Below are positions 1 to 32,000 of a stretch of DNA of 32,000 bases, in pieces. The DNA is taken from positions 6,324,585 to 6,356,584 of the forward strand of contig NZ_CP189852.1 of NCBI RefSeq assembly GCF_050235535.1. Direction: 5' to 3'. Positions within the stretch are counted from its first letter, which is position 1. Each line of letters starts with the position of its first letter. The notes beneath the pieces were generated by a model. That model was not told where the DNA came from. It saw nothing but the letters and a program-made list of their open reading frames with translations, and ran no database searches. The DNA comes from Aliinostoc sp. HNIBRCY26 (GTDB lineage: Bacteria; Cyanobacteriota; Cyanobacteriia; Cyanobacteriales; Nostocaceae). The position numbers were made by a program, and so were the translations under genes.

Positions 1-1630
1 GCTCATCAAGCGGATATTTTTTGTCTTTTAAAATTTCAATTTTTTTCATGAAATCAAAATCTCGTAATTCTTCACCATTGGTTATTTTATCTACTAATAT
101 TAAATTTCCTATATTACCAACTATTGTTTCGTCTCCTTTTGATTGTGGTAGTAAGTGTTCAATACTAGCAGAATTATGATCGATGGGTAGCCCATTAATG
201 TTATTCCCTGTGAGTTTTTCCAGTATATATTGGATGACTTTTTTATCTCTTTGTTTATTTTTGGTATAAATTAAATCCATGAAATTTACTTCAAATTCAT
301 CAAAACTAGGTAGTTTATCTTTGAGTTTCCTTAACAATTCACTATTAATTGACTGAATTTTATCGAAATTGCTAGTCTTAGAAAGCTCTTGAGCATATTT
401 GGCATAAAGTGGTGCAATTGAACCAGAAGACCTTTGAGAAGTAATCGAATTAAAAATAAAATGAAAACATTCAATTTTCCATAGTATCTGACGTAATGCT
501 CTCAATGTTATCTTCTCTTCTCTGTATGCTCGAATTAGAGATAAAATCATTGATGTTTGTTGCTTGACGTTAAAAAGACGTAATGCCTTTAACGATTGAT
601 AAATACTGTTTTTTTCTTCATGACTCCATTGGTGACTATCAGGAGATACTATGGAAATATAATAATTTGAATTTTTTTGAAATTCTAGTAATAATAAACG
701 AGCTTTACTTTCGGATTCGTTTCTAGTATTAGAATCAATAAAATTTTTAATTTCACCAAATAATTGTTTTTGAGTCGTATCACCATATTTAGAAAGCCAA
801 TGGTGATATAAAAAGCTTTCTATAATATTATTATCTAATCCATTATCATCAAATTTTTCTAAGATACCATTCCACACAACTTTATAAGAATCTATTGTAA
901 TATTGGCTGCTCTTAGCTTTTGTAATAATAAATTCTTAACTAAATCTGGTGTAGTTAGATCCTTTCCTCTAGTATTTAGAGTTTCAAATATTAAATAAGC
1001 ATCATCTTCATTGTCTAATTGAATAAATACTAGCTTTAAGGAAAGAACTTTGTTCCTTATTATTTTTAGAATTTCTATAATTTGAGATTTTTGTTCTGTA
1101 GATAAATCATTGCAATAGTTATTTATATCCAATTCAGGAATCATTGACGAAAGGTTCTTATTAATTAGTTCAAATGCAGATTTCAGATTTTGTTCTTCAT
1201 TACCTGGTGTATATTGTATGTCTGCTTTTTGAAAGCTTTGTATATGGTCTTGTAAATAAGGAAATGATGTTTCTGCATCTAGAATATATTCATTTATATT
1301 GTCTATATTCGCTTTTTCTATATATCTATGTACTCCTCTAGCTAAGTTTTCATCTCCAGCCTTAAGGAAAGCATTTCTTATCGCAGCAAGCATTAATGTA
1401 ATAGTTGTTAATCTTTGTTGCCCATCAACTATTCCATAATATGGCTTCTCTATTTGGTAAACAACCATTGAACCAATAAAATAATGTTCATAATCTCTAA
1501 TTACTACATCTTCCCAAAAATTCCTAACCTCCTCATCTGTCCATGAATAGGGACGTTGAAATCTTGGAATTTTAAAATAACCCAGAGAAAATATGTCTTG
1601 AACTTCTTTGTCATTAGCTTCGATTTTCAT
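1..1630 (-). CDS. GmrSD-family type IV restriction-like protein (N-terminal DUF262/ParB-like domain + C-terminal DUF1524 His-Me finger nuclease domain); the 3' end lies beyond the window edge
   Basis: This gene is missing from the ORF track because it is open to the window edge. I translated the minus strand by hand from the ATG at 1630-1628. The product reads MKIEANDKEVQDIFSLGYFKIPRFQRPYSWTDEEVRNFWEDV...YYGIVDGQQRLTTITLMLAAIRNAF, which contains the DUF262 'DGQQR' block. Further on it reads ...DAYLIFETLNTRGKDLTTPDLVKN, the 'FExLNxRGxxL' block. Near position 60-170 it reads NSASIEHLLPQSKGDETIVGNIGNLILVDKITNGE, a DUF1524-type 'EHxxPQ...GNL...N' signature. The frame stayed open across all 543 codons I translated, despite very AT-rich sequence. 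Confidence 0.85.
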   Translation of the reverse strand, partial: MKIEANDKEVQDIFSLGYFKIPRFQRPYSWTDEEVRNFWEDVVIRDYEHYFIGSMVVYQIEKPYYGIVDGQQRLTTITLMLAAIRNAFLKAGDENLARGVHRYIEKANIDNINEYILDAETSFPYLQDHIQSFQKADIQYTPGNEEQNLKSAFELINKNLSSMIPELDINNYCNDLSTEQKSQIIEILKIIRNKVLSLKLVFIQLDNEDDAYLIFETLNTRGKDLTTPDLVKNLLLQKLRAANITIDSYKVVWNGILEKFDDNGLDNNIIESFLYHHWLSKYGDTTQKQLFGEIKNFIDSNTRNESESKARLLLLEFQKNSNYYISIVSPDSHQWSHEEKNSIYQSLKALRLFNVKQQTSMILSLIRAYREEKITLRALRQILWKIECFHFIFNSITSQRSSGSIAPLYAKYAQELSKTSNFDKIQSINSELLRKLKDKLPSFDEFEVNFMDLIYTKNKQRDKKVIQYILEKLTGNNINGLPIDHNSASIEHLLPQSKGDETIVGNIGNLILVDKITNGEELRDFDFMKKIEILKDKKYPLDE

Positions 1631-1850
1631 TGATTTTAATCCTGTATGTATTACAAGAAGAATTGTATTGATTACAAGAGTGCTAAGCTAATAAATTATG
1701 CACCCGAAGATAATACACATTATTACTTATTAATTAGTAGGATTGCCAATGTTTTAGAAGCTAGAAACAGATTTCCAGAAACTGTTACTTCTAGTTATGA
1801 GACAACAAAATCCATTTTTTCTTTTGCCTTCTTACTTTTACCTGATTGTA

Positions 1851-4511
1851 CTAGGCAGGAAGCCAGGTGTGTAACCAACTATCTCGACGCTGGGCAAAGT
1901 CATACAGCAAATCTGGTCTTGTTTCCCGCAAGCATCTGAGGGCTTCGTGTTGGGACATGGCGGTGTTAGCCAGTCCTTGAAGAATTGCCATTTGGCGTTT
2001 CCAGGTGGCTGCATCTTCCACCGGTTCTACAAAGCGTGTGTGTACTTGTTGCCCAACTAACAAAGTGTCATAGGAGTGATCGTCCGAGAAAAACTCTGGT
2101 GGATGCACTGTATAAAATAGGGAATTGCGATAAGACAAAGGTGCGCGTTCTTGAAACAATGCTAGACGTTCTGCTGCACCGGAAATATCTGTGTCTTTAT
2201 TGGCTGCTTGCCAGAAGGGAGTAGAGAGGCGGCGATTAAATTTGTAGTGAATTCCCAAAAACCAGCGTAGCGCATCCCAACGGTCATTAATTTTGCGATT
2301 GAGTGTAGATTTAATCGCTTCATCGCGTCTTGAAGCTGGTAGGTTATTCATGAGAAGTTCTAATTCCAGCACAATCATATGTAGTGCTGTTGATTCTAAG
2401 GGTTCGACAAAACCATAGGAATTACCGATCGCCACTACATTACCACGCCAAAAATGCTCATGTCGTCCAGAGCGAAACTTCACTACCCAAGGTTCACTCA
2501 TCCCCGGATTTTTCGCCCGCATTTCTGCTACCGCCTGTTCTACACTACAGAATGCAGATGAAAACACATAGCCTCGATGGTCGGCATCTTCAAAGGGTAT
2601 ATTCCAACACCAACCATTATTCATGGTTTCCGCTAGGGTGTAAGGTTTGACTGTGCCGTTATGGGGAACAGTGGCAGCGATCGCCTGATCAGTGAAGAGT
2701 GTATCCTGATAACTGACGAATTTTGAGCCAAGTTTCTGCTCTAGTAGGAAGGAGCGAAAGCCAGAGCAATCAATATACAAATCGTAAGTTAGTTTCTGCC
2801 CATCGTCGGTGATTAAATGGGTGATGTTTTCGCCATCAGCAGCAAGTTGAGCATCACAAATCTGCACATCTAAATGCTCAATTCCAGATGCTAAGGCTTC
2901 TTCCTTGAGATAGCCAATGAATCGGCGATTATCTAGGTGATAAGCCCAGCGCACTAGATGTAGTAATGATAAAGGCTTACCATCACCCCGATCAAAAATA
3001 GGGGCGCGATCGCTACTCATTAACATTGCTCCCAATGACTGATTATTCAACGTGGCATCATAGAGGACTGATTCTAGCAAGCGTCCGCGCTGAAAGGGAA
3101 ATGTAAAATCGTAATCACCCGGTAGTCCCCATTGAAACTTAATGCCCAATTTCCAGGTAGGCGCGACTCGCCGATAAAAATCAACGATGTCCAACCCTAA
3201 GAAGCGGGGACTGTGGAGAAACTTCACCAGTTCAGGCGTTGTGGCTTCCCCCACACCAATCACCGGGATGGCACTCGATTCCAGCAATGTCACTTTAATA
3301 TCTGGATGGAAGGTACGAAAAGCCAAAGCTGTTAAATATCCTGCCGTTCCGCCACCTAAAATCCCCACGGTTTGGTAACTATCGGCAGATGGACGAATAT
3401 TAGCTTGCAGGGGATTCGGCCAAATTCTAGCGATTTCCTCAGCAGCAGCTGCGATCGCACTTCTTTCCAACACTCCCAACGGTGCATCTAATTGGGGTGT
3501 ACACTCCTGACATTCACCACTAGGAAATAGCCTTTTGACAATGCGATCGCCCTGACGATTAATTTTGACAACGCTAGTAGCGCGAGTTGGTGTGAAAGTA
3601 GACAAAACTGCGATCGCTTCTTCAATACAAGCTTGGGCTATGGATGGGAAGGGTGTGGGGGTGTAGGGGTGTGGGGGTGTGGGGGAAAGAATAGGGGTTG
3701 ACAGGTGCGGCAAGATATCCTTTAAGACTGAGGGAATAGCTTCCAAGGTGACGACTCGACAACCAAAACAAGCGGTTGCACCTTTAATCACTGTGGGGCC
3801 GATGAGTGCTGTGTCTGGGGAAGCCGTGACAAATAAACACGGTTTCCCAGTGGCTAAGGCTGATTGATTAACATCGAAAAGTGCTTGATATGGCACACCT
3901 TCCAAAGCACACACCACAAAGTCGAATTCTGCCAAAATTTCACAAAGTTGAGCAACAGTCACAGCGTCTAGATGATTGTGGGTTACTGTGAAAGAGCCGT
4001 TAAAAATTATCCGTTCTTGCTGGAAATTGACGAATTCCGGGGTTTTACAGGAAGCGAAATCTGTAATATTCAAAGCACGGCAGTTTTCAAACCCTGCGTC
4101 AGTAAAACTTTGAGTCAGAGTATCCAGTAATTGGTGATTGCCTAAAATAGCGATCGCCTTCTGTTTGATATCATCGGGAACGGTGGGCAATTTCCAGCCT
4201 AGATTTTGGGGTGTGACTCCAGTTGTCAGCGATTCTTCTAATATATGCAGTTGAGTTAAAGCGGCAAGAATTTCCTGTAGGTAGTGGCGATGATATTTAT
4301 TTGCTAGTTCAACATAAATTGATTCTAGGGTTCGCACGCCATCAATTAGCGTGAGTAACTCGCGGATGATATCTGGTTGAATACCTTCGAGGGCGAATAC
4401 ATCATTACCTACCCAACTACACATCTCACCCGCCGGATTGAGGAGTAAATGAGCATTGGGATTAATGCGAGGTACGGAGGGAATAGTATTTACGAACTCA
4501 GCCATTGACAT
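1851..4511 (-). CDS. Fusion protein: N-terminal RiPP leader-binding module (PqqD-like RRE + E1-like 'TOMM precursor leader peptide-binding'/cyclodehydratase-docking domain) fused to a C-terminal flavin-dependent halogenase of the tryptophan halogenase family
   Basis: This is the 886-aa track ORF. Residues ~45-95 (IIRELLTLIDGVRTLESIYVELANKYHRHYLQEILAALTQLHILEE) follow the PqqD/RRE winged-helix pattern. Residues ~110-370 lack a GxGxxG motif and contain FDVNQSALATGKPCLFVTASPDTALIGPTVIKGATACFGC plus a later CQEC; this CxxC...CxxC pairing is typical of E1-like docking domains (TIGR03882-like). From ~aa 383 the sequence reads GILGGGTAGY (FAD GxGxxG), VIGVGEATTP, WKLGIKFQWG (candidate catalytic Lys block), GWCWNIPF (WxWxIP) and GNSYGFVEPLESTA. 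It overlaps the upstream halogenase gene by 22 nt, or 16 nt if Met3 is the start. Confidence 0.8.
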   Translation of the reverse strand: MSMAEFVNTIPSVPRINPNAHLLLNPAGEMCSWVGNDVFALEGIQPDIIRELLTLIDGVRTLESIYVELANKYHRHYLQEILAALTQLHILEESLTTGVTPQNLGWKLPTVPDDIKQKAIAILGNHQLLDTLTQSFTDAGFENCRALNITDFASCKTPEFVNFQQERIIFNGSFTVTHNHLDAVTVAQLCEILAEFDFVVCALEGVPYQALFDVNQSALATGKPCLFVTASPDTALIGPTVIKGATACFGCRVVTLEAIPSVLKDILPHLSTPILSPTPPHPYTPTPFPSIAQACIEEAIAVLSTFTPTRATSVVKINRQGDRIVKRLFPSGECQECTPQLDAPLGVLERSAIAAAAEEIARIWPNPLQANIRPSADSYQTVGILGGGTAGYLTALAFRTFHPDIKVTLLESSAIPVIGVGEATTPELVKFLHSPRFLGLDIVDFYRRVAPTWKLGIKFQWGLPGDYDFTFPFQRGRLLESVLYDATLNNQSLGAMLMSSDRAPIFDRGDGKPLSLLHLVRWAYHLDNRRFIGYLKEEALASGIEHLDVQICDAQLAADGENITHLITDDGQKLTYDLYIDCSGFRSFLLEQKLGSKFVSYQDTLFTDQAIAATVPHNGTVKPYTLAETMNNGWCWNIPFEDADHRGYVFSSAFCSVEQAVAEMRAKNPGMSEPWVVKFRSGRHEHFWRGNVVAIGNSYGFVEPLESTALHMIVLELELLMNNLPASRRDEAIKSTLNRKINDRWDALRWFLGIHYKFNRRLSTPFWQAANKDTDISGAAERLALFQERAPLSYRNSLFYTVHPPEFFSDDHSYDTLLVGQQVHTRFVEPVEDAATWKRQMAILQGLANTAMSQHEALRCLRETRPDLLYDFAQRRDSWLHTWLPA
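3651..3685. repeat. Tandem octamer repeat (coding strand CCCCCACA/CCCCTACA, about 4 units) embedded in frame in the fusion gene
   Basis: The plus strand reads gggtgtgggg gtgtaggggt gtgggggtgt ggggg, with 'tgt' recurring every 8 nt (3654, 3662, 3670, 3678). It encodes the PTPPHPYTPTPFP insert. Near-identical copies lie at 9581-9600 (in the LanB-like gene) and 12559-12588 (intergenic). Confidence 0.8.
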
Positions 4512-5992
4512 TTTCTTTCCTTCACAACCTGAATTGCCTCATGAATTGATAAGGCGTTGTCACAATTTTTGATGAAATAGTTTTTGACTTGTCGCCAATA
4601 ATCTAAATCTAAGGTGTCGTGTTTGTTTTGATACTTTGTTACCACCCGTTGACCCATCAGCAGATTCAGATAACCGTTATATCCAAACACACTATTAGGA
4701 CGAAGGAGAATTTGGCCTATGGGTGATGGGCCATTGTTTTGAAAAAAGTCTACGATCGCGGCTGCTTCGCCAATATCAGTGTATTGTTGGCAGTGTTGCC
4801 AAAACTCCGATTCTACATAGTGATTGAACTTAAAATGAATCGATAAAAAGTCACGAATATCATCCCATTTTTGAGCGATCGCCCGATTTGCCAAATTAAT
4901 TAACGCTGGGGTGGGTCGTTGGTCTGAATCAATTAACACATCGCATACACATTTAATGGTTTCGCCAATCATGTGTAATCCCGTTGATTCTAAGGGTTCT
5001 ACAAAACCTGACGCATTGCCAACTGCGACCACATTCTTCACCCAAAATCGTTGATGTCGTCCTGATTTAAACCTAATCTGACTAACATCGTCACTCATCA
5101 GGGGATTTTTCTGTTTCATCTCTTGCAGTGCTGCATCATCACTGATAAAAGCAGATGAATAGACATAGCCCCGATTGACACGATCCTGTAAATCAATTTG
5201 CCAACACCATCCCGCCTGCATAGTTTCGGCGGTGGTGAAGGGATAAATTGGATCATCTCGCATCCATGTGCCTGTGACAGCAGAATCACAGAATAAGCTA
5301 GTAGCAAAACTGCAAAAAGGTTCTTGGAGAATTTCTCCAAGCAACGTAGAACGAAACCCAGAACAATCAATAAACAAATCACCAGTTACACTTTTCCCAT
5401 TTTGCAAGCGTAGTTGGTGAATATCGCCATTTTCAGCCACTGTAATATCTACAACAGGCTGATCAATAATCTGAATGCCAAGTTCTAAAGCGCGCTTTTC
5501 TAGATATGCCACAAAACTAGAATTTTCGATATGGTAGCCAAAGCGTTCGTCAATAACAAACTCTCCATCTTTGCGACGGAAGCAAGGCGATTTATACTGC
5601 TCCATCAACAGAGAGTAAATACTAGAGTCTGTAGTAGAGTCTAGACAATAATAAGCCGTGCTTTTTTGCAAAACAGCCAGTTTATCCGCCAAATGAGTCA
5701 CAAAAGGATAGTTGAAGTGAGACTGGCTAGGATCTCCCCAAATAAACTTAATTCCCAGTTTCCAAACAGGTTGGGTTTCCTCGTAAAATTGCTCACGATT
5801 GAATCCCAAATACTGATGGAGAAACCAAGGTATCCAGGCGGTAGTTGCTTCACCAACTCCAATAATGGGAATAGTAGTAGAATGAACTACCACCACATTT
5901 AAAAATGGCATTTTGACCTTGAGAGCTAAGGCAGAGAGAAACCCTGCACTACCTCCGCCGAAGATTACAACATTATGTATTATCTTTTCCAC
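4490..5992 (-). CDS. Flavin-dependent halogenase, tryptophan halogenase family (stand-alone)
   Basis: This is the 500-aa track ORF, and it uses a GTG start (plus-strand 'cac' at 5990-5992). Motifs seen are VIFGGGSAGF (GxGxxG), IIGVGEATT, WKLGIKFIWG, GWCWQIDL (a WxWxID variant of WxWxIP) and GNASGFVEPLESTG. It is a paralog of the C-terminal half of the downstream fusion protein. Confidence 0.85.
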   Translation of the reverse strand: MEKIIHNVVIFGGGSAGFLSALALKVKMPFLNVVVVHSTTIPIIGVGEATTAWIPWFLHQYLGFNREQFYEETQPVWKLGIKFIWGDPSQSHFNYPFVTHLADKLAVLQKSTAYYCLDSTTDSSIYSLLMEQYKSPCFRRKDGEFVIDERFGYHIENSSFVAYLEKRALELGIQIIDQPVVDITVAENGDIHQLRLQNGKSVTGDLFIDCSGFRSTLLGEILQEPFCSFATSLFCDSAVTGTWMRDDPIYPFTTAETMQAGWCWQIDLQDRVNRGYVYSSAFISDDAALQEMKQKNPLMSDDVSQIRFKSGRHQRFWVKNVVAVGNASGFVEPLESTGLHMIGETIKCVCDVLIDSDQRPTPALINLANRAIAQKWDDIRDFLSIHFKFNHYVESEFWQHCQQYTDIGEAAAIVDFFQNNGPSPIGQILLRPNSVFGYNGYLNLLMGQRVVTKYQNKHDTLDLDYWRQVKNYFIKNCDNALSIHEAIQVVKERKCQWLSS

Positions 5993-6355
5993 ACGAATAT
6001 CTCAAAAATATCGACTTATTTATCAAAAAATATTAAGAAAAGTAGACGATTTTGGATGTCTATTTTCTTTATGTCATATGACATTTGGGAACAGAGCAAA
6101 ACTAATTAATATAGCACAAATAAATATTTTGGCTATAAGTTAATTTCACTTAACAGGACGTTGCGCTGCGTTTAAACACAACTTAAGAACTTAAAATTCA
6201 TTTACAAACGCTATGTAATTAAATTTAGTAATTGTTTGTCACCAATCTTATCAATAGATTCTAGAATTTCTTCTTAAATTACTTAAAGATTTGTACTGTT
6301 CATGAGACAAATCAGATAGGATTTGCTGACAGTATTAGATACGGAAATAACTATA
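5993..6355. promoter_or_regulatory. Divergent promoter/control region between the halogenase operon (minus) and the MBL-LanB-MBL operon (plus)
   Basis: This is a ~360-bp AT-rich, stop-rich spacer between two divergently oriented gene sets. It contains a perfect 14-bp palindrome, ATGTCATATGACAT, at 6071-6084. I could not assign -10/-35 elements with confidence. Confidence 0.4.
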
Positions 6356-8113
6356 ATGCGTGTCACTATCTGTGGCCATGCTGCTTTATATATCGAAACT
6401 ATTGATCAACGCATCTTGCTTGATCCATGCTTTGCTGATGAACTTGTGGGCGGGACACTCACCTACTATCCAGGTCGGGTATTTAACTTAGATAAACTGC
6501 CCGACCTGACGGCTATAGTGGTGACACACGGACACTTTGATCACTTTCATCGTCCAACACTAGAACAATTGCCCCGTGAACTACCTGTGATTACAGCCGA
6601 TGAGCCGGAACTGTTAGCACAGTTACAGCAAATGGGATTTGCCGATGTGAGAGTCTGTCAACCTTGGCAAGCGATCGCCCTCGGACAAACTCACTTACTC
6701 CCCACGCCTTCCGACCATGAAGAACCAGAATTTGGGTTAGTGGTGCGGGATGTGACAGGGACATTTTGGCACATGGCAGACGCAGAAGTTACGGTAGAAA
6801 TTGGCGATCGCCTCACCCAAGCCTATGGTGCAATTGATCTGATTTCCACTAAGTATCAGCCAGTAGTCCGGGCTAGCATGGGCTATCAGCATGGCATGGG
6901 GGCAACGTTTGACCGAGAAGGGGTAGTGAGTTGGTTAGAAGCAGCTTGTGCCTGTAACCCGGCTTTAATCTTCCCCTACGCTTCCGGGCTGTGTTTTAAT
7001 GGTCGCCATGCCTGGTTTAATCGTTATGCCTTCCCCTTAAGTGCAGAAGAAACAGTGCGCTTGTTGCAACGTCGCCTCGGCTCTCCAGAACGAGCCACAA
7101 CAGTGCGTCCTGGCGATGTGATTGAACTTCAGGCTGGTCAGCATCCCCAGCGACATGAACAAGCAGCCGGTTTCGTCAAAGCCAAGCCTTCTCAGGTATT
7201 GCGCTGGCAACCTGTCGATATCAGCACCCTCACGGGACTATCAACACCAGAAGCACGGCGGACTCTACAACGACAACTAGAGGCGTTATTACTGACAGGA
7301 AAATTTGTCTCATGGCTGCAAAGCATAGTCAAACATACTGATACCATTTGGGCTAAGTTTCCCTCTGAGCAGGTTGTTTGGCAATTGGTAGTTCATGCTG
7401 GGGATGGCGAACTGTTAAACTATGCCATTGATTTTCGCTCTCAAGATTTGGCTGTGGTGTCCGGTGAACATCCAGAAGCCAACTTCTTTACCCACATTGC
7501 CGGACAAGCTTTGGCAGAAGTGATGACGGGCGAAAAACCAGGGCTAATTTTTTGGCTAGCTGGGGAGGTGCGGAGTTATGAAAAGGTGATTTGTCTCCGC
7601 AATGGTCGTTTTGCCGCTCCACAGTGGCCGGATATACCTGAAGATTTCCCCTCCGACCCCCTAACTTACTACCTCCGTCATTTTGGGGCGGGAAACATCC
7701 CTACTGAGCAGCTAGAGACAGCAGCGAATTCTCTTGGAAGTCCCGATGATATTCAGATTTTGACGCGTCTGGGGGAAAACGCAGGAGTCATCAGCAAAAA
7801 AGTTCTCTTGGCTTATTTGGCGGTGAAAGAAGCAGAACGTTTAGGGCTGAATATTTCTGATGCGGAAATTCAAGCCATGTCTGACTCGTTTCGAGAGCAG
7901 TTTAATTTGCAAGATAGCCAAGCTACAGAACAATGGTTAAAGGAAGCAGGATTAAGTCTAGAAGCATACTCGGCCGTGATGCGAGATTTCACTGCCGTCC
8001 TGAAGTTAGAACAGCATTACACTAGCGTTATTGAGCCGTGGCTGGCCAATCATCGCCGTGTGGCTACAGCTCGTTATGCGCGATCGCATCCAGACTCCAC
8101 AGACAATGAATAA
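6356..8113 (+). CDS. MBL-fold metallo-hydrolase (Lactamase_B_2/3-like) with a ~330-aa C-terminal extension of unknown function
   Basis: The track ORF 6323-8113 begins at a TTG. I prefer the ATG at 6356 (MRVTICGHAALYIETIDQRILLDPCF...), which is a typical MBL N-terminus. The HxHxDH-type motif is VVTHGHFDHFH. The C-terminal tail (...VLLAYLAVKEAERLGLNISDAEIQAMSDSFREQFNLQDSQATEQWLKEAGLSLEAYSAVMRDF...) resembles SurA-N/PpiD-like chaperone helices, but this is a weak impression by eye. The stop overlaps the next gene's start within ATGAATAA (8106-8113). Confidence 0.8.
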   Translation: MRVTICGHAALYIETIDQRILLDPCFADELVGGTLTYYPGRVFNLDKLPDLTAIVVTHGHFDHFHRPTLEQLPRELPVITADEPELLAQLQQMGFADVRVCQPWQAIALGQTHLLPTPSDHEEPEFGLVVRDVTGTFWHMADAEVTVEIGDRLTQAYGAIDLISTKYQPVVRASMGYQHGMGATFDREGVVSWLEAACACNPALIFPYASGLCFNGRHAWFNRYAFPLSAEETVRLLQRRLGSPERATTVRPGDVIELQAGQHPQRHEQAAGFVKAKPSQVLRWQPVDISTLTGLSTPEARRTLQRQLEALLLTGKFVSWLQSIVKHTDTIWAKFPSEQVVWQLVVHAGDGELLNYAIDFRSQDLAVVSGEHPEANFFTHIAGQALAEVMTGEKPGLIFWLAGEVRSYEKVICLRNGRFAAPQWPDIPEDFPSDPLTYYLRHFGAGNIPTEQLETAANSLGSPDDIQILTRLGENAGVISKKVLLAYLAVKEAERLGLNISDAEIQAMSDSFREQFNLQDSQATEQWLKEAGLSLEAYSAVMRDFTAVLKLEQHYTSVIEPWLANHRRVATARYARSHPDSTDNE

Positions 8114-10454
8114 TCGGCAAAGATTTGAGTTTGCCCCGGCTGCTATCTTACGGGCTGCGGCTTGGCCTATCGAAACTATTCAAGGTTTCGGAAATCCAGA
8201 ACTCGCCCAATTGGCACTCGCAGCCAGCCGCAGTCAGGATGCTCACACCTGGAAAGAATACACAGATGCCTATCAACAGGTACACGCACAAGAGCGTGAA
8301 AGACTGTGGCAGATTACCGCAGGCGATTCCTGGTTTATGAAAGCATTGCTGTTGTCCAATCCATCCCTCGTCACCGAGGTAAAACGTGGGCTAACACTCC
8401 AAGAAGGGAAACGCACCAAAAAAATTCGCCATCTAGAAACAGCACTGTACCGTTTTCTCGCACGGGCGGCGGGACGCACCACACCCTATGGTTTATGGGC
8501 TGGTGTGGGTTTAGTCGAGTTGGGCAAGACAGCACAGCAAGCATCAACAAACGCCAAGTATACATTTACACCTGATTTGCGTCCTTGGCAAAGGATATTG
8601 CGAGCGATCGCCCACCGTACAGAATACCGTCAAGCAGCAACTTGGCGAATCAATCCTACCTTAAAGCGGCAAGCAGACGGCTCTTGGCGTTTTTGGGGGA
8701 GAAAGCCTGGTGGGTTAGTCGAACAGCGTGAAATTGATTCCCAAGAAATCGTAGATGTTCTTTTGGAGGAACTAATAAAATTAGAACTGGGAACATTAGA
8801 TCAACTGTCCACAACAGTAGCAGTTTCACCCCGATGGCACTATGCAGCTAACATACAAGAGATTCTGCGTATTTTCATTGATGGGGGTGTGCTTGTAGGC
8901 GGACTAGACCTACCCTATCAATTTGCAAATCCCTGGCAAGCCTTAGTTCTAGTAGCAGACAACCTGATTGAGCCAGATCTCCATCTTTGGCACAAAGCTA
9001 TTCACCAGATCCAGCAACTGAGCGATACTCTAGCGGCGCAGCTTGAGGTCATGTCTGTAGATGCACTAGGAGAGTATTTACAACAAGCCAAGACATATAT
9101 TCAGGAACTCGCCCAGGGTCTTAGCGTTGAACTCATCCAGCTACCCGATCCAGTGCTGCACTGTGATTTGGAGCTACCATTGCGGATTACCCTTGATCAG
9201 ACACAGCAAAATATTTTACTGCAAACACTCCGAGACTATGAAGACTGCTGGATTCAAGGCATTAGTCCAGCCTCAGCCTTGCGGATAGCATTCCGTGAGC
9301 GAATGCAACAAGAATTTGCAATGGGTGTAGCTCTTTGTGATCTAAAATCCAGCTTAACTGCCGAAATGACCAAAGCTCATAGTCATCCCGCAGTTGTCAC
9401 CCGCATAGCAGAGTGGGAACGCTGTTTATCTCACGGCACAGAGGAATTTATTCTAGAAACTAATAACAATGGGTTAAATTCCCCTCTTTCTACAGCCCCT
9501 TTTGGTTGCTTGTTTGTCGGTTTATTTGCAGGAGGCAACCCCGATGCAACTTTTACTACCAAAGATAAAATCAACTGTTTCCCCCACACCCCTAAACCCT
9601 TAGAATTTTTAGTTCATGGCATTGGTGATGAACCCGTGCGAATCTTTGCCCGGTTTAGCGAATTACTCAAGTGTGATCATGTACTGCATTCTTGGTTTCA
9701 AACCAGACTGGAGGATTTGGCAACCCAACATCACATTCAGGTGGCAGAACTACAAACTCCCTTTGAGCATAACCCTAATGTCTTGGCTCGTCCTAATTTC
9801 GGGATTGTGCCGATTGAGTTGTGGGGCGCAAGTGCAGAGACTGCATCCCTAGCTGGTGCCAAAATTTTTCTTGATGCTAAAACACAGCTATCTTTCTTAA
9901 AACTGTCTGCCTTTACCAATCCAGTAGCAGTATTTTGGTTTTCCTCAGCTGCGATCGCCAATTTTGATCCTATATGTGAACAGTTACTTTGGACTACCTT
10001 TCAGGATAACCCGATGGCAGTTTTTCGTGCTGCTACACAGCCCATGCCAGTCGAACTCAGCACACCCCGCTTCACCCCCCGTGTACGACTACCAAAAAAC
10101 GCTATTGTACGTCCCCGTCGTACTGTTTTGAGTGGGCAAACCTTAACGGAACTTGCCCAAATGCCTGCAATAGAGCGTTTTGCTAAGTGGCAACAATTAG
10201 CGGCTGAATATGGCTGGCCGATGCTGCTAAATCTGCAAATTGCGGGACAATATTCACTGTTGATACATCGGGATAGCCCCCTAGCCATAGAGTCCTTTTT
10301 CAAAAAAAACTTGTCAGCACAAACTCCCTGGCTAATTATCGAAGAGTTAGTCAATCAACCTTGGCTAGTTGACTCCCAAGGACAACATTACATAGCAGAA
10401 CTAGCCATACCGTTTGCCCGCAGTGAACACGGCTGGGGGAAATTAAAAATCTAA
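8106..10454 (+). CDS. Lantibiotic dehydratase N-terminal (LanB glutamylation-domain) family protein lacking an elimination domain; candidate PEARL (peptide aminoacyl-tRNA ligase) or split LanB
   Basis: The track ORF is 8031-10454. I place the start at ATG 8106 (Met26, MNNRQRFEFAPAAILRAAAWP...), which gives 782 aa. The hallmark Lant_dehydr_N block is present: KKIRHLETALYRFLARAAGRTTPYGLWAGVGLVELG. The length and the C-terminal region (RFTPRVRLPKNAIVRPRRTVL...LLNLQIAGQYSLLIHRDSPLAIESF) fit the roughly 800-aa N-terminal domain alone. I recognise no SpaB_C/elimination-like sequence in this ORF or elsewhere in the window. Confidence 0.8.
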   Translation: MNNRQRFEFAPAAILRAAAWPIETIQGFGNPELAQLALAASRSQDAHTWKEYTDAYQQVHAQERERLWQITAGDSWFMKALLLSNPSLVTEVKRGLTLQEGKRTKKIRHLETALYRFLARAAGRTTPYGLWAGVGLVELGKTAQQASTNAKYTFTPDLRPWQRILRAIAHRTEYRQAATWRINPTLKRQADGSWRFWGRKPGGLVEQREIDSQEIVDVLLEELIKLELGTLDQLSTTVAVSPRWHYAANIQEILRIFIDGGVLVGGLDLPYQFANPWQALVLVADNLIEPDLHLWHKAIHQIQQLSDTLAAQLEVMSVDALGEYLQQAKTYIQELAQGLSVELIQLPDPVLHCDLELPLRITLDQTQQNILLQTLRDYEDCWIQGISPASALRIAFRERMQQEFAMGVALCDLKSSLTAEMTKAHSHPAVVTRIAEWERCLSHGTEEFILETNNNGLNSPLSTAPFGCLFVGLFAGGNPDATFTTKDKINCFPHTPKPLEFLVHGIGDEPVRIFARFSELLKCDHVLHSWFQTRLEDLATQHHIQVAELQTPFEHNPNVLARPNFGIVPIELWGASAETASLAGAKIFLDAKTQLSFLKLSAFTNPVAVFWFSSAAIANFDPICEQLLWTTFQDNPMAVFRAATQPMPVELSTPRFTPRVRLPKNAIVRPRRTVLSGQTLTELAQMPAIERFAKWQQLAAEYGWPMLLNLQIAGQYSLLIHRDSPLAIESFFKKNLSAQTPWLIIEELVNQPWLVDSQGQHYIAELAIPFARSEHGWGKLKI

Positions 10455-10460
10455 CTTAAA

Positions 10461-10498
10461 AGTGATGAGTGCTGAGTGCTGAGTGGGGAGTGATGAGT
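10461..10498. repeat. STRR-like tandem heptamer array (AGTGNTG x5)
   Basis: The units are agtgatg agtgctg agtgctg agtgggg agtgatg agt. The array sits directly after the LanB-like stop codon (10452-10454). Confidence 0.8.
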
Positions 10499-10522
10499 CA
10501 ATTAGTGTTTGCTTCCTATGCT

Positions 10523-10553
10523 CCCCCATCCCCAATCCCCAATCCCCAATCCC
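10523..10553. repeat. STRR1-type tandem heptamer array (CCCCAAT, about 4 units)
   Basis: The units are cccccat ccccaat ccccaat ccccaat ccc. CCCCAAT heptamers are the classic short tandemly repeated repetitive (STRR) sequence of heterocystous cyanobacteria. Confidence 0.85.
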
Positions 10554-10570
10554 TCTTCCCTCTTTCATCT

Positions 10571-12064
10571 ATGACAATTCGCAGATTAAGTAACAAAATT
10601 AGATTCCAACTGATTTATCAGGATGAAACCAAATTTGGCAGTGCTGTCACTGGACAATGCGACACGACTATCCGGCGTTACTGCAAAAGCATCATGGCAC
10701 ACCGTCAACAATATGGTCTGGCAGATGTGGTGGCGCATTCACGGGAATTACTGGCAGCAACCATGATTCCTGGTGGACTGGCAGATTTGTATGCAAGTCC
10801 TGGGGTACTGCGAGAAGATTGGCTTTATCCCGATAGTCAAGCTGTTCAACCCGTTGTATTGCAATTGGAACACAATATTGGTGAAAGTATCGCCACCCTT
10901 AAACTATCGCCCCATCTCTTATCTGATTTAGCTTCATATTTAGGTGAATGGCAACAAGGAAGTCATGCTCCGACTACAACCGTGGCTCGTGAGTTATGGG
11001 ATGTGTTAAATGATTATGGCGCACTGGTTCAAGAGGCTATGCCTGCAACGTCTCTATCAAGTCATGCTACCTTTGTCGGTCACTCAACTCTACAATTTAG
11101 TGATGGCAACTCTAGTATTTTGTTTGATCCATTTGTGTTGCCCAAGTCTGAGGTTTATCCACCCAACTATCAACCCCTCAGCCTAGAGGAACTAGGACAA
11201 CCTGATGCCGTATTTATCACCCATTCTCATCCTGATCATTTTGATTTAGGCACATTGCTGAGACTTGGTGCTAACACAGCAATCTTTGTGCCTGAAGTGC
11301 AGCGAGAATCTGTATTGGCAATTGACATGGCATTGCGGCTGCGTCAGTTGGGGTTTGATAATGTTCACACCCTGAGCTGGTTTGAAGAAAGGCAAATTGG
11401 CGGGATCAGAGTTATTGCCTTGCCATTTTACGGTGAACAGGCTACCGTCGGGGAAGTCCTGCACCCAGAGATTCGTAATCAGGGTAACACCTATCTGGTT
11501 GAGTATTGCGATCGCCGTGTGGCACTAACCGCCGATTCTGGGCGTGACTATCTGGGAAATGTCAAAGAACTAGCAGATACAGCCAAAGAGCGTTATGGTT
11601 CGCTTGATATTCTCTTCGGTGGCTATCGTGGTTTTGGACTCTATCCAATTCAGTATCTATTTTCCTCAGTTGCCCGGTATTTGACTTTTGTACCTGAAAA
11701 GATTTGGCAAGTCCGGCAAAAAATGATGTGCGATGCCGATGATGTCATTGATGTCGCTGAAATCTGGAATGCTAAACGGCTTGTACCGTACTCCGATGGG
11801 GGTGCGCCTTGGTTTTGGCAACGTGGTCTTGGCCCTTGTCTAGATGGATCACAACCACACATTATGGCAGTTGATCCTACCCCAGACCATGTTTGTCAGG
11901 TAGCCAGTCAGCGTTCAGGGACTCGCAAAGATGGAGCGATCGCATCTCCCGTATCAATTTGTCTGCTGCGCCCTGGGGATGCTCTCATGTTTTCACAAGC
12001 AGATATTTCAGTTAAAAATCAGTCTTGGCCTTATGTAAATTCTTCAGGCTCTAAAACTAGGTAA
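10571..12064 (+). CDS. MBL-fold metallo-hydrolase (second copy) with a ~170-aa N-terminal extension of unknown function
   Basis: The track ORF is 10469-12064. Its first 34 codons are encoded by the two STRR arrays, so I prefer ATG 10571 (MTIRRLSNKIRFQ...), giving 497 aa. The MBL core reads ATFVGHSTLQFSDGNSSILFDPF...PDAVFITHSHPDHFD...VALTADSG. The N-terminal region (...TVARELWDVLNDYGALVQE) has no assignable family by eye. Confidence 0.75.
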   Translation: MTIRRLSNKIRFQLIYQDETKFGSAVTGQCDTTIRRYCKSIMAHRQQYGLADVVAHSRELLAATMIPGGLADLYASPGVLREDWLYPDSQAVQPVVLQLEHNIGESIATLKLSPHLLSDLASYLGEWQQGSHAPTTTVARELWDVLNDYGALVQEAMPATSLSSHATFVGHSTLQFSDGNSSILFDPFVLPKSEVYPPNYQPLSLEELGQPDAVFITHSHPDHFDLGTLLRLGANTAIFVPEVQRESVLAIDMALRLRQLGFDNVHTLSWFEERQIGGIRVIALPFYGEQATVGEVLHPEIRNQGNTYLVEYCDRRVALTADSGRDYLGNVKELADTAKERYGSLDILFGGYRGFGLYPIQYLFSSVARYLTFVPEKIWQVRQKMMCDADDVIDVAEIWNAKRLVPYSDGGAPWFWQRGLGPCLDGSQPHIMAVDPTPDHVCQVASQRSGTRKDGAIASPVSICLLRPGDALMFSQADISVKNQSWPYVNSSGSKTR

Positions 12065-12133
12065 TCTTAATATTTCAAACAAAGAAAATATCCTACTCAT
12101 CAATTATTAAAGCTACAATACAACCCTGATTTT

Positions 12134-12367
12134 TTACCATTTTGCTTGTAAGTAAAAACCACGAATTCCACCACCAGCAGTAGTTTGAGGTGCGCCTCTA
12201 TTGGGTGCAATAAATGGTTGATTAGTTTTTAGATGGGGCATTTTTAGCACAGGTGTTAACTCAAATTGCGGCTCTGGATTCGCTTTTGTGGATACACCAG
12301 AAATAACAGATAATCCCAAAAAAATAAAAATTGATGTCACACTTAAAATTTGATTTAGAGTATTCAT
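12134..12367 (-). CDS. Short secreted-looking protein (77 aa) carrying only the DUF928 N-terminal motif; it may be a DUF928 5' gene fragment
   Basis: The track ORF is 12134-12415. I prefer the start at ATG 12367-12365 (MNTLNQILSVTSIFIFLGLSVISGVSTKA..., signal-peptide-like). The block QPFIAPNRGAPQTTAGGGIRG matches QKFIPPNRQAPRTTAGGGSRG of the DUF928 protein at 19175-19909 in 16 of 21 positions. The ORF then ends at ...FYLQAKW-stop, so the rest of the DUF928 domain is missing. Confidence 0.45.
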   Translation of the reverse strand: MNTLNQILSVTSIFIFLGLSVISGVSTKANPEPQFELTPVLKMPHLKTNQPFIAPNRGAPQTTAGGGIRGFYLQAKW

Positions 12368-12649
12368 ATATTTTCTTGCTATTAATAAACACAACACTCT
12401 TTTGCAGAGTTGCAATTTCTTGCCCCCTACATAAGCGCATATTTTGTGTAGTTGAAAATCTCTATATATTTAAATTCACCCGATAAGAAAGGTTTTACGC
12501 AAACAATAACTACCCTCTATACTTTCGGCAATAAAATATGGGCATGGGAGCAAAATTTCTCCTACACCCCCACACCCTTACACCATTTCACGAAAAATAT
12601 GATACAGATGTAAATCCTGAAAACCTTGCTGCATCTGAGTTTTTTAATT

Positions 12650-12721
12650 GCGGTAGCGTCTCGGAGAGAAGCGGGACGTACCTGGAGGGGAAGCAAGCTA
12701 CGCGTTAGCGTTTCGGAGAGA
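12650..12721. repeat. Member(s) of a dispersed short GC-rich repeat family, with a local 16-nt direct repeat
   Basis: The direct repeat is tagcgtCtcggagaga (12654-12669) and tagcgtTtcggagaga (12706-12721). It flanks agcgggacgtacctggaggggaagcaagctacgcgt. The segment gtacctggaggggaagcaagctacgcgttagcgtttc (12678-12714) resembles the reverse complement of 25186-25222 (gtacccctccggggaagcaagctacgcgcagcgtctc). The decamer gcggtagcgt (12650) recurs inverted at about 14086-14095. The right-hand copy forms the last codons of the TVP38 gene. Confidence 0.6.
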
Positions 12722-13364
12722 GTTTAAATAACAACGGTGACACCGATAACAATACCAAAAAAACTGACGCGAGTATAAAAGAGGACGCGTCGCTTCCTTC
12801 TAAAGCGGTTTTTCCGGAAGCACCCAACCAAGTATAAGCAATCGTCCCTGGAATGACTCCAATTAAGGTTCCAAGGGTATAAATCTTCAGGTTGATTGCG
12901 GTTAGTGCCAATAAAAAGTTAATAATATTAAACGGAGCAATCGGGGCAAAGCGCAGAGATAGAACTAAGAAAAAGGGATTGCGTTCAAGTGCTTGATGCC
13001 ATTTTTGCAGCAGTTTATGTTGACCGAATTTTGCTACTGCCCAATCTCGAAATAGGTATCGAGTCAGACAAAATGCTCCTACTGCTCCCAATGTTGCGCC
13101 TAATGTAGACCAAAGGCTTCCCCATCCCAAACCAAAAACTACACCTCCAGTTAAGGTATGAATTGTTATCGGTAAACCTAAGACTGTAACCAATACGTAG
13201 GTGAAGATAAATAAGGGAACAGCCCAAATACCTAGTCTTTGCAACCAAAATGAGAGAATCTCTTGATTGAGCAAATTCCGTAAGGGAGTTGTGAAAAAGA
13301 GTAAGATTGCACTCAGCAGTAGTAATATCTGGAAATTTTTGCGGAGTAGACGCTTTAATCTCAC
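12705..13364 (-). CDS. TVP38/TMEM64 (DedA-related, SNARE-associated) family membrane protein
   Basis: This is the 219-aa track ORF with a GTG start (13362-13364). It is multi-pass hydrophobic and carries the family-typical block LPITIHTLTGGVVFGLGWGSLWSTLGATLGAVGAFCLTRYLFRDW. It starts 4 nt downstream of the previous gene's stop, so the two are probably co-transcribed. Confidence 0.75.
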   Translation of the reverse strand: MRLKRLLRKNFQILLLLSAILLFFTTPLRNLLNQEILSFWLQRLGIWAVPLFIFTYVLVTVLGLPITIHTLTGGVVFGLGWGSLWSTLGATLGAVGAFCLTRYLFRDWAVAKFGQHKLLQKWHQALERNPFFLVLSLRFAPIAPFNIINFLLALTAINLKIYTLGTLIGVIPGTIAYTWLGASGKTALEGSDASSFILASVFLVLLSVSPLLFKLSPKR

Positions 13365-13368
13365 GGAA

Positions 13369-13971
13369 CTACACTCCGTCCTGACTGGTTGACGAGTGCA
13401 TTAATGTTTTACGTAAATCAACTGCGTGAAAGATACTCAAAATATCACATTGCCAAGTTGGTAACAACAGCGTCATAGCAATTTCTTCTAAACTATTGAG
13501 CCAACAAAGCGCGATCGCAAACCAAAGGGTGTTTACGTAACCAAAACCAAATAGCCCCACAGTCGCCGCAAGTAGGGCTAATCCCCATGCTTTAGCAGTG
13601 TAGGTATGGAAACTAGGGAATTTTTGAAACTTGATTAAACTAATTGCGAATAATATGAGTTGGATAGCGATCGCAGACAATAAAGGTACTCGAAAATCGA
13701 TGATTACTTGGGGATATACTAACCAGGTACTAATAGCCACACACAAATACAAACAAATATCAGCCCAGCTATCTGCTTGACGAAGTTGGGTTGTACTAAC
13801 CTTTAAGCGACGGGCAATAATACCATCAAAAATGTCTGAAAGTACGGCAATAATGTAACCAATGATGAACCAAAAACTGGTTTTATGGTCTAAAGCATCG
13901 AAAACTAGTAAAGGAGCTAGAGCGAAGCGCATCCCCACTAAAATACTCGGAAGATGTGACAGTTTGATCAT
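13369..13971 (-). CDS. CDP-alcohol phosphatidyltransferase family protein
   Basis: This is the 200-aa track ORF, a polytopic membrane protein. SDIFDGIIARRLKVSTTQLRQADSWADI fits the D-x2-D-G-x2-A-R...D-x3-D signature, although the central Gly is not obvious. Confidence 0.7.
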   Translation of the reverse strand: MIKLSHLPSILVGMRFALAPLLVFDALDHKTSFWFIIGYIIAVLSDIFDGIIARRLKVSTTQLRQADSWADICLYLCVAISTWLVYPQVIIDFRVPLLSAIAIQLILFAISLIKFQKFPSFHTYTAKAWGLALLAATVGLFGFGYVNTLWFAIALCWLNSLEEIAMTLLLPTWQCDILSIFHAVDLRKTLMHSSTSQDGV

Positions 13972-14107
13972 CGTTCCCCACTTTCCTGAAATTAATTAAA
14001 TTAGGATAAAAACTGTAATAAAATCGACAAATTTGCTACAAGTATAACAATACAGCAGTGCAAGAGCGATCGCTTTTCCATGCTTGGCAACGCTACCGCG
14101 CACTACC

Positions 14108-16747
14108 CTAAGCCATCTGTCGCGCCATCAAATTCGCAAATAACCCTTGTTGTGAAACTAATTCCTCAAACTTACCTTGCTGGACAACTCGACCGGCTTC
14201 AATCACATAAATTCTGTCAGCATTGCGGATGGTACTGAGGCGATGGGCAATTACTATACGCGTGACTCCTAAATTATCTAAGCTGTTGCTGACTATAGCT
14301 TGGGTACGATTATCTAAAGCACTGGTGGCTTCATCAAAAATCAGAATTTTGGGTTTCAATACCAAAGCACGGGCTATTAATAGTCTCTGTCTTTGTCCAC
14401 CAGACAGGTTTGTACCACCCTCGGAAATGACTGTGTGCATTTCCATTGGCATTAATTGAATATCATCCGCCAACCCGGCCATGCGTGCAGCTTCCCAAGC
14501 TTCATCCATTGTCACCAATGCACCGCTAGAAATATTCTCAAAAATAGAAGCACTATTAATCCGCCCATTTTGCAGGACTACACCAATCTGTCGGCGCACT
14601 GCTGATATATCTAATCCTGATAAATCTTGACCATCGTAGTAAATTGTCCCGTCTTTTGGTGTTTCAAACCCCAACAACATCCTCATAATTGTCGATTTAC
14701 CACTGCCAGAAGGCCCTACTAAGGCAATAAACTCTCTTGCTTCAGCCTCAATGGTGACATCATCTAAATTCAGGGGGCCGTCTTCTCGATAACGGAATGT
14801 TACATGATCAATCTTGACTTTACCCGTTAACCGTCCAGGGTCGCTTTTGTTGAGATCAATTTCTGGTTGTGCTTGAAAGATGGGTTTGGCTCGTTCCCAA
14901 AAAATGCTGATGTCTAATATGCTAACTATGGTGTTACTCAGTTGTGTTGCACCCAAGATAAAGATAGCGAAGGCTGAGTTAAACGCTAAAAATGTCCCTG
15001 TGGATAATCCGGCACTGCCTTGAGACGGGGCTTGTGTAATTAATAGCACTGCCAGCCAAAAGATGATGATGGAAGTGATTGTTGGCATGACAGTATTAAA
15101 TATAGCTAAGATGTCTTCTACTACTTCTGTACTTAGTTTGAGTTTGAGTTGCTGACTATACTTTTTTGCCCAGTAAGCAAAGGCGCGGTCTTCGGCACTG
15201 CTGACACGAAGTTTAGACACGCCTGCAACCATCTGGACGGTAAAACCAAATATCTCTCCTTCTATTTCTTCTAAAACACGCAATTTCTGGCGGGTAAGTA
15301 TACCGGAGACAGTGGTAAAGATGATTGTCACCAGTGCTACTGCTAACACAACTAAAGCCAAACTAGAACTGTAGACAAACAACAGTCCCAAATTCAGCAG
15401 GGAGAAGAAACTAGTAAAGATGGTGCGTAATACTGTGTCGCCAAGTTTCTGCCGAATTTGAGTGATAGCGGAAACACGAGATTGTAAATCCCCTATGGAA
15501 TACTGCCGAAAGAAAGATACCCGCAAATTCAATAATCTATCCCACAGGGCAGCTTGGGAATCTAAACTACCTTTACTGTCTAGTCGCAGTCCGGCAAACC
15601 CTTGGGCAGTTTGAAAAACTACTGTGCCGAAAGTGGCTGCTAACAGACCTAAGCTGATTTGAAATAACAAGCCTCGGTCTGCATCAGGAATGACTGCATC
15701 GATGAGAATGGCGGTGGCTAAGGGCGTTAACATCCCTAGTAATGCGGCGATTGTTCCTGTCAGGAGGATGATGATCAGTTCTCGTATCTGTCCCTTGAAA
15801 GCAAACTTTAACACATCGATCGCAGTTAAATTTTGATCAGGTAGGGAACGATAAAACACATAGGCAAAGGGAGCTAGTTGTTGAGCCGTATAATCATTGA
15901 CAGGAATACGGGTATGATTTTCTGGGTCAAAAATTTCGTATTTTCTGGTTCCTGCTGGTAAAATCGCTACTGGGCGATTATCTTTGTGCGTATATGCCAG
16001 TAGAGGACTAGTATCCTTTAGCCACCATTGATTGTTGAGTAATACTCGCCGCATCCGAAGGCGAGAGGCACGGGCGATCGCTTCTAGGGGTTCTTTAATC
16101 CGATTCATCTCTTCGGAACGCGCCGGAGGCAAAATCTTCATGCCTAATGCCCTACCTACTGCACCTGCGGCAATTAACAGGGGTGTCCCAGTTTGTAACA
16201 GTTCTGCTTGTTTGGGTTTGAGAACCGATGCCAAATTCCCTAAAGCACCAACTTTGACTTGATGGTTAAATTGTTCTCGTGCTTGGAATTGCTCTAATTT
16301 AGTGGCTAACTCCTCTTGTTCTATCTGCACGAGAATTTGGCAAAAATCGCTGTGTAGTTGATTGAGAGTTAGTTGGATGCTATCCCAATTATTCACCTCA
16401 TCAGGATGGGAGAATATAGGAGGAATGACACAGCGATCGCCTACACAACCACAGATATTTTTCCCCCAAGTCTGCACTAACTCCAGCCACCCTTGAGACT
16501 GATCAGTTAATTGCCACAGTACAGTCTCTTCCATTGCTACGGCTAAAATTTTATGGGTCTGAGTGGCTATGCCAAACAATGCTTCCCCTGGATTGACAGC
16601 AAATAGATAACGGCGTACTCCGTCAATTCCTTCGTGAATGGGAATCGCAAACAGCGCGATCGCACCTGATTTCATCTGCCAAACGGTGTGCGGATCGTCT
16701 AATAACAAGGACTGATTGCTGGTGAGCAATAACTGGGAATCATTCAT
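14108..16747 (-). CDS. NHLP/Nif11-type bacteriocin export ABC transporter permease/ATPase subunit (no peptidase domain; cNMP-binding-like N-terminal domain)
   Basis: This is the 879-aa track ORF. About 330 aa precede the TMD, including a beta-barrel-like VWQMKSGAIALFAI...RRYLFAVNPGEALFGI stretch. A six-TM ABC exporter region follows. The ATPase motifs are Walker A GPSGSGKST, signature LSGGQRQR and Walker B ILIFDEATSALD. The architecture matches what I remember of the TIGR03797-type partner in the NHLP export trio. Confidence 0.85.
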   Translation of the reverse strand: MNDSQLLLTSNQSLLLDDPHTVWQMKSGAIALFAIPIHEGIDGVRRYLFAVNPGEALFGIATQTHKILAVAMEETVLWQLTDQSQGWLELVQTWGKNICGCVGDRCVIPPIFSHPDEVNNWDSIQLTLNQLHSDFCQILVQIEQEELATKLEQFQAREQFNHQVKVGALGNLASVLKPKQAELLQTGTPLLIAAGAVGRALGMKILPPARSEEMNRIKEPLEAIARASRLRMRRVLLNNQWWLKDTSPLLAYTHKDNRPVAILPAGTRKYEIFDPENHTRIPVNDYTAQQLAPFAYVFYRSLPDQNLTAIDVLKFAFKGQIRELIIILLTGTIAALLGMLTPLATAILIDAVIPDADRGLLFQISLGLLAATFGTVVFQTAQGFAGLRLDSKGSLDSQAALWDRLLNLRVSFFRQYSIGDLQSRVSAITQIRQKLGDTVLRTIFTSFFSLLNLGLLFVYSSSLALVVLAVALVTIIFTTVSGILTRQKLRVLEEIEGEIFGFTVQMVAGVSKLRVSSAEDRAFAYWAKKYSQQLKLKLSTEVVEDILAIFNTVMPTITSIIIFWLAVLLITQAPSQGSAGLSTGTFLAFNSAFAIFILGATQLSNTIVSILDISIFWERAKPIFQAQPEIDLNKSDPGRLTGKVKIDHVTFRYREDGPLNLDDVTIEAEAREFIALVGPSGSGKSTIMRMLLGFETPKDGTIYYDGQDLSGLDISAVRRQIGVVLQNGRINSASIFENISSGALVTMDEAWEAARMAGLADDIQLMPMEMHTVISEGGTNLSGGQRQRLLIARALVLKPKILIFDEATSALDNRTQAIVSNSLDNLGVTRIVIAHRLSTIRNADRIYVIEAGRVVQQGKFEELVSQQGLFANLMARQMA

Positions 16748-18986
16748 TTGGACTTATGGCATTTTGCAATTGCACTGCTACTTCTGGGGGTATGTTAGTA
16801 AAGCGAATATAAAAACTATTTGGTTCTGCTGTTTTGTCTAAGACTTTAGCATAGATGTCTTCAGTAATTGTGGTATGAGGGGGTAGAAAAAAGTTTAATT
16901 TTAAATTGGTAAATGGTGGCAAAACTACGGGATTTATTGTTGAATCATGGCATATTTGCGCGCCTGTGGCTGACAGCTTAACTAAGTTCCCTCTGCTCAC
17001 ACTTCTATCTACGTCTTTACCATCCAAAATTGCATACTGTAGGGGAATTGCGACTGGTAGTTGCGAAAATATTTCTGCTTCTTGTACCAGATATAAATTG
17101 TATTCTCCAGCGATGCCACCAATTTCATATATTTTTATGGGTTGTGTCACCCCTTTGGCTTGTACTTCTTTAACGTCCAAAATTTGGGCGATCGCACCAA
17201 CTTCATTAATAGTTGATTCGGAAACAAAAATTTGTCCACCAACTGTATAAGATTCAATACGATAAGTTAAATTTACTTGACTACCAATAATTCCATATTT
17301 AGTGCGTTTTTCTGAACCAATATTACCTACTACTACTTCTGCTGTATTAATCCCAATGCCCATTTCCAGTTTTGGTAATCCCATTTGCTGGATTTTTTGA
17401 TTCACCTCTGCCATTACTAACTGCATCGCTACTGCACAAGCAATTGCTCTAGTCGCATCATCATTTCTAGTAATAGGCGCACCAAATAAAACTAAAATAC
17501 CATCACCCATAAACTCATCAATAGTTCCTTGATATTGAGTAATGACATCTGCCATATATCCCAAATAAAGATTAATAATTCTCAGGACTTCTTCTGCCGA
17601 TAATCTCTCAGATGTCGCAGTAAATCCCCTTAAATCAGAAGTGAGAATTGTGATTTTTTTGCGTTCTCCACCCAGTTTTAAACCTTCAGGATTTTCTAGT
17701 AAATTGGCGACTACTTCATCGGTAAGGTAACGACCAAAGGTTTTGCGAATAGCTCCCGCAGTTCTAGCAACATAAGCAGTTACAGCAATTCCCGAACCAA
17801 TTAATGTCATTAATGGTGGGACGAAAGGAATCCACCATCCTGCCAAAAAAGCTAGATAACTAATACCTATGAGACTACATCCAGCCAGCAATAAGCTAAT
17901 AATAGGTAAAAGTGATTTTCTTTTAGAAGTGCCACTATATCTTTGTTGCCATCTTAAGGTTGCTCCTATCAATGCCCACAGAAAAATCCATAACCATTCT
18001 TGTGGTTTATTCCAAGTTTTAATTAATGGTCGATTATCTAAAGTCGCACTTAAAATTTGACTGATAGCATGAGCATGAATTGCTACGCCTGCCATGCGTT
18101 TTGGTGCTGTTAATATTGTGCTGCTGGCGGGTGTATAGAATAGGTCTTTGAGACTTTCAGCCGTGGAGCCAATTAACACAATGCGTCCCTTGAATAAATC
18201 CTGGGGTATGCGATTTTCTAACACATCTACAATTGATATCTGCTGAAAACTTGGTTGAGCATGACGATAATTGATTAGTACCTGATAACCTTGGTCTTCG
18301 GCTCGCACATAACCACCATCATTACTTGTAAATAAGGGGTAAATGACATTACCTGTTTTGACTAAAAAATCATCGGTTTGTCCGACCTCTATATGGCGAT
18401 CGCTCAAATCAAGATAAGCTAATTTAAAGGCAAAACTAAATATATTTTCTCCATTTTTATCAGCTAAATACAGTAAACTACGACGAACTTTTCCATCCCC
18501 ATCTAAAGGAAAATCGTTTGCACCTACTTGTCCGAGTTTTTTCAGTGCTGGCGGTGGTGCAACTGCTGAACTATCATCACTTTCCGCAACTTTCTGTATC
18601 CCAACTAAATTGGGTGTAGTCTCAAAGATTTTCACTAATGAATCATGACCAGAACCTACTGGTAAATCTCGATATAAATCTAGACCAATGGCACTGGGTT
18701 GTTGTTGTTTGATATTTCCTAAAATCTGGGAAAGTAAGCCATCCGGTAAAGGCCAATTACCATTTTTACCGAGCTTCTGTACATCCGATTCATTAATTTC
18801 CACAATGACAATGCGCGAGTCTAGAGATTCTGGAGGACGTAACAGAAACATTTGATCCAGTGCGGCTAATTCTAACATCTGCAATAGTCCACTCAAGCGC
18901 AGAATGAACACAAATATACCTACGCTGGGAGCAGTAATTAAGATACCGCGCCATTGCCAAATTTGTTTTTTAATTTGACTCCACAT
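16740..18986 (-). CDS. CHASE2 extracytoplasmic sensor domain / class III adenylate-guanylate cyclase, with an uncharacterised ~130-aa C-terminal extension
   Basis: This is the 748-aa track ORF. An N-terminal TM segment is followed by a ~330-aa periplasmic CHASE2-like region and then a block of TM helices (WLWIFLWALIGATL..., LLAGCSLIGISYLAFLAGWWIPFVPPLMTLIGSGIAV). The cyclase core reads ITILTSDLRGFTATSERLSAEEV...GTIDEFMGDGILVLFGAP...GINTAEVVVGNIGSEKRTKYGIIGSQVNLTYRIES. Its stop codon overlaps the ABC gene start in ATGAATGA (16740-16747). Confidence 0.9.
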   Translation of the reverse strand: MWSQIKKQIWQWRGILITAPSVGIFVFILRLSGLLQMLELAALDQMFLLRPPESLDSRIVIVEINESDVQKLGKNGNWPLPDGLLSQILGNIKQQQPSAIGLDLYRDLPVGSGHDSLVKIFETTPNLVGIQKVAESDDSSAVAPPPALKKLGQVGANDFPLDGDGKVRRSLLYLADKNGENIFSFAFKLAYLDLSDRHIEVGQTDDFLVKTGNVIYPLFTSNDGGYVRAEDQGYQVLINYRHAQPSFQQISIVDVLENRIPQDLFKGRIVLIGSTAESLKDLFYTPASSTILTAPKRMAGVAIHAHAISQILSATLDNRPLIKTWNKPQEWLWIFLWALIGATLRWQQRYSGTSKRKSLLPIISLLLAGCSLIGISYLAFLAGWWIPFVPPLMTLIGSGIAVTAYVARTAGAIRKTFGRYLTDEVVANLLENPEGLKLGGERKKITILTSDLRGFTATSERLSAEEVLRIINLYLGYMADVITQYQGTIDEFMGDGILVLFGAPITRNDDATRAIACAVAMQLVMAEVNQKIQQMGLPKLEMGIGINTAEVVVGNIGSEKRTKYGIIGSQVNLTYRIESYTVGGQIFVSESTINEVGAIAQILDVKEVQAKGVTQPIKIYEIGGIAGEYNLYLVQEAEIFSQLPVAIPLQYAILDGKDVDRSVSRGNLVKLSATGAQICHDSTINPVVLPPFTNLKLNFFLPPHTTITEDIYAKVLDKTAEPNSFYIRFTNIPPEVAVQLQNAISPNE

Positions 18987-18996
18987 GAGATTACAT

Positions 18997-19045
18997 CAAT
19001 TCGCAATTCGCAATTCGCAATTCGCAATTTGCAATTTGCAATTCG
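18997..19045. repeat. STRR-type tandem heptamer array (CAATTCG/CAATTTG x7)
   Basis: The units are caattcg x4, caatttg x2, caattcg x1. The array begins 11 nt upstream of the cyclase start codon (18986), in the DUF928-cyclase spacer. The same heptamer recurs at 31308-31371. Confidence 0.85.
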
Positions 19046-19174
19046 CATTTTTCGCATTGTAACGAGGATTTAGACCCCTACATTTTGTTAATTCAAAATT
19101 CAAAAAAGAGCATTTAACGCGTACTCTCACATTCATATCTGTGGTTTTATTGTACAATCTGGGCATTTTCTAAA

Positions 19175-19909
19175 TTATTGATTGAGCAAAGGTTGAGAAA
19201 CTAAGTTTTTTAAGCCGACTGACTCTAAAAAGGCTTGCCAATTTGCTGTGACTTGGCGATCGCTAGGATGCGCTAGACGTTGTTGTACTAAGGTATGCAA
19301 TGCTTCATGCCAAATGCCAGCATTGGCGTACACTTGGGATAGTTGCTGGGGATTTGTCCTGGCTAGCTGCTGGGATAAAGCTGGGGTGGCTGGGATACGT
19401 TCTACCCAACCATCTACGGTAATTTCTTTTTCTTCTTCAGGATTGCAGGCGATCGCAAAATACCAGTGATACTTTTTACCAACTTTCAGGCTAGATGCGC
19501 TAGATGGCAGAGTAAAACCCATAATTCCCGTTTCTTTAGGAAGTTTAACAGTTGTTTCGTAGACTACACCTTGATCATCTAGTAATGAAAAGTGTGCCGT
19601 TTGTACGCTAACCTGCGGCACAAACCAGTAAAAACTAGGACGTTCAGCCAAAGTTAAACCGAATTTATTTTGCGGTATTAAGGGCTGTATAGTTTCTTTA
19701 CTTGCTAACTCACAGAAATCTCCACGGCTTCCCCCACCAGCAGTTGTGCGGGGTGCTTGGCGATTTGGAGGGATAAATTTCTGGCTGATTTGCCCGTTTT
19801 GCCATCTTCGTGGTGATTCAGCTATGCCTTTGGGCAAACTAGAAATGCTTAATAATCCTAGAGAGAGGGAAACTGCTGTCAGATTTATAAATTTTCTTAT
19901 CAAATTCAT
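19175..19909 (-). CDS. DUF928 domain-containing secreted protein
   Basis: This is the 244-aa track ORF. It has a signal-peptide-like N-terminus (MNLIRKFINLTAVSLSLGLLSISSL). Family-typical blocks follow: FIPPNRQAPRTTAGGGSRG..C, RPSFYWFVP, LKVGKKYHWYFAIAC and YANAGIWHEAL. Confidence 0.8.
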   Translation of the reverse strand: MNLIRKFINLTAVSLSLGLLSISSLPKGIAESPRRWQNGQISQKFIPPNRQAPRTTAGGGSRGDFCELASKETIQPLIPQNKFGLTLAERPSFYWFVPQVSVQTAHFSLLDDQGVVYETTVKLPKETGIMGFTLPSSASSLKVGKKYHWYFAIACNPEEEKEITVDGWVERIPATPALSQQLARTNPQQLSQVYANAGIWHEALHTLVQQRLAHPSDRQVTANWQAFLESVGLKNLVSQPLLNQ

Positions 19910-20121
19910 ATTAAGTTAGGTTAATTTTCCAGCCTCTAAAAACAACAACTATATTTGCTAATGCCAAAGGTGATATTAATTTAAATTAATTACCTATATT
20001 AAAACTAATACTACCTGATTGTCCAAAAATAAATTTTAACTTAACTATTATGCCAACTTTACAAGCTGACATTTGATTGCAATAGATAACTTAATTTCAC
20101 TCATCATCAATTTTAGACAAT
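19910..20121. promoter_or_regulatory. Divergent promoter region between the DUF928-cyclase-ABC genes (minus) and the CNB-HlyD-ABC genes (plus)
   Basis: This is a 212-bp, very AT-rich, stop-rich spacer between divergent gene sets. It contains an AT-only 14-bp palindrome, ttaatttaaattaa, near 19976-19989. I found no recognisable CRP-type TGTGA-N6-TCACA site or NtcA GTA-N8-TAC site. Confidence 0.35.
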
Positions 20122-21162
20122 ATGGTCAGACAAATACTAGCTAATTTTCCTCATTTCCTAGCTTTGGGAGATAGAGATATTGATTGGATGCTTAGTGTAA
20201 GTAGATTCATAGAATATCATACGGATGAAGTTCTGATTCAAGAAGGTCAAGCAGTTATCAATACGATAGAAATTTTATTAGCAGGTGCATTAAGTGTTCG
20301 TGTTTCTCCCACTGGAAATATAGAAGATGCGGTGGAAATTGATCGGGTAGCGGCGGGAGAAATTGCCGAATCTCTATCTTTTATAGATCATCGTCCCCCT
20401 TCTATTAGTTGCATAGCCTTAGAAAACTCACGCGTGTTATCGCTACCTCGACTGGCATTAATTCAAAAGTTAGAGCAAGATAAAGCATTTGCTGCTCGTT
20501 TTTATCAAATGCTGTCTATGTCACTATCAAAGCAATTGCGAAGATTAACTGATTTTCTTGCTAAAAATAACGTTGTTCCTGGTGAACCATTACGCAAAGT
20601 TTTATTTGTATTTGCCATCTTGAATGATAGCGATATTGATTGGATGATTTCCCAAGGAATCAGACAGCAAGTTAATCCGGGAACGATCCTGATTGAGGAA
20701 GGTAAACCTGTTGAGGCATTATATATATTATTAGATGGTAAATTAGGAATTTTTGTTAGCACACCACAGAATGAACTGACTCAAAAGGAAATTGCTAAAT
20801 CAGTCAAAGGTGAAATTCTAGGAGAAATGTCTTTTGTAGAAATGACAAATGCTTCTGCCACAGTTAAAGCCGGAGAATCTTCAGTGTTATTGGCACTACC
20901 ACAGGCAATATTAGCAGCAAAATTAAAGCAGGATACAGGATTTACAGCCCGTTTTTATCGAGCGATCGCGGTGGTTTTAACAGATAGAATCCGTGATCGA
21001 TTATTCCGGCGAGGATTTGGCAAATTAGCTTACCAATTAGATGAACTTTTATCTGAAAATATCGAAGTTGAAGATGAAATCGACTTAGATACATTAGACA
21101 ATACTGCCCTAGCAGGTGCTAGATTTGACTGGATGATTAAACGACTCAATAGGCAATCTTGA
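20122..21162 (+). CDS. Protein with two tandem cyclic-nucleotide-binding-like (CAP effector-type) domains and no output domain
   Basis: This is the 346-aa track ORF. Two repeats follow the CNB beta-barrel pattern. The first is LIQEGQAV...LLAGALSVRV...AAGEIAESLSFIDHRPPSISCIALENSRVLSL. The second is LIEEGKPVEALYILLDGKLGIFV...KGEILGEMSFVEMTNASATVKAGESSVLLAL. In my hand alignment the phosphate-binding-cassette Arg appears substituted in both repeats (P and A). Confidence 0.75.
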   Translation: MVRQILANFPHFLALGDRDIDWMLSVSRFIEYHTDEVLIQEGQAVINTIEILLAGALSVRVSPTGNIEDAVEIDRVAAGEIAESLSFIDHRPPSISCIALENSRVLSLPRLALIQKLEQDKAFAARFYQMLSMSLSKQLRRLTDFLAKNNVVPGEPLRKVLFVFAILNDSDIDWMISQGIRQQVNPGTILIEEGKPVEALYILLDGKLGIFVSTPQNELTQKEIAKSVKGEILGEMSFVEMTNASATVKAGESSVLLALPQAILAAKLKQDTGFTARFYRAIAVVLTDRIRDRLFRRGFGKLAYQLDELLSENIEVEDEIDLDTLDNTALAGARFDWMIKRLNRQS

Positions 21163-21204
21163 ACAACAAAAGGTCAACTATACCCAATTCCAAGCTCCAA
21201 ATAA

Positions 21205-22644
21205 ATGGCTGATAAAGAAAGTATATTTCGCAAAGAATCACTGGAGCGGTTATCTTCTCCAGAAAGATTGGATCAATTAATGCAAATAGTTAACCCTTTA
21301 GATTGGCTACCTTTGGCCACTTTGGGTGGTTTTATCGTTTTGGGGTTAGTTTGGAGTATCTTTGGCCGGATTCCCATTACAGTGTCAGGTAAGGGAATAC
21401 TGATTAAACCTAATCAAGTTGTAACTTTTGAGTCTCCCATCTCTGGACAATTGAAAAGTCTGAATGTGAAAACCGGACAATGTATCGAAAAAGGACATAT
21501 TATTGCCACAATTGATCCTACTGATCTCAAACAACAATTGCGGCTCCAACGCTCCAAATTGGCGCAATTACAAACACAAGAACGGGATTCTATTTTACTT
21601 CAGCGACAACGTACCGCCAAGGAAAAAGAAGCGATCGCATCTGCTAGAGCCAGTTACATTCAACGGTTGCGAGATACCCAAACTCTCACGCCTGCGTTTT
21701 ATGAAAAAGGCTTAAATGCGATTCGTCAACAGCGTATTAGTTTACAGCAACGCCTCAAGGATGCTACGGAACTTGTACCTGTCCTGCAAGATAGATTTCA
21801 GAAACGTCAGCAGCTTTTAGATGCAGGCGCAATTGCTAAAGATACCGTGTTACAAGCAGAGCAAGAATATAAACAAGGGTTACAAACCGTCTATGATATC
21901 CAAGCACAACTCAAGCAGTTAGATGTGCAAGAAACAGAAGCACAGCAGAGATACTTAGGAAATCTCAGTTCTGTCGGTGAATTGCAAGCACAATTAAAAG
22001 ACTTAGAAACGAGGAGTAAACGTATTGATCAAGAAAACGCAGAAAATATTAATACTAAAGTTAATCAAATTCAGGATACCAATCGAGCGATCGCCCAACT
22101 AGAAAAACAAATATTAGATAATAGTCAAATTATTAGCCTCAGTAGTGGTTGTGTATTAGAAGTTTCAACTTTTGTTGGTCAAGTTGCTAGTCCCGGAACT
22201 CCGCTTGTATCTGTCAACACCAGCAACAACAACACTCCCCTCATTGCCATCTCCTACTTTAACGTCAAAGATGGCAAACTGATTCAACCAGGAATGACCC
22301 TACAAATTACCCCCGACTCCGTCAAAAGAGAACGCTTCGGTGGTATTGTGGCTCAAGTCACCTCTGTTTCCTCTTTACCTGTAACTAAAGAAGGTGCAAA
22401 TTCGCTGATTGGCAATCCTGACTTAGTGTCAAAAATCTTACCAACTGGCGGCGGAGATATGGAAGTGCGAGCAGAAATGGTCATTGACTCATCTACCTTT
22501 AGCGGTTATCGTTGGTCTTCCTCCCAGGGGCCAAAATTAAACATTTCTGCGGGAACAACTACCACTGTGCGGGTAAAAGTAGCAGAGCAGGCCCCCATTA
22601 CTTTTGTTTTGCCCATTCTCCGCGAATTTACTGGAATTAACTAA
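21205..22644 (+). CDS. HlyD-family membrane fusion/secretion protein of the NHLP-type bacteriocin export system
   Basis: This is the 479-aa track ORF. The N-terminus FRKESLERLSSPERLDQLMQIVNPLDWLPLATLG is followed by a TM segment, a long coiled-coil (QLRLQRSKLAQLQTQE...QLKDLETRSKRIDQE), and a beta-barrel C-terminus. As I remember it, this matches the TIGR03794-type family. Confidence 0.85.
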   Translation: MADKESIFRKESLERLSSPERLDQLMQIVNPLDWLPLATLGGFIVLGLVWSIFGRIPITVSGKGILIKPNQVVTFESPISGQLKSLNVKTGQCIEKGHIIATIDPTDLKQQLRLQRSKLAQLQTQERDSILLQRQRTAKEKEAIASARASYIQRLRDTQTLTPAFYEKGLNAIRQQRISLQQRLKDATELVPVLQDRFQKRQQLLDAGAIAKDTVLQAEQEYKQGLQTVYDIQAQLKQLDVQETEAQQRYLGNLSSVGELQAQLKDLETRSKRIDQENAENINTKVNQIQDTNRAIAQLEKQILDNSQIISLSSGCVLEVSTFVGQVASPGTPLVSVNTSNNNTPLIAISYFNVKDGKLIQPGMTLQITPDSVKRERFGGIVAQVTSVSSLPVTKEGANSLIGNPDLVSKILPTGGGDMEVRAEMVIDSSTFSGYRWSSSQGPKLNISAGTTTTVRVKVAEQAPITFVLPILREFTGIN

Positions 22645-22678
22645 ACAAATCTAGCGATTCTGTTCCCTCCCTTGAGCA

Positions 22679-24952
22679 ATGAATTTAATCGTCTCACTCT
22701 CCCAACTCAATCCCCTTCGCAAACAAACACCACCGCCAGAATTAGGAACAGCACAAAGTCAAATCCCCTCCCGTGTCAAAACTCCTACCCTCTTGCAAAT
22801 GGAAGCCGTGGAGTGTGGAGCGGCGGCTTTAGGAATTATTTTGGCGTACTACCGTAAAATTGTCCCCTTAGCCGAACTGCGCCAAAGTTGCGGCATTTCC
22901 CGTGATGGTAGCAAAGCTTCTAATATGATTAAAGCTGCCAGAAACTATGGAATGCAGGCTAAAGGTTTTAAAAAGCAGTTGGAGCAATTAAAAACACTCC
23001 GTCCGCCATATATTGTCTTTTGGAATTTCAATCATTTTTTAGTAGTTGAGGGATTTAAAAAAAATTGGGTTTACCTGAATGACCCAGCCACAGGGCCAAG
23101 ACGAGTTTCCTATCAAGAATTTGATGAAGCTTATACAGGGGTTGTCCTGGTCATGGAACCAGGAACAGAATTTCAACGCGGCGGTCGTAAACCTAGCTTA
23201 ATTGGCTCTTTGGTAGATAGATTACAGAGTTCTTGGGGGGCTATTCTCTATTGTTTACTTGCGGGATTTTTCCTAGTTATTCCGGGTTTAGTTTTACCAG
23301 TATTTAACCAGATTTTTGTTGATCAAGTTCTTGTAGAAAACCGTACAGATTGGTTGCGTCCACTCATTTTGGGCATGGGCATCACTGTATTTATTCAGGG
23401 ATGGCTAACATTTTTGCAAAGACGGTTTTTAAGAAAATTAAATATTAAGTTATCAGTGGAAATGTCCAGCCAATTTATCCACCATATTTTGCGCTTGCCA
23501 GTAGGATTTTATGCTCAAAGATTTGCCGGAGAAATCAGCAGTCGGATTAATATTAATACCAAAGTTGCAGAAGTGCTATCAGGTCAATTAGCGAGGACTG
23601 TAATTGATACGGTCATGGTAGTATTTTATGCCATAGTGATGTTTGCTTATGATGGGGTATTAACGGCTATTAGTGTGTGTTTTGTGGCAATTAATATCCT
23701 GGCATTACAGTGGGTTTCACGGCAACGCACAGATATGTATATGCGAACTATACAAGACCGGGGTAAAGTCGCAGGGACAGAAATTGCTGCACTCCAAAGT
23801 ATGGAAACCCTCAAAGCCTCAGCTTTGGAGTCAGATTTCTTCTCACGCTGGTCTGGTTACTATACAAAATTGATTAATGGTCAGCAGGAACTAGGGATTA
23901 CCAATCAAGTATTAGGGGTTTTACCGCCATTTTTGACTAGTTTAAGTTCACTATCAATTTTAGCGATCGGTGGACTGCGGGTCATGGATGGATATCTCAG
24001 CATTGGGATGTTAGTTGCTTTCCAAAGTTTAATGACTAGCTTTTTAACTCCGGTCAACTCTCTAGTTAATTTTGGCAGTACCCTACAAGAATTAGAGGGT
24101 GATTTGACTCGTTTGGATGATGTGTTGCGAAACCCGACTGATCCAGAATTGGACAGTCAAGATACAGATATTCAGCCAGTACAGTATGCTTCACCCTGTC
24201 AACTCCGGGGATACGTAGAATTTAAAAATGTCACATTTGGCTATTCGCGCACAGATGAGCCACTAATTAAAGACCTGAGTTTTCAGCTAAAACCAGGAGA
24301 AAGAGTTGCTTTAGTTGGTGGTAGCGGTTCAGGTAAATCAACAGTTGCTAAATTGTTAGCCGGACTTTACCAACCTTGGTCGGGGGTAATTCTGTTTGAT
24401 GGTATTCCCAGAGAGAAAATCCCCAGGTCAGTCATGTCTAATTCTCTGGCGATCGTAGAACAGGAGATTTTTTTATATGCTGGTACTGTCAGGGAAAATT
24501 TAACATTATGGGACGATACTGTACCCAATTCGCAATTAATCCGGGCTTGTAAAGATGCTGCCATTCACGAAGCCATTTTAGCTTTACCTGGGGGCTATGA
24601 TAGCCACTTGCTTGAGGGTGCAGCTAATTTAAGCGGAGGACAACGTCAGCGTTTGGAAATTGCTCGTGCATTAGTCAATGATCCGACAATTTTAGTCATG
24701 GATGAAGCGACCAGTGCTTTAGATGCAGAGACAGAAAAAATTATTGACCGAAATCTACGCTATCGGGGATGTTCTTGCATTATTGTGGCTCACCGTTTAA
24801 GTACCATCCGCGACTGTAATGAAATCATTGTTCTAGAAAAAGGTCAGGTAATACAGCGAGGTAATCATCAACAGATGTCACAGATAGATAGCCCTTATGC
24901 AAAATTAATTCAATTGGAGCAAACTAGTAGTTCACCAACCCAAAATTGCTAG
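22679..24952 (+). CDS. NHLP-family bacteriocin export ABC transporter with an N-terminal C39 double-glycine peptidase domain (peptidase/permease/ATPase)
   Basis: This is the 757-aa track ORF. The C39 catalytic Cys block is LLQMEAVECGAAALGIILAYY, and the His region is WNFNHFLVVEG. A six-TM region follows. The ATPase motifs are Walker A GGSGSGKST, signature LSGGQRQRLEIARAL and Walker B ILVMDEATSALD. Confidence 0.9.
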   Translation: MNLIVSLSQLNPLRKQTPPPELGTAQSQIPSRVKTPTLLQMEAVECGAAALGIILAYYRKIVPLAELRQSCGISRDGSKASNMIKAARNYGMQAKGFKKQLEQLKTLRPPYIVFWNFNHFLVVEGFKKNWVYLNDPATGPRRVSYQEFDEAYTGVVLVMEPGTEFQRGGRKPSLIGSLVDRLQSSWGAILYCLLAGFFLVIPGLVLPVFNQIFVDQVLVENRTDWLRPLILGMGITVFIQGWLTFLQRRFLRKLNIKLSVEMSSQFIHHILRLPVGFYAQRFAGEISSRININTKVAEVLSGQLARTVIDTVMVVFYAIVMFAYDGVLTAISVCFVAINILALQWVSRQRTDMYMRTIQDRGKVAGTEIAALQSMETLKASALESDFFSRWSGYYTKLINGQQELGITNQVLGVLPPFLTSLSSLSILAIGGLRVMDGYLSIGMLVAFQSLMTSFLTPVNSLVNFGSTLQELEGDLTRLDDVLRNPTDPELDSQDTDIQPVQYASPCQLRGYVEFKNVTFGYSRTDEPLIKDLSFQLKPGERVALVGGSGSGKSTVAKLLAGLYQPWSGVILFDGIPREKIPRSVMSNSLAIVEQEIFLYAGTVRENLTLWDDTVPNSQLIRACKDAAIHEAILALPGGYDSHLLEGAANLSGGQRQRLEIARALVNDPTILVMDEATSALDAETEKIIDRNLRYRGCSCIIVAHRLSTIRDCNEIIVLEKGQVIQRGNHQQMSQIDSPYAKLIQLEQTSSSPTQNC

Positions 24953-25073
24953 GCTAAGGCAAGCAGGGGGAGCAGGGGGAGAAAGAGATTTTTTTTGCTG
25001 CTATTAACCTTACAAAGTTCTCTTGGCAGACTACTAGTGGGTAATTTGGCACGTTTATAGCCACAGAAAAAAT

Positions 25074-25257
25074 TTAAGTAGAACGACTTGAAAAACCAAA
25101 CTATGTAAAGTAATGTAAAAAGATTGGAATCTAGTTCGTAGTAAGGACTTCAGTCCTTATCAGAGGACTAAAGTCCTCTCTACGAGACGCTGCGCGTAGC
25201 TTGCTTCCCCGGAGGGGTACACTACAAACCTTGGATTATTTACACCGTTCTACTTAA
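25074..25257. mobile_element. MITE-like ~184-bp element bounded by 12-bp terminal inverted repeats, with internal hairpins
   Basis: TTAAGTAGAACG at 25074-25085 is the exact reverse complement of CGTTCTACTTAA at 25246-25257. Inside the element, tcgtag (25135-25140) pairs with ctacga (25181-25186), enclosing two stem-loops (aaggact-tca-gtcctt and gaggact-aaa-gtcctc). The GC-rich module at 25186-25222 is shared, inverted, with 12678-12714. The element has no coding capacity. Confidence 0.55.
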
Positions 25258-25277
25258 TAGCAAAGTAAAAGTATAAA

Positions 25278-27848
25278 TTAGCTATTAATAAAGCCAACTC
25301 TTAATACAATATCGTTATAGTCAAAGTCACTAGCAGAGCCAAGTAAATCTTCAAACCCAAACAAATTATTACCTAAATTAACAATGTGAGACTGTCCATC
25401 TTGGTTTGCTGTGCCGAAAGAGAAAAACACGTGCGATGCACCACTTAACCCTTCGCCTAAATTGCCATTTGCTACAATAAATGGTGCAAAAAAAGCACCC
25501 CCAGTTAAACTACTGGACACCACATTACTAGAGCGATCGCTTACAGTCAAATCAACACCAACACGGCGCGAATTTAACGCATCTTTGATGTATTGTTGGC
25601 GATTAAAATTACTCGCGCCTGGTGTATTATCGTTAATTGTGCCATCAGCATCATCTACCAAATAGAAACCGACTAAGTTATCATATAAAGCTTCTCGATG
25701 CAGAGTGCATTGAACGTCAACTGTCCCTGTAGCTGAACGTAGGTCTAAAAGAGCATTGTTATTTTCTGTATTGATACCAAATTTGAGTGCGTCGGTAGTA
25801 GCTTCAACTTCTAAGATGCTTTGATCAGACCATTGCAAGCCAAATAATGCAGAGAAGATAGATTCAGGGTTTTGAAAATCAGTAATTGTCAAATCTGAAT
25901 TTGTGTTATTACCCCATAATATTAATTGACTAGATTTCCCAAAATTCTTGATTTGGTAAAACAGGTATTTAGCACCGCCATTTAAAATCAATTCGCGGTC
26001 AGAATCACCACCCAAAGCATCTGGTAAAGTGGAGAAAATAATTTGTTTACGCGACATGACGGCTGCTTCATAACCTGCATCACCGGGCTGTAAGTCACCT
26101 ATATGGCCTGCACTATCATCTACCTCAATGCAGCCATACTCGTACACACTATTTTGAGCATTAGCACGAGACTTTAACTTAAACCGGAAAGTTTGTTGGA
26201 ATCCTGTGTTTGCATGAATTGATAAGACATTATTTTCAATTGATAAGACATTGTTTTCAATTGGTAAGACATTATTGTCGTTGGGGCTAGCAGTTACAGG
26301 AATGGTGAGAATTAATTGACCACCTTCAGCGTGTCTACCATTGAGAACATCCGTCGAATTTGCTGGATTGACAACTGTATGGGCTTGGACATTAAATAGA
26401 TATGTACCAAAACCAGAAACAAGGCTTTTACCAACTTCAATAATCCCAGAAGATTCCCATTGACCCTTAATATCTGGATTGTTGAACTGGCTACCAGCAG
26501 CATTTTCATCGAGGTAAAATAACGGGACAATTTCTTTAGTTTTGGGATTAAAAGACCAAATTGCCGCCTCTCGGTTTTCAGCCTTGAGCAAGTCGCCACC
26601 AAAAGCGGTTTCGTCCTCCATGATGAGAACGTTACCATATCTGTCTACAACAATGTTGTCATAACTGGTTCCCTTTCCAGGCCCCCCAGTCAGCAACAAT
26701 TCAAAATTATTGATTGTGCCTGTGGGGTCGTCAGGATTTAAGGTAAAGCTATAGAGTCTACCATAGGGGTTTTCTGCTAAGTCGGGAGTGGCTACATCAG
26801 AGCCAGTAGGATTTCCTGGTGGTTTCTTGGTTCCGGTGGTGACAAAGTAAAAAGTTCCTGGGTTGTTGGGGTCTTCTGCGAAATCTTCAATACGCTGGAA
26901 GTTAGTTGAATTACCTCCTGCATTCACAAAAGCAGTCAAATCTGTACCAGTAGTTTTTGGTGTACTATCAGAATTAAAGACTGCTGATTTATCAATCTTT
27001 GTCCATTGGGCTGTGGTTTTGCCAGTTACTTGTCCTTCATAGTCTACATTATCAACCTTCAGGACGTACAAATCACCATTTTGGAAGCCATTGGGGTCAT
27101 CTGGAGTCTGGTTCCCCACCCACATATAAAGTTCACCGTCAGCATTATCTTCTGTGGCAAACAGTACAGTTTTATCAGAGTTGGTAGCCCGATATTGGGA
27201 AGCAGCAACTACATTTTCTTTAGCATAGCGACCTAAACCATCTAGTGCTGTGGCTGTACCGTCTGGTGTAACAGCCCAACCCCGACTGGTGTTATTACTT
27301 TCTTCTGGTGCAAAATAAATAGGAACTTCTTGACCGTTGCTGTCCACAAAACCTTTATCAGCCAGAAAAGCAGAACAAAAGCGACCGAAAGCAGCAAGAG
27401 GATTACCCTCGTTAATGTATGCACCCGTAAAAGTATTTAGCGTGTAAGAGCCTGTAGTATCTACTGCTTGGTCAATAAGATTTTTACCGCCCAGAACGTT
27501 CCAGTTTTCGTCAAATACAAACAGGGAAACTCTCGCACCGACGATTTGATTTGTACCAGCCGTTGTGGAAATACTTGTGGTAGTGCCACTTCCTAGTTCA
27601 TGGTTTACCCAGACGTAATTATATGTTTTGCCTGCGATCTCTACTTGTGTCGAGCCTAATCCATCTGGGATGCCGGTAAAGGCAAATTTTTGAGCAGCAT
27701 CAAAAGTTGGGGCAGAAGAACTACTAAAGGTACTTATTAATAAAGGTACTTCATCGCCTACTGTCAACAAAGGAACAATTTTGTAAGGTGATTTGTCAGC
27801 AAGGCTCACGTAAGCAGAAGCAGTGGTTTTGCCGTTTTCAATAGCCAT
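25278..27848 (-). CDS. Large extracellular-type protein: PhoX/DUF839-like beta-propeller N-terminal region and a C-terminal DUF4114 domain
   Basis: This is the 856-aa track ORF. The N-terminal pattern [13 protein letters not shown]...FTGIPDGLG...YVWVNHELG resembles the DUF839/PhoX family. The C-terminal [24 protein letters not shown] is a DUF4114-type signature. An internal 7-aa triple repeat reads [21 protein letters not shown]. No obvious signal peptide is present at the annotated start. Confidence 0.55.
26221..26283. repeat. Three tandem 21-bp units inside the PhoX-like gene
   Basis: The units are gataagacattattttcaatt, gataagacattgttttcaatt and ggtaagacattattgtcgttg. On the coding (minus) strand they encode the (N-N-V-L-[PS]-I-[EH]) x3 repeat. 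Confidence 0.85.
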
Positions 27849-28147
27849 ATTTCAAAATGCTTATACTTAGTTAGAAATTTCACCACTATTAAAGCAACAT
27901 AAAATTTTATCTGCCTAAGTAATTTCACGATATATTCGATTTTGTGAATTGAAAGAAAAGATGTCTGAAAATTCAAGTAAAAGCTTACCGAATCCATTCA
28001 TCTACCACTACAAAGATTTTTGTAATTAGTGTTGATAATTATTGGCAACCGAAATAAACAGTCAACTGTCAAAAATCAACTATCAACATCCCTACTACCA
28101 AAAAAAATCGTAACAATAGAAGGCGATCGCTATAAACTCTAACTCAG
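27849..28147. promoter_or_regulatory. Divergent promoter region between the PhoX-like gene (minus) and the P450 gene (plus)
   Basis: This is a ~300-bp AT-rich spacer between divergent genes. It contains a 22-codon ORF at 27961-28029 (see findings). Confidence 0.3.
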
Positions 28148-29530
28148 ATGACAGTTACTCATAACTTACCCGACGGGCCAAAACTCCCTTATTTCATACG
28201 GTTGTTTAAATTCATTACTCAACCAACTGGGTATTTAGAAGATTTTACCCGTGTTTATGGTGATAATTTCACCATTTGGAGACAGAATAAAGAAAATCAA
28301 ATAGTCTATTTCAGTCACCCCCAAGCTTTAGAGCAGATTTTCACGGCTGATGGTAAATACTTTCAGAGTGGGGGAGGGGGCGGTATTTTAAAAGTTTTGT
28401 TGGGTGATAATTCTCTGATTTTACTAGATGGCGATCGCCACCAGCGTCAACGGCAATTACTCACCCCGCCTTTTCATGGCGAAAGAATGCGGGCTTACGG
28501 TCAAGCCATCCAAGAAATCACGCAACAAGTGAGCAGTGAATGGGAAATTGGCAAACCCTTCAATATTCGCCACTCCATGCAGGAAATTACCATGCGCGTG
28601 ATTTTGCGGGTAGTTTTTGGCGTGGATGAGGGAGAAATGTACCAAAAATTGCGGGAGTTGCTCACTTCTGTTTTAGATTTAATGGGTTCTGCTGTGTTTT
28701 CTACAGCCCTGTTTTTCAACTTCATGCAAAAAGATTTAGGCGCGTGGAGTCCTTGGGGGCGAGTGCTGCGCCTCATTCAACAAATTGACCAGTTAATTTA
28801 TGCGTTAATTGCCCAGCGTCGGACGGAATTAGGGGAAAATCGCCAAGATATCCTGAGTTTATTAATCTCGGCTCGTTATGAAGATGGTCAGCCGATGTCA
28901 GATGCTGAATTACGTGATGAATTAATGACAATGCTAGTTGCAGGACATGAAACCACTGCGTCTGCATTAACTTGGGCATTTTATTGGCTTGACCAATTAC
29001 CGGATGTGCGTAAAAAATTATTACAGGAATTAGCTACCCTTGATGTTAACTCAGAACCGAGTCACATTGCCCGTCTACCTTACTTAACAGCCGTTAGCCA
29101 AGAAACTTTAAGAATATATCCCATTGTTTTGGCAGGGTTTTTAAGAATAGTCAAATCGCCAATAGAGATTATGGGTTATCAACTACCCAAAGGAACATTA
29201 GTAGTCCCCAGTATTTATTTAGCCCATCACCGCGAATCAGTATATCCGCAGTCTCAAAAATTCCAACCAGAAAGATTTTTACAAAGGCAATTTTCCCCTT
29301 ACGAGTATCTACCGTTTGGGGGCGGGAATCGTCGGTGTATAGGTTTGGCTTTTGCTCAGTATGAAATGAAAATTGTTTTGGCGACAGTTTTAGCTCAATA
29401 TCAAGTTTCTCTAGTGAATAAACGTCCTGTGCGTCCTGTGCGCCGTGGTTTAACATTAGCCGCACCAGCCGGAATGCGAATGGTTGCAACACCGCAATTA
29501 ATTTCCGTAAATACATCTGTAATAGTGTAA
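28148..29530 (+). CDS. Cytochrome P450
   Basis: This is the 460-aa track ORF. The I-helix motif is VAGHETTA, the K-helix ExxR is in SQETLRIYP, and the heme-thiolate loop is FGGGNRRCIGLAFA (FxxGxRxCxG). Confidence 0.9.
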   Translation: MTVTHNLPDGPKLPYFIRLFKFITQPTGYLEDFTRVYGDNFTIWRQNKENQIVYFSHPQALEQIFTADGKYFQSGGGGGILKVLLGDNSLILLDGDRHQRQRQLLTPPFHGERMRAYGQAIQEITQQVSSEWEIGKPFNIRHSMQEITMRVILRVVFGVDEGEMYQKLRELLTSVLDLMGSAVFSTALFFNFMQKDLGAWSPWGRVLRLIQQIDQLIYALIAQRRTELGENRQDILSLLISARYEDGQPMSDAELRDELMTMLVAGHETTASALTWAFYWLDQLPDVRKKLLQELATLDVNSEPSHIARLPYLTAVSQETLRIYPIVLAGFLRIVKSPIEIMGYQLPKGTLVVPSIYLAHHRESVYPQSQKFQPERFLQRQFSPYEYLPFGGGNRRCIGLAFAQYEMKIVLATVLAQYQVSLVNKRPVRPVRRGLTLAAPAGMRMVATPQLISVNTSVIV

Positions 29531-29634
29531 ACACCGTAGTTTGACGATCGCTCTAGGCGAATGATGGCAATTGCTTCTACCCTTAAAATAAGAGCCTGTT
29601 TGATGGCGAGCATGAACTGCGTAAACCAGCACAG

Positions 29635-31296
29635 ATGAAAAATTCCTCACCTCACCGCCCCCGATTTTTCCGCTTCTCCATCAGCAGAAGCAGAAAATCT
29701 CTGTTACTAACTTTGAGTTGGATATTGCTGTCAATTGGTACGTCAATTCTGATTATTCTCACACAACCAATAGCACCAGCCCCCGCCCAAACGCCAAATA
29801 CTGAAAATACCACCCCAGCCAACTCAGAGACATCATCGGACGAAACACTCCGGGATACACTCAGGCGATCGCGTCAATCTCCAGATACTCCCCCACCTGA
29901 TCCAGCAGAAATCGCTCGGTTACTCAAACTCCAAGAAGCAGACAAACTATATTTAGCAGGTAAAGTTGCCGAGGCGCAAAAGCTTTACCGCGAAGCCAAA
30001 GCACCGTTTAATAAAGACAGTGAAGCCTCTGTTGAACTCAAACCAGCCATCACCGACCCCGCCCTACTTTCACCCGCAGGTAGGGTATACTGGCGTGAGG
30101 CACAAGACGGTATCGCTAAAAAGCTGCAAACCAAAGCTCTAGTACCTCTACAATTATTAGTTGAGCAGAATCCCGAATTTATTCCTGGTCATATCAGCTA
30201 CGCTGAGGTTTTAACTCAATACGATCGCACCAAGGAAGCATTAGATGTTTTAGAACGAGGTTCTTCTCTGTACCCTGACCAACCAGAATTAATTAAAGCT
30301 AGGGTGACAGCCTTAGCCAATGCAAAGAAATGGATGGAAGCATCCATCGCCGCCCGTCAATTTGCCATTCTTTACCCCCAAAATCCCCAAGCGTCGGAAT
30401 TTAACGAACTAGCGGAAACCAATCTCAAACGTTACAAATCTCACATTCGCTCAGAAATTCGAGGTAATGTGATTAGTAATGTGATTACTGGTGCATTAGG
30501 TTACGCCGTTACGGGTAGTTTATTGGGGCCATTTTCCGCCCTTGATTCGACGATTTTGCTGTTACAGGGGGAAGGCTCTGTGGGGGAATCGGTGGCGAAA
30601 CAGGCGAAAAAGCAGCTACCTTTAGTCATCGATGAGCCGACATTAGCATATGTCAATGATATTGGGCAGAAATTAGCCAAAATTGCGGGTAGAAAAGAAT
30701 TTAAATATGAGTTTTTCGTCATTCCTGAAGAAGACCTCAACGCCTTTGCGCTCCCTGGAGGGAAAGTATTTATTAATGCAGGTGCGATCGCTAAAACTAA
30801 CTCCGAAGCTGAACTAGCCGGATTAATCGGACATGAATTATCTCACGTAGTTTTATCCCACGGCTTTCAACTAGTTACCCAAGGTAATCTCATTTCCAAC
30901 GTTACCCAATATTTACCTTTTGGCGGCACCATCGGACAACTATTTGCCTTAACTTACAGTCGTGACATGGAACGACAAGCCGATATTCTCGGTACACGCT
31001 TAATAGTTGCTAGCGGTTATGCGGCTGATGGCTTGCGTAACCTAATGGTGACATTAGACAAACAAAAGAAATTCAGCGTTCCTACTTGGTTATCCTCCCA
31101 CCCAGGCGGAAACGAACGAGTTAGTTATCTAGAAAACATGATTACTCGCAATAGCTACAACCGCTACGCTTTTGAAGGTGTAGAACGTCACACAGAAATT
31201 AAAGCCAGGGTGAAGAAACTGCTCAAAGAGAGAAAAGAACAAGCAGAAAAAAAGCAACCAACTGATGAATCAAAAGACAAAATTTTGCGTCAATAA
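29635..31296 (+). CDS. Membrane-anchored TPR-containing M48 family zinc metallopeptidase
   Basis: This is the 553-aa track ORF. An N-terminal TM/signal anchor (LLLTLSWILLSIGTSILIIL) is followed by a low-complexity Pro/Thr linker and TPR-like helices (EADKLYLAGKVAEAQKLYREA..., EALDVLERGSSLYPDQPELIKA...). The zinc site HExxH is in LIGHELSHVVLSHG, with a downstream ERQADILG. Confidence 0.85.
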   Translation: MKNSSPHRPRFFRFSISRSRKSLLLTLSWILLSIGTSILIILTQPIAPAPAQTPNTENTTPANSETSSDETLRDTLRRSRQSPDTPPPDPAEIARLLKLQEADKLYLAGKVAEAQKLYREAKAPFNKDSEASVELKPAITDPALLSPAGRVYWREAQDGIAKKLQTKALVPLQLLVEQNPEFIPGHISYAEVLTQYDRTKEALDVLERGSSLYPDQPELIKARVTALANAKKWMEASIAARQFAILYPQNPQASEFNELAETNLKRYKSHIRSEIRGNVISNVITGALGYAVTGSLLGPFSALDSTILLLQGEGSVGESVAKQAKKQLPLVIDEPTLAYVNDIGQKLAKIAGRKEFKYEFFVIPEEDLNAFALPGGKVFINAGAIAKTNSEAELAGLIGHELSHVVLSHGFQLVTQGNLISNVTQYLPFGGTIGQLFALTYSRDMERQADILGTRLIVASGYAADGLRNLMVTLDKQKKFSVPTWLSSHPGGNERVSYLENMITRNSYNRYAFEGVERHTEIKARVKKLLKERKEQAEKKQPTDESKDKILRQ

Positions 31297-31307
31297 AGAT
31301 ATTAGAC

Positions 31308-31371
31308 CAATTCGCAATTCGCAATGGACTAGCGTCCCGCTACGCTAACGCAATTCGCAATTCGCAATTTT
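31308..31371. repeat. CAATTCG heptamer (STRR) array interrupted by a 25-nt hairpin-containing insert
   Basis: The sequence is caattcg caattcg caat | ggactagcgtcccgctacgctaacg | caattcg caattcg caatttt. In the insert, agcgt (31331-31335) and acgct (31342-31346) can pair. The insert shares tagcgtc/cgctac strings with the repeat family at 12650-12721. Confidence 0.8.
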
Positions 31372-31433
31372 TAACAGTGAATAGTGATAACTGTTATTAG
31401 TTTCCTATTCTGTGTCCACTGGAGGAGCATTTT

Positions 31434-32000
31434 ATGTTGTCAAAAAGCTGGAAGTTAGCCTGTTTGGGTGGTTTGGGTTTGTCTTTGTTGTTAGGTAACG
31501 GTGTGGCATTAGCTCAGTATGATACATCTAGTGATGTAACCGTACCAACTGTACCTTCAGGTTCATCCACACCCACAACCACCCCTAATACAAACACTCC
31601 TTATCCCACAGATACCACCGCCACCAATACACCTAATGCTGTCGGTGGCGCAAGATTTTTCTGCCAACAATATAACGGTCAATACACCGTCATGTACCAG
31701 CCAGAAAGTCAACCAGGACAATACTTTCCTTGGGCTGCGCCTGGTACTTTAGGGGGTGGTTGGAATCCCCAAGCACGTTGTCAAACTATTGCTACCCGCC
31801 TAGAATCATACCGCCCAGATGGACTGCAAGAACTCCAGATTAGTAGGGAAAATAACGAAAATATCGTTTGTGTCACCACCGAAGCCAATTCTAGATGTCG
31901 AATTGTGCTAACAGTACCTCGCAACAAAGACCCCTACACAGTCCGCAATAGTATTTTCCAAAACCTCACTTCTGCTGATAGCGGTCAACAAACCACAGCA
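31434..32000 (+). CDS. COP23 (circadian oscillating protein 23) domain-containing secreted protein; the 3' end lies beyond the window
   Basis: This ORF is missing from the track because it is open to the window edge. The ATG at 31434 is preceded by GGAGGA at 31421-31426. My translation is MLSKSWKLACLGGLGLSLLLGNGVALAQ... (signal peptide), then a Thr/Pro-rich linker, then RFFCQQYNGQYTVMYQPESQPGQYFPWAAPGTLGGGWNPQARCQTIATRLESYRPDGLQELQISRENNENIVCVTTEANSRCRIVLTVP. The four-Cys pattern is typical of COP23. Confidence 0.7.
   Translation, partial: MLSKSWKLACLGGLGLSLLLGNGVALAQYDTSSDVTVPTVPSGSSTPTTTPNTNTPYPTDTTATNTPNAVGGARFFCQQYNGQYTVMYQPESQPGQYFPWAAPGTLGGGWNPQARCQTIATRLESYRPDGLQELQISRENNENIVCVTTEANSRCRIVLTVPRNKDPYTVRNSIFQNLTSADSGQQTTA

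What the first reader, a model, noticed from the sequence alone, without database searches (positions are those of the whole stretch)
1851..12064. Divergent five-gene RiPP-like / peptide-templated ('pearlin'-like) halogenation cluster with an undescribed enzyme combination
Two back-to-back operons share one 360-bp control region.

On the minus strand are a stand-alone flavin-dependent halogenase (4490-5992) and, overlapping it, a halogenase fused to an RRE + E1-like leader-peptide-docking module (1851-4511). On the plus strand are an MBL-fold protein (6356-8113), an elimination-domain-less LanB N-terminal-family protein coupled to it through an ATGAATAA overlap (8106-10454), and a second MBL-fold protein (10571-12064).

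Several facts from established knowledge are relevant. LanB N-terminal homologs without an elimination domain act either as split dehydratases (thiopeptides) or as PEARLs, which append amino acids from aminoacyl-tRNA to the C-terminus of a scaffold peptide (TglB, AmmB2, BhaB enzymes). The ammosamide/lymphostin-type pathways combine such enzymes with a Trp-halogenase-family enzyme. Peptide-acting Trp halogenases are known (MibH, SrpI). E1-like docking domains normally partner with YcaO cyclodehydratases.

This cassette has no YcaO, LanC, SpaB_C, radical SAM enzyme or protease. The docking domain is fused directly to a halogenase, and two MBL proteins bracket the LanB-like gene. I do not know of a described RiPP class with this composition, so it is my best candidate for the new system in this window.
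Basis: partly seen in the sequence, partly recalled or inferred. Interest (0 to 1): 0.88.

Follow-up and report, generated by a model that had tools for sequence, protein, structure and literature searches.

The report
Middle of a halogenated, thioamidated RiPP cluster
The five genes are real and belong together, but they are the middle of a larger, uncharacterised peptide natural-product cluster whose precursor, YcaO/TfuA and LanB elimination partner lie just outside the window, so it is a split lanthipeptide-type dehydratase system rather than a 'pearlin' pathway.

Summary
All five ORFs, both overlaps and the 363-bp divergent spacer are as described, and the domain calls hold. There are two MibH-like Trp halogenases, one fused to an RRE + E1-like module. 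There is a full LanB glutamylation-domain protein and two MBL-fold proteins.

The window (Aliinostoc sp. HNIBRCY26) cuts the cluster. By consecutive GenBank accessions, a cupin, a stand-alone Lant_dehydr_C protein, a 121-aa Nif11-like precursor (…AGG|LASSDTPKSTIMCCW) and a YcaO sit a few genes left of the halogenase fusion. A C39 peptidase exporter lies inside the window.

Relatives in four phyla keep MBL1–LanB-N–MBL2, and most also carry Lant_dehydr_C and a precursor with T-x-M-C-x-W. Lant_dehydr_C directly follows LanB-N in three distant relatives, so LanB-N is most likely the glutamylation half of a split dehydratase, not a PEARL.

Both MBL proteins resemble CmlA-type diiron oxygenases most closely. 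A TIGR04500-like adapter domain is shared by MBL1 and TfuA.

The left half was catalogued bioinformatically in 2021. I found no paper describing a product.

Verdict: a new variant of a known kind, and a good genome-mining target.

The parts
1851..4511 (-). HalFus: an RRE + E1-like leader-docking module (residues 1-380, nt 3372-4511) fused to a MibH-like flavin-dependent Trp halogenase (residues 381-886, nt 1851-3371)
   Evidence: Pfam Trp_halogenase hits residues 382-834 at E 1e-111. The halogenase part matches MibH (5UAO) at E 8e-145. The N-terminal profile hits LynD, MccB, PaaA and TruD. TIGR03882 gives E 0.002. Relatives of the N-terminus carry either Trp_halogenase or YcaO. CxxC...CxxC is invariant. 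The GGGTAG, WKLGIKF and GWCWNIP motifs are read directly from the sequence.
4490..5992 (-). Hal2: a stand-alone MibH-like flavin-dependent Trp halogenase
   Evidence: Pfam Trp_halogenase E 3e-111. The best PDB match is MibH, E 1e-95. GGGSAG and WKLGIKF are present. The WxWxIP motif reads GWCWQID.
5993..6355 (.). 363-bp AT-rich divergent intergenic region between the halogenase operon and the MBL1 operon
   Evidence: Sequence read. Promoter-like matches are not above the shuffled expectation.
6356..8113 (+). MBL1: an MBL-fold domain (residues 1-280, with HGHFDH), an unassigned middle region, and a C-terminal TIGR04500-like adapter domain of about 110 aa (nt 7748-8080)
   Evidence: Pfam Lactamase_B_2/B_3. 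Best PDB hits are the non-heme diiron monooxygenase 8A90 (E 9e-12), NAPE-PLD (3e-8) and CmlA (3e-7). All 8 copies of the adapter domain hit TIGR04500, best E 2e-11. The domain is mobile between MBL1 and TfuA, and stands alone in one locus.
8106..10454 (+). LanB-N: the glutamylation half of a split class-I lanthipeptide-type dehydratase, translationally coupled to MBL1
   Evidence: Pfam Lant_dehydr_N E 2e-20. The AF2 model has pLDDT 88.9. Foldseek finds NisB, MadB, MibB, TbtB and GodF at E 1e-26 to 2e-21. A Lant_dehydr_C partner is present in relatives and in this genome.
10571..12064 (+). MBL2: an N-terminal domain of about 165 aa plus a CmlA-like MBL-fold domain (HSHPDH, ALPFYGEQ, TADSG)
   Evidence: Pfam Lactamase_B_2/B_3. 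The profile hits CmlA at E 1.9e-14 and 8A90 at E 1.7e-13. E289 aligns to the Glu of CmlA 'GEH' and D322 to the Asp of CmlA 'AADS'.
14108..16747 (-). NHLP/Nif11-type bacteriocin export ABC transporter, permease/ATPase subunit
   Evidence: TIGR03797 scores 995 bits against a cut-off of 709. It is syntenic with the cassette in L003, L004 and L014.
16740..19909 (-). CHASE2 adenylate/guanylate cyclase (16740-18986) and DUF928 protein (19175-19909). They travel with the exporter block; their role is unknown.
   Evidence: Pfam. The same block lies next to the cluster in L027 and L029 and in Malit 2021 Fig. S13.
20122..24952 (+). Export and leader-cleavage block: a cyclic-nucleotide-binding transport-associated protein (20122-21162), an HlyD-type adaptor (21205-22644) and a C39 peptidase/ABC exporter (22679-24952)
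   Evidence: TIGR03896 scores 303 bits, TIGR03794 359 bits and TIGR03796 1165 bits, all above their cut-offs. Peptidase_C39 E 5e-35. The precursor has a GG site.

Best explanation
The five genes are the central tailoring block of a RiPP gene cluster of roughly 30 kb that runs off the left edge of the window.

**Substrate (shown by sequence).** The substrate is a 121-aa precursor with a Nif11-like leader, a double-glycine site and a 15-aa core, LASSDTPKSTIMCCW. Across the family the invariant signature is T-[IVC]-M-C-[CPA], and in all but one precursor found it is followed by a C-terminal Trp.

**Inferred steps.**
1. LanB-N (8106-10454) glutamylates the conserved Thr, and possibly other Ser/Thr, using Glu-tRNA. 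The separately encoded Lant_dehydr_C protein eliminates glutamate to give dehydrobutyrine. The conserved Cys three residues downstream probably adds to it to form a small methyllanthionine ring.
2. MBL1 and MBL2 are the other family-wide core enzymes. They are most likely CmlA-like metal-dependent oxygenases, not hydrolases, that hydroxylate or otherwise oxidise the core.
3. The YcaO-TfuA pair, just outside the window, installs backbone thioamide(s).
4. The two MibH-like halogenases halogenate the C-terminal Trp. The fusion protein docks on the leader through its RRE/E1-like module. The TIGR04500-like domain on MBL1 (and on TfuA) is a second peptide- or partner-docking module.
5. The C39 peptidase/ABC exporter in the window cleaves after GG and exports the product.
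For: **Synteny**
- The five-gene cassette is conserved in about 15 Nostocales genomes.
- The MBL1-LanBN-MBL2 core, with Lant_dehydr_C and a precursor ending in T[IV]MC[CPA]W, occurs in an uncultured cyanobacterium (L018), Chamaesiphon (L021) and a gammaproteobacterial MAG (L022).
- Sorangium (L023) has HalFus, MBL1, LanB-N, the precursor, YcaO, TfuA and an MBL2-like fragment at the contig edge. Fodinibacter (L032) has the same enzyme set with one MBL2-type protein, Lant_dehydr_C and a precursor ending TVMCCW.

**This genome**
- Cupin XTB91467, Lant_dehydr_C XTB91468, precursor XTB91469 and YcaO XTB91470 carry accession numbers just below LanB-N XTB91476.
- Full layouts are seen in Cylindrospermum PCC 7417, Nostoc DedSLP03, CENA543 and CMAA1605.

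**Split LanB**
- Lant_dehydr_C lies directly after LanB-N in L031, L032 and a JGI contig.
- The fold matches the split glutamylation enzymes TbtB and GodF.

**Other enzymes**
- YcaO best matches the McrA-thioamidation type (208 bits, against 128 for the SagD type). TfuA scores 200 bits.
- Both halogenases are nearest MibH. SrpI is a precedent for leader-dependent halogenation of a C-terminal Trp (PMC12615548).
- The MBL proteins are nearest CmlA and 8A90, and the Glu and Asp that align to CmlA residues are conserved.
- The exporter models score above their cut-offs.
Against: - No chemistry was observed. The dehydration site, the thioether, the thioamide position, the halogen and its position, and the MBL reactions are all inferred.
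- The DNA left of the window could not be read. Adjacency in this genome rests on consecutive accession numbers and on relatives.
- The 1850 bp left of HalFus is AT-rich, non-coding and unlike every relative, so one extra gene or an insertion lies between TfuA and HalFus here.
- No LanC-like cyclase is present.
- The Lant_dehydr_C family also includes [4+2] pyridine synthases.
- MBL1 aligns almost as well with the di-zinc hydrolase NAPE-PLD, and the metal cannot be told from sequence.
- The precursor scores below the Nif11 cut-off (26.5 against 32.3 bits).
Confidence: 0.75

Rival explanations
1. LanB-N is a PEARL that appends an amino acid from aminoacyl-tRNA to a scaffold peptide, on which a small halogenated molecule is built and then released (pearlin or ammosamide-like). 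The MBL proteins act as releasing hydrolases.
For: No elimination domain is fused to LanB-N or encoded within 1851-12064. Trp-halogenase-family enzymes accompany PEARLs in ammosamide-type pathways (established knowledge). The Pfam match covers only the first 281 of 649 profile positions. LanB-N is very divergent from characterised LanBs, at 12-16% identity.
Against: A dedicated Lant_dehydr_C protein is present in most well-covered relatives and in this genome. It directly follows LanB-N in three distant relatives. The Trp is encoded in the precursor, whose invariant T-x-M-C motif fits dehydration plus thiol addition. The precursor has a GG leader-cleavage site and a dedicated C39 exporter, which is typical of exported peptides and not of catalytic scaffolds. 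The halogenases are nearest the peptide halogenase MibH.
Confidence: 0.07
2. The cluster is the same, but MBL1 and MBL2 are metallo-hydrolases. They would trim the peptide (for example removing residues after the T-x-M-C motif, or a second leader segment), or one would serve as a zinc-dependent thioether cyclase in place of the missing LanC.
For: Pfam and NCBIfam place both proteins in hydrolase-named MBL families. MBL1 aligns with NAPE-PLD at E 3e-8, and its 'PS[DE]H' aligns with NAPE-PLD 'PSQH'. No LanC is present. One family member, L031, has 17 residues after the motif that would need removal.
Against: The best solved relatives of both are CmlA-type diiron monooxygenases. MBL2 has Glu where hydrolytic MBLs have the third-motif His, aligned with the Glu of CmlA (that this Glu is a metal ligand in CmlA is from memory of the CmlA structure paper).
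Confidence: 0.3
3. It is a thiopeptide- or pyritide-like pathway. The Lant_dehydr_C homologue would be a [4+2] cycloaddition enzyme making a pyridine macrocycle from two dehydroalanines, and the E1-like domain would serve a cyclodehydrating YcaO.
For: The partner protein matches TIGR03891 'thiopeptide-type bacteriocin biosynthesis' at 71 bits against a cut-off of 48. An E1-like/RRE module and a YcaO are both present. The core contains two adjacent Ser residues and two Cys residues.
Against: Only one Lant_dehydr_C gene was found per locus, so none would be left for elimination. The SS pair is not conserved across the family, whereas T-x-M-C is. The YcaO groups with TfuA-dependent thioamidating YcaOs and is always next to TfuA. 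No azoline dehydrogenase is present. Family members without a YcaO (L018, L021, L022, L031) still keep the core enzymes.
Confidence: 0.05

Closest known systems
Split LanB (LanB_B-type) dehydratases of thiopeptide, goadsporin and pyritide pathways (TbtB/TbtC, GodF/GodG)
   Same: It has a stand-alone glutamylation-domain protein with the same fold (Foldseek E 2e-23 for TbtB and 2e-21 for GodF), plus a separately encoded Lant_dehydr_C protein. The substrate is a leader-bearing ribosomal peptide with Ser/Thr.
   Different: Identity is only 13-16%. In this genome the elimination partner is encoded about eight genes away. The enzyme is flanked by and translationally coupled to MBL-fold proteins. 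No azole-forming cyclodehydratase/dehydrogenase set and no pyridine synthase are present.
PEARLs (TglB, BhaB/AmmB enzymes; LanB_C type)
   Same: It has a LanB glutamylation-like protein without a fused elimination domain, and a Trp-halogenase-family enzyme nearby.
   Different: A cognate elimination-domain protein exists. Trp is encoded in the precursor. The precursor is an exported GG-leader peptide rather than a reusable scaffold. The ATP-grasp-like residues were not tested.
MibH (NAI-107) and SrpI peptide Trp halogenases
   Same: Both halogenase domains are closest to MibH. As with SrpI, the likely target is a C-terminal Trp on a long-leader (NHLP/Nif11-type) precursor (PMC12615548).
   Different: One copy carries a 380-aa RRE + E1-like module at its N-terminus. 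I found no characterised example of this fusion, although at least 27 clusters at 50% identity share it. Two halogenases act in one pathway.
YcaO-TfuA thioamidated RiPPs (thioamitides, thiovarsolins, thioamidated thiopeptides), and the Nostoc TfuA-YcaO gene-cluster family of Malit et al. 2021, Fig. S13
   Same: It shares the adjacent YcaO and TfuA, the cupin/JmjC hydroxylases, the 'thiopeptide-type bacteriocin biosynthesis protein', the predicted precursor and the NHLP exporter block. This is exactly the left half of the cluster.
   Different: That study did not include the halogenases, LanB-N or the MBL proteins, and no product is known. The cluster has no HFCD decarboxylase or kinase/lyase pair as in thioamitides. 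TfuA carries a C-terminal extension of about 340 aa that includes the TIGR04500-like domain.
CmlA and PDB 8A90, MBL-fold non-heme diiron beta-hydroxylases of NRPS pathways
   Same: They are the best solved homologues of both MBL proteins. HxHxDH and the aligned Glu and Asp are kept in MBL2. MBL2 also has an N-terminal extra domain, as CmlA does.
   Different: The substrate here would be a ribosomal peptide rather than a carrier-protein-tethered amino acid. MBL1 carries a different C-terminal architecture. The metal and the reaction are unknown.

Membership tests
PEARL (LanB_C) | LanB glutamylation-like fold | tested here: met
   AF2 model pLDDT 88.9. Foldseek finds NisB, MadB, MibB, TbtB and GodF with TM 0.62-0.69.
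PEARL (LanB_C) | No cognate elimination-domain (Lant_dehydr_C) protein in the pathway | tested here: not met
   Lant_dehydr_C is present in this genome (XTB91468) and in most well-covered relatives, and lies directly after LanB-N in L031, L032 and the P0034 contig.
PEARL (LanB_C) | ATP-grasp-like ATP-binding residues; ATP- and aminoacyl-tRNA-dependent extension of the peptide C-terminus | not tested
   No PEARL sequence or structure was available for alignment. PMC11962472 names the residues only in BhaB/TglB numbering.
Split LanB dehydratase (LanB_B) | Separate glutamylation and elimination proteins encoded in one cluster | tested here: met
   In this genome adjacency is inferred from accession order.
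Split LanB dehydratase (LanB_B) | Ser/Thr in the core of a leader-bearing precursor | tested here: met
   The Thr in T-x-M-C is invariant in all 18 precursors collected.
Split LanB dehydratase (LanB_B) | Glu-tRNA-dependent dehydration | not testable with these tools
   Needs biochemistry.
Flavin-dependent Trp halogenase (peptide-acting, MibH-like) | PF04820 match with the GxGxxG, catalytic Lys (FKLG-type) and WxWxIP motifs | tested here: met
   HalFus has GGGTAG, WKLGIKF and GWCWNIP. Hal2 has GGGSAG, WKLGIKF and GWCWQID, with Pro replaced by Asp. The definitions of these motifs come from established knowledge.
Flavin-dependent Trp halogenase (peptide-acting, MibH-like) | Halogenation, rather than hydroxylation, of peptide Trp | not testable with these tools
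   A conserved C-terminal Trp in the precursors is consistent with it.
RRE + E1-like (cyclodehydratase 'C-protein'-type) docking module | Homology to the N-terminal RRE and E1-like domains of LynD/TruD/MccB-type proteins | tested here: met
   Profile against PDB: LynD E 0.004 over both sub-domains, plus MccB, PaaA and TruD. TIGR03882 E 0.002. Among 51 sequences scanned, 14 have YcaO, 6 ThiF and 2 PqqD. The individual E-values are weak. The AF2 single-sequence model was unusable.
YcaO-TfuA thioamidation system | Adjacent YcaO and TfuA genes beside a precursor | tested here: met
   This holds in relatives, and CMAA1605 has TfuA abutting HalFus. In this genome YcaO = XTB91470. TfuA is inferred to be XTB91471.
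CmlA-type MBL-fold diiron oxygenase | MBL fold with HxHxDH, and Glu/Asp in place of the hydrolase-type His ligands | tested here: inconclusive
   MBL2 has H218, H220, D222, H223, E289 and D322 invariant and aligned to the CmlA motifs. MBL1 has HGHFDH, D/E120 and D142, but also aligns with the His motif of NAPE-PLD. The metal is not testable.
Nif11/NHLP leader RiPP with dedicated exporter | Nif11-like leader, GG cleavage site, and the TIGR03794/03796/03797 exporter set | tested here: met
   The exporter models score above their cut-offs and a GG site is present. The leader model TIGR03798 scores 26.5 bits, below its 32.3 cut-off, so the leader is Nif11-like rather than a scored member.

The most novel reading that the evidence does not exclude
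The conserved quartet MBL1, LanB-N, Lant_dehydr_C and MBL2 makes a so far unknown structure from the invariant T-x-M-C motif. For example, two CmlA-like metallo-oxygenases, a type not yet reported in RiPP pathways, might build an oxidatively elaborated thioether or heterocycle on a dehydrobutyrine/cysteine pair. This would define a new RiPP class found in Cyanobacteria, Myxococcota, Gammaproteobacteria and Actinobacteria. In Nostocales it would be further decorated by thioamidation and by a leader-docked halogenase fusion.
Probability: 0.35. Interest if true: 0.8.

Novelty: new variant of a known kind. Interest (0 to 1): 0.55.

Why it matters
If the reconstruction is right, this is an uncharacterised RiPP family spread over four phyla, with a short, strictly conserved core motif. 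It has three features without a characterised precedent that I could find:
- MBL-fold, CmlA-like enzymes acting on a ribosomal peptide.
- A Trp halogenase carrying its own RRE/E1-like leader-docking module.
- A TIGR04500-like adapter domain shared between an MBL enzyme and TfuA.

Leader-guided peptide halogenases and thioamidating enzymes are sought as biocatalysts.

The case also shows how a window edge can make a conventional split-dehydratase pathway look like a PEARL system.

Tried and rejected
- **Small conserved ORFs.** An all-against-all search among loci returned only shadow frames inside genes. The precursor was found by the C-terminal regex instead.
- **Precursor or elimination domain inside the window.** No precursor, Lant_dehydr_C, YcaO or TfuA remnant is in the 32-kb window, even at relaxed thresholds.
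- **Reading left of the window.** The look-up of encoding contigs has no record for this genome.
- **Locus search with the divergent alignment.** The 28-sequence alignment failed for lack of a conserved stretch. A closer set worked.
- **Word-indexed search with the HalFus N-terminus.** It returned a single hit. The exhaustive phmmer search was informative.
- **AF2 of the N-terminus from a single sequence.** It gave pLDDT 37 and was discarded.
- **hhalign between the extra domains of MBL1, MBL2, TfuA and HalFus.** Only a weak MBL1-C/TfuA-C signal appeared (P 0.009). A domain HMM confirmed it later.
- **PDB search with the adapter domain.** Nothing meaningful was found.
- **Rfam and promoter/terminator scans.** No Rfam hit, and promoter and terminator matches were not above chance.
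- **Literature searches.** Searches for the core motif strings, for TfuA with halogenase, for RRE-halogenase fusions, for CmlA-like enzymes in RiPPs and for PDB 8A90 found no characterisation.
- **Chance adjacency.** Rejected on synteny.

Full report
**Source and observation**

The window comes from the Aliinostoc sp. HNIBRCY26 chromosome. The LanB-like protein is 100% identical to WP_427159571/XTB91476.

- The Hal2 stop overlaps the start of the fusion gene by 22 nt.
- MBL1 and LanB-N overlap in ATGAATAA.
- The divergent spacer is 363 bp.

Pfam confirms Trp_halogenase in both minus-strand proteins, MBL-fold domains in 6356-8113 and 10571-12064, and Lant_dehydr_N without Lant_dehydr_C in 8106-10454.

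**The cassette is not a chance adjacency**

A pattern scan of one genome per species returned 22 loci. I mapped the window's proteins onto them with tblastn.
- The five genes keep the same order and orientation in about 15 Nostocales genomes. In a few more, one or two genes are decayed or unassembled.
- The MBL1-LanBN-MBL2 core also occurs in an uncultured cyanobacterium (L018), Chamaesiphon (L021) and a gammaproteobacterial MAG (L022).
- Sorangium (L023) has HalFus, MBL1, LanB-N and an MBL2-like fragment at the contig edge.
- A metagenomic contig (L031) has an MBL1-type protein, LanB-N, Lant_dehydr_C and an exporter. The actinobacterium Fodinibacter luteus (L032) has a rearranged version with one MBL2-type protein.
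- The halogenases are accessory. They are absent from L018, L021, L022 and L031. There, or in a related JGI contig, a Trp prenyltransferase fragment or gene appears instead.

**The missing partners**

Relatives carry a stand-alone Lant_dehydr_C protein: L018 (E 2e-16), L021 (E 2e-15), and L016, L019, L022 and L001 by tblastn.

They also carry a small ORF with a conserved C-terminus:
- ...GDTIMCCW in Nostoc
- ...VSTVMCPW in L018
- ...FSTVMCPW in L021
- ...NTIMCAW in L022
- ...GTIMCCW in Sorangium
- ...PTVMCCW in Fodinibacter
- an internal ...STCMCPG in L031

A protein search with the Nostoc peptide found a 117-121-aa family in the cassette-bearing Nostocales. Its members share a Nif11-like N-terminal region, the motif VNIRSI.SVNGIKARP and the cleavage site ELESVAGG.

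The member from this genome is XTB91469. Its core is LASSDTPKSTIMCCW. Cluster look-ups then identified three neighbours in this genome: XTB91467 (cupin-like), XTB91468 (Lant_dehydr_C, named 'thiopeptide-type bacteriocin biosynthesis protein') and XTB91470 (YcaO).

LanB-N is XTB91476 and three window genes precede it. The inferred order is therefore: cupin, Lant_dehydr_C, precursor, YcaO, two further CDS, HalFus, Hal2, MBL1, LanB-N.

Full layouts in relatives agree with this:
- Cylindrospermum PCC 7417 and Nostoc DedSLP03 show cupin, Lant_dehydr_C, precursor, YcaO and a 558-575-aa TfuA fusion, then HalFus and Hal2. Nostoc CENA543 shows the same left half next to the exporter block.
- In the closest relative, CMAA1605, TfuA ends 15 bp from the HalFus stop.
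- In this window that position holds 1850 bp of AT-rich, ORF-poor DNA with no similarity to any relative.

I could not read the chromosome left of the window.

**Export and leader cleavage are inside the window**

All of the following score above their curated cut-offs:
- TIGR03797, the ABC permease/ATPase (14108-16747)
- TIGR03896, the cyclic-nucleotide-binding transport protein (20122-21162)
- TIGR03794, the HlyD adaptor (21205-22644)
- TIGR03796, the C39 peptidase/ABC exporter (22679-24952)

In relatives the same block, with the CHASE2 cyclase and the DUF928 protein, lies directly beside the cupin, Lant_dehydr_C and precursor genes.

So the claim of 'no YcaO, SpaB_C or protease' is an effect of the coordinates chosen and of the window edge.

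**LanB-N**

With 28 homologues, AlphaFold2 gives a confident model (pLDDT 88.9, pTM 0.90). It matches only LanB glutamylation domains: NisB, MadB and MibB, and the split enzymes TbtB and GodF, at E 1e-26 to 2e-21.

Fold alone does not separate LanBs from PEARLs, but context does. PEARLs are defined by lacking an elimination partner (PMC11962472). Here the partner is conserved. In L031, L032 and the JGI contig it directly follows LanB-N, overlapping or within two bases of it.

The Trp that PEARL pathways append is encoded here, and the invariant Thr and Cys three residues apart fit dehydration followed by thiol addition. I therefore file LanB-N as the glutamylation half of a split LanB (about 0.8) and the PEARL reading at under 0.1.

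**Halogenases**

Both halogenase domains are closest to MibH, the lanthipeptide Trp halogenase. They score 487 and 325 bits, against about 220 and about 210 bits for their next-best matches, all free-Trp enzymes. Both keep the flavin motif and the WKLGIKF lysine motif. HalFus has WxWxIP, while Hal2 has WxWxID.

SrpI gives a precedent for leader-dependent halogenation of a C-terminal Trp on a long-leader precursor (PMC12615548).

The evidence on the 380-aa N-terminus of HalFus is as follows:
- It has a winged-helix-like first 95 residues and a Rossmann-like region.
- GP...CxxC and a second CxxC are invariant.
- Its profile hits LynD (both sub-domains), MccB, PaaA and TruD, weakly (E 0.004-0.5).
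- An exhaustive phmmer search found 77 relatives.
- Of 51 sequences scanned (the window protein plus 50 of these relatives), 28 carry Trp_halogenase, 14 YcaO, 6 ThiF and 2 PqqD.

The RRE + E1-like assignment therefore holds. The fusion to a halogenase is a recurrent architecture, and I found no characterised example of it.

**The YcaO**

It scores best against the McrA-thioamidation type (208 bits) rather than the SagD type (128 bits). It is always followed by TfuA. Fodinibacter adds ThiS and ThiF-rhodanese genes, a plausible sulfur relay. Thioamidation is therefore the likely role. The E1-like module more probably serves the halogenase than the YcaO.

**The MBL proteins**

Both keep HxHxDH. 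Profiles place them nearest MBL-fold non-heme diiron monooxygenases:
- MBL2 hits CmlA at E 1.9e-14 and 8A90 at E 1.7e-13.
- MBL1 hits 8A90 at E 9e-12, NAPE-PLD at E 3e-8 and CmlA at E 3e-7.

In MBL2 the invariant E289 and D322 align with the Glu of CmlA 'GEH' and the Asp of 'AADS'. I recall these as diiron ligands; that comes from memory, not from a test here. MBL1 is ambiguous. I favour oxygenase over hydrolase at about 0.55 to 0.3.

**A mobile adapter domain**

The last 110 or so residues of MBL1 (nt 7748-8080) form a separable module.
- It is a stand-alone ORF just upstream of LanB-N in L022.
- It is the C-terminus of TfuA just upstream of LanB-N in Fodinibacter.
- It is the C-terminus of TfuA in Sorangium.
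- It is detectable in the Nostoc TfuA fusions, at E 5e-7 to 3e-3 with a domain HMM.

All eight aligned copies hit TIGR04500, 'PpiC-related putative peptide maturation system protein', with best E 2e-11. I infer a peptide- or partner-docking role.

**Literature**

Malit et al. 2021 (PMC8120280) list Cylindrospermum PCC 7417 among TfuA clusters. Their Fig. S13 draws a Nostoc gene-cluster family with cyclase, DUF928, cNMP protein, NHLP secretion and exporter, cupin, thiopeptide-type protein, precursor, YcaO, TfuA and cupin. That is the left half of this cluster. It omits the halogenases, LanB-N and the MBL genes.

No paper in the searchable library gives a product, the motif or the enzyme combination.

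**Verdict**

The system is a new variant of known kinds, namely split LanB, YcaO-TfuA and peptide halogenase on a Nif11-type precursor. Its core chemistry around T-x-M-C and the two MBL-fold enzymes is still unknown.

Noticed in passing
window 1-1850: This stretch is AT-rich (28-33% GC) with no convincing ORF, no Rfam hit and no similarity to any related locus. In the closest relative (CMAA1605, L014:208-1860) the TfuA gene occupies this position and abuts the HalFus stop. It looks like an insertion or replacement between the two halves of the cluster.
   Followed up: partly
window 12134-12415 (-): A 93-aa ORF with a signal-peptide-like start and the motif PNRGAPQTTAGGGIRG. The same motif occurs near the N-terminus of the DUF928 protein at 19175-19909 (16 of 26 identical). 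The ORF is conserved next to MBL2 in L003 and L014. It may be a truncated DUF928 paralogue or a small secreted peptide.
   Followed up: partly
window 7748-8080 (C-terminus of MBL1); L022:9621-9980; L032:9682-9987; L023:12793-13149: A domain of about 110 aa related to TIGR04500 ('PpiC-related putative peptide maturation system protein') moves between MBL1, TfuA and a stand-alone ORF. When it is not on TfuA, it is encoded immediately upstream of LanB-N.
   Followed up: yes
window 10461-10553 and 18997-19047: Short tandem repeats lie in intergenic spacers: a 14-mer x2.7 and TCCCCAA x4.6 between LanB-N and MBL2, and CAATTCG x7.3 between the CHASE2 cyclase and DUF928 genes. These are typical cyanobacterial heptamer repeats.
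   Followed up: no
L003, L008, L014, L016, L006/L009/L019: There are signs of decay or rearrangement in relatives. Hal2 is absent in Trichormus (L003) and fragmented in L008. LanB-N is split in two in CMAA1605 (L014). An IS605-type TnpB-like ORF lies between Lant_dehydr_C and the precursor in L016. Insertions of 0.7-8 kb lie between LanB-N and MBL2 in several Nostoc MAGs.
   Followed up: partly
L032 (Fodinibacter luteus) 949-15263: An actinobacterial version of the cluster. It has cupin, RRE-E1-halogenase, an MBL2-like protein, TauD, YcaO, TfuA with the adapter domain, LanB-N, Lant_dehydr_C, a precursor ending APTVMCCW with a non-Nif11 leader, ThiS and ThiF-rhodanese.
   Followed up: partly
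window 12705-13971 (-) and 25278-31296: A VTT/DedA-family membrane protein and a CDP-alcohol phosphatidyltransferase lie between MBL2 and the exporter block. They are shared only with CMAA1605. A PhoX-like/DUF4114 protein, a cytochrome P450 and a TPR-M48 peptidase follow the C39 exporter. None of these is syntenic with the cluster in other genomes, so they are probably unrelated.
   Followed up: no

What the first reader, a model, noticed from the sequence alone, without database searches (positions are those of the whole stretch)
1851..4511. Leader-peptide recognition module (RRE + E1-like docking domain) fused directly to a flavin-dependent halogenase
This is seen directly in the 886-aa translation. 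A PqqD-like winged-helix stretch (LTLIDGVRTLESIYVELANKY...LTQLHILEE) comes first. An E1-like domain follows; it has no nucleotide-binding GxGxxG but retains the CxxC...CxxC pair (CFGC, CQEC) and the GKPCLFV...LIGPTVIKGATACFGC block typical of TOMM leader-binding proteins. A complete halogenase then follows (GGGTAGY, GVGEATT, WKLGIKF, WCWNIP, GFVEPLEST).

The inference is that the halogenase is targeted to a leader-bearing peptide substrate by a covalently attached recognition domain. That would be a way to build a substrate-directed peptide halogenase, which is of interest for biocatalysis. The E1-like domain appears to have been recruited away from its usual YcaO partner.
Basis: partly seen in the sequence, partly recalled or inferred. 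Interest (0 to 1): 0.78.

Follow-up and report, generated by a model that had tools for sequence, protein, structure and literature searches.

The report
Peptide halogenase with built-in leader-binding module
One 886-residue cyanobacterial gene joins a leader-peptide-binding module, of the kind normally attached to YcaO heterocyclases, to a MibH-like tryptophan halogenase; the fusion is real, conserved, apparently undescribed, and probably steers halogenation onto a ribosomal peptide.

Summary
Window 1851-4511 (minus strand) is one uninterrupted 886-aa ORF. Residues 381-886 are a complete flavin-dependent Trp halogenase, closest to the lanthipeptide halogenase MibH. An AlphaFold2 model of residues 1-380 (pLDDT 87.6) shows a PqqD-type RRE followed by an E1/ThiF-like domain. 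Its best PDB matches are LynD, TruD, MccB and PaaA.

The E1-like part keeps both CxxC pairs but has lost the ATP motifs, so it is probably a non-catalytic docking domain. The fusion is not an artefact. Seven Nostoc assemblies carry the same intact ORF under purifying selection, and about 30 distant protein clusters share the architecture. The one split copy (a Trichormus MAG) differs by 2 nt in an octamer repeat.

The nearest non-halogenase relatives carry a YcaO domain where the halogenase sits, which implies a domain swap. Orthologous loci encode a Nif11-type precursor ending in ...MCCW. This recalls SrpE (LCCCW), the substrate of the RRE-less brominase SrpI. That precursor is not in this window; a GmrSD restriction gene lies where the rest of the cluster should be.

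Leader binding and halogenation are inferred, not shown. I found no description in the searchable literature: a new variant of known kinds.

The parts
1851..4511 (-). Complete 886-aa ORF (fusHal): RRE, E1-like domain, linker and flavin-dependent halogenase
   Evidence: ORF listing. Single full-length tblastn HSPs in 7 Nostoc loci. One stop codon only in all 8 copies.
4227..4484 (-). RRE (PqqD-like winged helix), residues ~10-95: four short strands (14-41), three helices (46-87) and a strand (91-93)
   Evidence: AF2 secondary structure with pLDDT 84-95. Profile hit to PaaA residues 9-89 at E 3.3e-4, and a weaker TruD 12-86 segment. Foldseek alignments to LynD, MccB and PaaA include this region.
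4167..4226 (-). Low-confidence connector between the RRE and the E1-like domain (residues ~96-115)
   Evidence: pLDDT 55-67, with residues 96-105 below 50 in the full-length model.
3432..4166 (-). E1/ThiF-like Rossmann-type domain, residues ~116-360, predicted non-catalytic
   Evidence: Foldseek hits to LynD, TruD, MccB, MoeB and UBA5. Profile hits to TruD, MccB and LynD at E 1e-9 to 1e-10. TIGR03882 hits residues 224-339 below its cut-off. The G-loop reads ILGNHQL, and MccB R157 (in NLTRQ) aligns to Glu159.
3759..3770 (-). First CxxC (C248, C251), in the GP...CFGC block
   Evidence: G238, P239, C248 and C251 are invariant in the 26-sequence alignment A2. The block aligns to the MccB/TruD 'GPLxVPGxTGCxxC' sequence.
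3501..3512 (-). Second CxxC (C334, C337)
   Evidence: Nearly invariant (>=90%) in A2 and A4. Aligns to the terminal CxxC of MccB and TruD.
3642..3689 (-). (CCCCCACA)x4 octamer tract encoding PTPPHPYTPTP, a lineage-specific insertion in a loop of the E1-like domain
   Evidence: The tract is 2 nt shorter in Trichormus L001, which splits that gene. L003 and L004 lack it. pLDDT is 64-78 in this stretch.
3372..3431 (-). Flexible inter-domain linker, residues ~361-380
   Evidence: Residues 361-373 have pLDDT below 50. Full-length pTM is 0.63 against 0.88 for the N-terminal half alone.
1851..3371 (-). MibH-like flavin-dependent tryptophan halogenase domain, residues 381-886. FAD GxGxxG is at 386-392 (nt 3336-3356), Lys454 at nt 3150-3152, WxWxIP at 634-639 (nt 2595-2612) and Glu703 at nt 2403-2405.
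   Evidence: Pfam PF04820 at E 1e-111. MibH 5UAO at E 2.8e-145 by sequence, and at TM 0.92-0.93, rmsd 2.1-2.5 A and 46% identity by structure. K454, W634, W636, P639 and E703 are invariant in the fused family.
4490..5992 (-). Second, stand-alone halogenase (Hal2, 500 aa), immediately upstream. Its end overlaps the fusHal start by 22 nt.
   Evidence: Pfam PF04820 at E 3e-111. Best PDB match is MibH at E 1e-95. The Hal2-fusHal pair is adjacent in all 7 Nostoc loci.
6323..12064 (+). Divergent, syntenic operon: an MBL-fold protein with a TIGR04500-like tail (6323-8113), a lanthipeptide-dehydratase N-terminal (glutamylation) protein (8031-10454) and a second MBL-fold protein (10469-12064)
   Evidence: At least part of this block is syntenic in L001, L002 and L004-L008; MBL2 was not detected in L006.
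14108..24952 (.). NHLP/Nif11-type export set: TIGR03797 ABC (14108-16747, -), TIGR03794 HlyD (21205-22644, +) and TIGR03796 C39-peptidase ABC (22679-24952, +). A CHASE2 cyclase, a DUF928 protein and a cNMP-binding protein are interleaved.
   Evidence: NCBIfam scores are above the curated cut-offs. Pfam hits.
1..1630 (-). Low-GC GmrSD type IV restriction endonuclease gene, running off the window edge. It is not part of the system and marks where the cluster is interrupted.
   Evidence: GC 0.28-0.33. GmrSD_N at 4e-39 and GmrSD_C at 3e-9. In the 95%-identical ortholog L002, a TfuA gene lies directly downstream of fusHal instead.

Best explanation
fusHal is a three-part RiPP tailoring enzyme. A PqqD-type RRE and a degenerate, Zn-site-bearing E1-like domain together resemble the N-terminal half of LynD/TruD heterocyclases. 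They are tethered by a flexible linker of about 15-20 residues to a MibH-like FADH2-dependent tryptophan halogenase.

Proposed mechanism (inferred):
1. The RRE binds the leader of a Nif11-type precursor, most likely the LxxxxL segment just before the GG cleavage site. This would be by beta-strand addition, as in LynD-PatE.
2. The core peptide, about 14 residues, is thereby held near the tethered halogenase.
3. The halogenase uses FADH2, O2 and halide to make a Lys454-associated hypohalite species and halogenates an indole, probably the C-terminal Trp of a ...MCCW core.
4. The E1-like domain serves as a structural or dimerisation scaffold, not as an adenylating enzyme.

The co-translated stand-alone Hal2 probably adds a second halogen or acts at another indole position, possibly using the same docking module in trans.

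Shown here: the domain architecture, its conservation, the catalytic motifs, the loss of the ATP motifs, and the domain-swap relation to E1-YcaO fusions. Inferred: leader binding, substrate identity, regiochemistry and halide.
For: Architecture.

Fusion real and selected: 8 intact ORFs with dN/dS 0.06-0.33 in all three segments. 33 of 78 scanned sequences, which include the window protein, carry the halogenase; about 23 of these are full-length at 829-900 aa.

Catalytic halogenase residues are invariant across the fused family.

Non-catalytic E1: the G-loop is GNHQLL, MccB Arg157 aligns to Glu159, and there is no conserved ribose-binding Asp.

Domain swap: the closest non-halogenase relatives are N-terminal module + YcaO fusions, with YcaO at about residues 390-790.

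Substrate: L003, L004, L005 and L007 encode a conserved 120-121-aa Nif11-like precursor...ELSEDELESVAGG|LASSTPRETIMCCW. A Nif11/NHLP exporter with a C39 peptidase lies in the window.

Precedent: SrpI brominates the C-terminal Trp of the SrpE core LCCCW in a leader (LxxxxL)-dependent way without an RRE, and the same motif binds the LynD RRE as a beta-strand (PMC10858898).

Flexible tether: residues 361-373 have pLDDT below 50, and full-length pTM is 0.63.
Against: No precursor peptide is encoded in the 32-kb window. The link to ...MCCW therefore rests on orthologous loci, and L006 and L008 also show none within the flanks fetched.

MibH, the closest characterised halogenase, is leader-independent and acts on the cyclised core (PMC10858898). 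Leader dependence therefore cannot be read from the halogenase domain itself.

Pfam PqqD does not hit the window protein itself, only 2 of the 78 scanned sequences. TIGR03882 is below its cut-off.

The AF2 alignments were shallow (24-26 sequences). No complex with a peptide could be modelled. No flavin reductase is evident nearby.
Confidence: 0.66

Rival explanations
1. Pathway hub. The RRE/E1-like module is mainly a shared leader-binding scaffold for several enzymes of the cluster (Hal2, the split LanB, the MBL-fold proteins, JmjC/cupin hydroxylases and YcaO-TfuA). Its fusion to one halogenase would be incidental. This would be analogous to the E1-like C/F proteins or TclI, which present a peptide to several enzymes.
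For: A stand-alone 341-aa homologue of the module (P0005, E 7e-23) sits in an operon with MBL, TauD, YcaO, TfuA and Cupin_8 genes, and no halogenase is in view on that 7.9-kb contig. Hal2 lacks any docking domain and overlaps fusHal by 22 nt. Cupin/JmjC and MBL genes recur beside fused halogenases. A YcaO-TfuA pair is close by in the Nostoc orthologs.
Against: The fusion with the halogenase is kept in about 30 divergent clusters and across phyla, which argues for a cis benefit. LanB-type dehydratases usually carry their own leader-binding region (background knowledge). This reading extends the main one rather than excluding it.
Confidence: 0.2
2. Active E1. The E1-like domain is a working adenylating enzyme, like MccB, PaaA, IndF or GrcB. 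It would activate the C-terminal carboxylate of the ...CCW precursor for a second modification, making the protein bifunctional.
For: The precursor ends in a free Trp carboxylate, and RRE-ThiF enzymes act on C-termini (PMC12596934). Many family members keep a GNGxL[A/G] loop resembling GxGxxG/A. The nearly invariant Glu204 aligns with the Mg-binding Asp214 of MccB. The Zn site is retained.
Against: In the Nostoc clade the loop is GNHQLL. MccB Arg157 aligns to Glu159. The stretch after beta-2 is not conserved and is deleted in about a third of the family. Pfam ThiF does not hit this protein. The top structural matches are the non-adenylating LynD and TruD domains.
Confidence: 0.08
3. Artefact or decaying gene. 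The long ORF would be a chance or assembly-generated read-through of two genes, or the N-terminal part would be a degenerating remnant without function.
For: In the Trichormus MAG the gene is called as two ORFs of 306 and 595 aa. The word-index protein search found almost no homologues of the N-terminal part.
Against: The Trichormus split is a 2-nt difference inside an octamer repeat. It lies in the middle of the E1-like domain, between the two CxxC pairs, not at a domain border. Eight intact copies show dN/dS of about 0.14-0.33 in the N-terminal part. An exhaustive HMMER search found 77 homologues. The fold is predicted with confidence.
Confidence: 0.02

Closest known systems
MibH (NAI-107/microbisporicin lanthipeptide Trp-5-chlorinase, PDB 5UAO)
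   Same: Closest solved halogenase to residues 377-880: E 2.8e-145 by sequence, and TM 0.92-0.93, rmsd about 2.1-2.5 A and 46% identity by structure. It acts on a peptide substrate in a RiPP cluster that contains a LanB-type dehydratase.
   Different: MibH is a stand-alone enzyme (541-residue deposited chain) with no RRE or E1-like domain. It is leader-independent and accepts only the cyclised core.
SrpI (proteusin brominase of sponge-symbiont srp clusters)
   Same: A leader-dependent RiPP halogenase that modifies the C-terminal Trp of a Cys-rich core (SrpE LCCCW against the Nostoc ...MCCW). Both precursors have large NHLP/Nif11-type leaders with an LxxxxL motif before GG.
   Different: SrpI has no embedded RRE, and none is encoded in its cluster; it binds LxxxxL directly (PMC10858898). 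Here a dedicated RRE/E1-like module is covalently attached.
LynD / TruD / PatD-type fused cyanobactin heterocyclases (PDB 4V1T, 4BS9)
   Same: Best structural and profile matches of residues 1-380. They share the order RRE, then non-adenylating E1-like domain with a Zn site, then a C-terminal catalytic domain. The nearest non-halogenase sequence relatives have this architecture.
   Different: Their catalytic domain is a YcaO cyclodehydratase; here it is a flavin-dependent halogenase. TIGR03882 is hit only below its cut-off.
MccB / PaaA (RRE + ThiF-like adenylating enzymes)
   Same: Two-domain RRE + E1 fold with two CxxC pairs. Foldseek E 5e-10 to 8.5e-9, and profile E 4e-10 for MccB and 3e-4 for the PaaA RRE.
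   Different: These enzymes are catalytically active and bind ATP through GxGxxG and NLxRQ. Those motifs are lost here. They also carry no further catalytic domain.
ChlH (chlorolassin lasso-peptide halogenase)
   Same: A MibH-like (58% identity to MibH) RiPP Trp halogenase that acts on the linear precursor.
   Different: Stand-alone and promiscuous. No docking domain is described for it.

Membership tests
Flavin-dependent tryptophan halogenase (Pfam PF04820) | Profile match above the gathering threshold over the whole domain | tested here: met
   374.5 bits against a cut-off of 21, residues 382-834 on profile positions 2-455 of 458.
Flavin-dependent tryptophan halogenase (Pfam PF04820) | FAD-binding GxGxxG and the WxWxIP motif | tested here: met
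   GGGTAGY at 386-392 and WCWNIP at 634-639. G386, G388, G391, W634, W636 and P639 are invariant in 24 fused proteins.
Flavin-dependent tryptophan halogenase (Pfam PF04820) | Catalytic Lys (PrnA K79) and Glu (PrnA E346) | tested here: met
   K454 in PTWKLGIKF and E703 in EPLEST are invariant and identical in the MibH alignment. The equivalence to PrnA numbering is by motif, from memory of the PrnA sequence.
Flavin-dependent tryptophan halogenase (Pfam PF04820) | FADH2-, O2- and halide-dependent halogenation of an indole | not testable with these tools
   Needs an enzyme assay.
RiPP recognition element (PqqD-like RRE) | Winged-helix topology: a three-stranded antiparallel sheet followed by three helices | tested here: met
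   AF2 gives strands at 20-24, 30-34 and 37-41 (plus 14-16) and helices at 46-55, 62-69 and 75-87, with pLDDT 88-95.
RiPP recognition element (PqqD-like RRE) | Similarity to characterised RREs | tested here: met
   Foldseek alignments to LynD, TruD, MccB and PaaA span 350-388 columns, including the N-terminus. The profile hits PaaA residues 9-89 at E 3.3e-4.
RiPP recognition element (PqqD-like RRE) | Match to the Pfam PqqD (PF05402) model | tested here: not met
   No PqqD hit for the window protein. Only 2 of the 78 scanned sequences hit, with a best E of 3.3e-4.
RiPP recognition element (PqqD-like RRE) | Binds the leader region of the precursor peptide | not testable with these tools
   No peptide-protein modelling or binding assay was available, and the precursor is absent from the window.
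E1/ThiF-like superfamily | Rossmann-like E1 fold with two CxxC pairs | tested here: met
   Foldseek hits to MoeB 1jw9 (TMt 0.60), UBA5 and MccB. C248 and C251 are invariant, and C334 and C337 are conserved at 90% or more.
E1/ThiF-like superfamily | Nucleotide-binding GxGxxG loop and the phosphate-binding Arg of NLxRQ (adenylation competence) | tested here: not met
   The window reads ILGNHQL. MccB LGCGGIG aligns to the family consensus lGnGrLa. MccB R157 aligns to Glu159. Only the acidic residue is kept, with Glu204 aligned to MccB Asp214.
TOMM leader-binding / cyclodehydratase docking protein (TIGR03882 cyclo_dehyd_2) | Score above the curated cut-off | tested here: not met
   18.5 bits against a cut-off of 36.9, E 0.0019, residues 224-339.
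TOMM leader-binding / cyclodehydratase docking protein (TIGR03882 cyclo_dehyd_2) | Fused to, or partnered with, an azoline-forming YcaO | tested here: not met
   No YcaO is present in the 32-kb window. None was seen near 9 distant fused halogenases, though several of those contigs are short. The Nostoc orthologs have a TfuA-associated YcaO whose best equivalog-level NCBIfam hit is the thioamidation type.

The most novel reading that the evidence does not exclude
The RRE/E1-like module defines an uncharacterised RiPP class. In this class it would be the common leader-binding hub, either stand-alone (as in the P0005 locus) or fused to a halogenase. It would serve a conserved enzyme set: two MBL-fold proteins, a LanB-type glutamylase with or without an elimination protein, JmjC/cupin hydroxylases and YcaO-TfuA. 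The product would be a dehydrated, hydroxylated and thioamidated peptide with a mono- or di-halogenated C-terminal tryptophan. The non-catalytic E1 domain would then be a portable docking platform that evolution has re-plugged from YcaO onto unrelated catalysts.
Probability: 0.3. Interest if true: 0.75.

Novelty: new variant of a known kind. Interest (0 to 1): 0.62.

Why it matters
The three characterised RiPP tryptophan halogenases each have a limitation. MibH is leader-independent and very narrow in substrate. SrpI depends on the leader but has no recognisable docking domain. ChlH is promiscuous.

An enzyme family with a separable, covalently attached leader-recognition module would offer a natural blueprint for leader-guided, site-directed peptide and protein halogenation. 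Aryl halides are also handles for cross-coupling chemistry.

The finding also shows that the non-catalytic E1-like docking domain is not tied to YcaO chemistry. The ThiF-like review read here (PMC12596934) describes that domain as co-opted for peptide binding in YcaO/azoline (LAP) pathways and does not mention halogenases. The N-terminal module could serve as a genome-mining handle for a set of clusters that databases label only as 'tryptophan 7-halogenase'.

Tried and rejected
1. The word-index protein search, run with the N-terminal 379 aa and again with a 26-sequence profile, returned only the Trichormus fragment. The exhaustive HMMER search was needed.
The single protein worked.
4. A precursor search inside the window found nothing. 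It combined a scan of all small intergenic ORFs with tblastn of the Nostoc precursor at E<=10.
5. The 93-aa ORF at 12134-12415, which ends in Trp, was considered as a precursor and rejected. It has a signal-peptide-like N-terminus and the N-terminal motif of DUF928 proteins, and its C-terminal Trp is not conserved in Trichormus.
6. The LanB_N-only protein was considered as a PEARL (aminoacyl-tRNA-dependent peptide ligase). This is less likely because orthologous loci encode a separate Lant_dehydr_C / TIGR03891 protein, which makes it a split LanB. It is not excluded.
7. Small ORFs near the distant fused halogenases in L011 and L012 gave no recognisable precursor.
8. Seven literature searches and an eighth found no description of an RRE- or E1-like-halogenase fusion. 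Subscription-only papers are not covered.


Full report
OBSERVATION

Window 1851-4511 holds one ATG-initiated 886-aa ORF on the minus strand. Pfam Trp_halogenase covers residues 382-834 at E 1e-111. The N-terminal 380 residues have no Pfam hit. Their only curated hit is TIGR03882, the 'TOMM precursor leader peptide-binding protein' model, at 18.5 bits over residues 224-339, below its cut-off of 36.9. Single-sequence comparison with PDB sequences gave only weak hits, to MccB (E 0.035) and PaaA (E 1.2).

IS THE FUSION REAL?

A scan of one genome per species found seven Nostoc assemblies with 67-93% identity over the N-terminal 380 aa. In all seven the whole 886-aa protein aligns as one tblastn segment. 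Each copy is a single ORF of 2640-2667 nt with only the terminal stop.

Pairwise dN/dS against the window copy is 0.22-0.33 for the RRE, 0.14-0.29 for the E1-like part and 0.06-0.09 for the halogenase. All three parts are therefore under purifying selection, and the docking half evolves faster.

The only split copy is in a Trichormus MAG, where it is called as ORFs of 306 and 595 aa. The DNA alignment shows that it differs by 2 nt inside a (CCCCCACA)n octamer tract (window 3642-3689). The break falls between the two CxxC pairs, inside the E1-like domain and not at a domain border. This is a frameshift or an assembly slip, not an ancestral two-gene state.

An exhaustive HMMER search of 1.84 billion cluster representatives with residues 1-380 found 77 homologues. 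Of the 78 sequences then scanned, which include the window protein, 33 carry Trp_halogenase, 20 ThiF, 14 YcaO and 2 PqqD. About 23 of the homologues are full-length fusions of 829-900 aa with the same domain order. Where their sources give a name, it is only 'tryptophan (7-)halogenase'; one is from a gammaproteobacterial MAG.

WHAT IS THE N-TERMINAL HALF?

An AlphaFold2 model built on 26 family sequences has mean pLDDT 87.6 and pTM 0.88. Residues 14-93 form short strands followed by three helices, which is the PqqD/RRE winged-helix layout. Residues ~116-360 form an alpha/beta Rossmann-like domain.

Foldseek against the PDB ranks the hits as follows:
- LynD (4v1t/u/v) at E 4e-12
- TruD (4bs9) at 4.5e-11
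- MccB at 5e-10
- MoeB and PaaA, both at 8.5e-9
- UBA5

The LynD, TruD, MccB and PaaA alignments span 350-388 columns, so both sub-domains are matched. The modest TM-scores (~0.38) and large rmsd reflect differing orientation of the two sub-domains.

A sequence profile of the family hits TruD (1.8e-10), MccB (4e-10), LynD (3e-9), the PaaA RRE (residues 9-89, 3.3e-4) and MusD (5e-4).

G238, P239, C248 and C251 are invariant in the family. E204, C334 and C337 are nearly so. The E1 zinc site is therefore kept.

The adenylation machinery is not kept. The G-loop is ILGNHQL (family consensus LGNGxL). MccB Arg157, in its NLTRQ motif, aligns with Glu159. The segment after beta-2 is variable or deleted in about a third of members. 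Only an acidic residue remains, with Glu204 aligned to MccB Asp214. This matches the non-adenylating docking domains of LynD and TruD better than it matches MccB or PaaA.

THE HALOGENASE HALF AND THE TETHER

Residues 377-880 match MibH (5UAO) at E 2.8e-145. In the full-length model they superpose on MibH with TM 0.92-0.93, rmsd 2.1-2.5 A and 46% identity. The GxGxxG motif, Lys454, the WxWxIP motif and Glu703 are invariant across the fused family.

No listed PDB match aligns more than ~550 of the 886 residues, so no solved structure among the top hits has this architecture. In the full-length model residues 361-373 have pLDDT below 50, and pTM falls to 0.63. The two halves are joined by a flexible linker and their mutual orientation is not defined.

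CONTEXT

The gene's start overlaps by 22 nt the end of a second, stand-alone MibH-like halogenase (4490-5992). A divergent operon encodes three proteins:
- an MBL-fold protein with a TIGR04500-like tail
- a lanthipeptide-dehydratase N-terminal protein with no elimination domain
- a second MBL-fold protein

At least part of this block is syntenic in L001, L002 and L004-L008. Further along lie the three NHLP/Nif11-type export proteins (TIGR03797, TIGR03794 and the C39-peptidase ABC TIGR03796), all above their curated cut-offs.

Downstream of fusHal the window holds a low-GC (28-33%) GmrSD restriction endonuclease gene that runs off the window edge. In the 95%-identical ortholog (Nostoc sp. CMAA1605, L002) a TfuA gene lies directly downstream instead.

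In L004, the locus examined in detail, the downstream stretch encodes a JmjC protein, TfuA, a stand-alone YcaO, a precursor, a Lant_dehydr_C/TIGR03891 protein and a cupin. The precursor is conserved in L003, L004, L005 and L007. It is a 120-121-aa Nif11-like peptide...NRELSEDELESVAGG followed by LASSTPRETIMCCW. The YcaO's best equivalog-level NCBIfam hit is the thioamidation type.

No such peptide is encoded in the window. The cluster here is most likely interrupted by the GmrSD insertion, with the remainder lying beyond the left edge. That is inference.

MECHANISM

The precursor has the LxxxxL motif (LSEDEL) directly before the GG site and ends in Cys-Cys-Trp. In the srp system the brominase SrpI halogenates the C-terminal Trp of the SrpE core LCCCW. 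It depends on the leader's LxxxxL motif yet has no RRE. The same motif binds the LynD RRE as an added beta-strand (PMC10858898).

I therefore propose that the RRE of fusHal binds that leader segment, and that the tethered halogenase modifies the C-terminal (or another core) Trp. Hal2 would add a second halogen or act at another position. This is inference (confidence ~0.66).

Two points support independence from YcaO. First, none of nine distant fused-halogenase contigs shows a YcaO in view. Their neighbours are instead cupin/JmjC, LanC-like, LanB plus two MBL, and carbamoyltransferase genes; five of these contigs are only 3.6-6.2 kb. Second, the nearest non-halogenase relatives of the module are fusions in which a YcaO domain occupies residues ~390-790, exactly the halogenase's place. 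That is a domain swap.

A stand-alone homologue of the module lies in an MBL/TauD/YcaO/TfuA/cupin operon. This raises the rival, or extension, that the module is a hub for several enzymes of the pathway.

COMPARISON AND NOVELTY

Each part is of a known kind: MibH-like FDH, RRE, and non-catalytic E1-like docking domain. The combination is what is new.

The protein is a full member of PF04820. It works like, but is not a scored member of, TIGR03882. It fails the adenylation criteria of active ThiF-like enzymes.

Characterised RiPP halogenases are described as stand-alone and lacking an RRE. A 2025 review of ThiF-like enzymes does not contain the word halogenase. Eight full-text searches found no description of this fusion, though subscription-only papers are not covered.

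Verdict: a real, conserved, apparently uncharacterised variant. Interest is 0.62. RRE fusions to many enzyme types are common, so the surprise is moderate. The family is nevertheless directly testable and is useful for leader-guided peptide halogenation.

Noticed in passing
window 3642-3689 (-); L001 9956-9984; L002 10827-10861: A (CCCCCACA)x4 octamer tract lies inside the coding sequence and encodes PTPPHPYTPTP in a loop of the E1-like domain. A copy 2 nt shorter in the Trichormus MAG frameshifts the gene. The tract is absent from more distant Nostoc orthologs. Similar CCCCACACC words occur at window 3249, 9582 (in the LanB_N gene) and 12568. This could be a slippage-prone tract, and real on/off variation is not excluded.
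   Followed up: partly
window 1-1630 (-): A low-GC (0.28-0.33) GmrSD-family type IV restriction endonuclease gene runs off the window edge. It lies where the closest ortholog locus (L002) has TfuA, so it looks like a defence-gene insertion into the biosynthetic cluster.
   Followed up: partly
L004 12903-20091; also L003, L005, L007 (precursor) and L002 12676-14328 (TfuA only): Orthologous Nostoc loci extend the cluster. L004 carries a JmjC hydroxylase, TfuA, a stand-alone YcaO, a Nif11-like precursor ending in ...MCCW, a Lant_dehydr_C protein and a cupin. I did not find this enzyme combination described.
   Followed up: partly
window 12134-12415 (-): A conserved 93-aa ORF has a signal-peptide-like start and the motif PNRGAPQTTAGGGIRG, which resembles the N-terminus of the DUF928 protein at 19175-19909. 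It ends in Trp here but not in Trichormus. Its function is unknown.
   Followed up: partly
window 14108-24952: The NHLP/Nif11 export genes (TIGR03797, 03794, 03796) are interleaved with a CHASE2-adenylate/guanylate cyclase, a DUF928 protein and a protein with two cNMP-binding domains. This hints at cyclic-nucleotide control of peptide export. The block keeps its internal order in L008 but lies on the other side of the halogenase genes there.
   Followed up: no
window 8031-10454 (+) and 6323-8113 (+): The LanB_N-type ORF, taken from its first possible start, overlaps the end of the MBL/TIGR04500 gene by 83 nt. Orthologs align only from residue ~19-30, so the true start is probably further downstream. 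The protein has no elimination domain. In orthologous loci a separate Lant_dehydr_C protein exists, so it is a split LanB, though a PEARL-like role is not excluded.
   Followed up: partly
window 25278-27848 (-): An 856-aa protein has a PhoX-like domain, short tandem '[20 protein letters not shown]' repeats and a C-terminal DUF4114 domain. It appears unrelated to the halogenase cluster.
   Followed up: no

Follow-up and report, generated by a model that had tools for sequence, protein, structure and literature searches.

Clusters for the export of NHLP and Nif11 type peptides, comprising an HlyD-type adaptor (TIGR03794) and two ABC transporter subunits (TIGR03796 and TIGR03797), have been described by Haft et al. 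2010 (PMC2887384) and Wang et al. 2011 (PMC3140520), and a cyclase is mentioned in neither paper. Receptor cyclases with a CHASE2 domain are known from other systems. The CHASE2-linked guanylyl cyclase Cya2 (PDB 2W01) of Synechocystis sp. PCC 6803 (sll0646) has been characterised (Ochoa de Alda 2000 and Rauch 2008, as cited in PMC5995499 and PMC4284465), and its E488K mutant is switched to an adenylyl cyclase (PMC5995499). The CHASE2 cyclases of Sinorhizobium meliloti are addressed by an extracellular proteinaceous signal via an outer-membrane envelope protein (PMC13001267). The bCNG channels, in which an MscS channel is followed by a C-terminal CNB domain, represent another related system (Caldwell 2010 and Malcolm 2012, as cited in PMC13591265).

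In the current analysis we have examined a block of six genes in the genome of Aliinostoc sp. HNIBRCY26, situated in a window of 32 kb (the whole stretch of DNA that was analysed). We give about even credence to the view that a receptor guanylyl cyclase module, made up of a DUF928 protein and an orthologue of Cya2, is built into an NHLP/Nif11 type exporter and locally controls export via cGMP. A literature search revealed no paper describing a cyclase-exporter link.

The minus strand encodes the DUF928 protein (19175..19909, 244 aa), the CHASE2/class III cyclase (16740..18986, 748 aa) and an ABC exporter subunit referred to here as ABC2 (14108..16747, 879 aa). The divergent unit on the plus strand encodes a protein of two CNB domains (20122..21162, 346 aa), the HlyD-type periplasmic adaptor (21205..22644) and the second exporter subunit, ABC1, with an active-type C39 peptidase domain (22679..24952). 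The six open reading frames and the placing of DUF928 directly upstream of the cyclase, both reported in a first-pass annotation of this DNA, are borne out by the sequence, and in a profile search every family assignment of the six genes scores above its curated cut-off. The AT-rich intergenic region of 212 nt (19910..20121) that separates the DUF928 and two-CNB genes presumably carries the promoters of both transcription units. A promoter scan gave matches at chance level, so no promoter site has been assigned in this region, and a terminator scan of the window was uninformative.

The same annotation had placed the end of the cyclase gene within the start of the ABC2 gene, which is correct. 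The minus strand across the junction reads caaATGAATGAttcc, where the stop codon TGA of the cyclase (16742-16740) lies inside the ABC2 gene and the ATG of ABC2 starts at 16747. The two genes thus share the 8 nt ATGAATGA (16740..16747, minus strand), and this overlap is a conserved translational coupling.

All three components of the export cluster exceed the curated equivalog cut-offs, namely HlyD (TIGR03794, 358.8 bits against 156.2), ABC1 (TIGR03796, 1164.6 against 853.3) and ABC2 (TIGR03797, NHLP-type permease/ATPase, 995.5 against 709.4). The peptidase domain of ABC1 (Peptidase_C39, 120.8 bits, aa 35-163) has the catalytic Cys in VECGAAAL and the His in NFNHF. On these profile matches the locus is identified as a peptide export machine of the NHLP/Nif11 type, and loci related to it encode precursors of the NHLP or Nif11 type, LanM, radical SAM enzymes or halogenases. 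The present locus differs from the described clusters in that its three export genes are distributed over two divergent units, between which the DUF928-guanylyl cyclase pair is inserted and joined to ABC2 by the 8-nt overlap. No NHLP/Nif11 precursor gene was found in the 32-kb window by a motif regular expression, by listing of small ORFs or by tblastn with 15 precursors of related loci; the single tblastn match (E=5e-4) lies inside a Lant_dehydr_N gene. Genes for the peptide precursors may lie in other parts of the genome.

The cyclase is a single chain with a CHASE2 sensor (241.8 bits, aa 23-342, nt 17961-18920), a transmembrane region and a class III catalytic domain (Guanylate_cyc, 80.6 bits, aa 443-612, nt 17151-17660) followed by a C-terminal extension, the domains being assigned with Pfam. 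The catalytic domain matches that of Cya2 (PDB 2W01) with an E-value of 1e-79. Aligned to 2W01, the metal-binding Asp pair is found in ILTSDLRGF and FMGDG, and the transition-state Asn and Arg are both found in VNLTYR. The motif TIDEFMGDG has a Glu at the position of E488 of Cya2, which is a Lys in 6FHT, the variant engineered into an adenylyl cyclase, and the second specificity motif, KYGIIGSQVN, has a Gly. Among 80 orthologues the Glu at the first site is present in all, and the second site is Gly in 71 and Ser in 6. Synechocystis Cya2 shares with this protein the CHASE2 domain, the transmembrane segments, the class III domain, the C-terminal extension and the GTP-preference Glu. Based on these sequence comparisons the protein is assigned as an orthologue of the characterised guanylyl cyclase Cya2. 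Cyclase activity is thus predicted, and the orthology together with the Glu/Gly signature makes cGMP the predicted messenger; where cAMP or cGMP had been proposed earlier, the signature favours cGMP and the cAMP alternative is corrected. Compared with Synechocystis Cya2, the gene context of this locus proposes a partner for the cyclase, DUF928, and also a target, a CNB-fold ABC exporter here and a bCNG channel elsewhere.

The DUF928 protein matches PF06051 over profile positions 2-184 of 184 (212.3 bits against a cut-off of 26) and has a signal-peptide-like N-terminal segment and two conserved Cys. In 54 of the 80 cyanobacterial loci the cyclase gene has a DUF928 gene as its direct 5' neighbour, and the protein is probably the periplasmic partner of the CHASE2 domain. 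In about 60 of the 80 loci the DUF928-Cya2 pair occurs without a neighbouring exporter. Since the pair is found cyanobacteria-wide and mostly away from exporters, DUF928 belongs to the sensor and not to the exporter.

In other cyanobacteria the slot directly 3' of Cya2 holds cyclic-nucleotide parts in a total of 22 loci, namely an MscS channel whose CNB domain is canonical (FGELSLMLGIPRTATV; 14 loci) and an Apyc1-like MBL phosphodiesterase (PF23023, 89.8 bits; 12 loci). In Nostocaceae this slot is taken by ABC2 with its CNB-fold domain. The bCNG channels are likewise membrane transport proteins that carry a CNB module, and in the 14 loci their genes directly follow that of a Cya2-like cyclase, but their CNB domain is canonical (PRTATV) whereas the CNB modules of the exporter are not.

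The 346-aa protein has been assigned to TIGR03896 (303.2 bits against 161.05; aa 20-342 of 346) and has two stretches of PF00027, cNMP_binding (87.3 bits against a gathering score of 27.5). By these matches it is a member of an already named exporter-associated family, the 'bacteriocin-type transport-associated protein' (cyc_nuc_ocin), whose name carries no function or ligand; no paper naming TIGR03896 was found in a literature search. Its gene precedes that of HlyD by 42 nt, and a position in front of HlyD is also found in Coleofasciculus, Tildeniella and Cylindrospermum. The conserved C-terminal tail is acidic, with E319, A331, F335 and W337 invariant among 38 aligned members. The cassettes read AE...RPPSIS in domain A and GE...TNASATV in domain B. 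The replacement of the phosphate-binding Arg in both repeats, noticed in the first-pass annotation, extends to the whole family, all 38 aligned proteins having a Pro at this position in domain A and an Ala in domain B. Half-size homologues are encoded in Alphaproteobacteria and Bacteroidota, and in 4 such half-size proteins from Proteobacteria and Bacteroidota the Arg is likewise replaced by Pro or Ala. Gly-Glu and Ser-Ala-Thr are retained in the cassettes of the family, and domain A of the Nostoc clade has additionally lost the Gly or the Glu.

ABC2 is made up of a CNB-fold domain, a long helix, a C39-like domain, a transmembrane domain (ABC_membrane, aa 324-597) and a nucleotide-binding domain (ABC_tran, aa 661-809), the last two assigned with Pfam. 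The sequence is 100% identical to a protein recorded for Aliinostoc sp. HNIBRCY26. Its N-terminus had been described as resembling a cNMP-binding domain. Sequence searches give no indication of this, since the region has no Pfam match even at E<=10, a PDB sequence search was empty and the alignment to TIGR03896 with hhalign reached only 5% probability. The likeness is found at the level of structure. An AlphaFold2 model of aa 1-186 (pLDDT 92.2) has eight strands followed by helices, and its best Foldseek matches in the PDB are CprK, Vfr, CRP, FNR, NtcA and PKA-R (probability 1.0, E about 1e-5 to 1e-4). The beta-roll of aa 1-105 (16433..16747, minus strand) is therefore predicted to have the CNB fold. 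The cassette is degenerate, with the motif FG-I (F58-G59-I60 ... H65-K66), and the length of its loop ranges across homologues between about 5 residues and more than 40. The suspicion that this domain lacks the cassette Arg has proved right, and the Glu is lost as well; neither is conserved in alignments of 13 to 67 homologues.

A single helix of aa 121-185 (16193..16387, minus strand; DSSP on the AlphaFold2 model) connects the CNB-fold and C39-like domains. Similar to the C-helix of CRP-type proteins, it would probably serve in dimerisation. The following region, aa 187-320 (15788..16189, minus strand), is predicted from the model of aa 181-330 (pLDDT 84.6) and Foldseek to be a catalytically dead C39-like domain. 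Top matches are the C39-like domain of HlyB (7sgr_A, E=2.7e-4; 3zua, 7.6e-4; TM-score about 0.55), ComA and PCAT1. Read against the C39 domain of ABC1, both the catalytic Cys and His are missing, and aa 187-205 contain no Cys. The description of this subunit as peptidase-less accordingly holds for the catalytic residues, but the structure prediction indicates a degenerate C39-like fold in place of a missing domain. HlyB-type transporters also have a C39-like fold without the catalytic Cys, N-terminal to the transmembrane domain. ABC2 differs from these and from PCAT1/ComA by the CNB-fold domain and the 65-residue helix preceding the C39-like domain. To our knowledge no solved transporter has this arrangement of CNB fold, helix and C39-like domain.

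Class III cyclases adjacent to homologous exporter or CNB genes are also identified in other lineages. Aphanothece has the order ABC2-DUF928-Cya2 with a cyclase of only 55% identity, and in Rivularia PCC 7116 and one further locus (L031) Cya2 is encoded less than 8 kb from ABC2. In Shinella the genes for FecR, a CHASE2-cyclase, HlyD, ABC1, ABC2 and CNB all run in one direction, and in Ensifer the CHASE2-cyclase is divergent from FecR-HlyD-ABC1-ABC-CNB. Spirosoma encodes a TPR-cyclase in a LanM/NHLP cluster, and in a metagenomic contig (L133) a CNB gene is directly followed by that of a membrane/2Fe-2S cyclase. These cyclases have differing sensor domains and the same output domain. The non-cyanobacterial ones are of the adenylyl-cyclase type (Lys and Ser or Asp), and the messenger would therefore differ by lineage with the receptor cassette unchanged. 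The recurrence of such pairings in unrelated bacteria is suggestive, though not proof, of a second-messenger switch for peptide export.

In the reading to which we give about even credence, a periplasmic or extracellular cue would act on CHASE2, the secreted DUF928 protein probably taking part, and the Cya2-type catalytic domain would make cGMP. This cGMP would act locally on the exporter via the TIGR03896 protein, the N-domain of ABC2 or both, by which leader processing or export may be tuned. We infer the binding of cGMP by the CNB-fold modules, as well as the direction and sign of the regulation. The direct gating of the exporter by a cyclic nucleotide through the CNB-like domains, as had been supposed earlier, is not well supported, given the loss of the phosphate-binding Arg throughout TIGR03896 and of both Glu and Arg in the ABC2 N-domain. 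The CyaD1/CyaD2/CyaK, NsrA and Clr system of S. meliloti likewise has CHASE2 receptor cyclases and a cyclic nucleotide that acts on a CNB-domain protein. The role of effector falls there to a Crp-type transcription factor whose cassette is canonical, whereas the candidate effectors here are parts of the exporter; the helper there is an outer-membrane beta-barrel, and its place would be taken here by DUF928 (by FecR in Shinella and Ensifer).

A somewhat unlikely alternative, which is not mutually exclusive with local control by cGMP, is an autocrine or feedback arrangement in which DUF928 (or FecR) and CHASE2 would sense, in the periplasm, the exported peptide or the process of export. The cyclic nucleotide would act mainly elsewhere, on Crp-type regulators or channels, and the Arg-less CNB modules would bind another ligand such as the NHLP/Nif11 leader, a nucleoside or some other metabolite. 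The absence of the phosphate-binding Arg from the exporter cassettes is consistent with this, as are CprK, NtcA and FNR among the top fold matches of the ABC2 N-domain; CRP/FNR-fold domains bind many ligands other than cyclic nucleotides. A proteinaceous cue has its precedent in the CHASE2 cyclases of S. meliloti, which respond to such a signal through an outer-membrane protein (PMC13001267). Secretion genes are frequent neighbours of Cya2-like cyclases. Of 80 loci, 17 have a gene with a TPS domain within 10 kb, and genes for ShlB or CHAT proteins are found near such cyclases in three loci (L083, L089 and L171). Regulators with HTH domains are encoded in the clusters of Shinella and Spirosoma, but the six-gene block of the window encodes no transcription factor. 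The cytoplasmic TPR-cyclase of Spirosoma and the 2Fe-2S cyclase of L133 are adjacent to exporter genes too, yet have no CHASE2 route to a periplasmic peptide.

A further reading is one that we consider improbable. The TIGR03896 protein and the TIGR03797 N-domain would represent new Arg-less cyclic-nucleotide receptors that switch RiPP export on and off, and DUF928 in cyanobacteria and FecR in Rhizobiaceae would be periplasmic co-receptors of CHASE2 that sense the exported peptide. If true, the locus would be a self-contained, quorum-like circuit of peptide autoinduction based on cGMP, and the long-sought cue and effector of the bacterial guanylyl cyclase Cya2 would be supplied.

The six-gene block is conserved in at least 19 further species genomes of Nostocaceae. 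The arrangement DUF928-cyclase-ABC2 with the divergent CNB2-HlyD-ABC1 is complete in 17 and fragmentary in 2 of the 80 loci, and Cylindrospermum stagnale PCC 7417, beyond the 80, encodes the same block. The physical wiring of sensor genes to the exporter reported in the first-pass annotation is therefore real and not a single case. About 60 of the 80 DUF928-Cya2 pairs and 40 of 51 sampled exporter clusters stand apart, the latter having no cyclase within 10 kb. This general lack of adjacency would be expected if a single insertion of DUF928-cya2 between divergent exporter genes had occurred in an ancestor of Nostocaceae and been inherited without function, the other adjacencies being coincidences in genomes rich in cyclase genes. 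The Nostocaceae cyclases do form one clade with identities of at least 74%. A class III cyclase is found in 11 of the 51 exporter loci, which were sampled without a cyclase as query, against a rough background of 2/80. If 6% is taken as the background, the binomial tail amounts to 2e-4; with lineages collapsed (7 of about 40) it is 0.009, rising to p=0.10 with significance lost if the background is 10%. Against a neighbourhood without function, 15 of the 18 loci where it can be measured retain the -8 spacing between cyclase and ABC2 although the cyclases of the species that keep it are only about 80% identical, and the flank beyond ABC2 turns over, just 13 of 136 locus pairs having it in common. 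Other arrangements, at least five of them, with different gene orders and cyclase subfamilies occur in three phyla, and the slot beside cya2 holds cyclic-nucleotide effectors in other cyanobacteria. We regard such a neighbourhood as very doubtful. The recurrent adjacency in Nostocaceae and in other lineages therefore makes a functional link between cyclase and exporter well supported.

The adjacency of cyclase and ABC2 is lost in Nostoc FACHB-110 (L002) and in Trichormus (L003), where the cyclase stays with CNB2-HlyD-ABC1 and ABC2 lies on another contig. Least probable of all is a reversed direction, in which the transporter state (substrate load, ATP cycle) sets the output of a cyclase-ABC2 complex and the exporter serves as the sensor of a cGMP pathway with distant targets; the 8-nt overlap, which implies that two inner-membrane proteins are translated together and made in roughly equal amounts, would agree with it, as would the finding that in Aphanothece and Rivularia the exporter gene accompanying DUF928-Cya2 is that of ABC2 and not of ABC1 or HlyD, but the Trichormus cyclase has remained with the genes other than ABC2 and that of Shinella precedes HlyD, not ABC2.

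The 188-nt spacer between the DUF928 and cyclase genes contains a tandem repeat of the heptamer CAATTCG in 7.3 copies (18997..19047).

The first-pass annotation placed six open reading frames in the block at 14108-24952, and the ORF listing bears out their positions. A DUF928 gene (19175-19909), a CHASE2/class III cyclase gene (16740-18986) and the gene of a second, peptidase-less ABC subunit, ABC2 (14108-16747), lie on the minus strand. Divergent from these, the plus strand encodes a 346-residue protein with two CNB-like domains, CNB2 (20122-21162), an HlyD protein (21205-22644) and a C39-peptidase ABC subunit, ABC1 (22679-24952). Scores exceed the curated cut-offs for CHASE2 and Guanylate_cyc in the cyclase, DUF928, cNMP_binding (two stretches) and TIGR03896 in CNB2, TIGR03794 in HlyD, TIGR03796 in ABC1 and TIGR03797 in ABC2. 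The cyclase and ABC2 genes overlap by 8 nt at the minus-strand junction caaATGAATGAttcc, so that the cyclase stop codon falls within the first codons of the ABC2 gene. The genome locus closest to the window is that of Nostoc sp. CMAA1605. The 188-nt spacer between the DUF928 and cyclase genes carries the tandem heptamer CAATTCG in 7.3 copies (18997-19047, with a further site at 19090-19105), and short tandem repeats of this type are common in Nostocales. A promoter and terminator scan of 13300-25400 returned counts at or below the shuffled expectation and no operon boundaries were drawn from it.

The cyclase is an orthologue of Cya2, the guanylyl cyclase of Synechocystis, which has been in heavy biochemical and optogenetic use since 2000. 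In a search of solved structures it matched PDB 2W01 across the entire catalytic domain (E=1e-79) and the phytochrome fusion 6FHT (E=4e-92). The entry 2W01 is Cya2, described as "originally CHASE2-regulated", and the exchange E488K converts this enzyme to an adenylyl cyclase (PMC5995499). The aligned motif is TIDEFMGDG in the window cyclase and 2W01 and TIDKFMGDG in the 6FHT fusion. The window cyclase has Gly at the second specificity position (KYGIIGSQVN) and retains the two metal-binding Asp residues as well as the Asn/Arg pair. Glu is found in all 80 orthologues fetched from species-representative genomes, with Gly at the second site in 71 and Ser in 6. From this Glu/Gly signature and the homology to Cya2, and by homology only, the product is predicted to be cGMP. 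Cya2 was the sole confirmed bacterial guanylyl cyclase at the time of PMC4284465, in which its effector is not named; neither this paper nor PMC5995499 names a cue or an effector for it.

The neighbourhoods of these 80 cyclases (loci L001-L080; 53-96% identity) reveal a co-oriented DUF928 gene directly 5' in 54 loci and a DUF928 gene directly 3' in 4 (e.g. L047 8935-12250; window 16740-19909), and the two genes therefore form a cyanobacteria-wide pair that is independent of exporters. DUF928 was considered as an exporter component and rejected, since it accompanies the cyclase in 58 of the 80 loci with or without an exporter. A FecR-domain protein takes the equivalent place in Shinella and Ensifer, and the two pairings together suggest a secreted protein as the partner of CHASE2. 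Other genes found repeatedly in the vicinity of CHASE2 cyclases and DUF928 encode TPS-domain exoproteins, ShlB/POTRA transporters and CHAT proteases; in 17 of the 80 loci a TPS gene lies within 10 kb of the cyclase. Loci with two-partner-secretion or CHAT genes are L022, L026, L027, L029-L035, L040, L053, L054, L061, L067, L070 and L079, together with L083, L089 and L171.

Of the 80 loci, 19 (Nostoc, Desmonostoc, Cylindrospermum; 17 complete, 2 fragmentary) carry the full block, in which ABC1, HlyD and CNB2 are divergent from DUF928, cyclase and ABC2, and the cyclase identity is at least 74% throughout. In addition to these, C. stagnale PCC 7417 has the block. The first-pass annotation had joined cyclase, DUF928 and CNB genes to the exporter as one circuit; the association recurs in these loci, but the DUF928-cyclase pair exists apart from exporters. 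The 8-nt overlap of cyclase and ABC2 is retained in 15 of 18 loci, and the Cylindrospermum loci have gaps of 196-312 nt. The two genes have lost their adjacency in two members of the clade, L002 and L003 (Trichormus, with the ABC2 orthologue on another contig). The flank past ABC1 is common to 66/136 locus pairs and the 5 kb past ABC2 to only 13/136, so that the block persists while its surroundings are rearranged.

More distant loci encode other proteins 3' of the cyclase. Apyc1 is a cyclic-mononucleotide phosphodiesterase, and an MBL-fold protein passing the Pfam threshold for the Apyc1 family is found in 12 loci. A bCNG channel, which is an MscS protein carrying a canonical CNB domain (FFGELSLMLGIPRTATV), is found in 14, and one or both occur in 22 loci in all (L047 12256-13713; L039, L044, L053, L070, L079 and others), sometimes followed by Crp-like and GAF proteins. 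The slot beside cya2 is thus one typically held by cNMP effectors or degraders, and in Nostocaceae a CNB-fold ABC exporter is found there in their place. Outside Nostocaceae, Cya2, the Apyc1-like protein and bCNG make up an apparent cassette of cyclase, phosphodiesterase and effector, which would supply bCNG channels with a source of cGMP and Cya2 with an effector.

The association is also seen when exporter loci are collected without the cyclase as query. A plasmid of Shinella (p1) encodes in order FecR, CHASE2-cyclase, HlyD, ABC1, ABC2 and CNB proteins, and in an Ensifer plasmid MBL and CHASE2-cyclase genes are divergent from TPR, FecR, HlyD, ABC1, ABC and CNB. In a Spirosoma plasmid a TPR-cyclase lies within a LanB/LanM/NHLP cluster with CNB, TolC, HlyD, ABC1 and ABC2. 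Rivularia PCC 7116 has Cya2, MFS, TPS, MscS-CNB, TerB, ABC2, LanM and five Nif11 genes, and Aphanothece has Trp halogenase, Nif11, JmjC, LanM, ABC2, DUF928 and Cya2, the cyclase of the latter being only 55% identical to that of the window and hence of a different subclade. Other clusters, of canonical type, lack a cyclase. In Tildeniella DUF928-CHAT-ShlB separates ABC2 from CNB2, and the cyclase is at a distance of about 25 kb. Coleofasciculus encodes, in one direction, two NHLP precursors, DUF7005, CNB2, HlyD, ABC1 and ABC2; the cyclase is also absent from the CNB2-ABC1 part of Aphanothece, pNPUN02 of N. punctiforme and the Azospirillum, Dulcicalothrix and Iningainema clusters. With the half-size CNB protein as query, metagenomes yielded 38 loci of at least 6 kb, nearly all with the order HlyD-ABC1-ABC2-CNB. 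Five of them have a class III cyclase, four being Shinella- or Ensifer-like; in the fifth, L133, a membrane/2Fe-2S cyclase begins directly after the CNB gene. The cyclases outside cyanobacteria have Lys with Ser or Asp, the adenylyl-cyclase type. CHASE2 was rejected as the common denominator, as the Spirosoma and L133 cyclases carry other sensor domains.

A class III cyclase lies within about 10 kb in 11 of the 51 exporter loci, against a crude background of 2/80 taken from the regions flanking the 80 cya2 loci. With the background set to 6% the binomial tail comes to 2e-4; collapsing to lineages (about 7/40) gives 0.009, or 0.10 if the background is 10%. These statistics are suggestive of a cyclase-exporter link. 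The stronger argument is the qualitative pattern, in which, with varied sensor domains and gene orders and in three phyla, the class III domain always adjoins a CNB-carrying exporter.

Single-domain, half-size homologues of TIGR03896 with the HlyD-ABC1-ABC2-CNB order are common outside cyanobacteria (L087-L090; L091-L170); they occur in Alphaproteobacteria and Bacteroidota and on numerous metagenome contigs from soil and peat. In Rivularia, Dulcicalothrix and Iningainema (L085 8792-9982; L172 8839-9981; L173 8793-9983) ABC2 has a different conserved partner, a TerB-domain protein of about 390 residues encoded divergently about 20 nt from the ABC2 start.

The TIGR03797 profile covers only residues 187-878 of ABC2. 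Residues 1-186 gave no Pfam match at E<=10 and none in a PDB sequence search, and hhalign against TIGR03896 gave a probability of 5%; sequence methods being blind to this region, its identity was resolved by structure prediction alone. Homologues were collected with the full-length protein, as residues 1-317 retrieved 24 proteins, all fragmentary. An AlphaFold2 model of residues 1-186 (67 homologues; pLDDT 92.2) has eight strands, a helix at 87-105 and a single long helix at 121-185. Foldseek matched it in the PDB to CprK, Vfr, CRP, FNR, NtcA, cAMP-bound Bd1971 and PKA regulatory subunits (probability 1.0, E ~1e-5 to 1e-4), and the cNMP-binding-like domain proposed for the exporter N-terminus from a hand alignment was therefore right as to fold. 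The model of residues 181-330 (pLDDT 84.6) matches the C39-like domain of HlyB (7sgr, 3zua), ComA and PCAT1. It lacks the catalytic Cys and His, both of which are present in ABC1; BLASTP of residues 187-320 against the ABC1 C39 domain gave no match, the kinship being seen by fold only. In these models the predicted architecture of ABC2 is CNB-fold, helix, C39-like domain, TMD and NBD, and the annotation of the second ABC subunit is corrected to CNB-fold plus C39-like domain even if the cyclase link is merely genomic. Two proteins of Nostoc and Dendronalium (P0237, P0258) are 1520-residue chains fusing a C39-ABC with a second ABC, which supports a heterodimer of the two subunits.

The binding cassettes of these modules are unusual. 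Over 38 aligned TIGR03896 proteins (40-89% identical to the window CNB2), domain A has the consensus GE.SF.D..PPSATV and domain B the consensus GEMSFVE...ASATV; Gly-Glu and Ser-Ala-Thr are retained, and Pro or Ala always stands in place of the phosphate-contacting Arg. In domain A of the window protein and its close relatives the Gly is also gone (AESLSF). The half-size homologues of Shinella, Ensifer, Azospirillum and Spirosoma have GEVVGEMSF.D.APPSATV. That PPSATV is so strongly conserved speaks for a functional pocket, with a chemistry unlike that of CAP or PKA. In the ABC2 N-terminal domain the FGE motif is FG-I/V/M, followed by a loop of a few to more than 40 residues, and no conserved basic residue was found among its homologues ahead of the next strand. 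Cyclase-linked TIGR03896 and ABC2 proteins were checked for a restored canonical cassette and have none; in the Nostoc clade the degeneration of domain A goes, if anything, further.

It is highly probable that cNMP synthesis is functionally linked to the NHLP-type exporter family. The most economical model is the first-pass proposal in refined form: DUF928 and CHASE2 would sense a cue, the Cya2-type cyclase would then make cGMP, to which the exporter's CNB-fold modules would respond. Our confidence in this refined model is evenly balanced, since the Arg is absent, ABC2 lacks the Glu as well, and the nucleotide differs between lineages. In an alternative autocrine loop, the exported peptide would be the CHASE2 cue and the CNB-fold modules would bind leaders or other ligands; a precedent is known in S. 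meliloti, whose CHASE2 cyclases respond to a proteinaceous signal through an envelope protein (PMC13001267). In two further alternatives, the transporter would control the cyclase, or the gene order would simply have been inherited.

The export trio, TIGR03896 and Cya2 are already known, as are bCNG channels, which have no assigned physiological role. In the literature open to search, which excludes subscription-only papers and where absence is not proof, no paper links them through a cyclase; the NHLP and bCNG papers make no such link, DUF928 has an unrelated mention only and the TIGR03896 names gave nothing relevant. The locus is filed as an NHLP/Nif11 exporter with an embedded, predicted receptor guanylyl cyclase. 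Gene context proposes DUF928 as a sensor partner of Cya2-type guanylyl cyclases, and as candidate effectors the CNB-fold ABC exporter in Nostocaceae and bCNG channels or an Apyc1-like phosphodiesterase elsewhere in cyanobacteria. If cNMP acts on the CNB-like modules, a second messenger would control RiPP secretion in cyanobacteria, rhizobia and Bacteroidota, which would bear on natural-product discovery (silent or non-exported products) and heterologous expression. As CHASE2 is repeatedly paired with secreted proteins (DUF928 or FecR) and with secretion genes, the search for its ligand can be narrowed. This ligand, the cue and target of Cya2-type cyclases and the role of the exporter CNB-like modules become questions testable with defined genes.

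The genes on the right flank appear unrelated to the cyclase-exporter finding. They encode a PhoX-like/DUF4114 secreted protein (25278-27848, minus strand) and, on the plus strand, a cytochrome P450 (28148-29530), a TPR-M48 peptidase (29635-31296) and a secreted protein running off the window end (31434-32000). A 93-residue ORF at 12134-12415 (minus strand), 1.7 kb past ABC2 and also found in L001, has a C-terminal part FIAPNRGAPQTTAGGGIRG that copies the DUF928 N-terminal motif FIPPNRQAPRTTAGGGSRG and has the look of a second DUF928 gene that has been truncated. The 32-kb window was searched for a precursor gene with a Gly-Gly leader regular expression, among intergenic small ORFs and by tblastn with 15 NHLP/Nif11/LanA precursors, and none was found. 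A RiPP-like biosynthetic cluster at 1851-12064 encodes two flavin-dependent Trp-halogenase homologues, one with a 380-residue N-terminal extension, two MBL-fold proteins and one Lant_dehydr_N protein. At its left edge, positions 1-2000 are AT-rich (28-33% G+C, about 42% elsewhere) with short low-complexity ORFs only. Homologous halogenase genes lie directly 3' of ABC2 in L005, and Trp halogenases also occur in the Aphanothece and Iningainema exporter loci.
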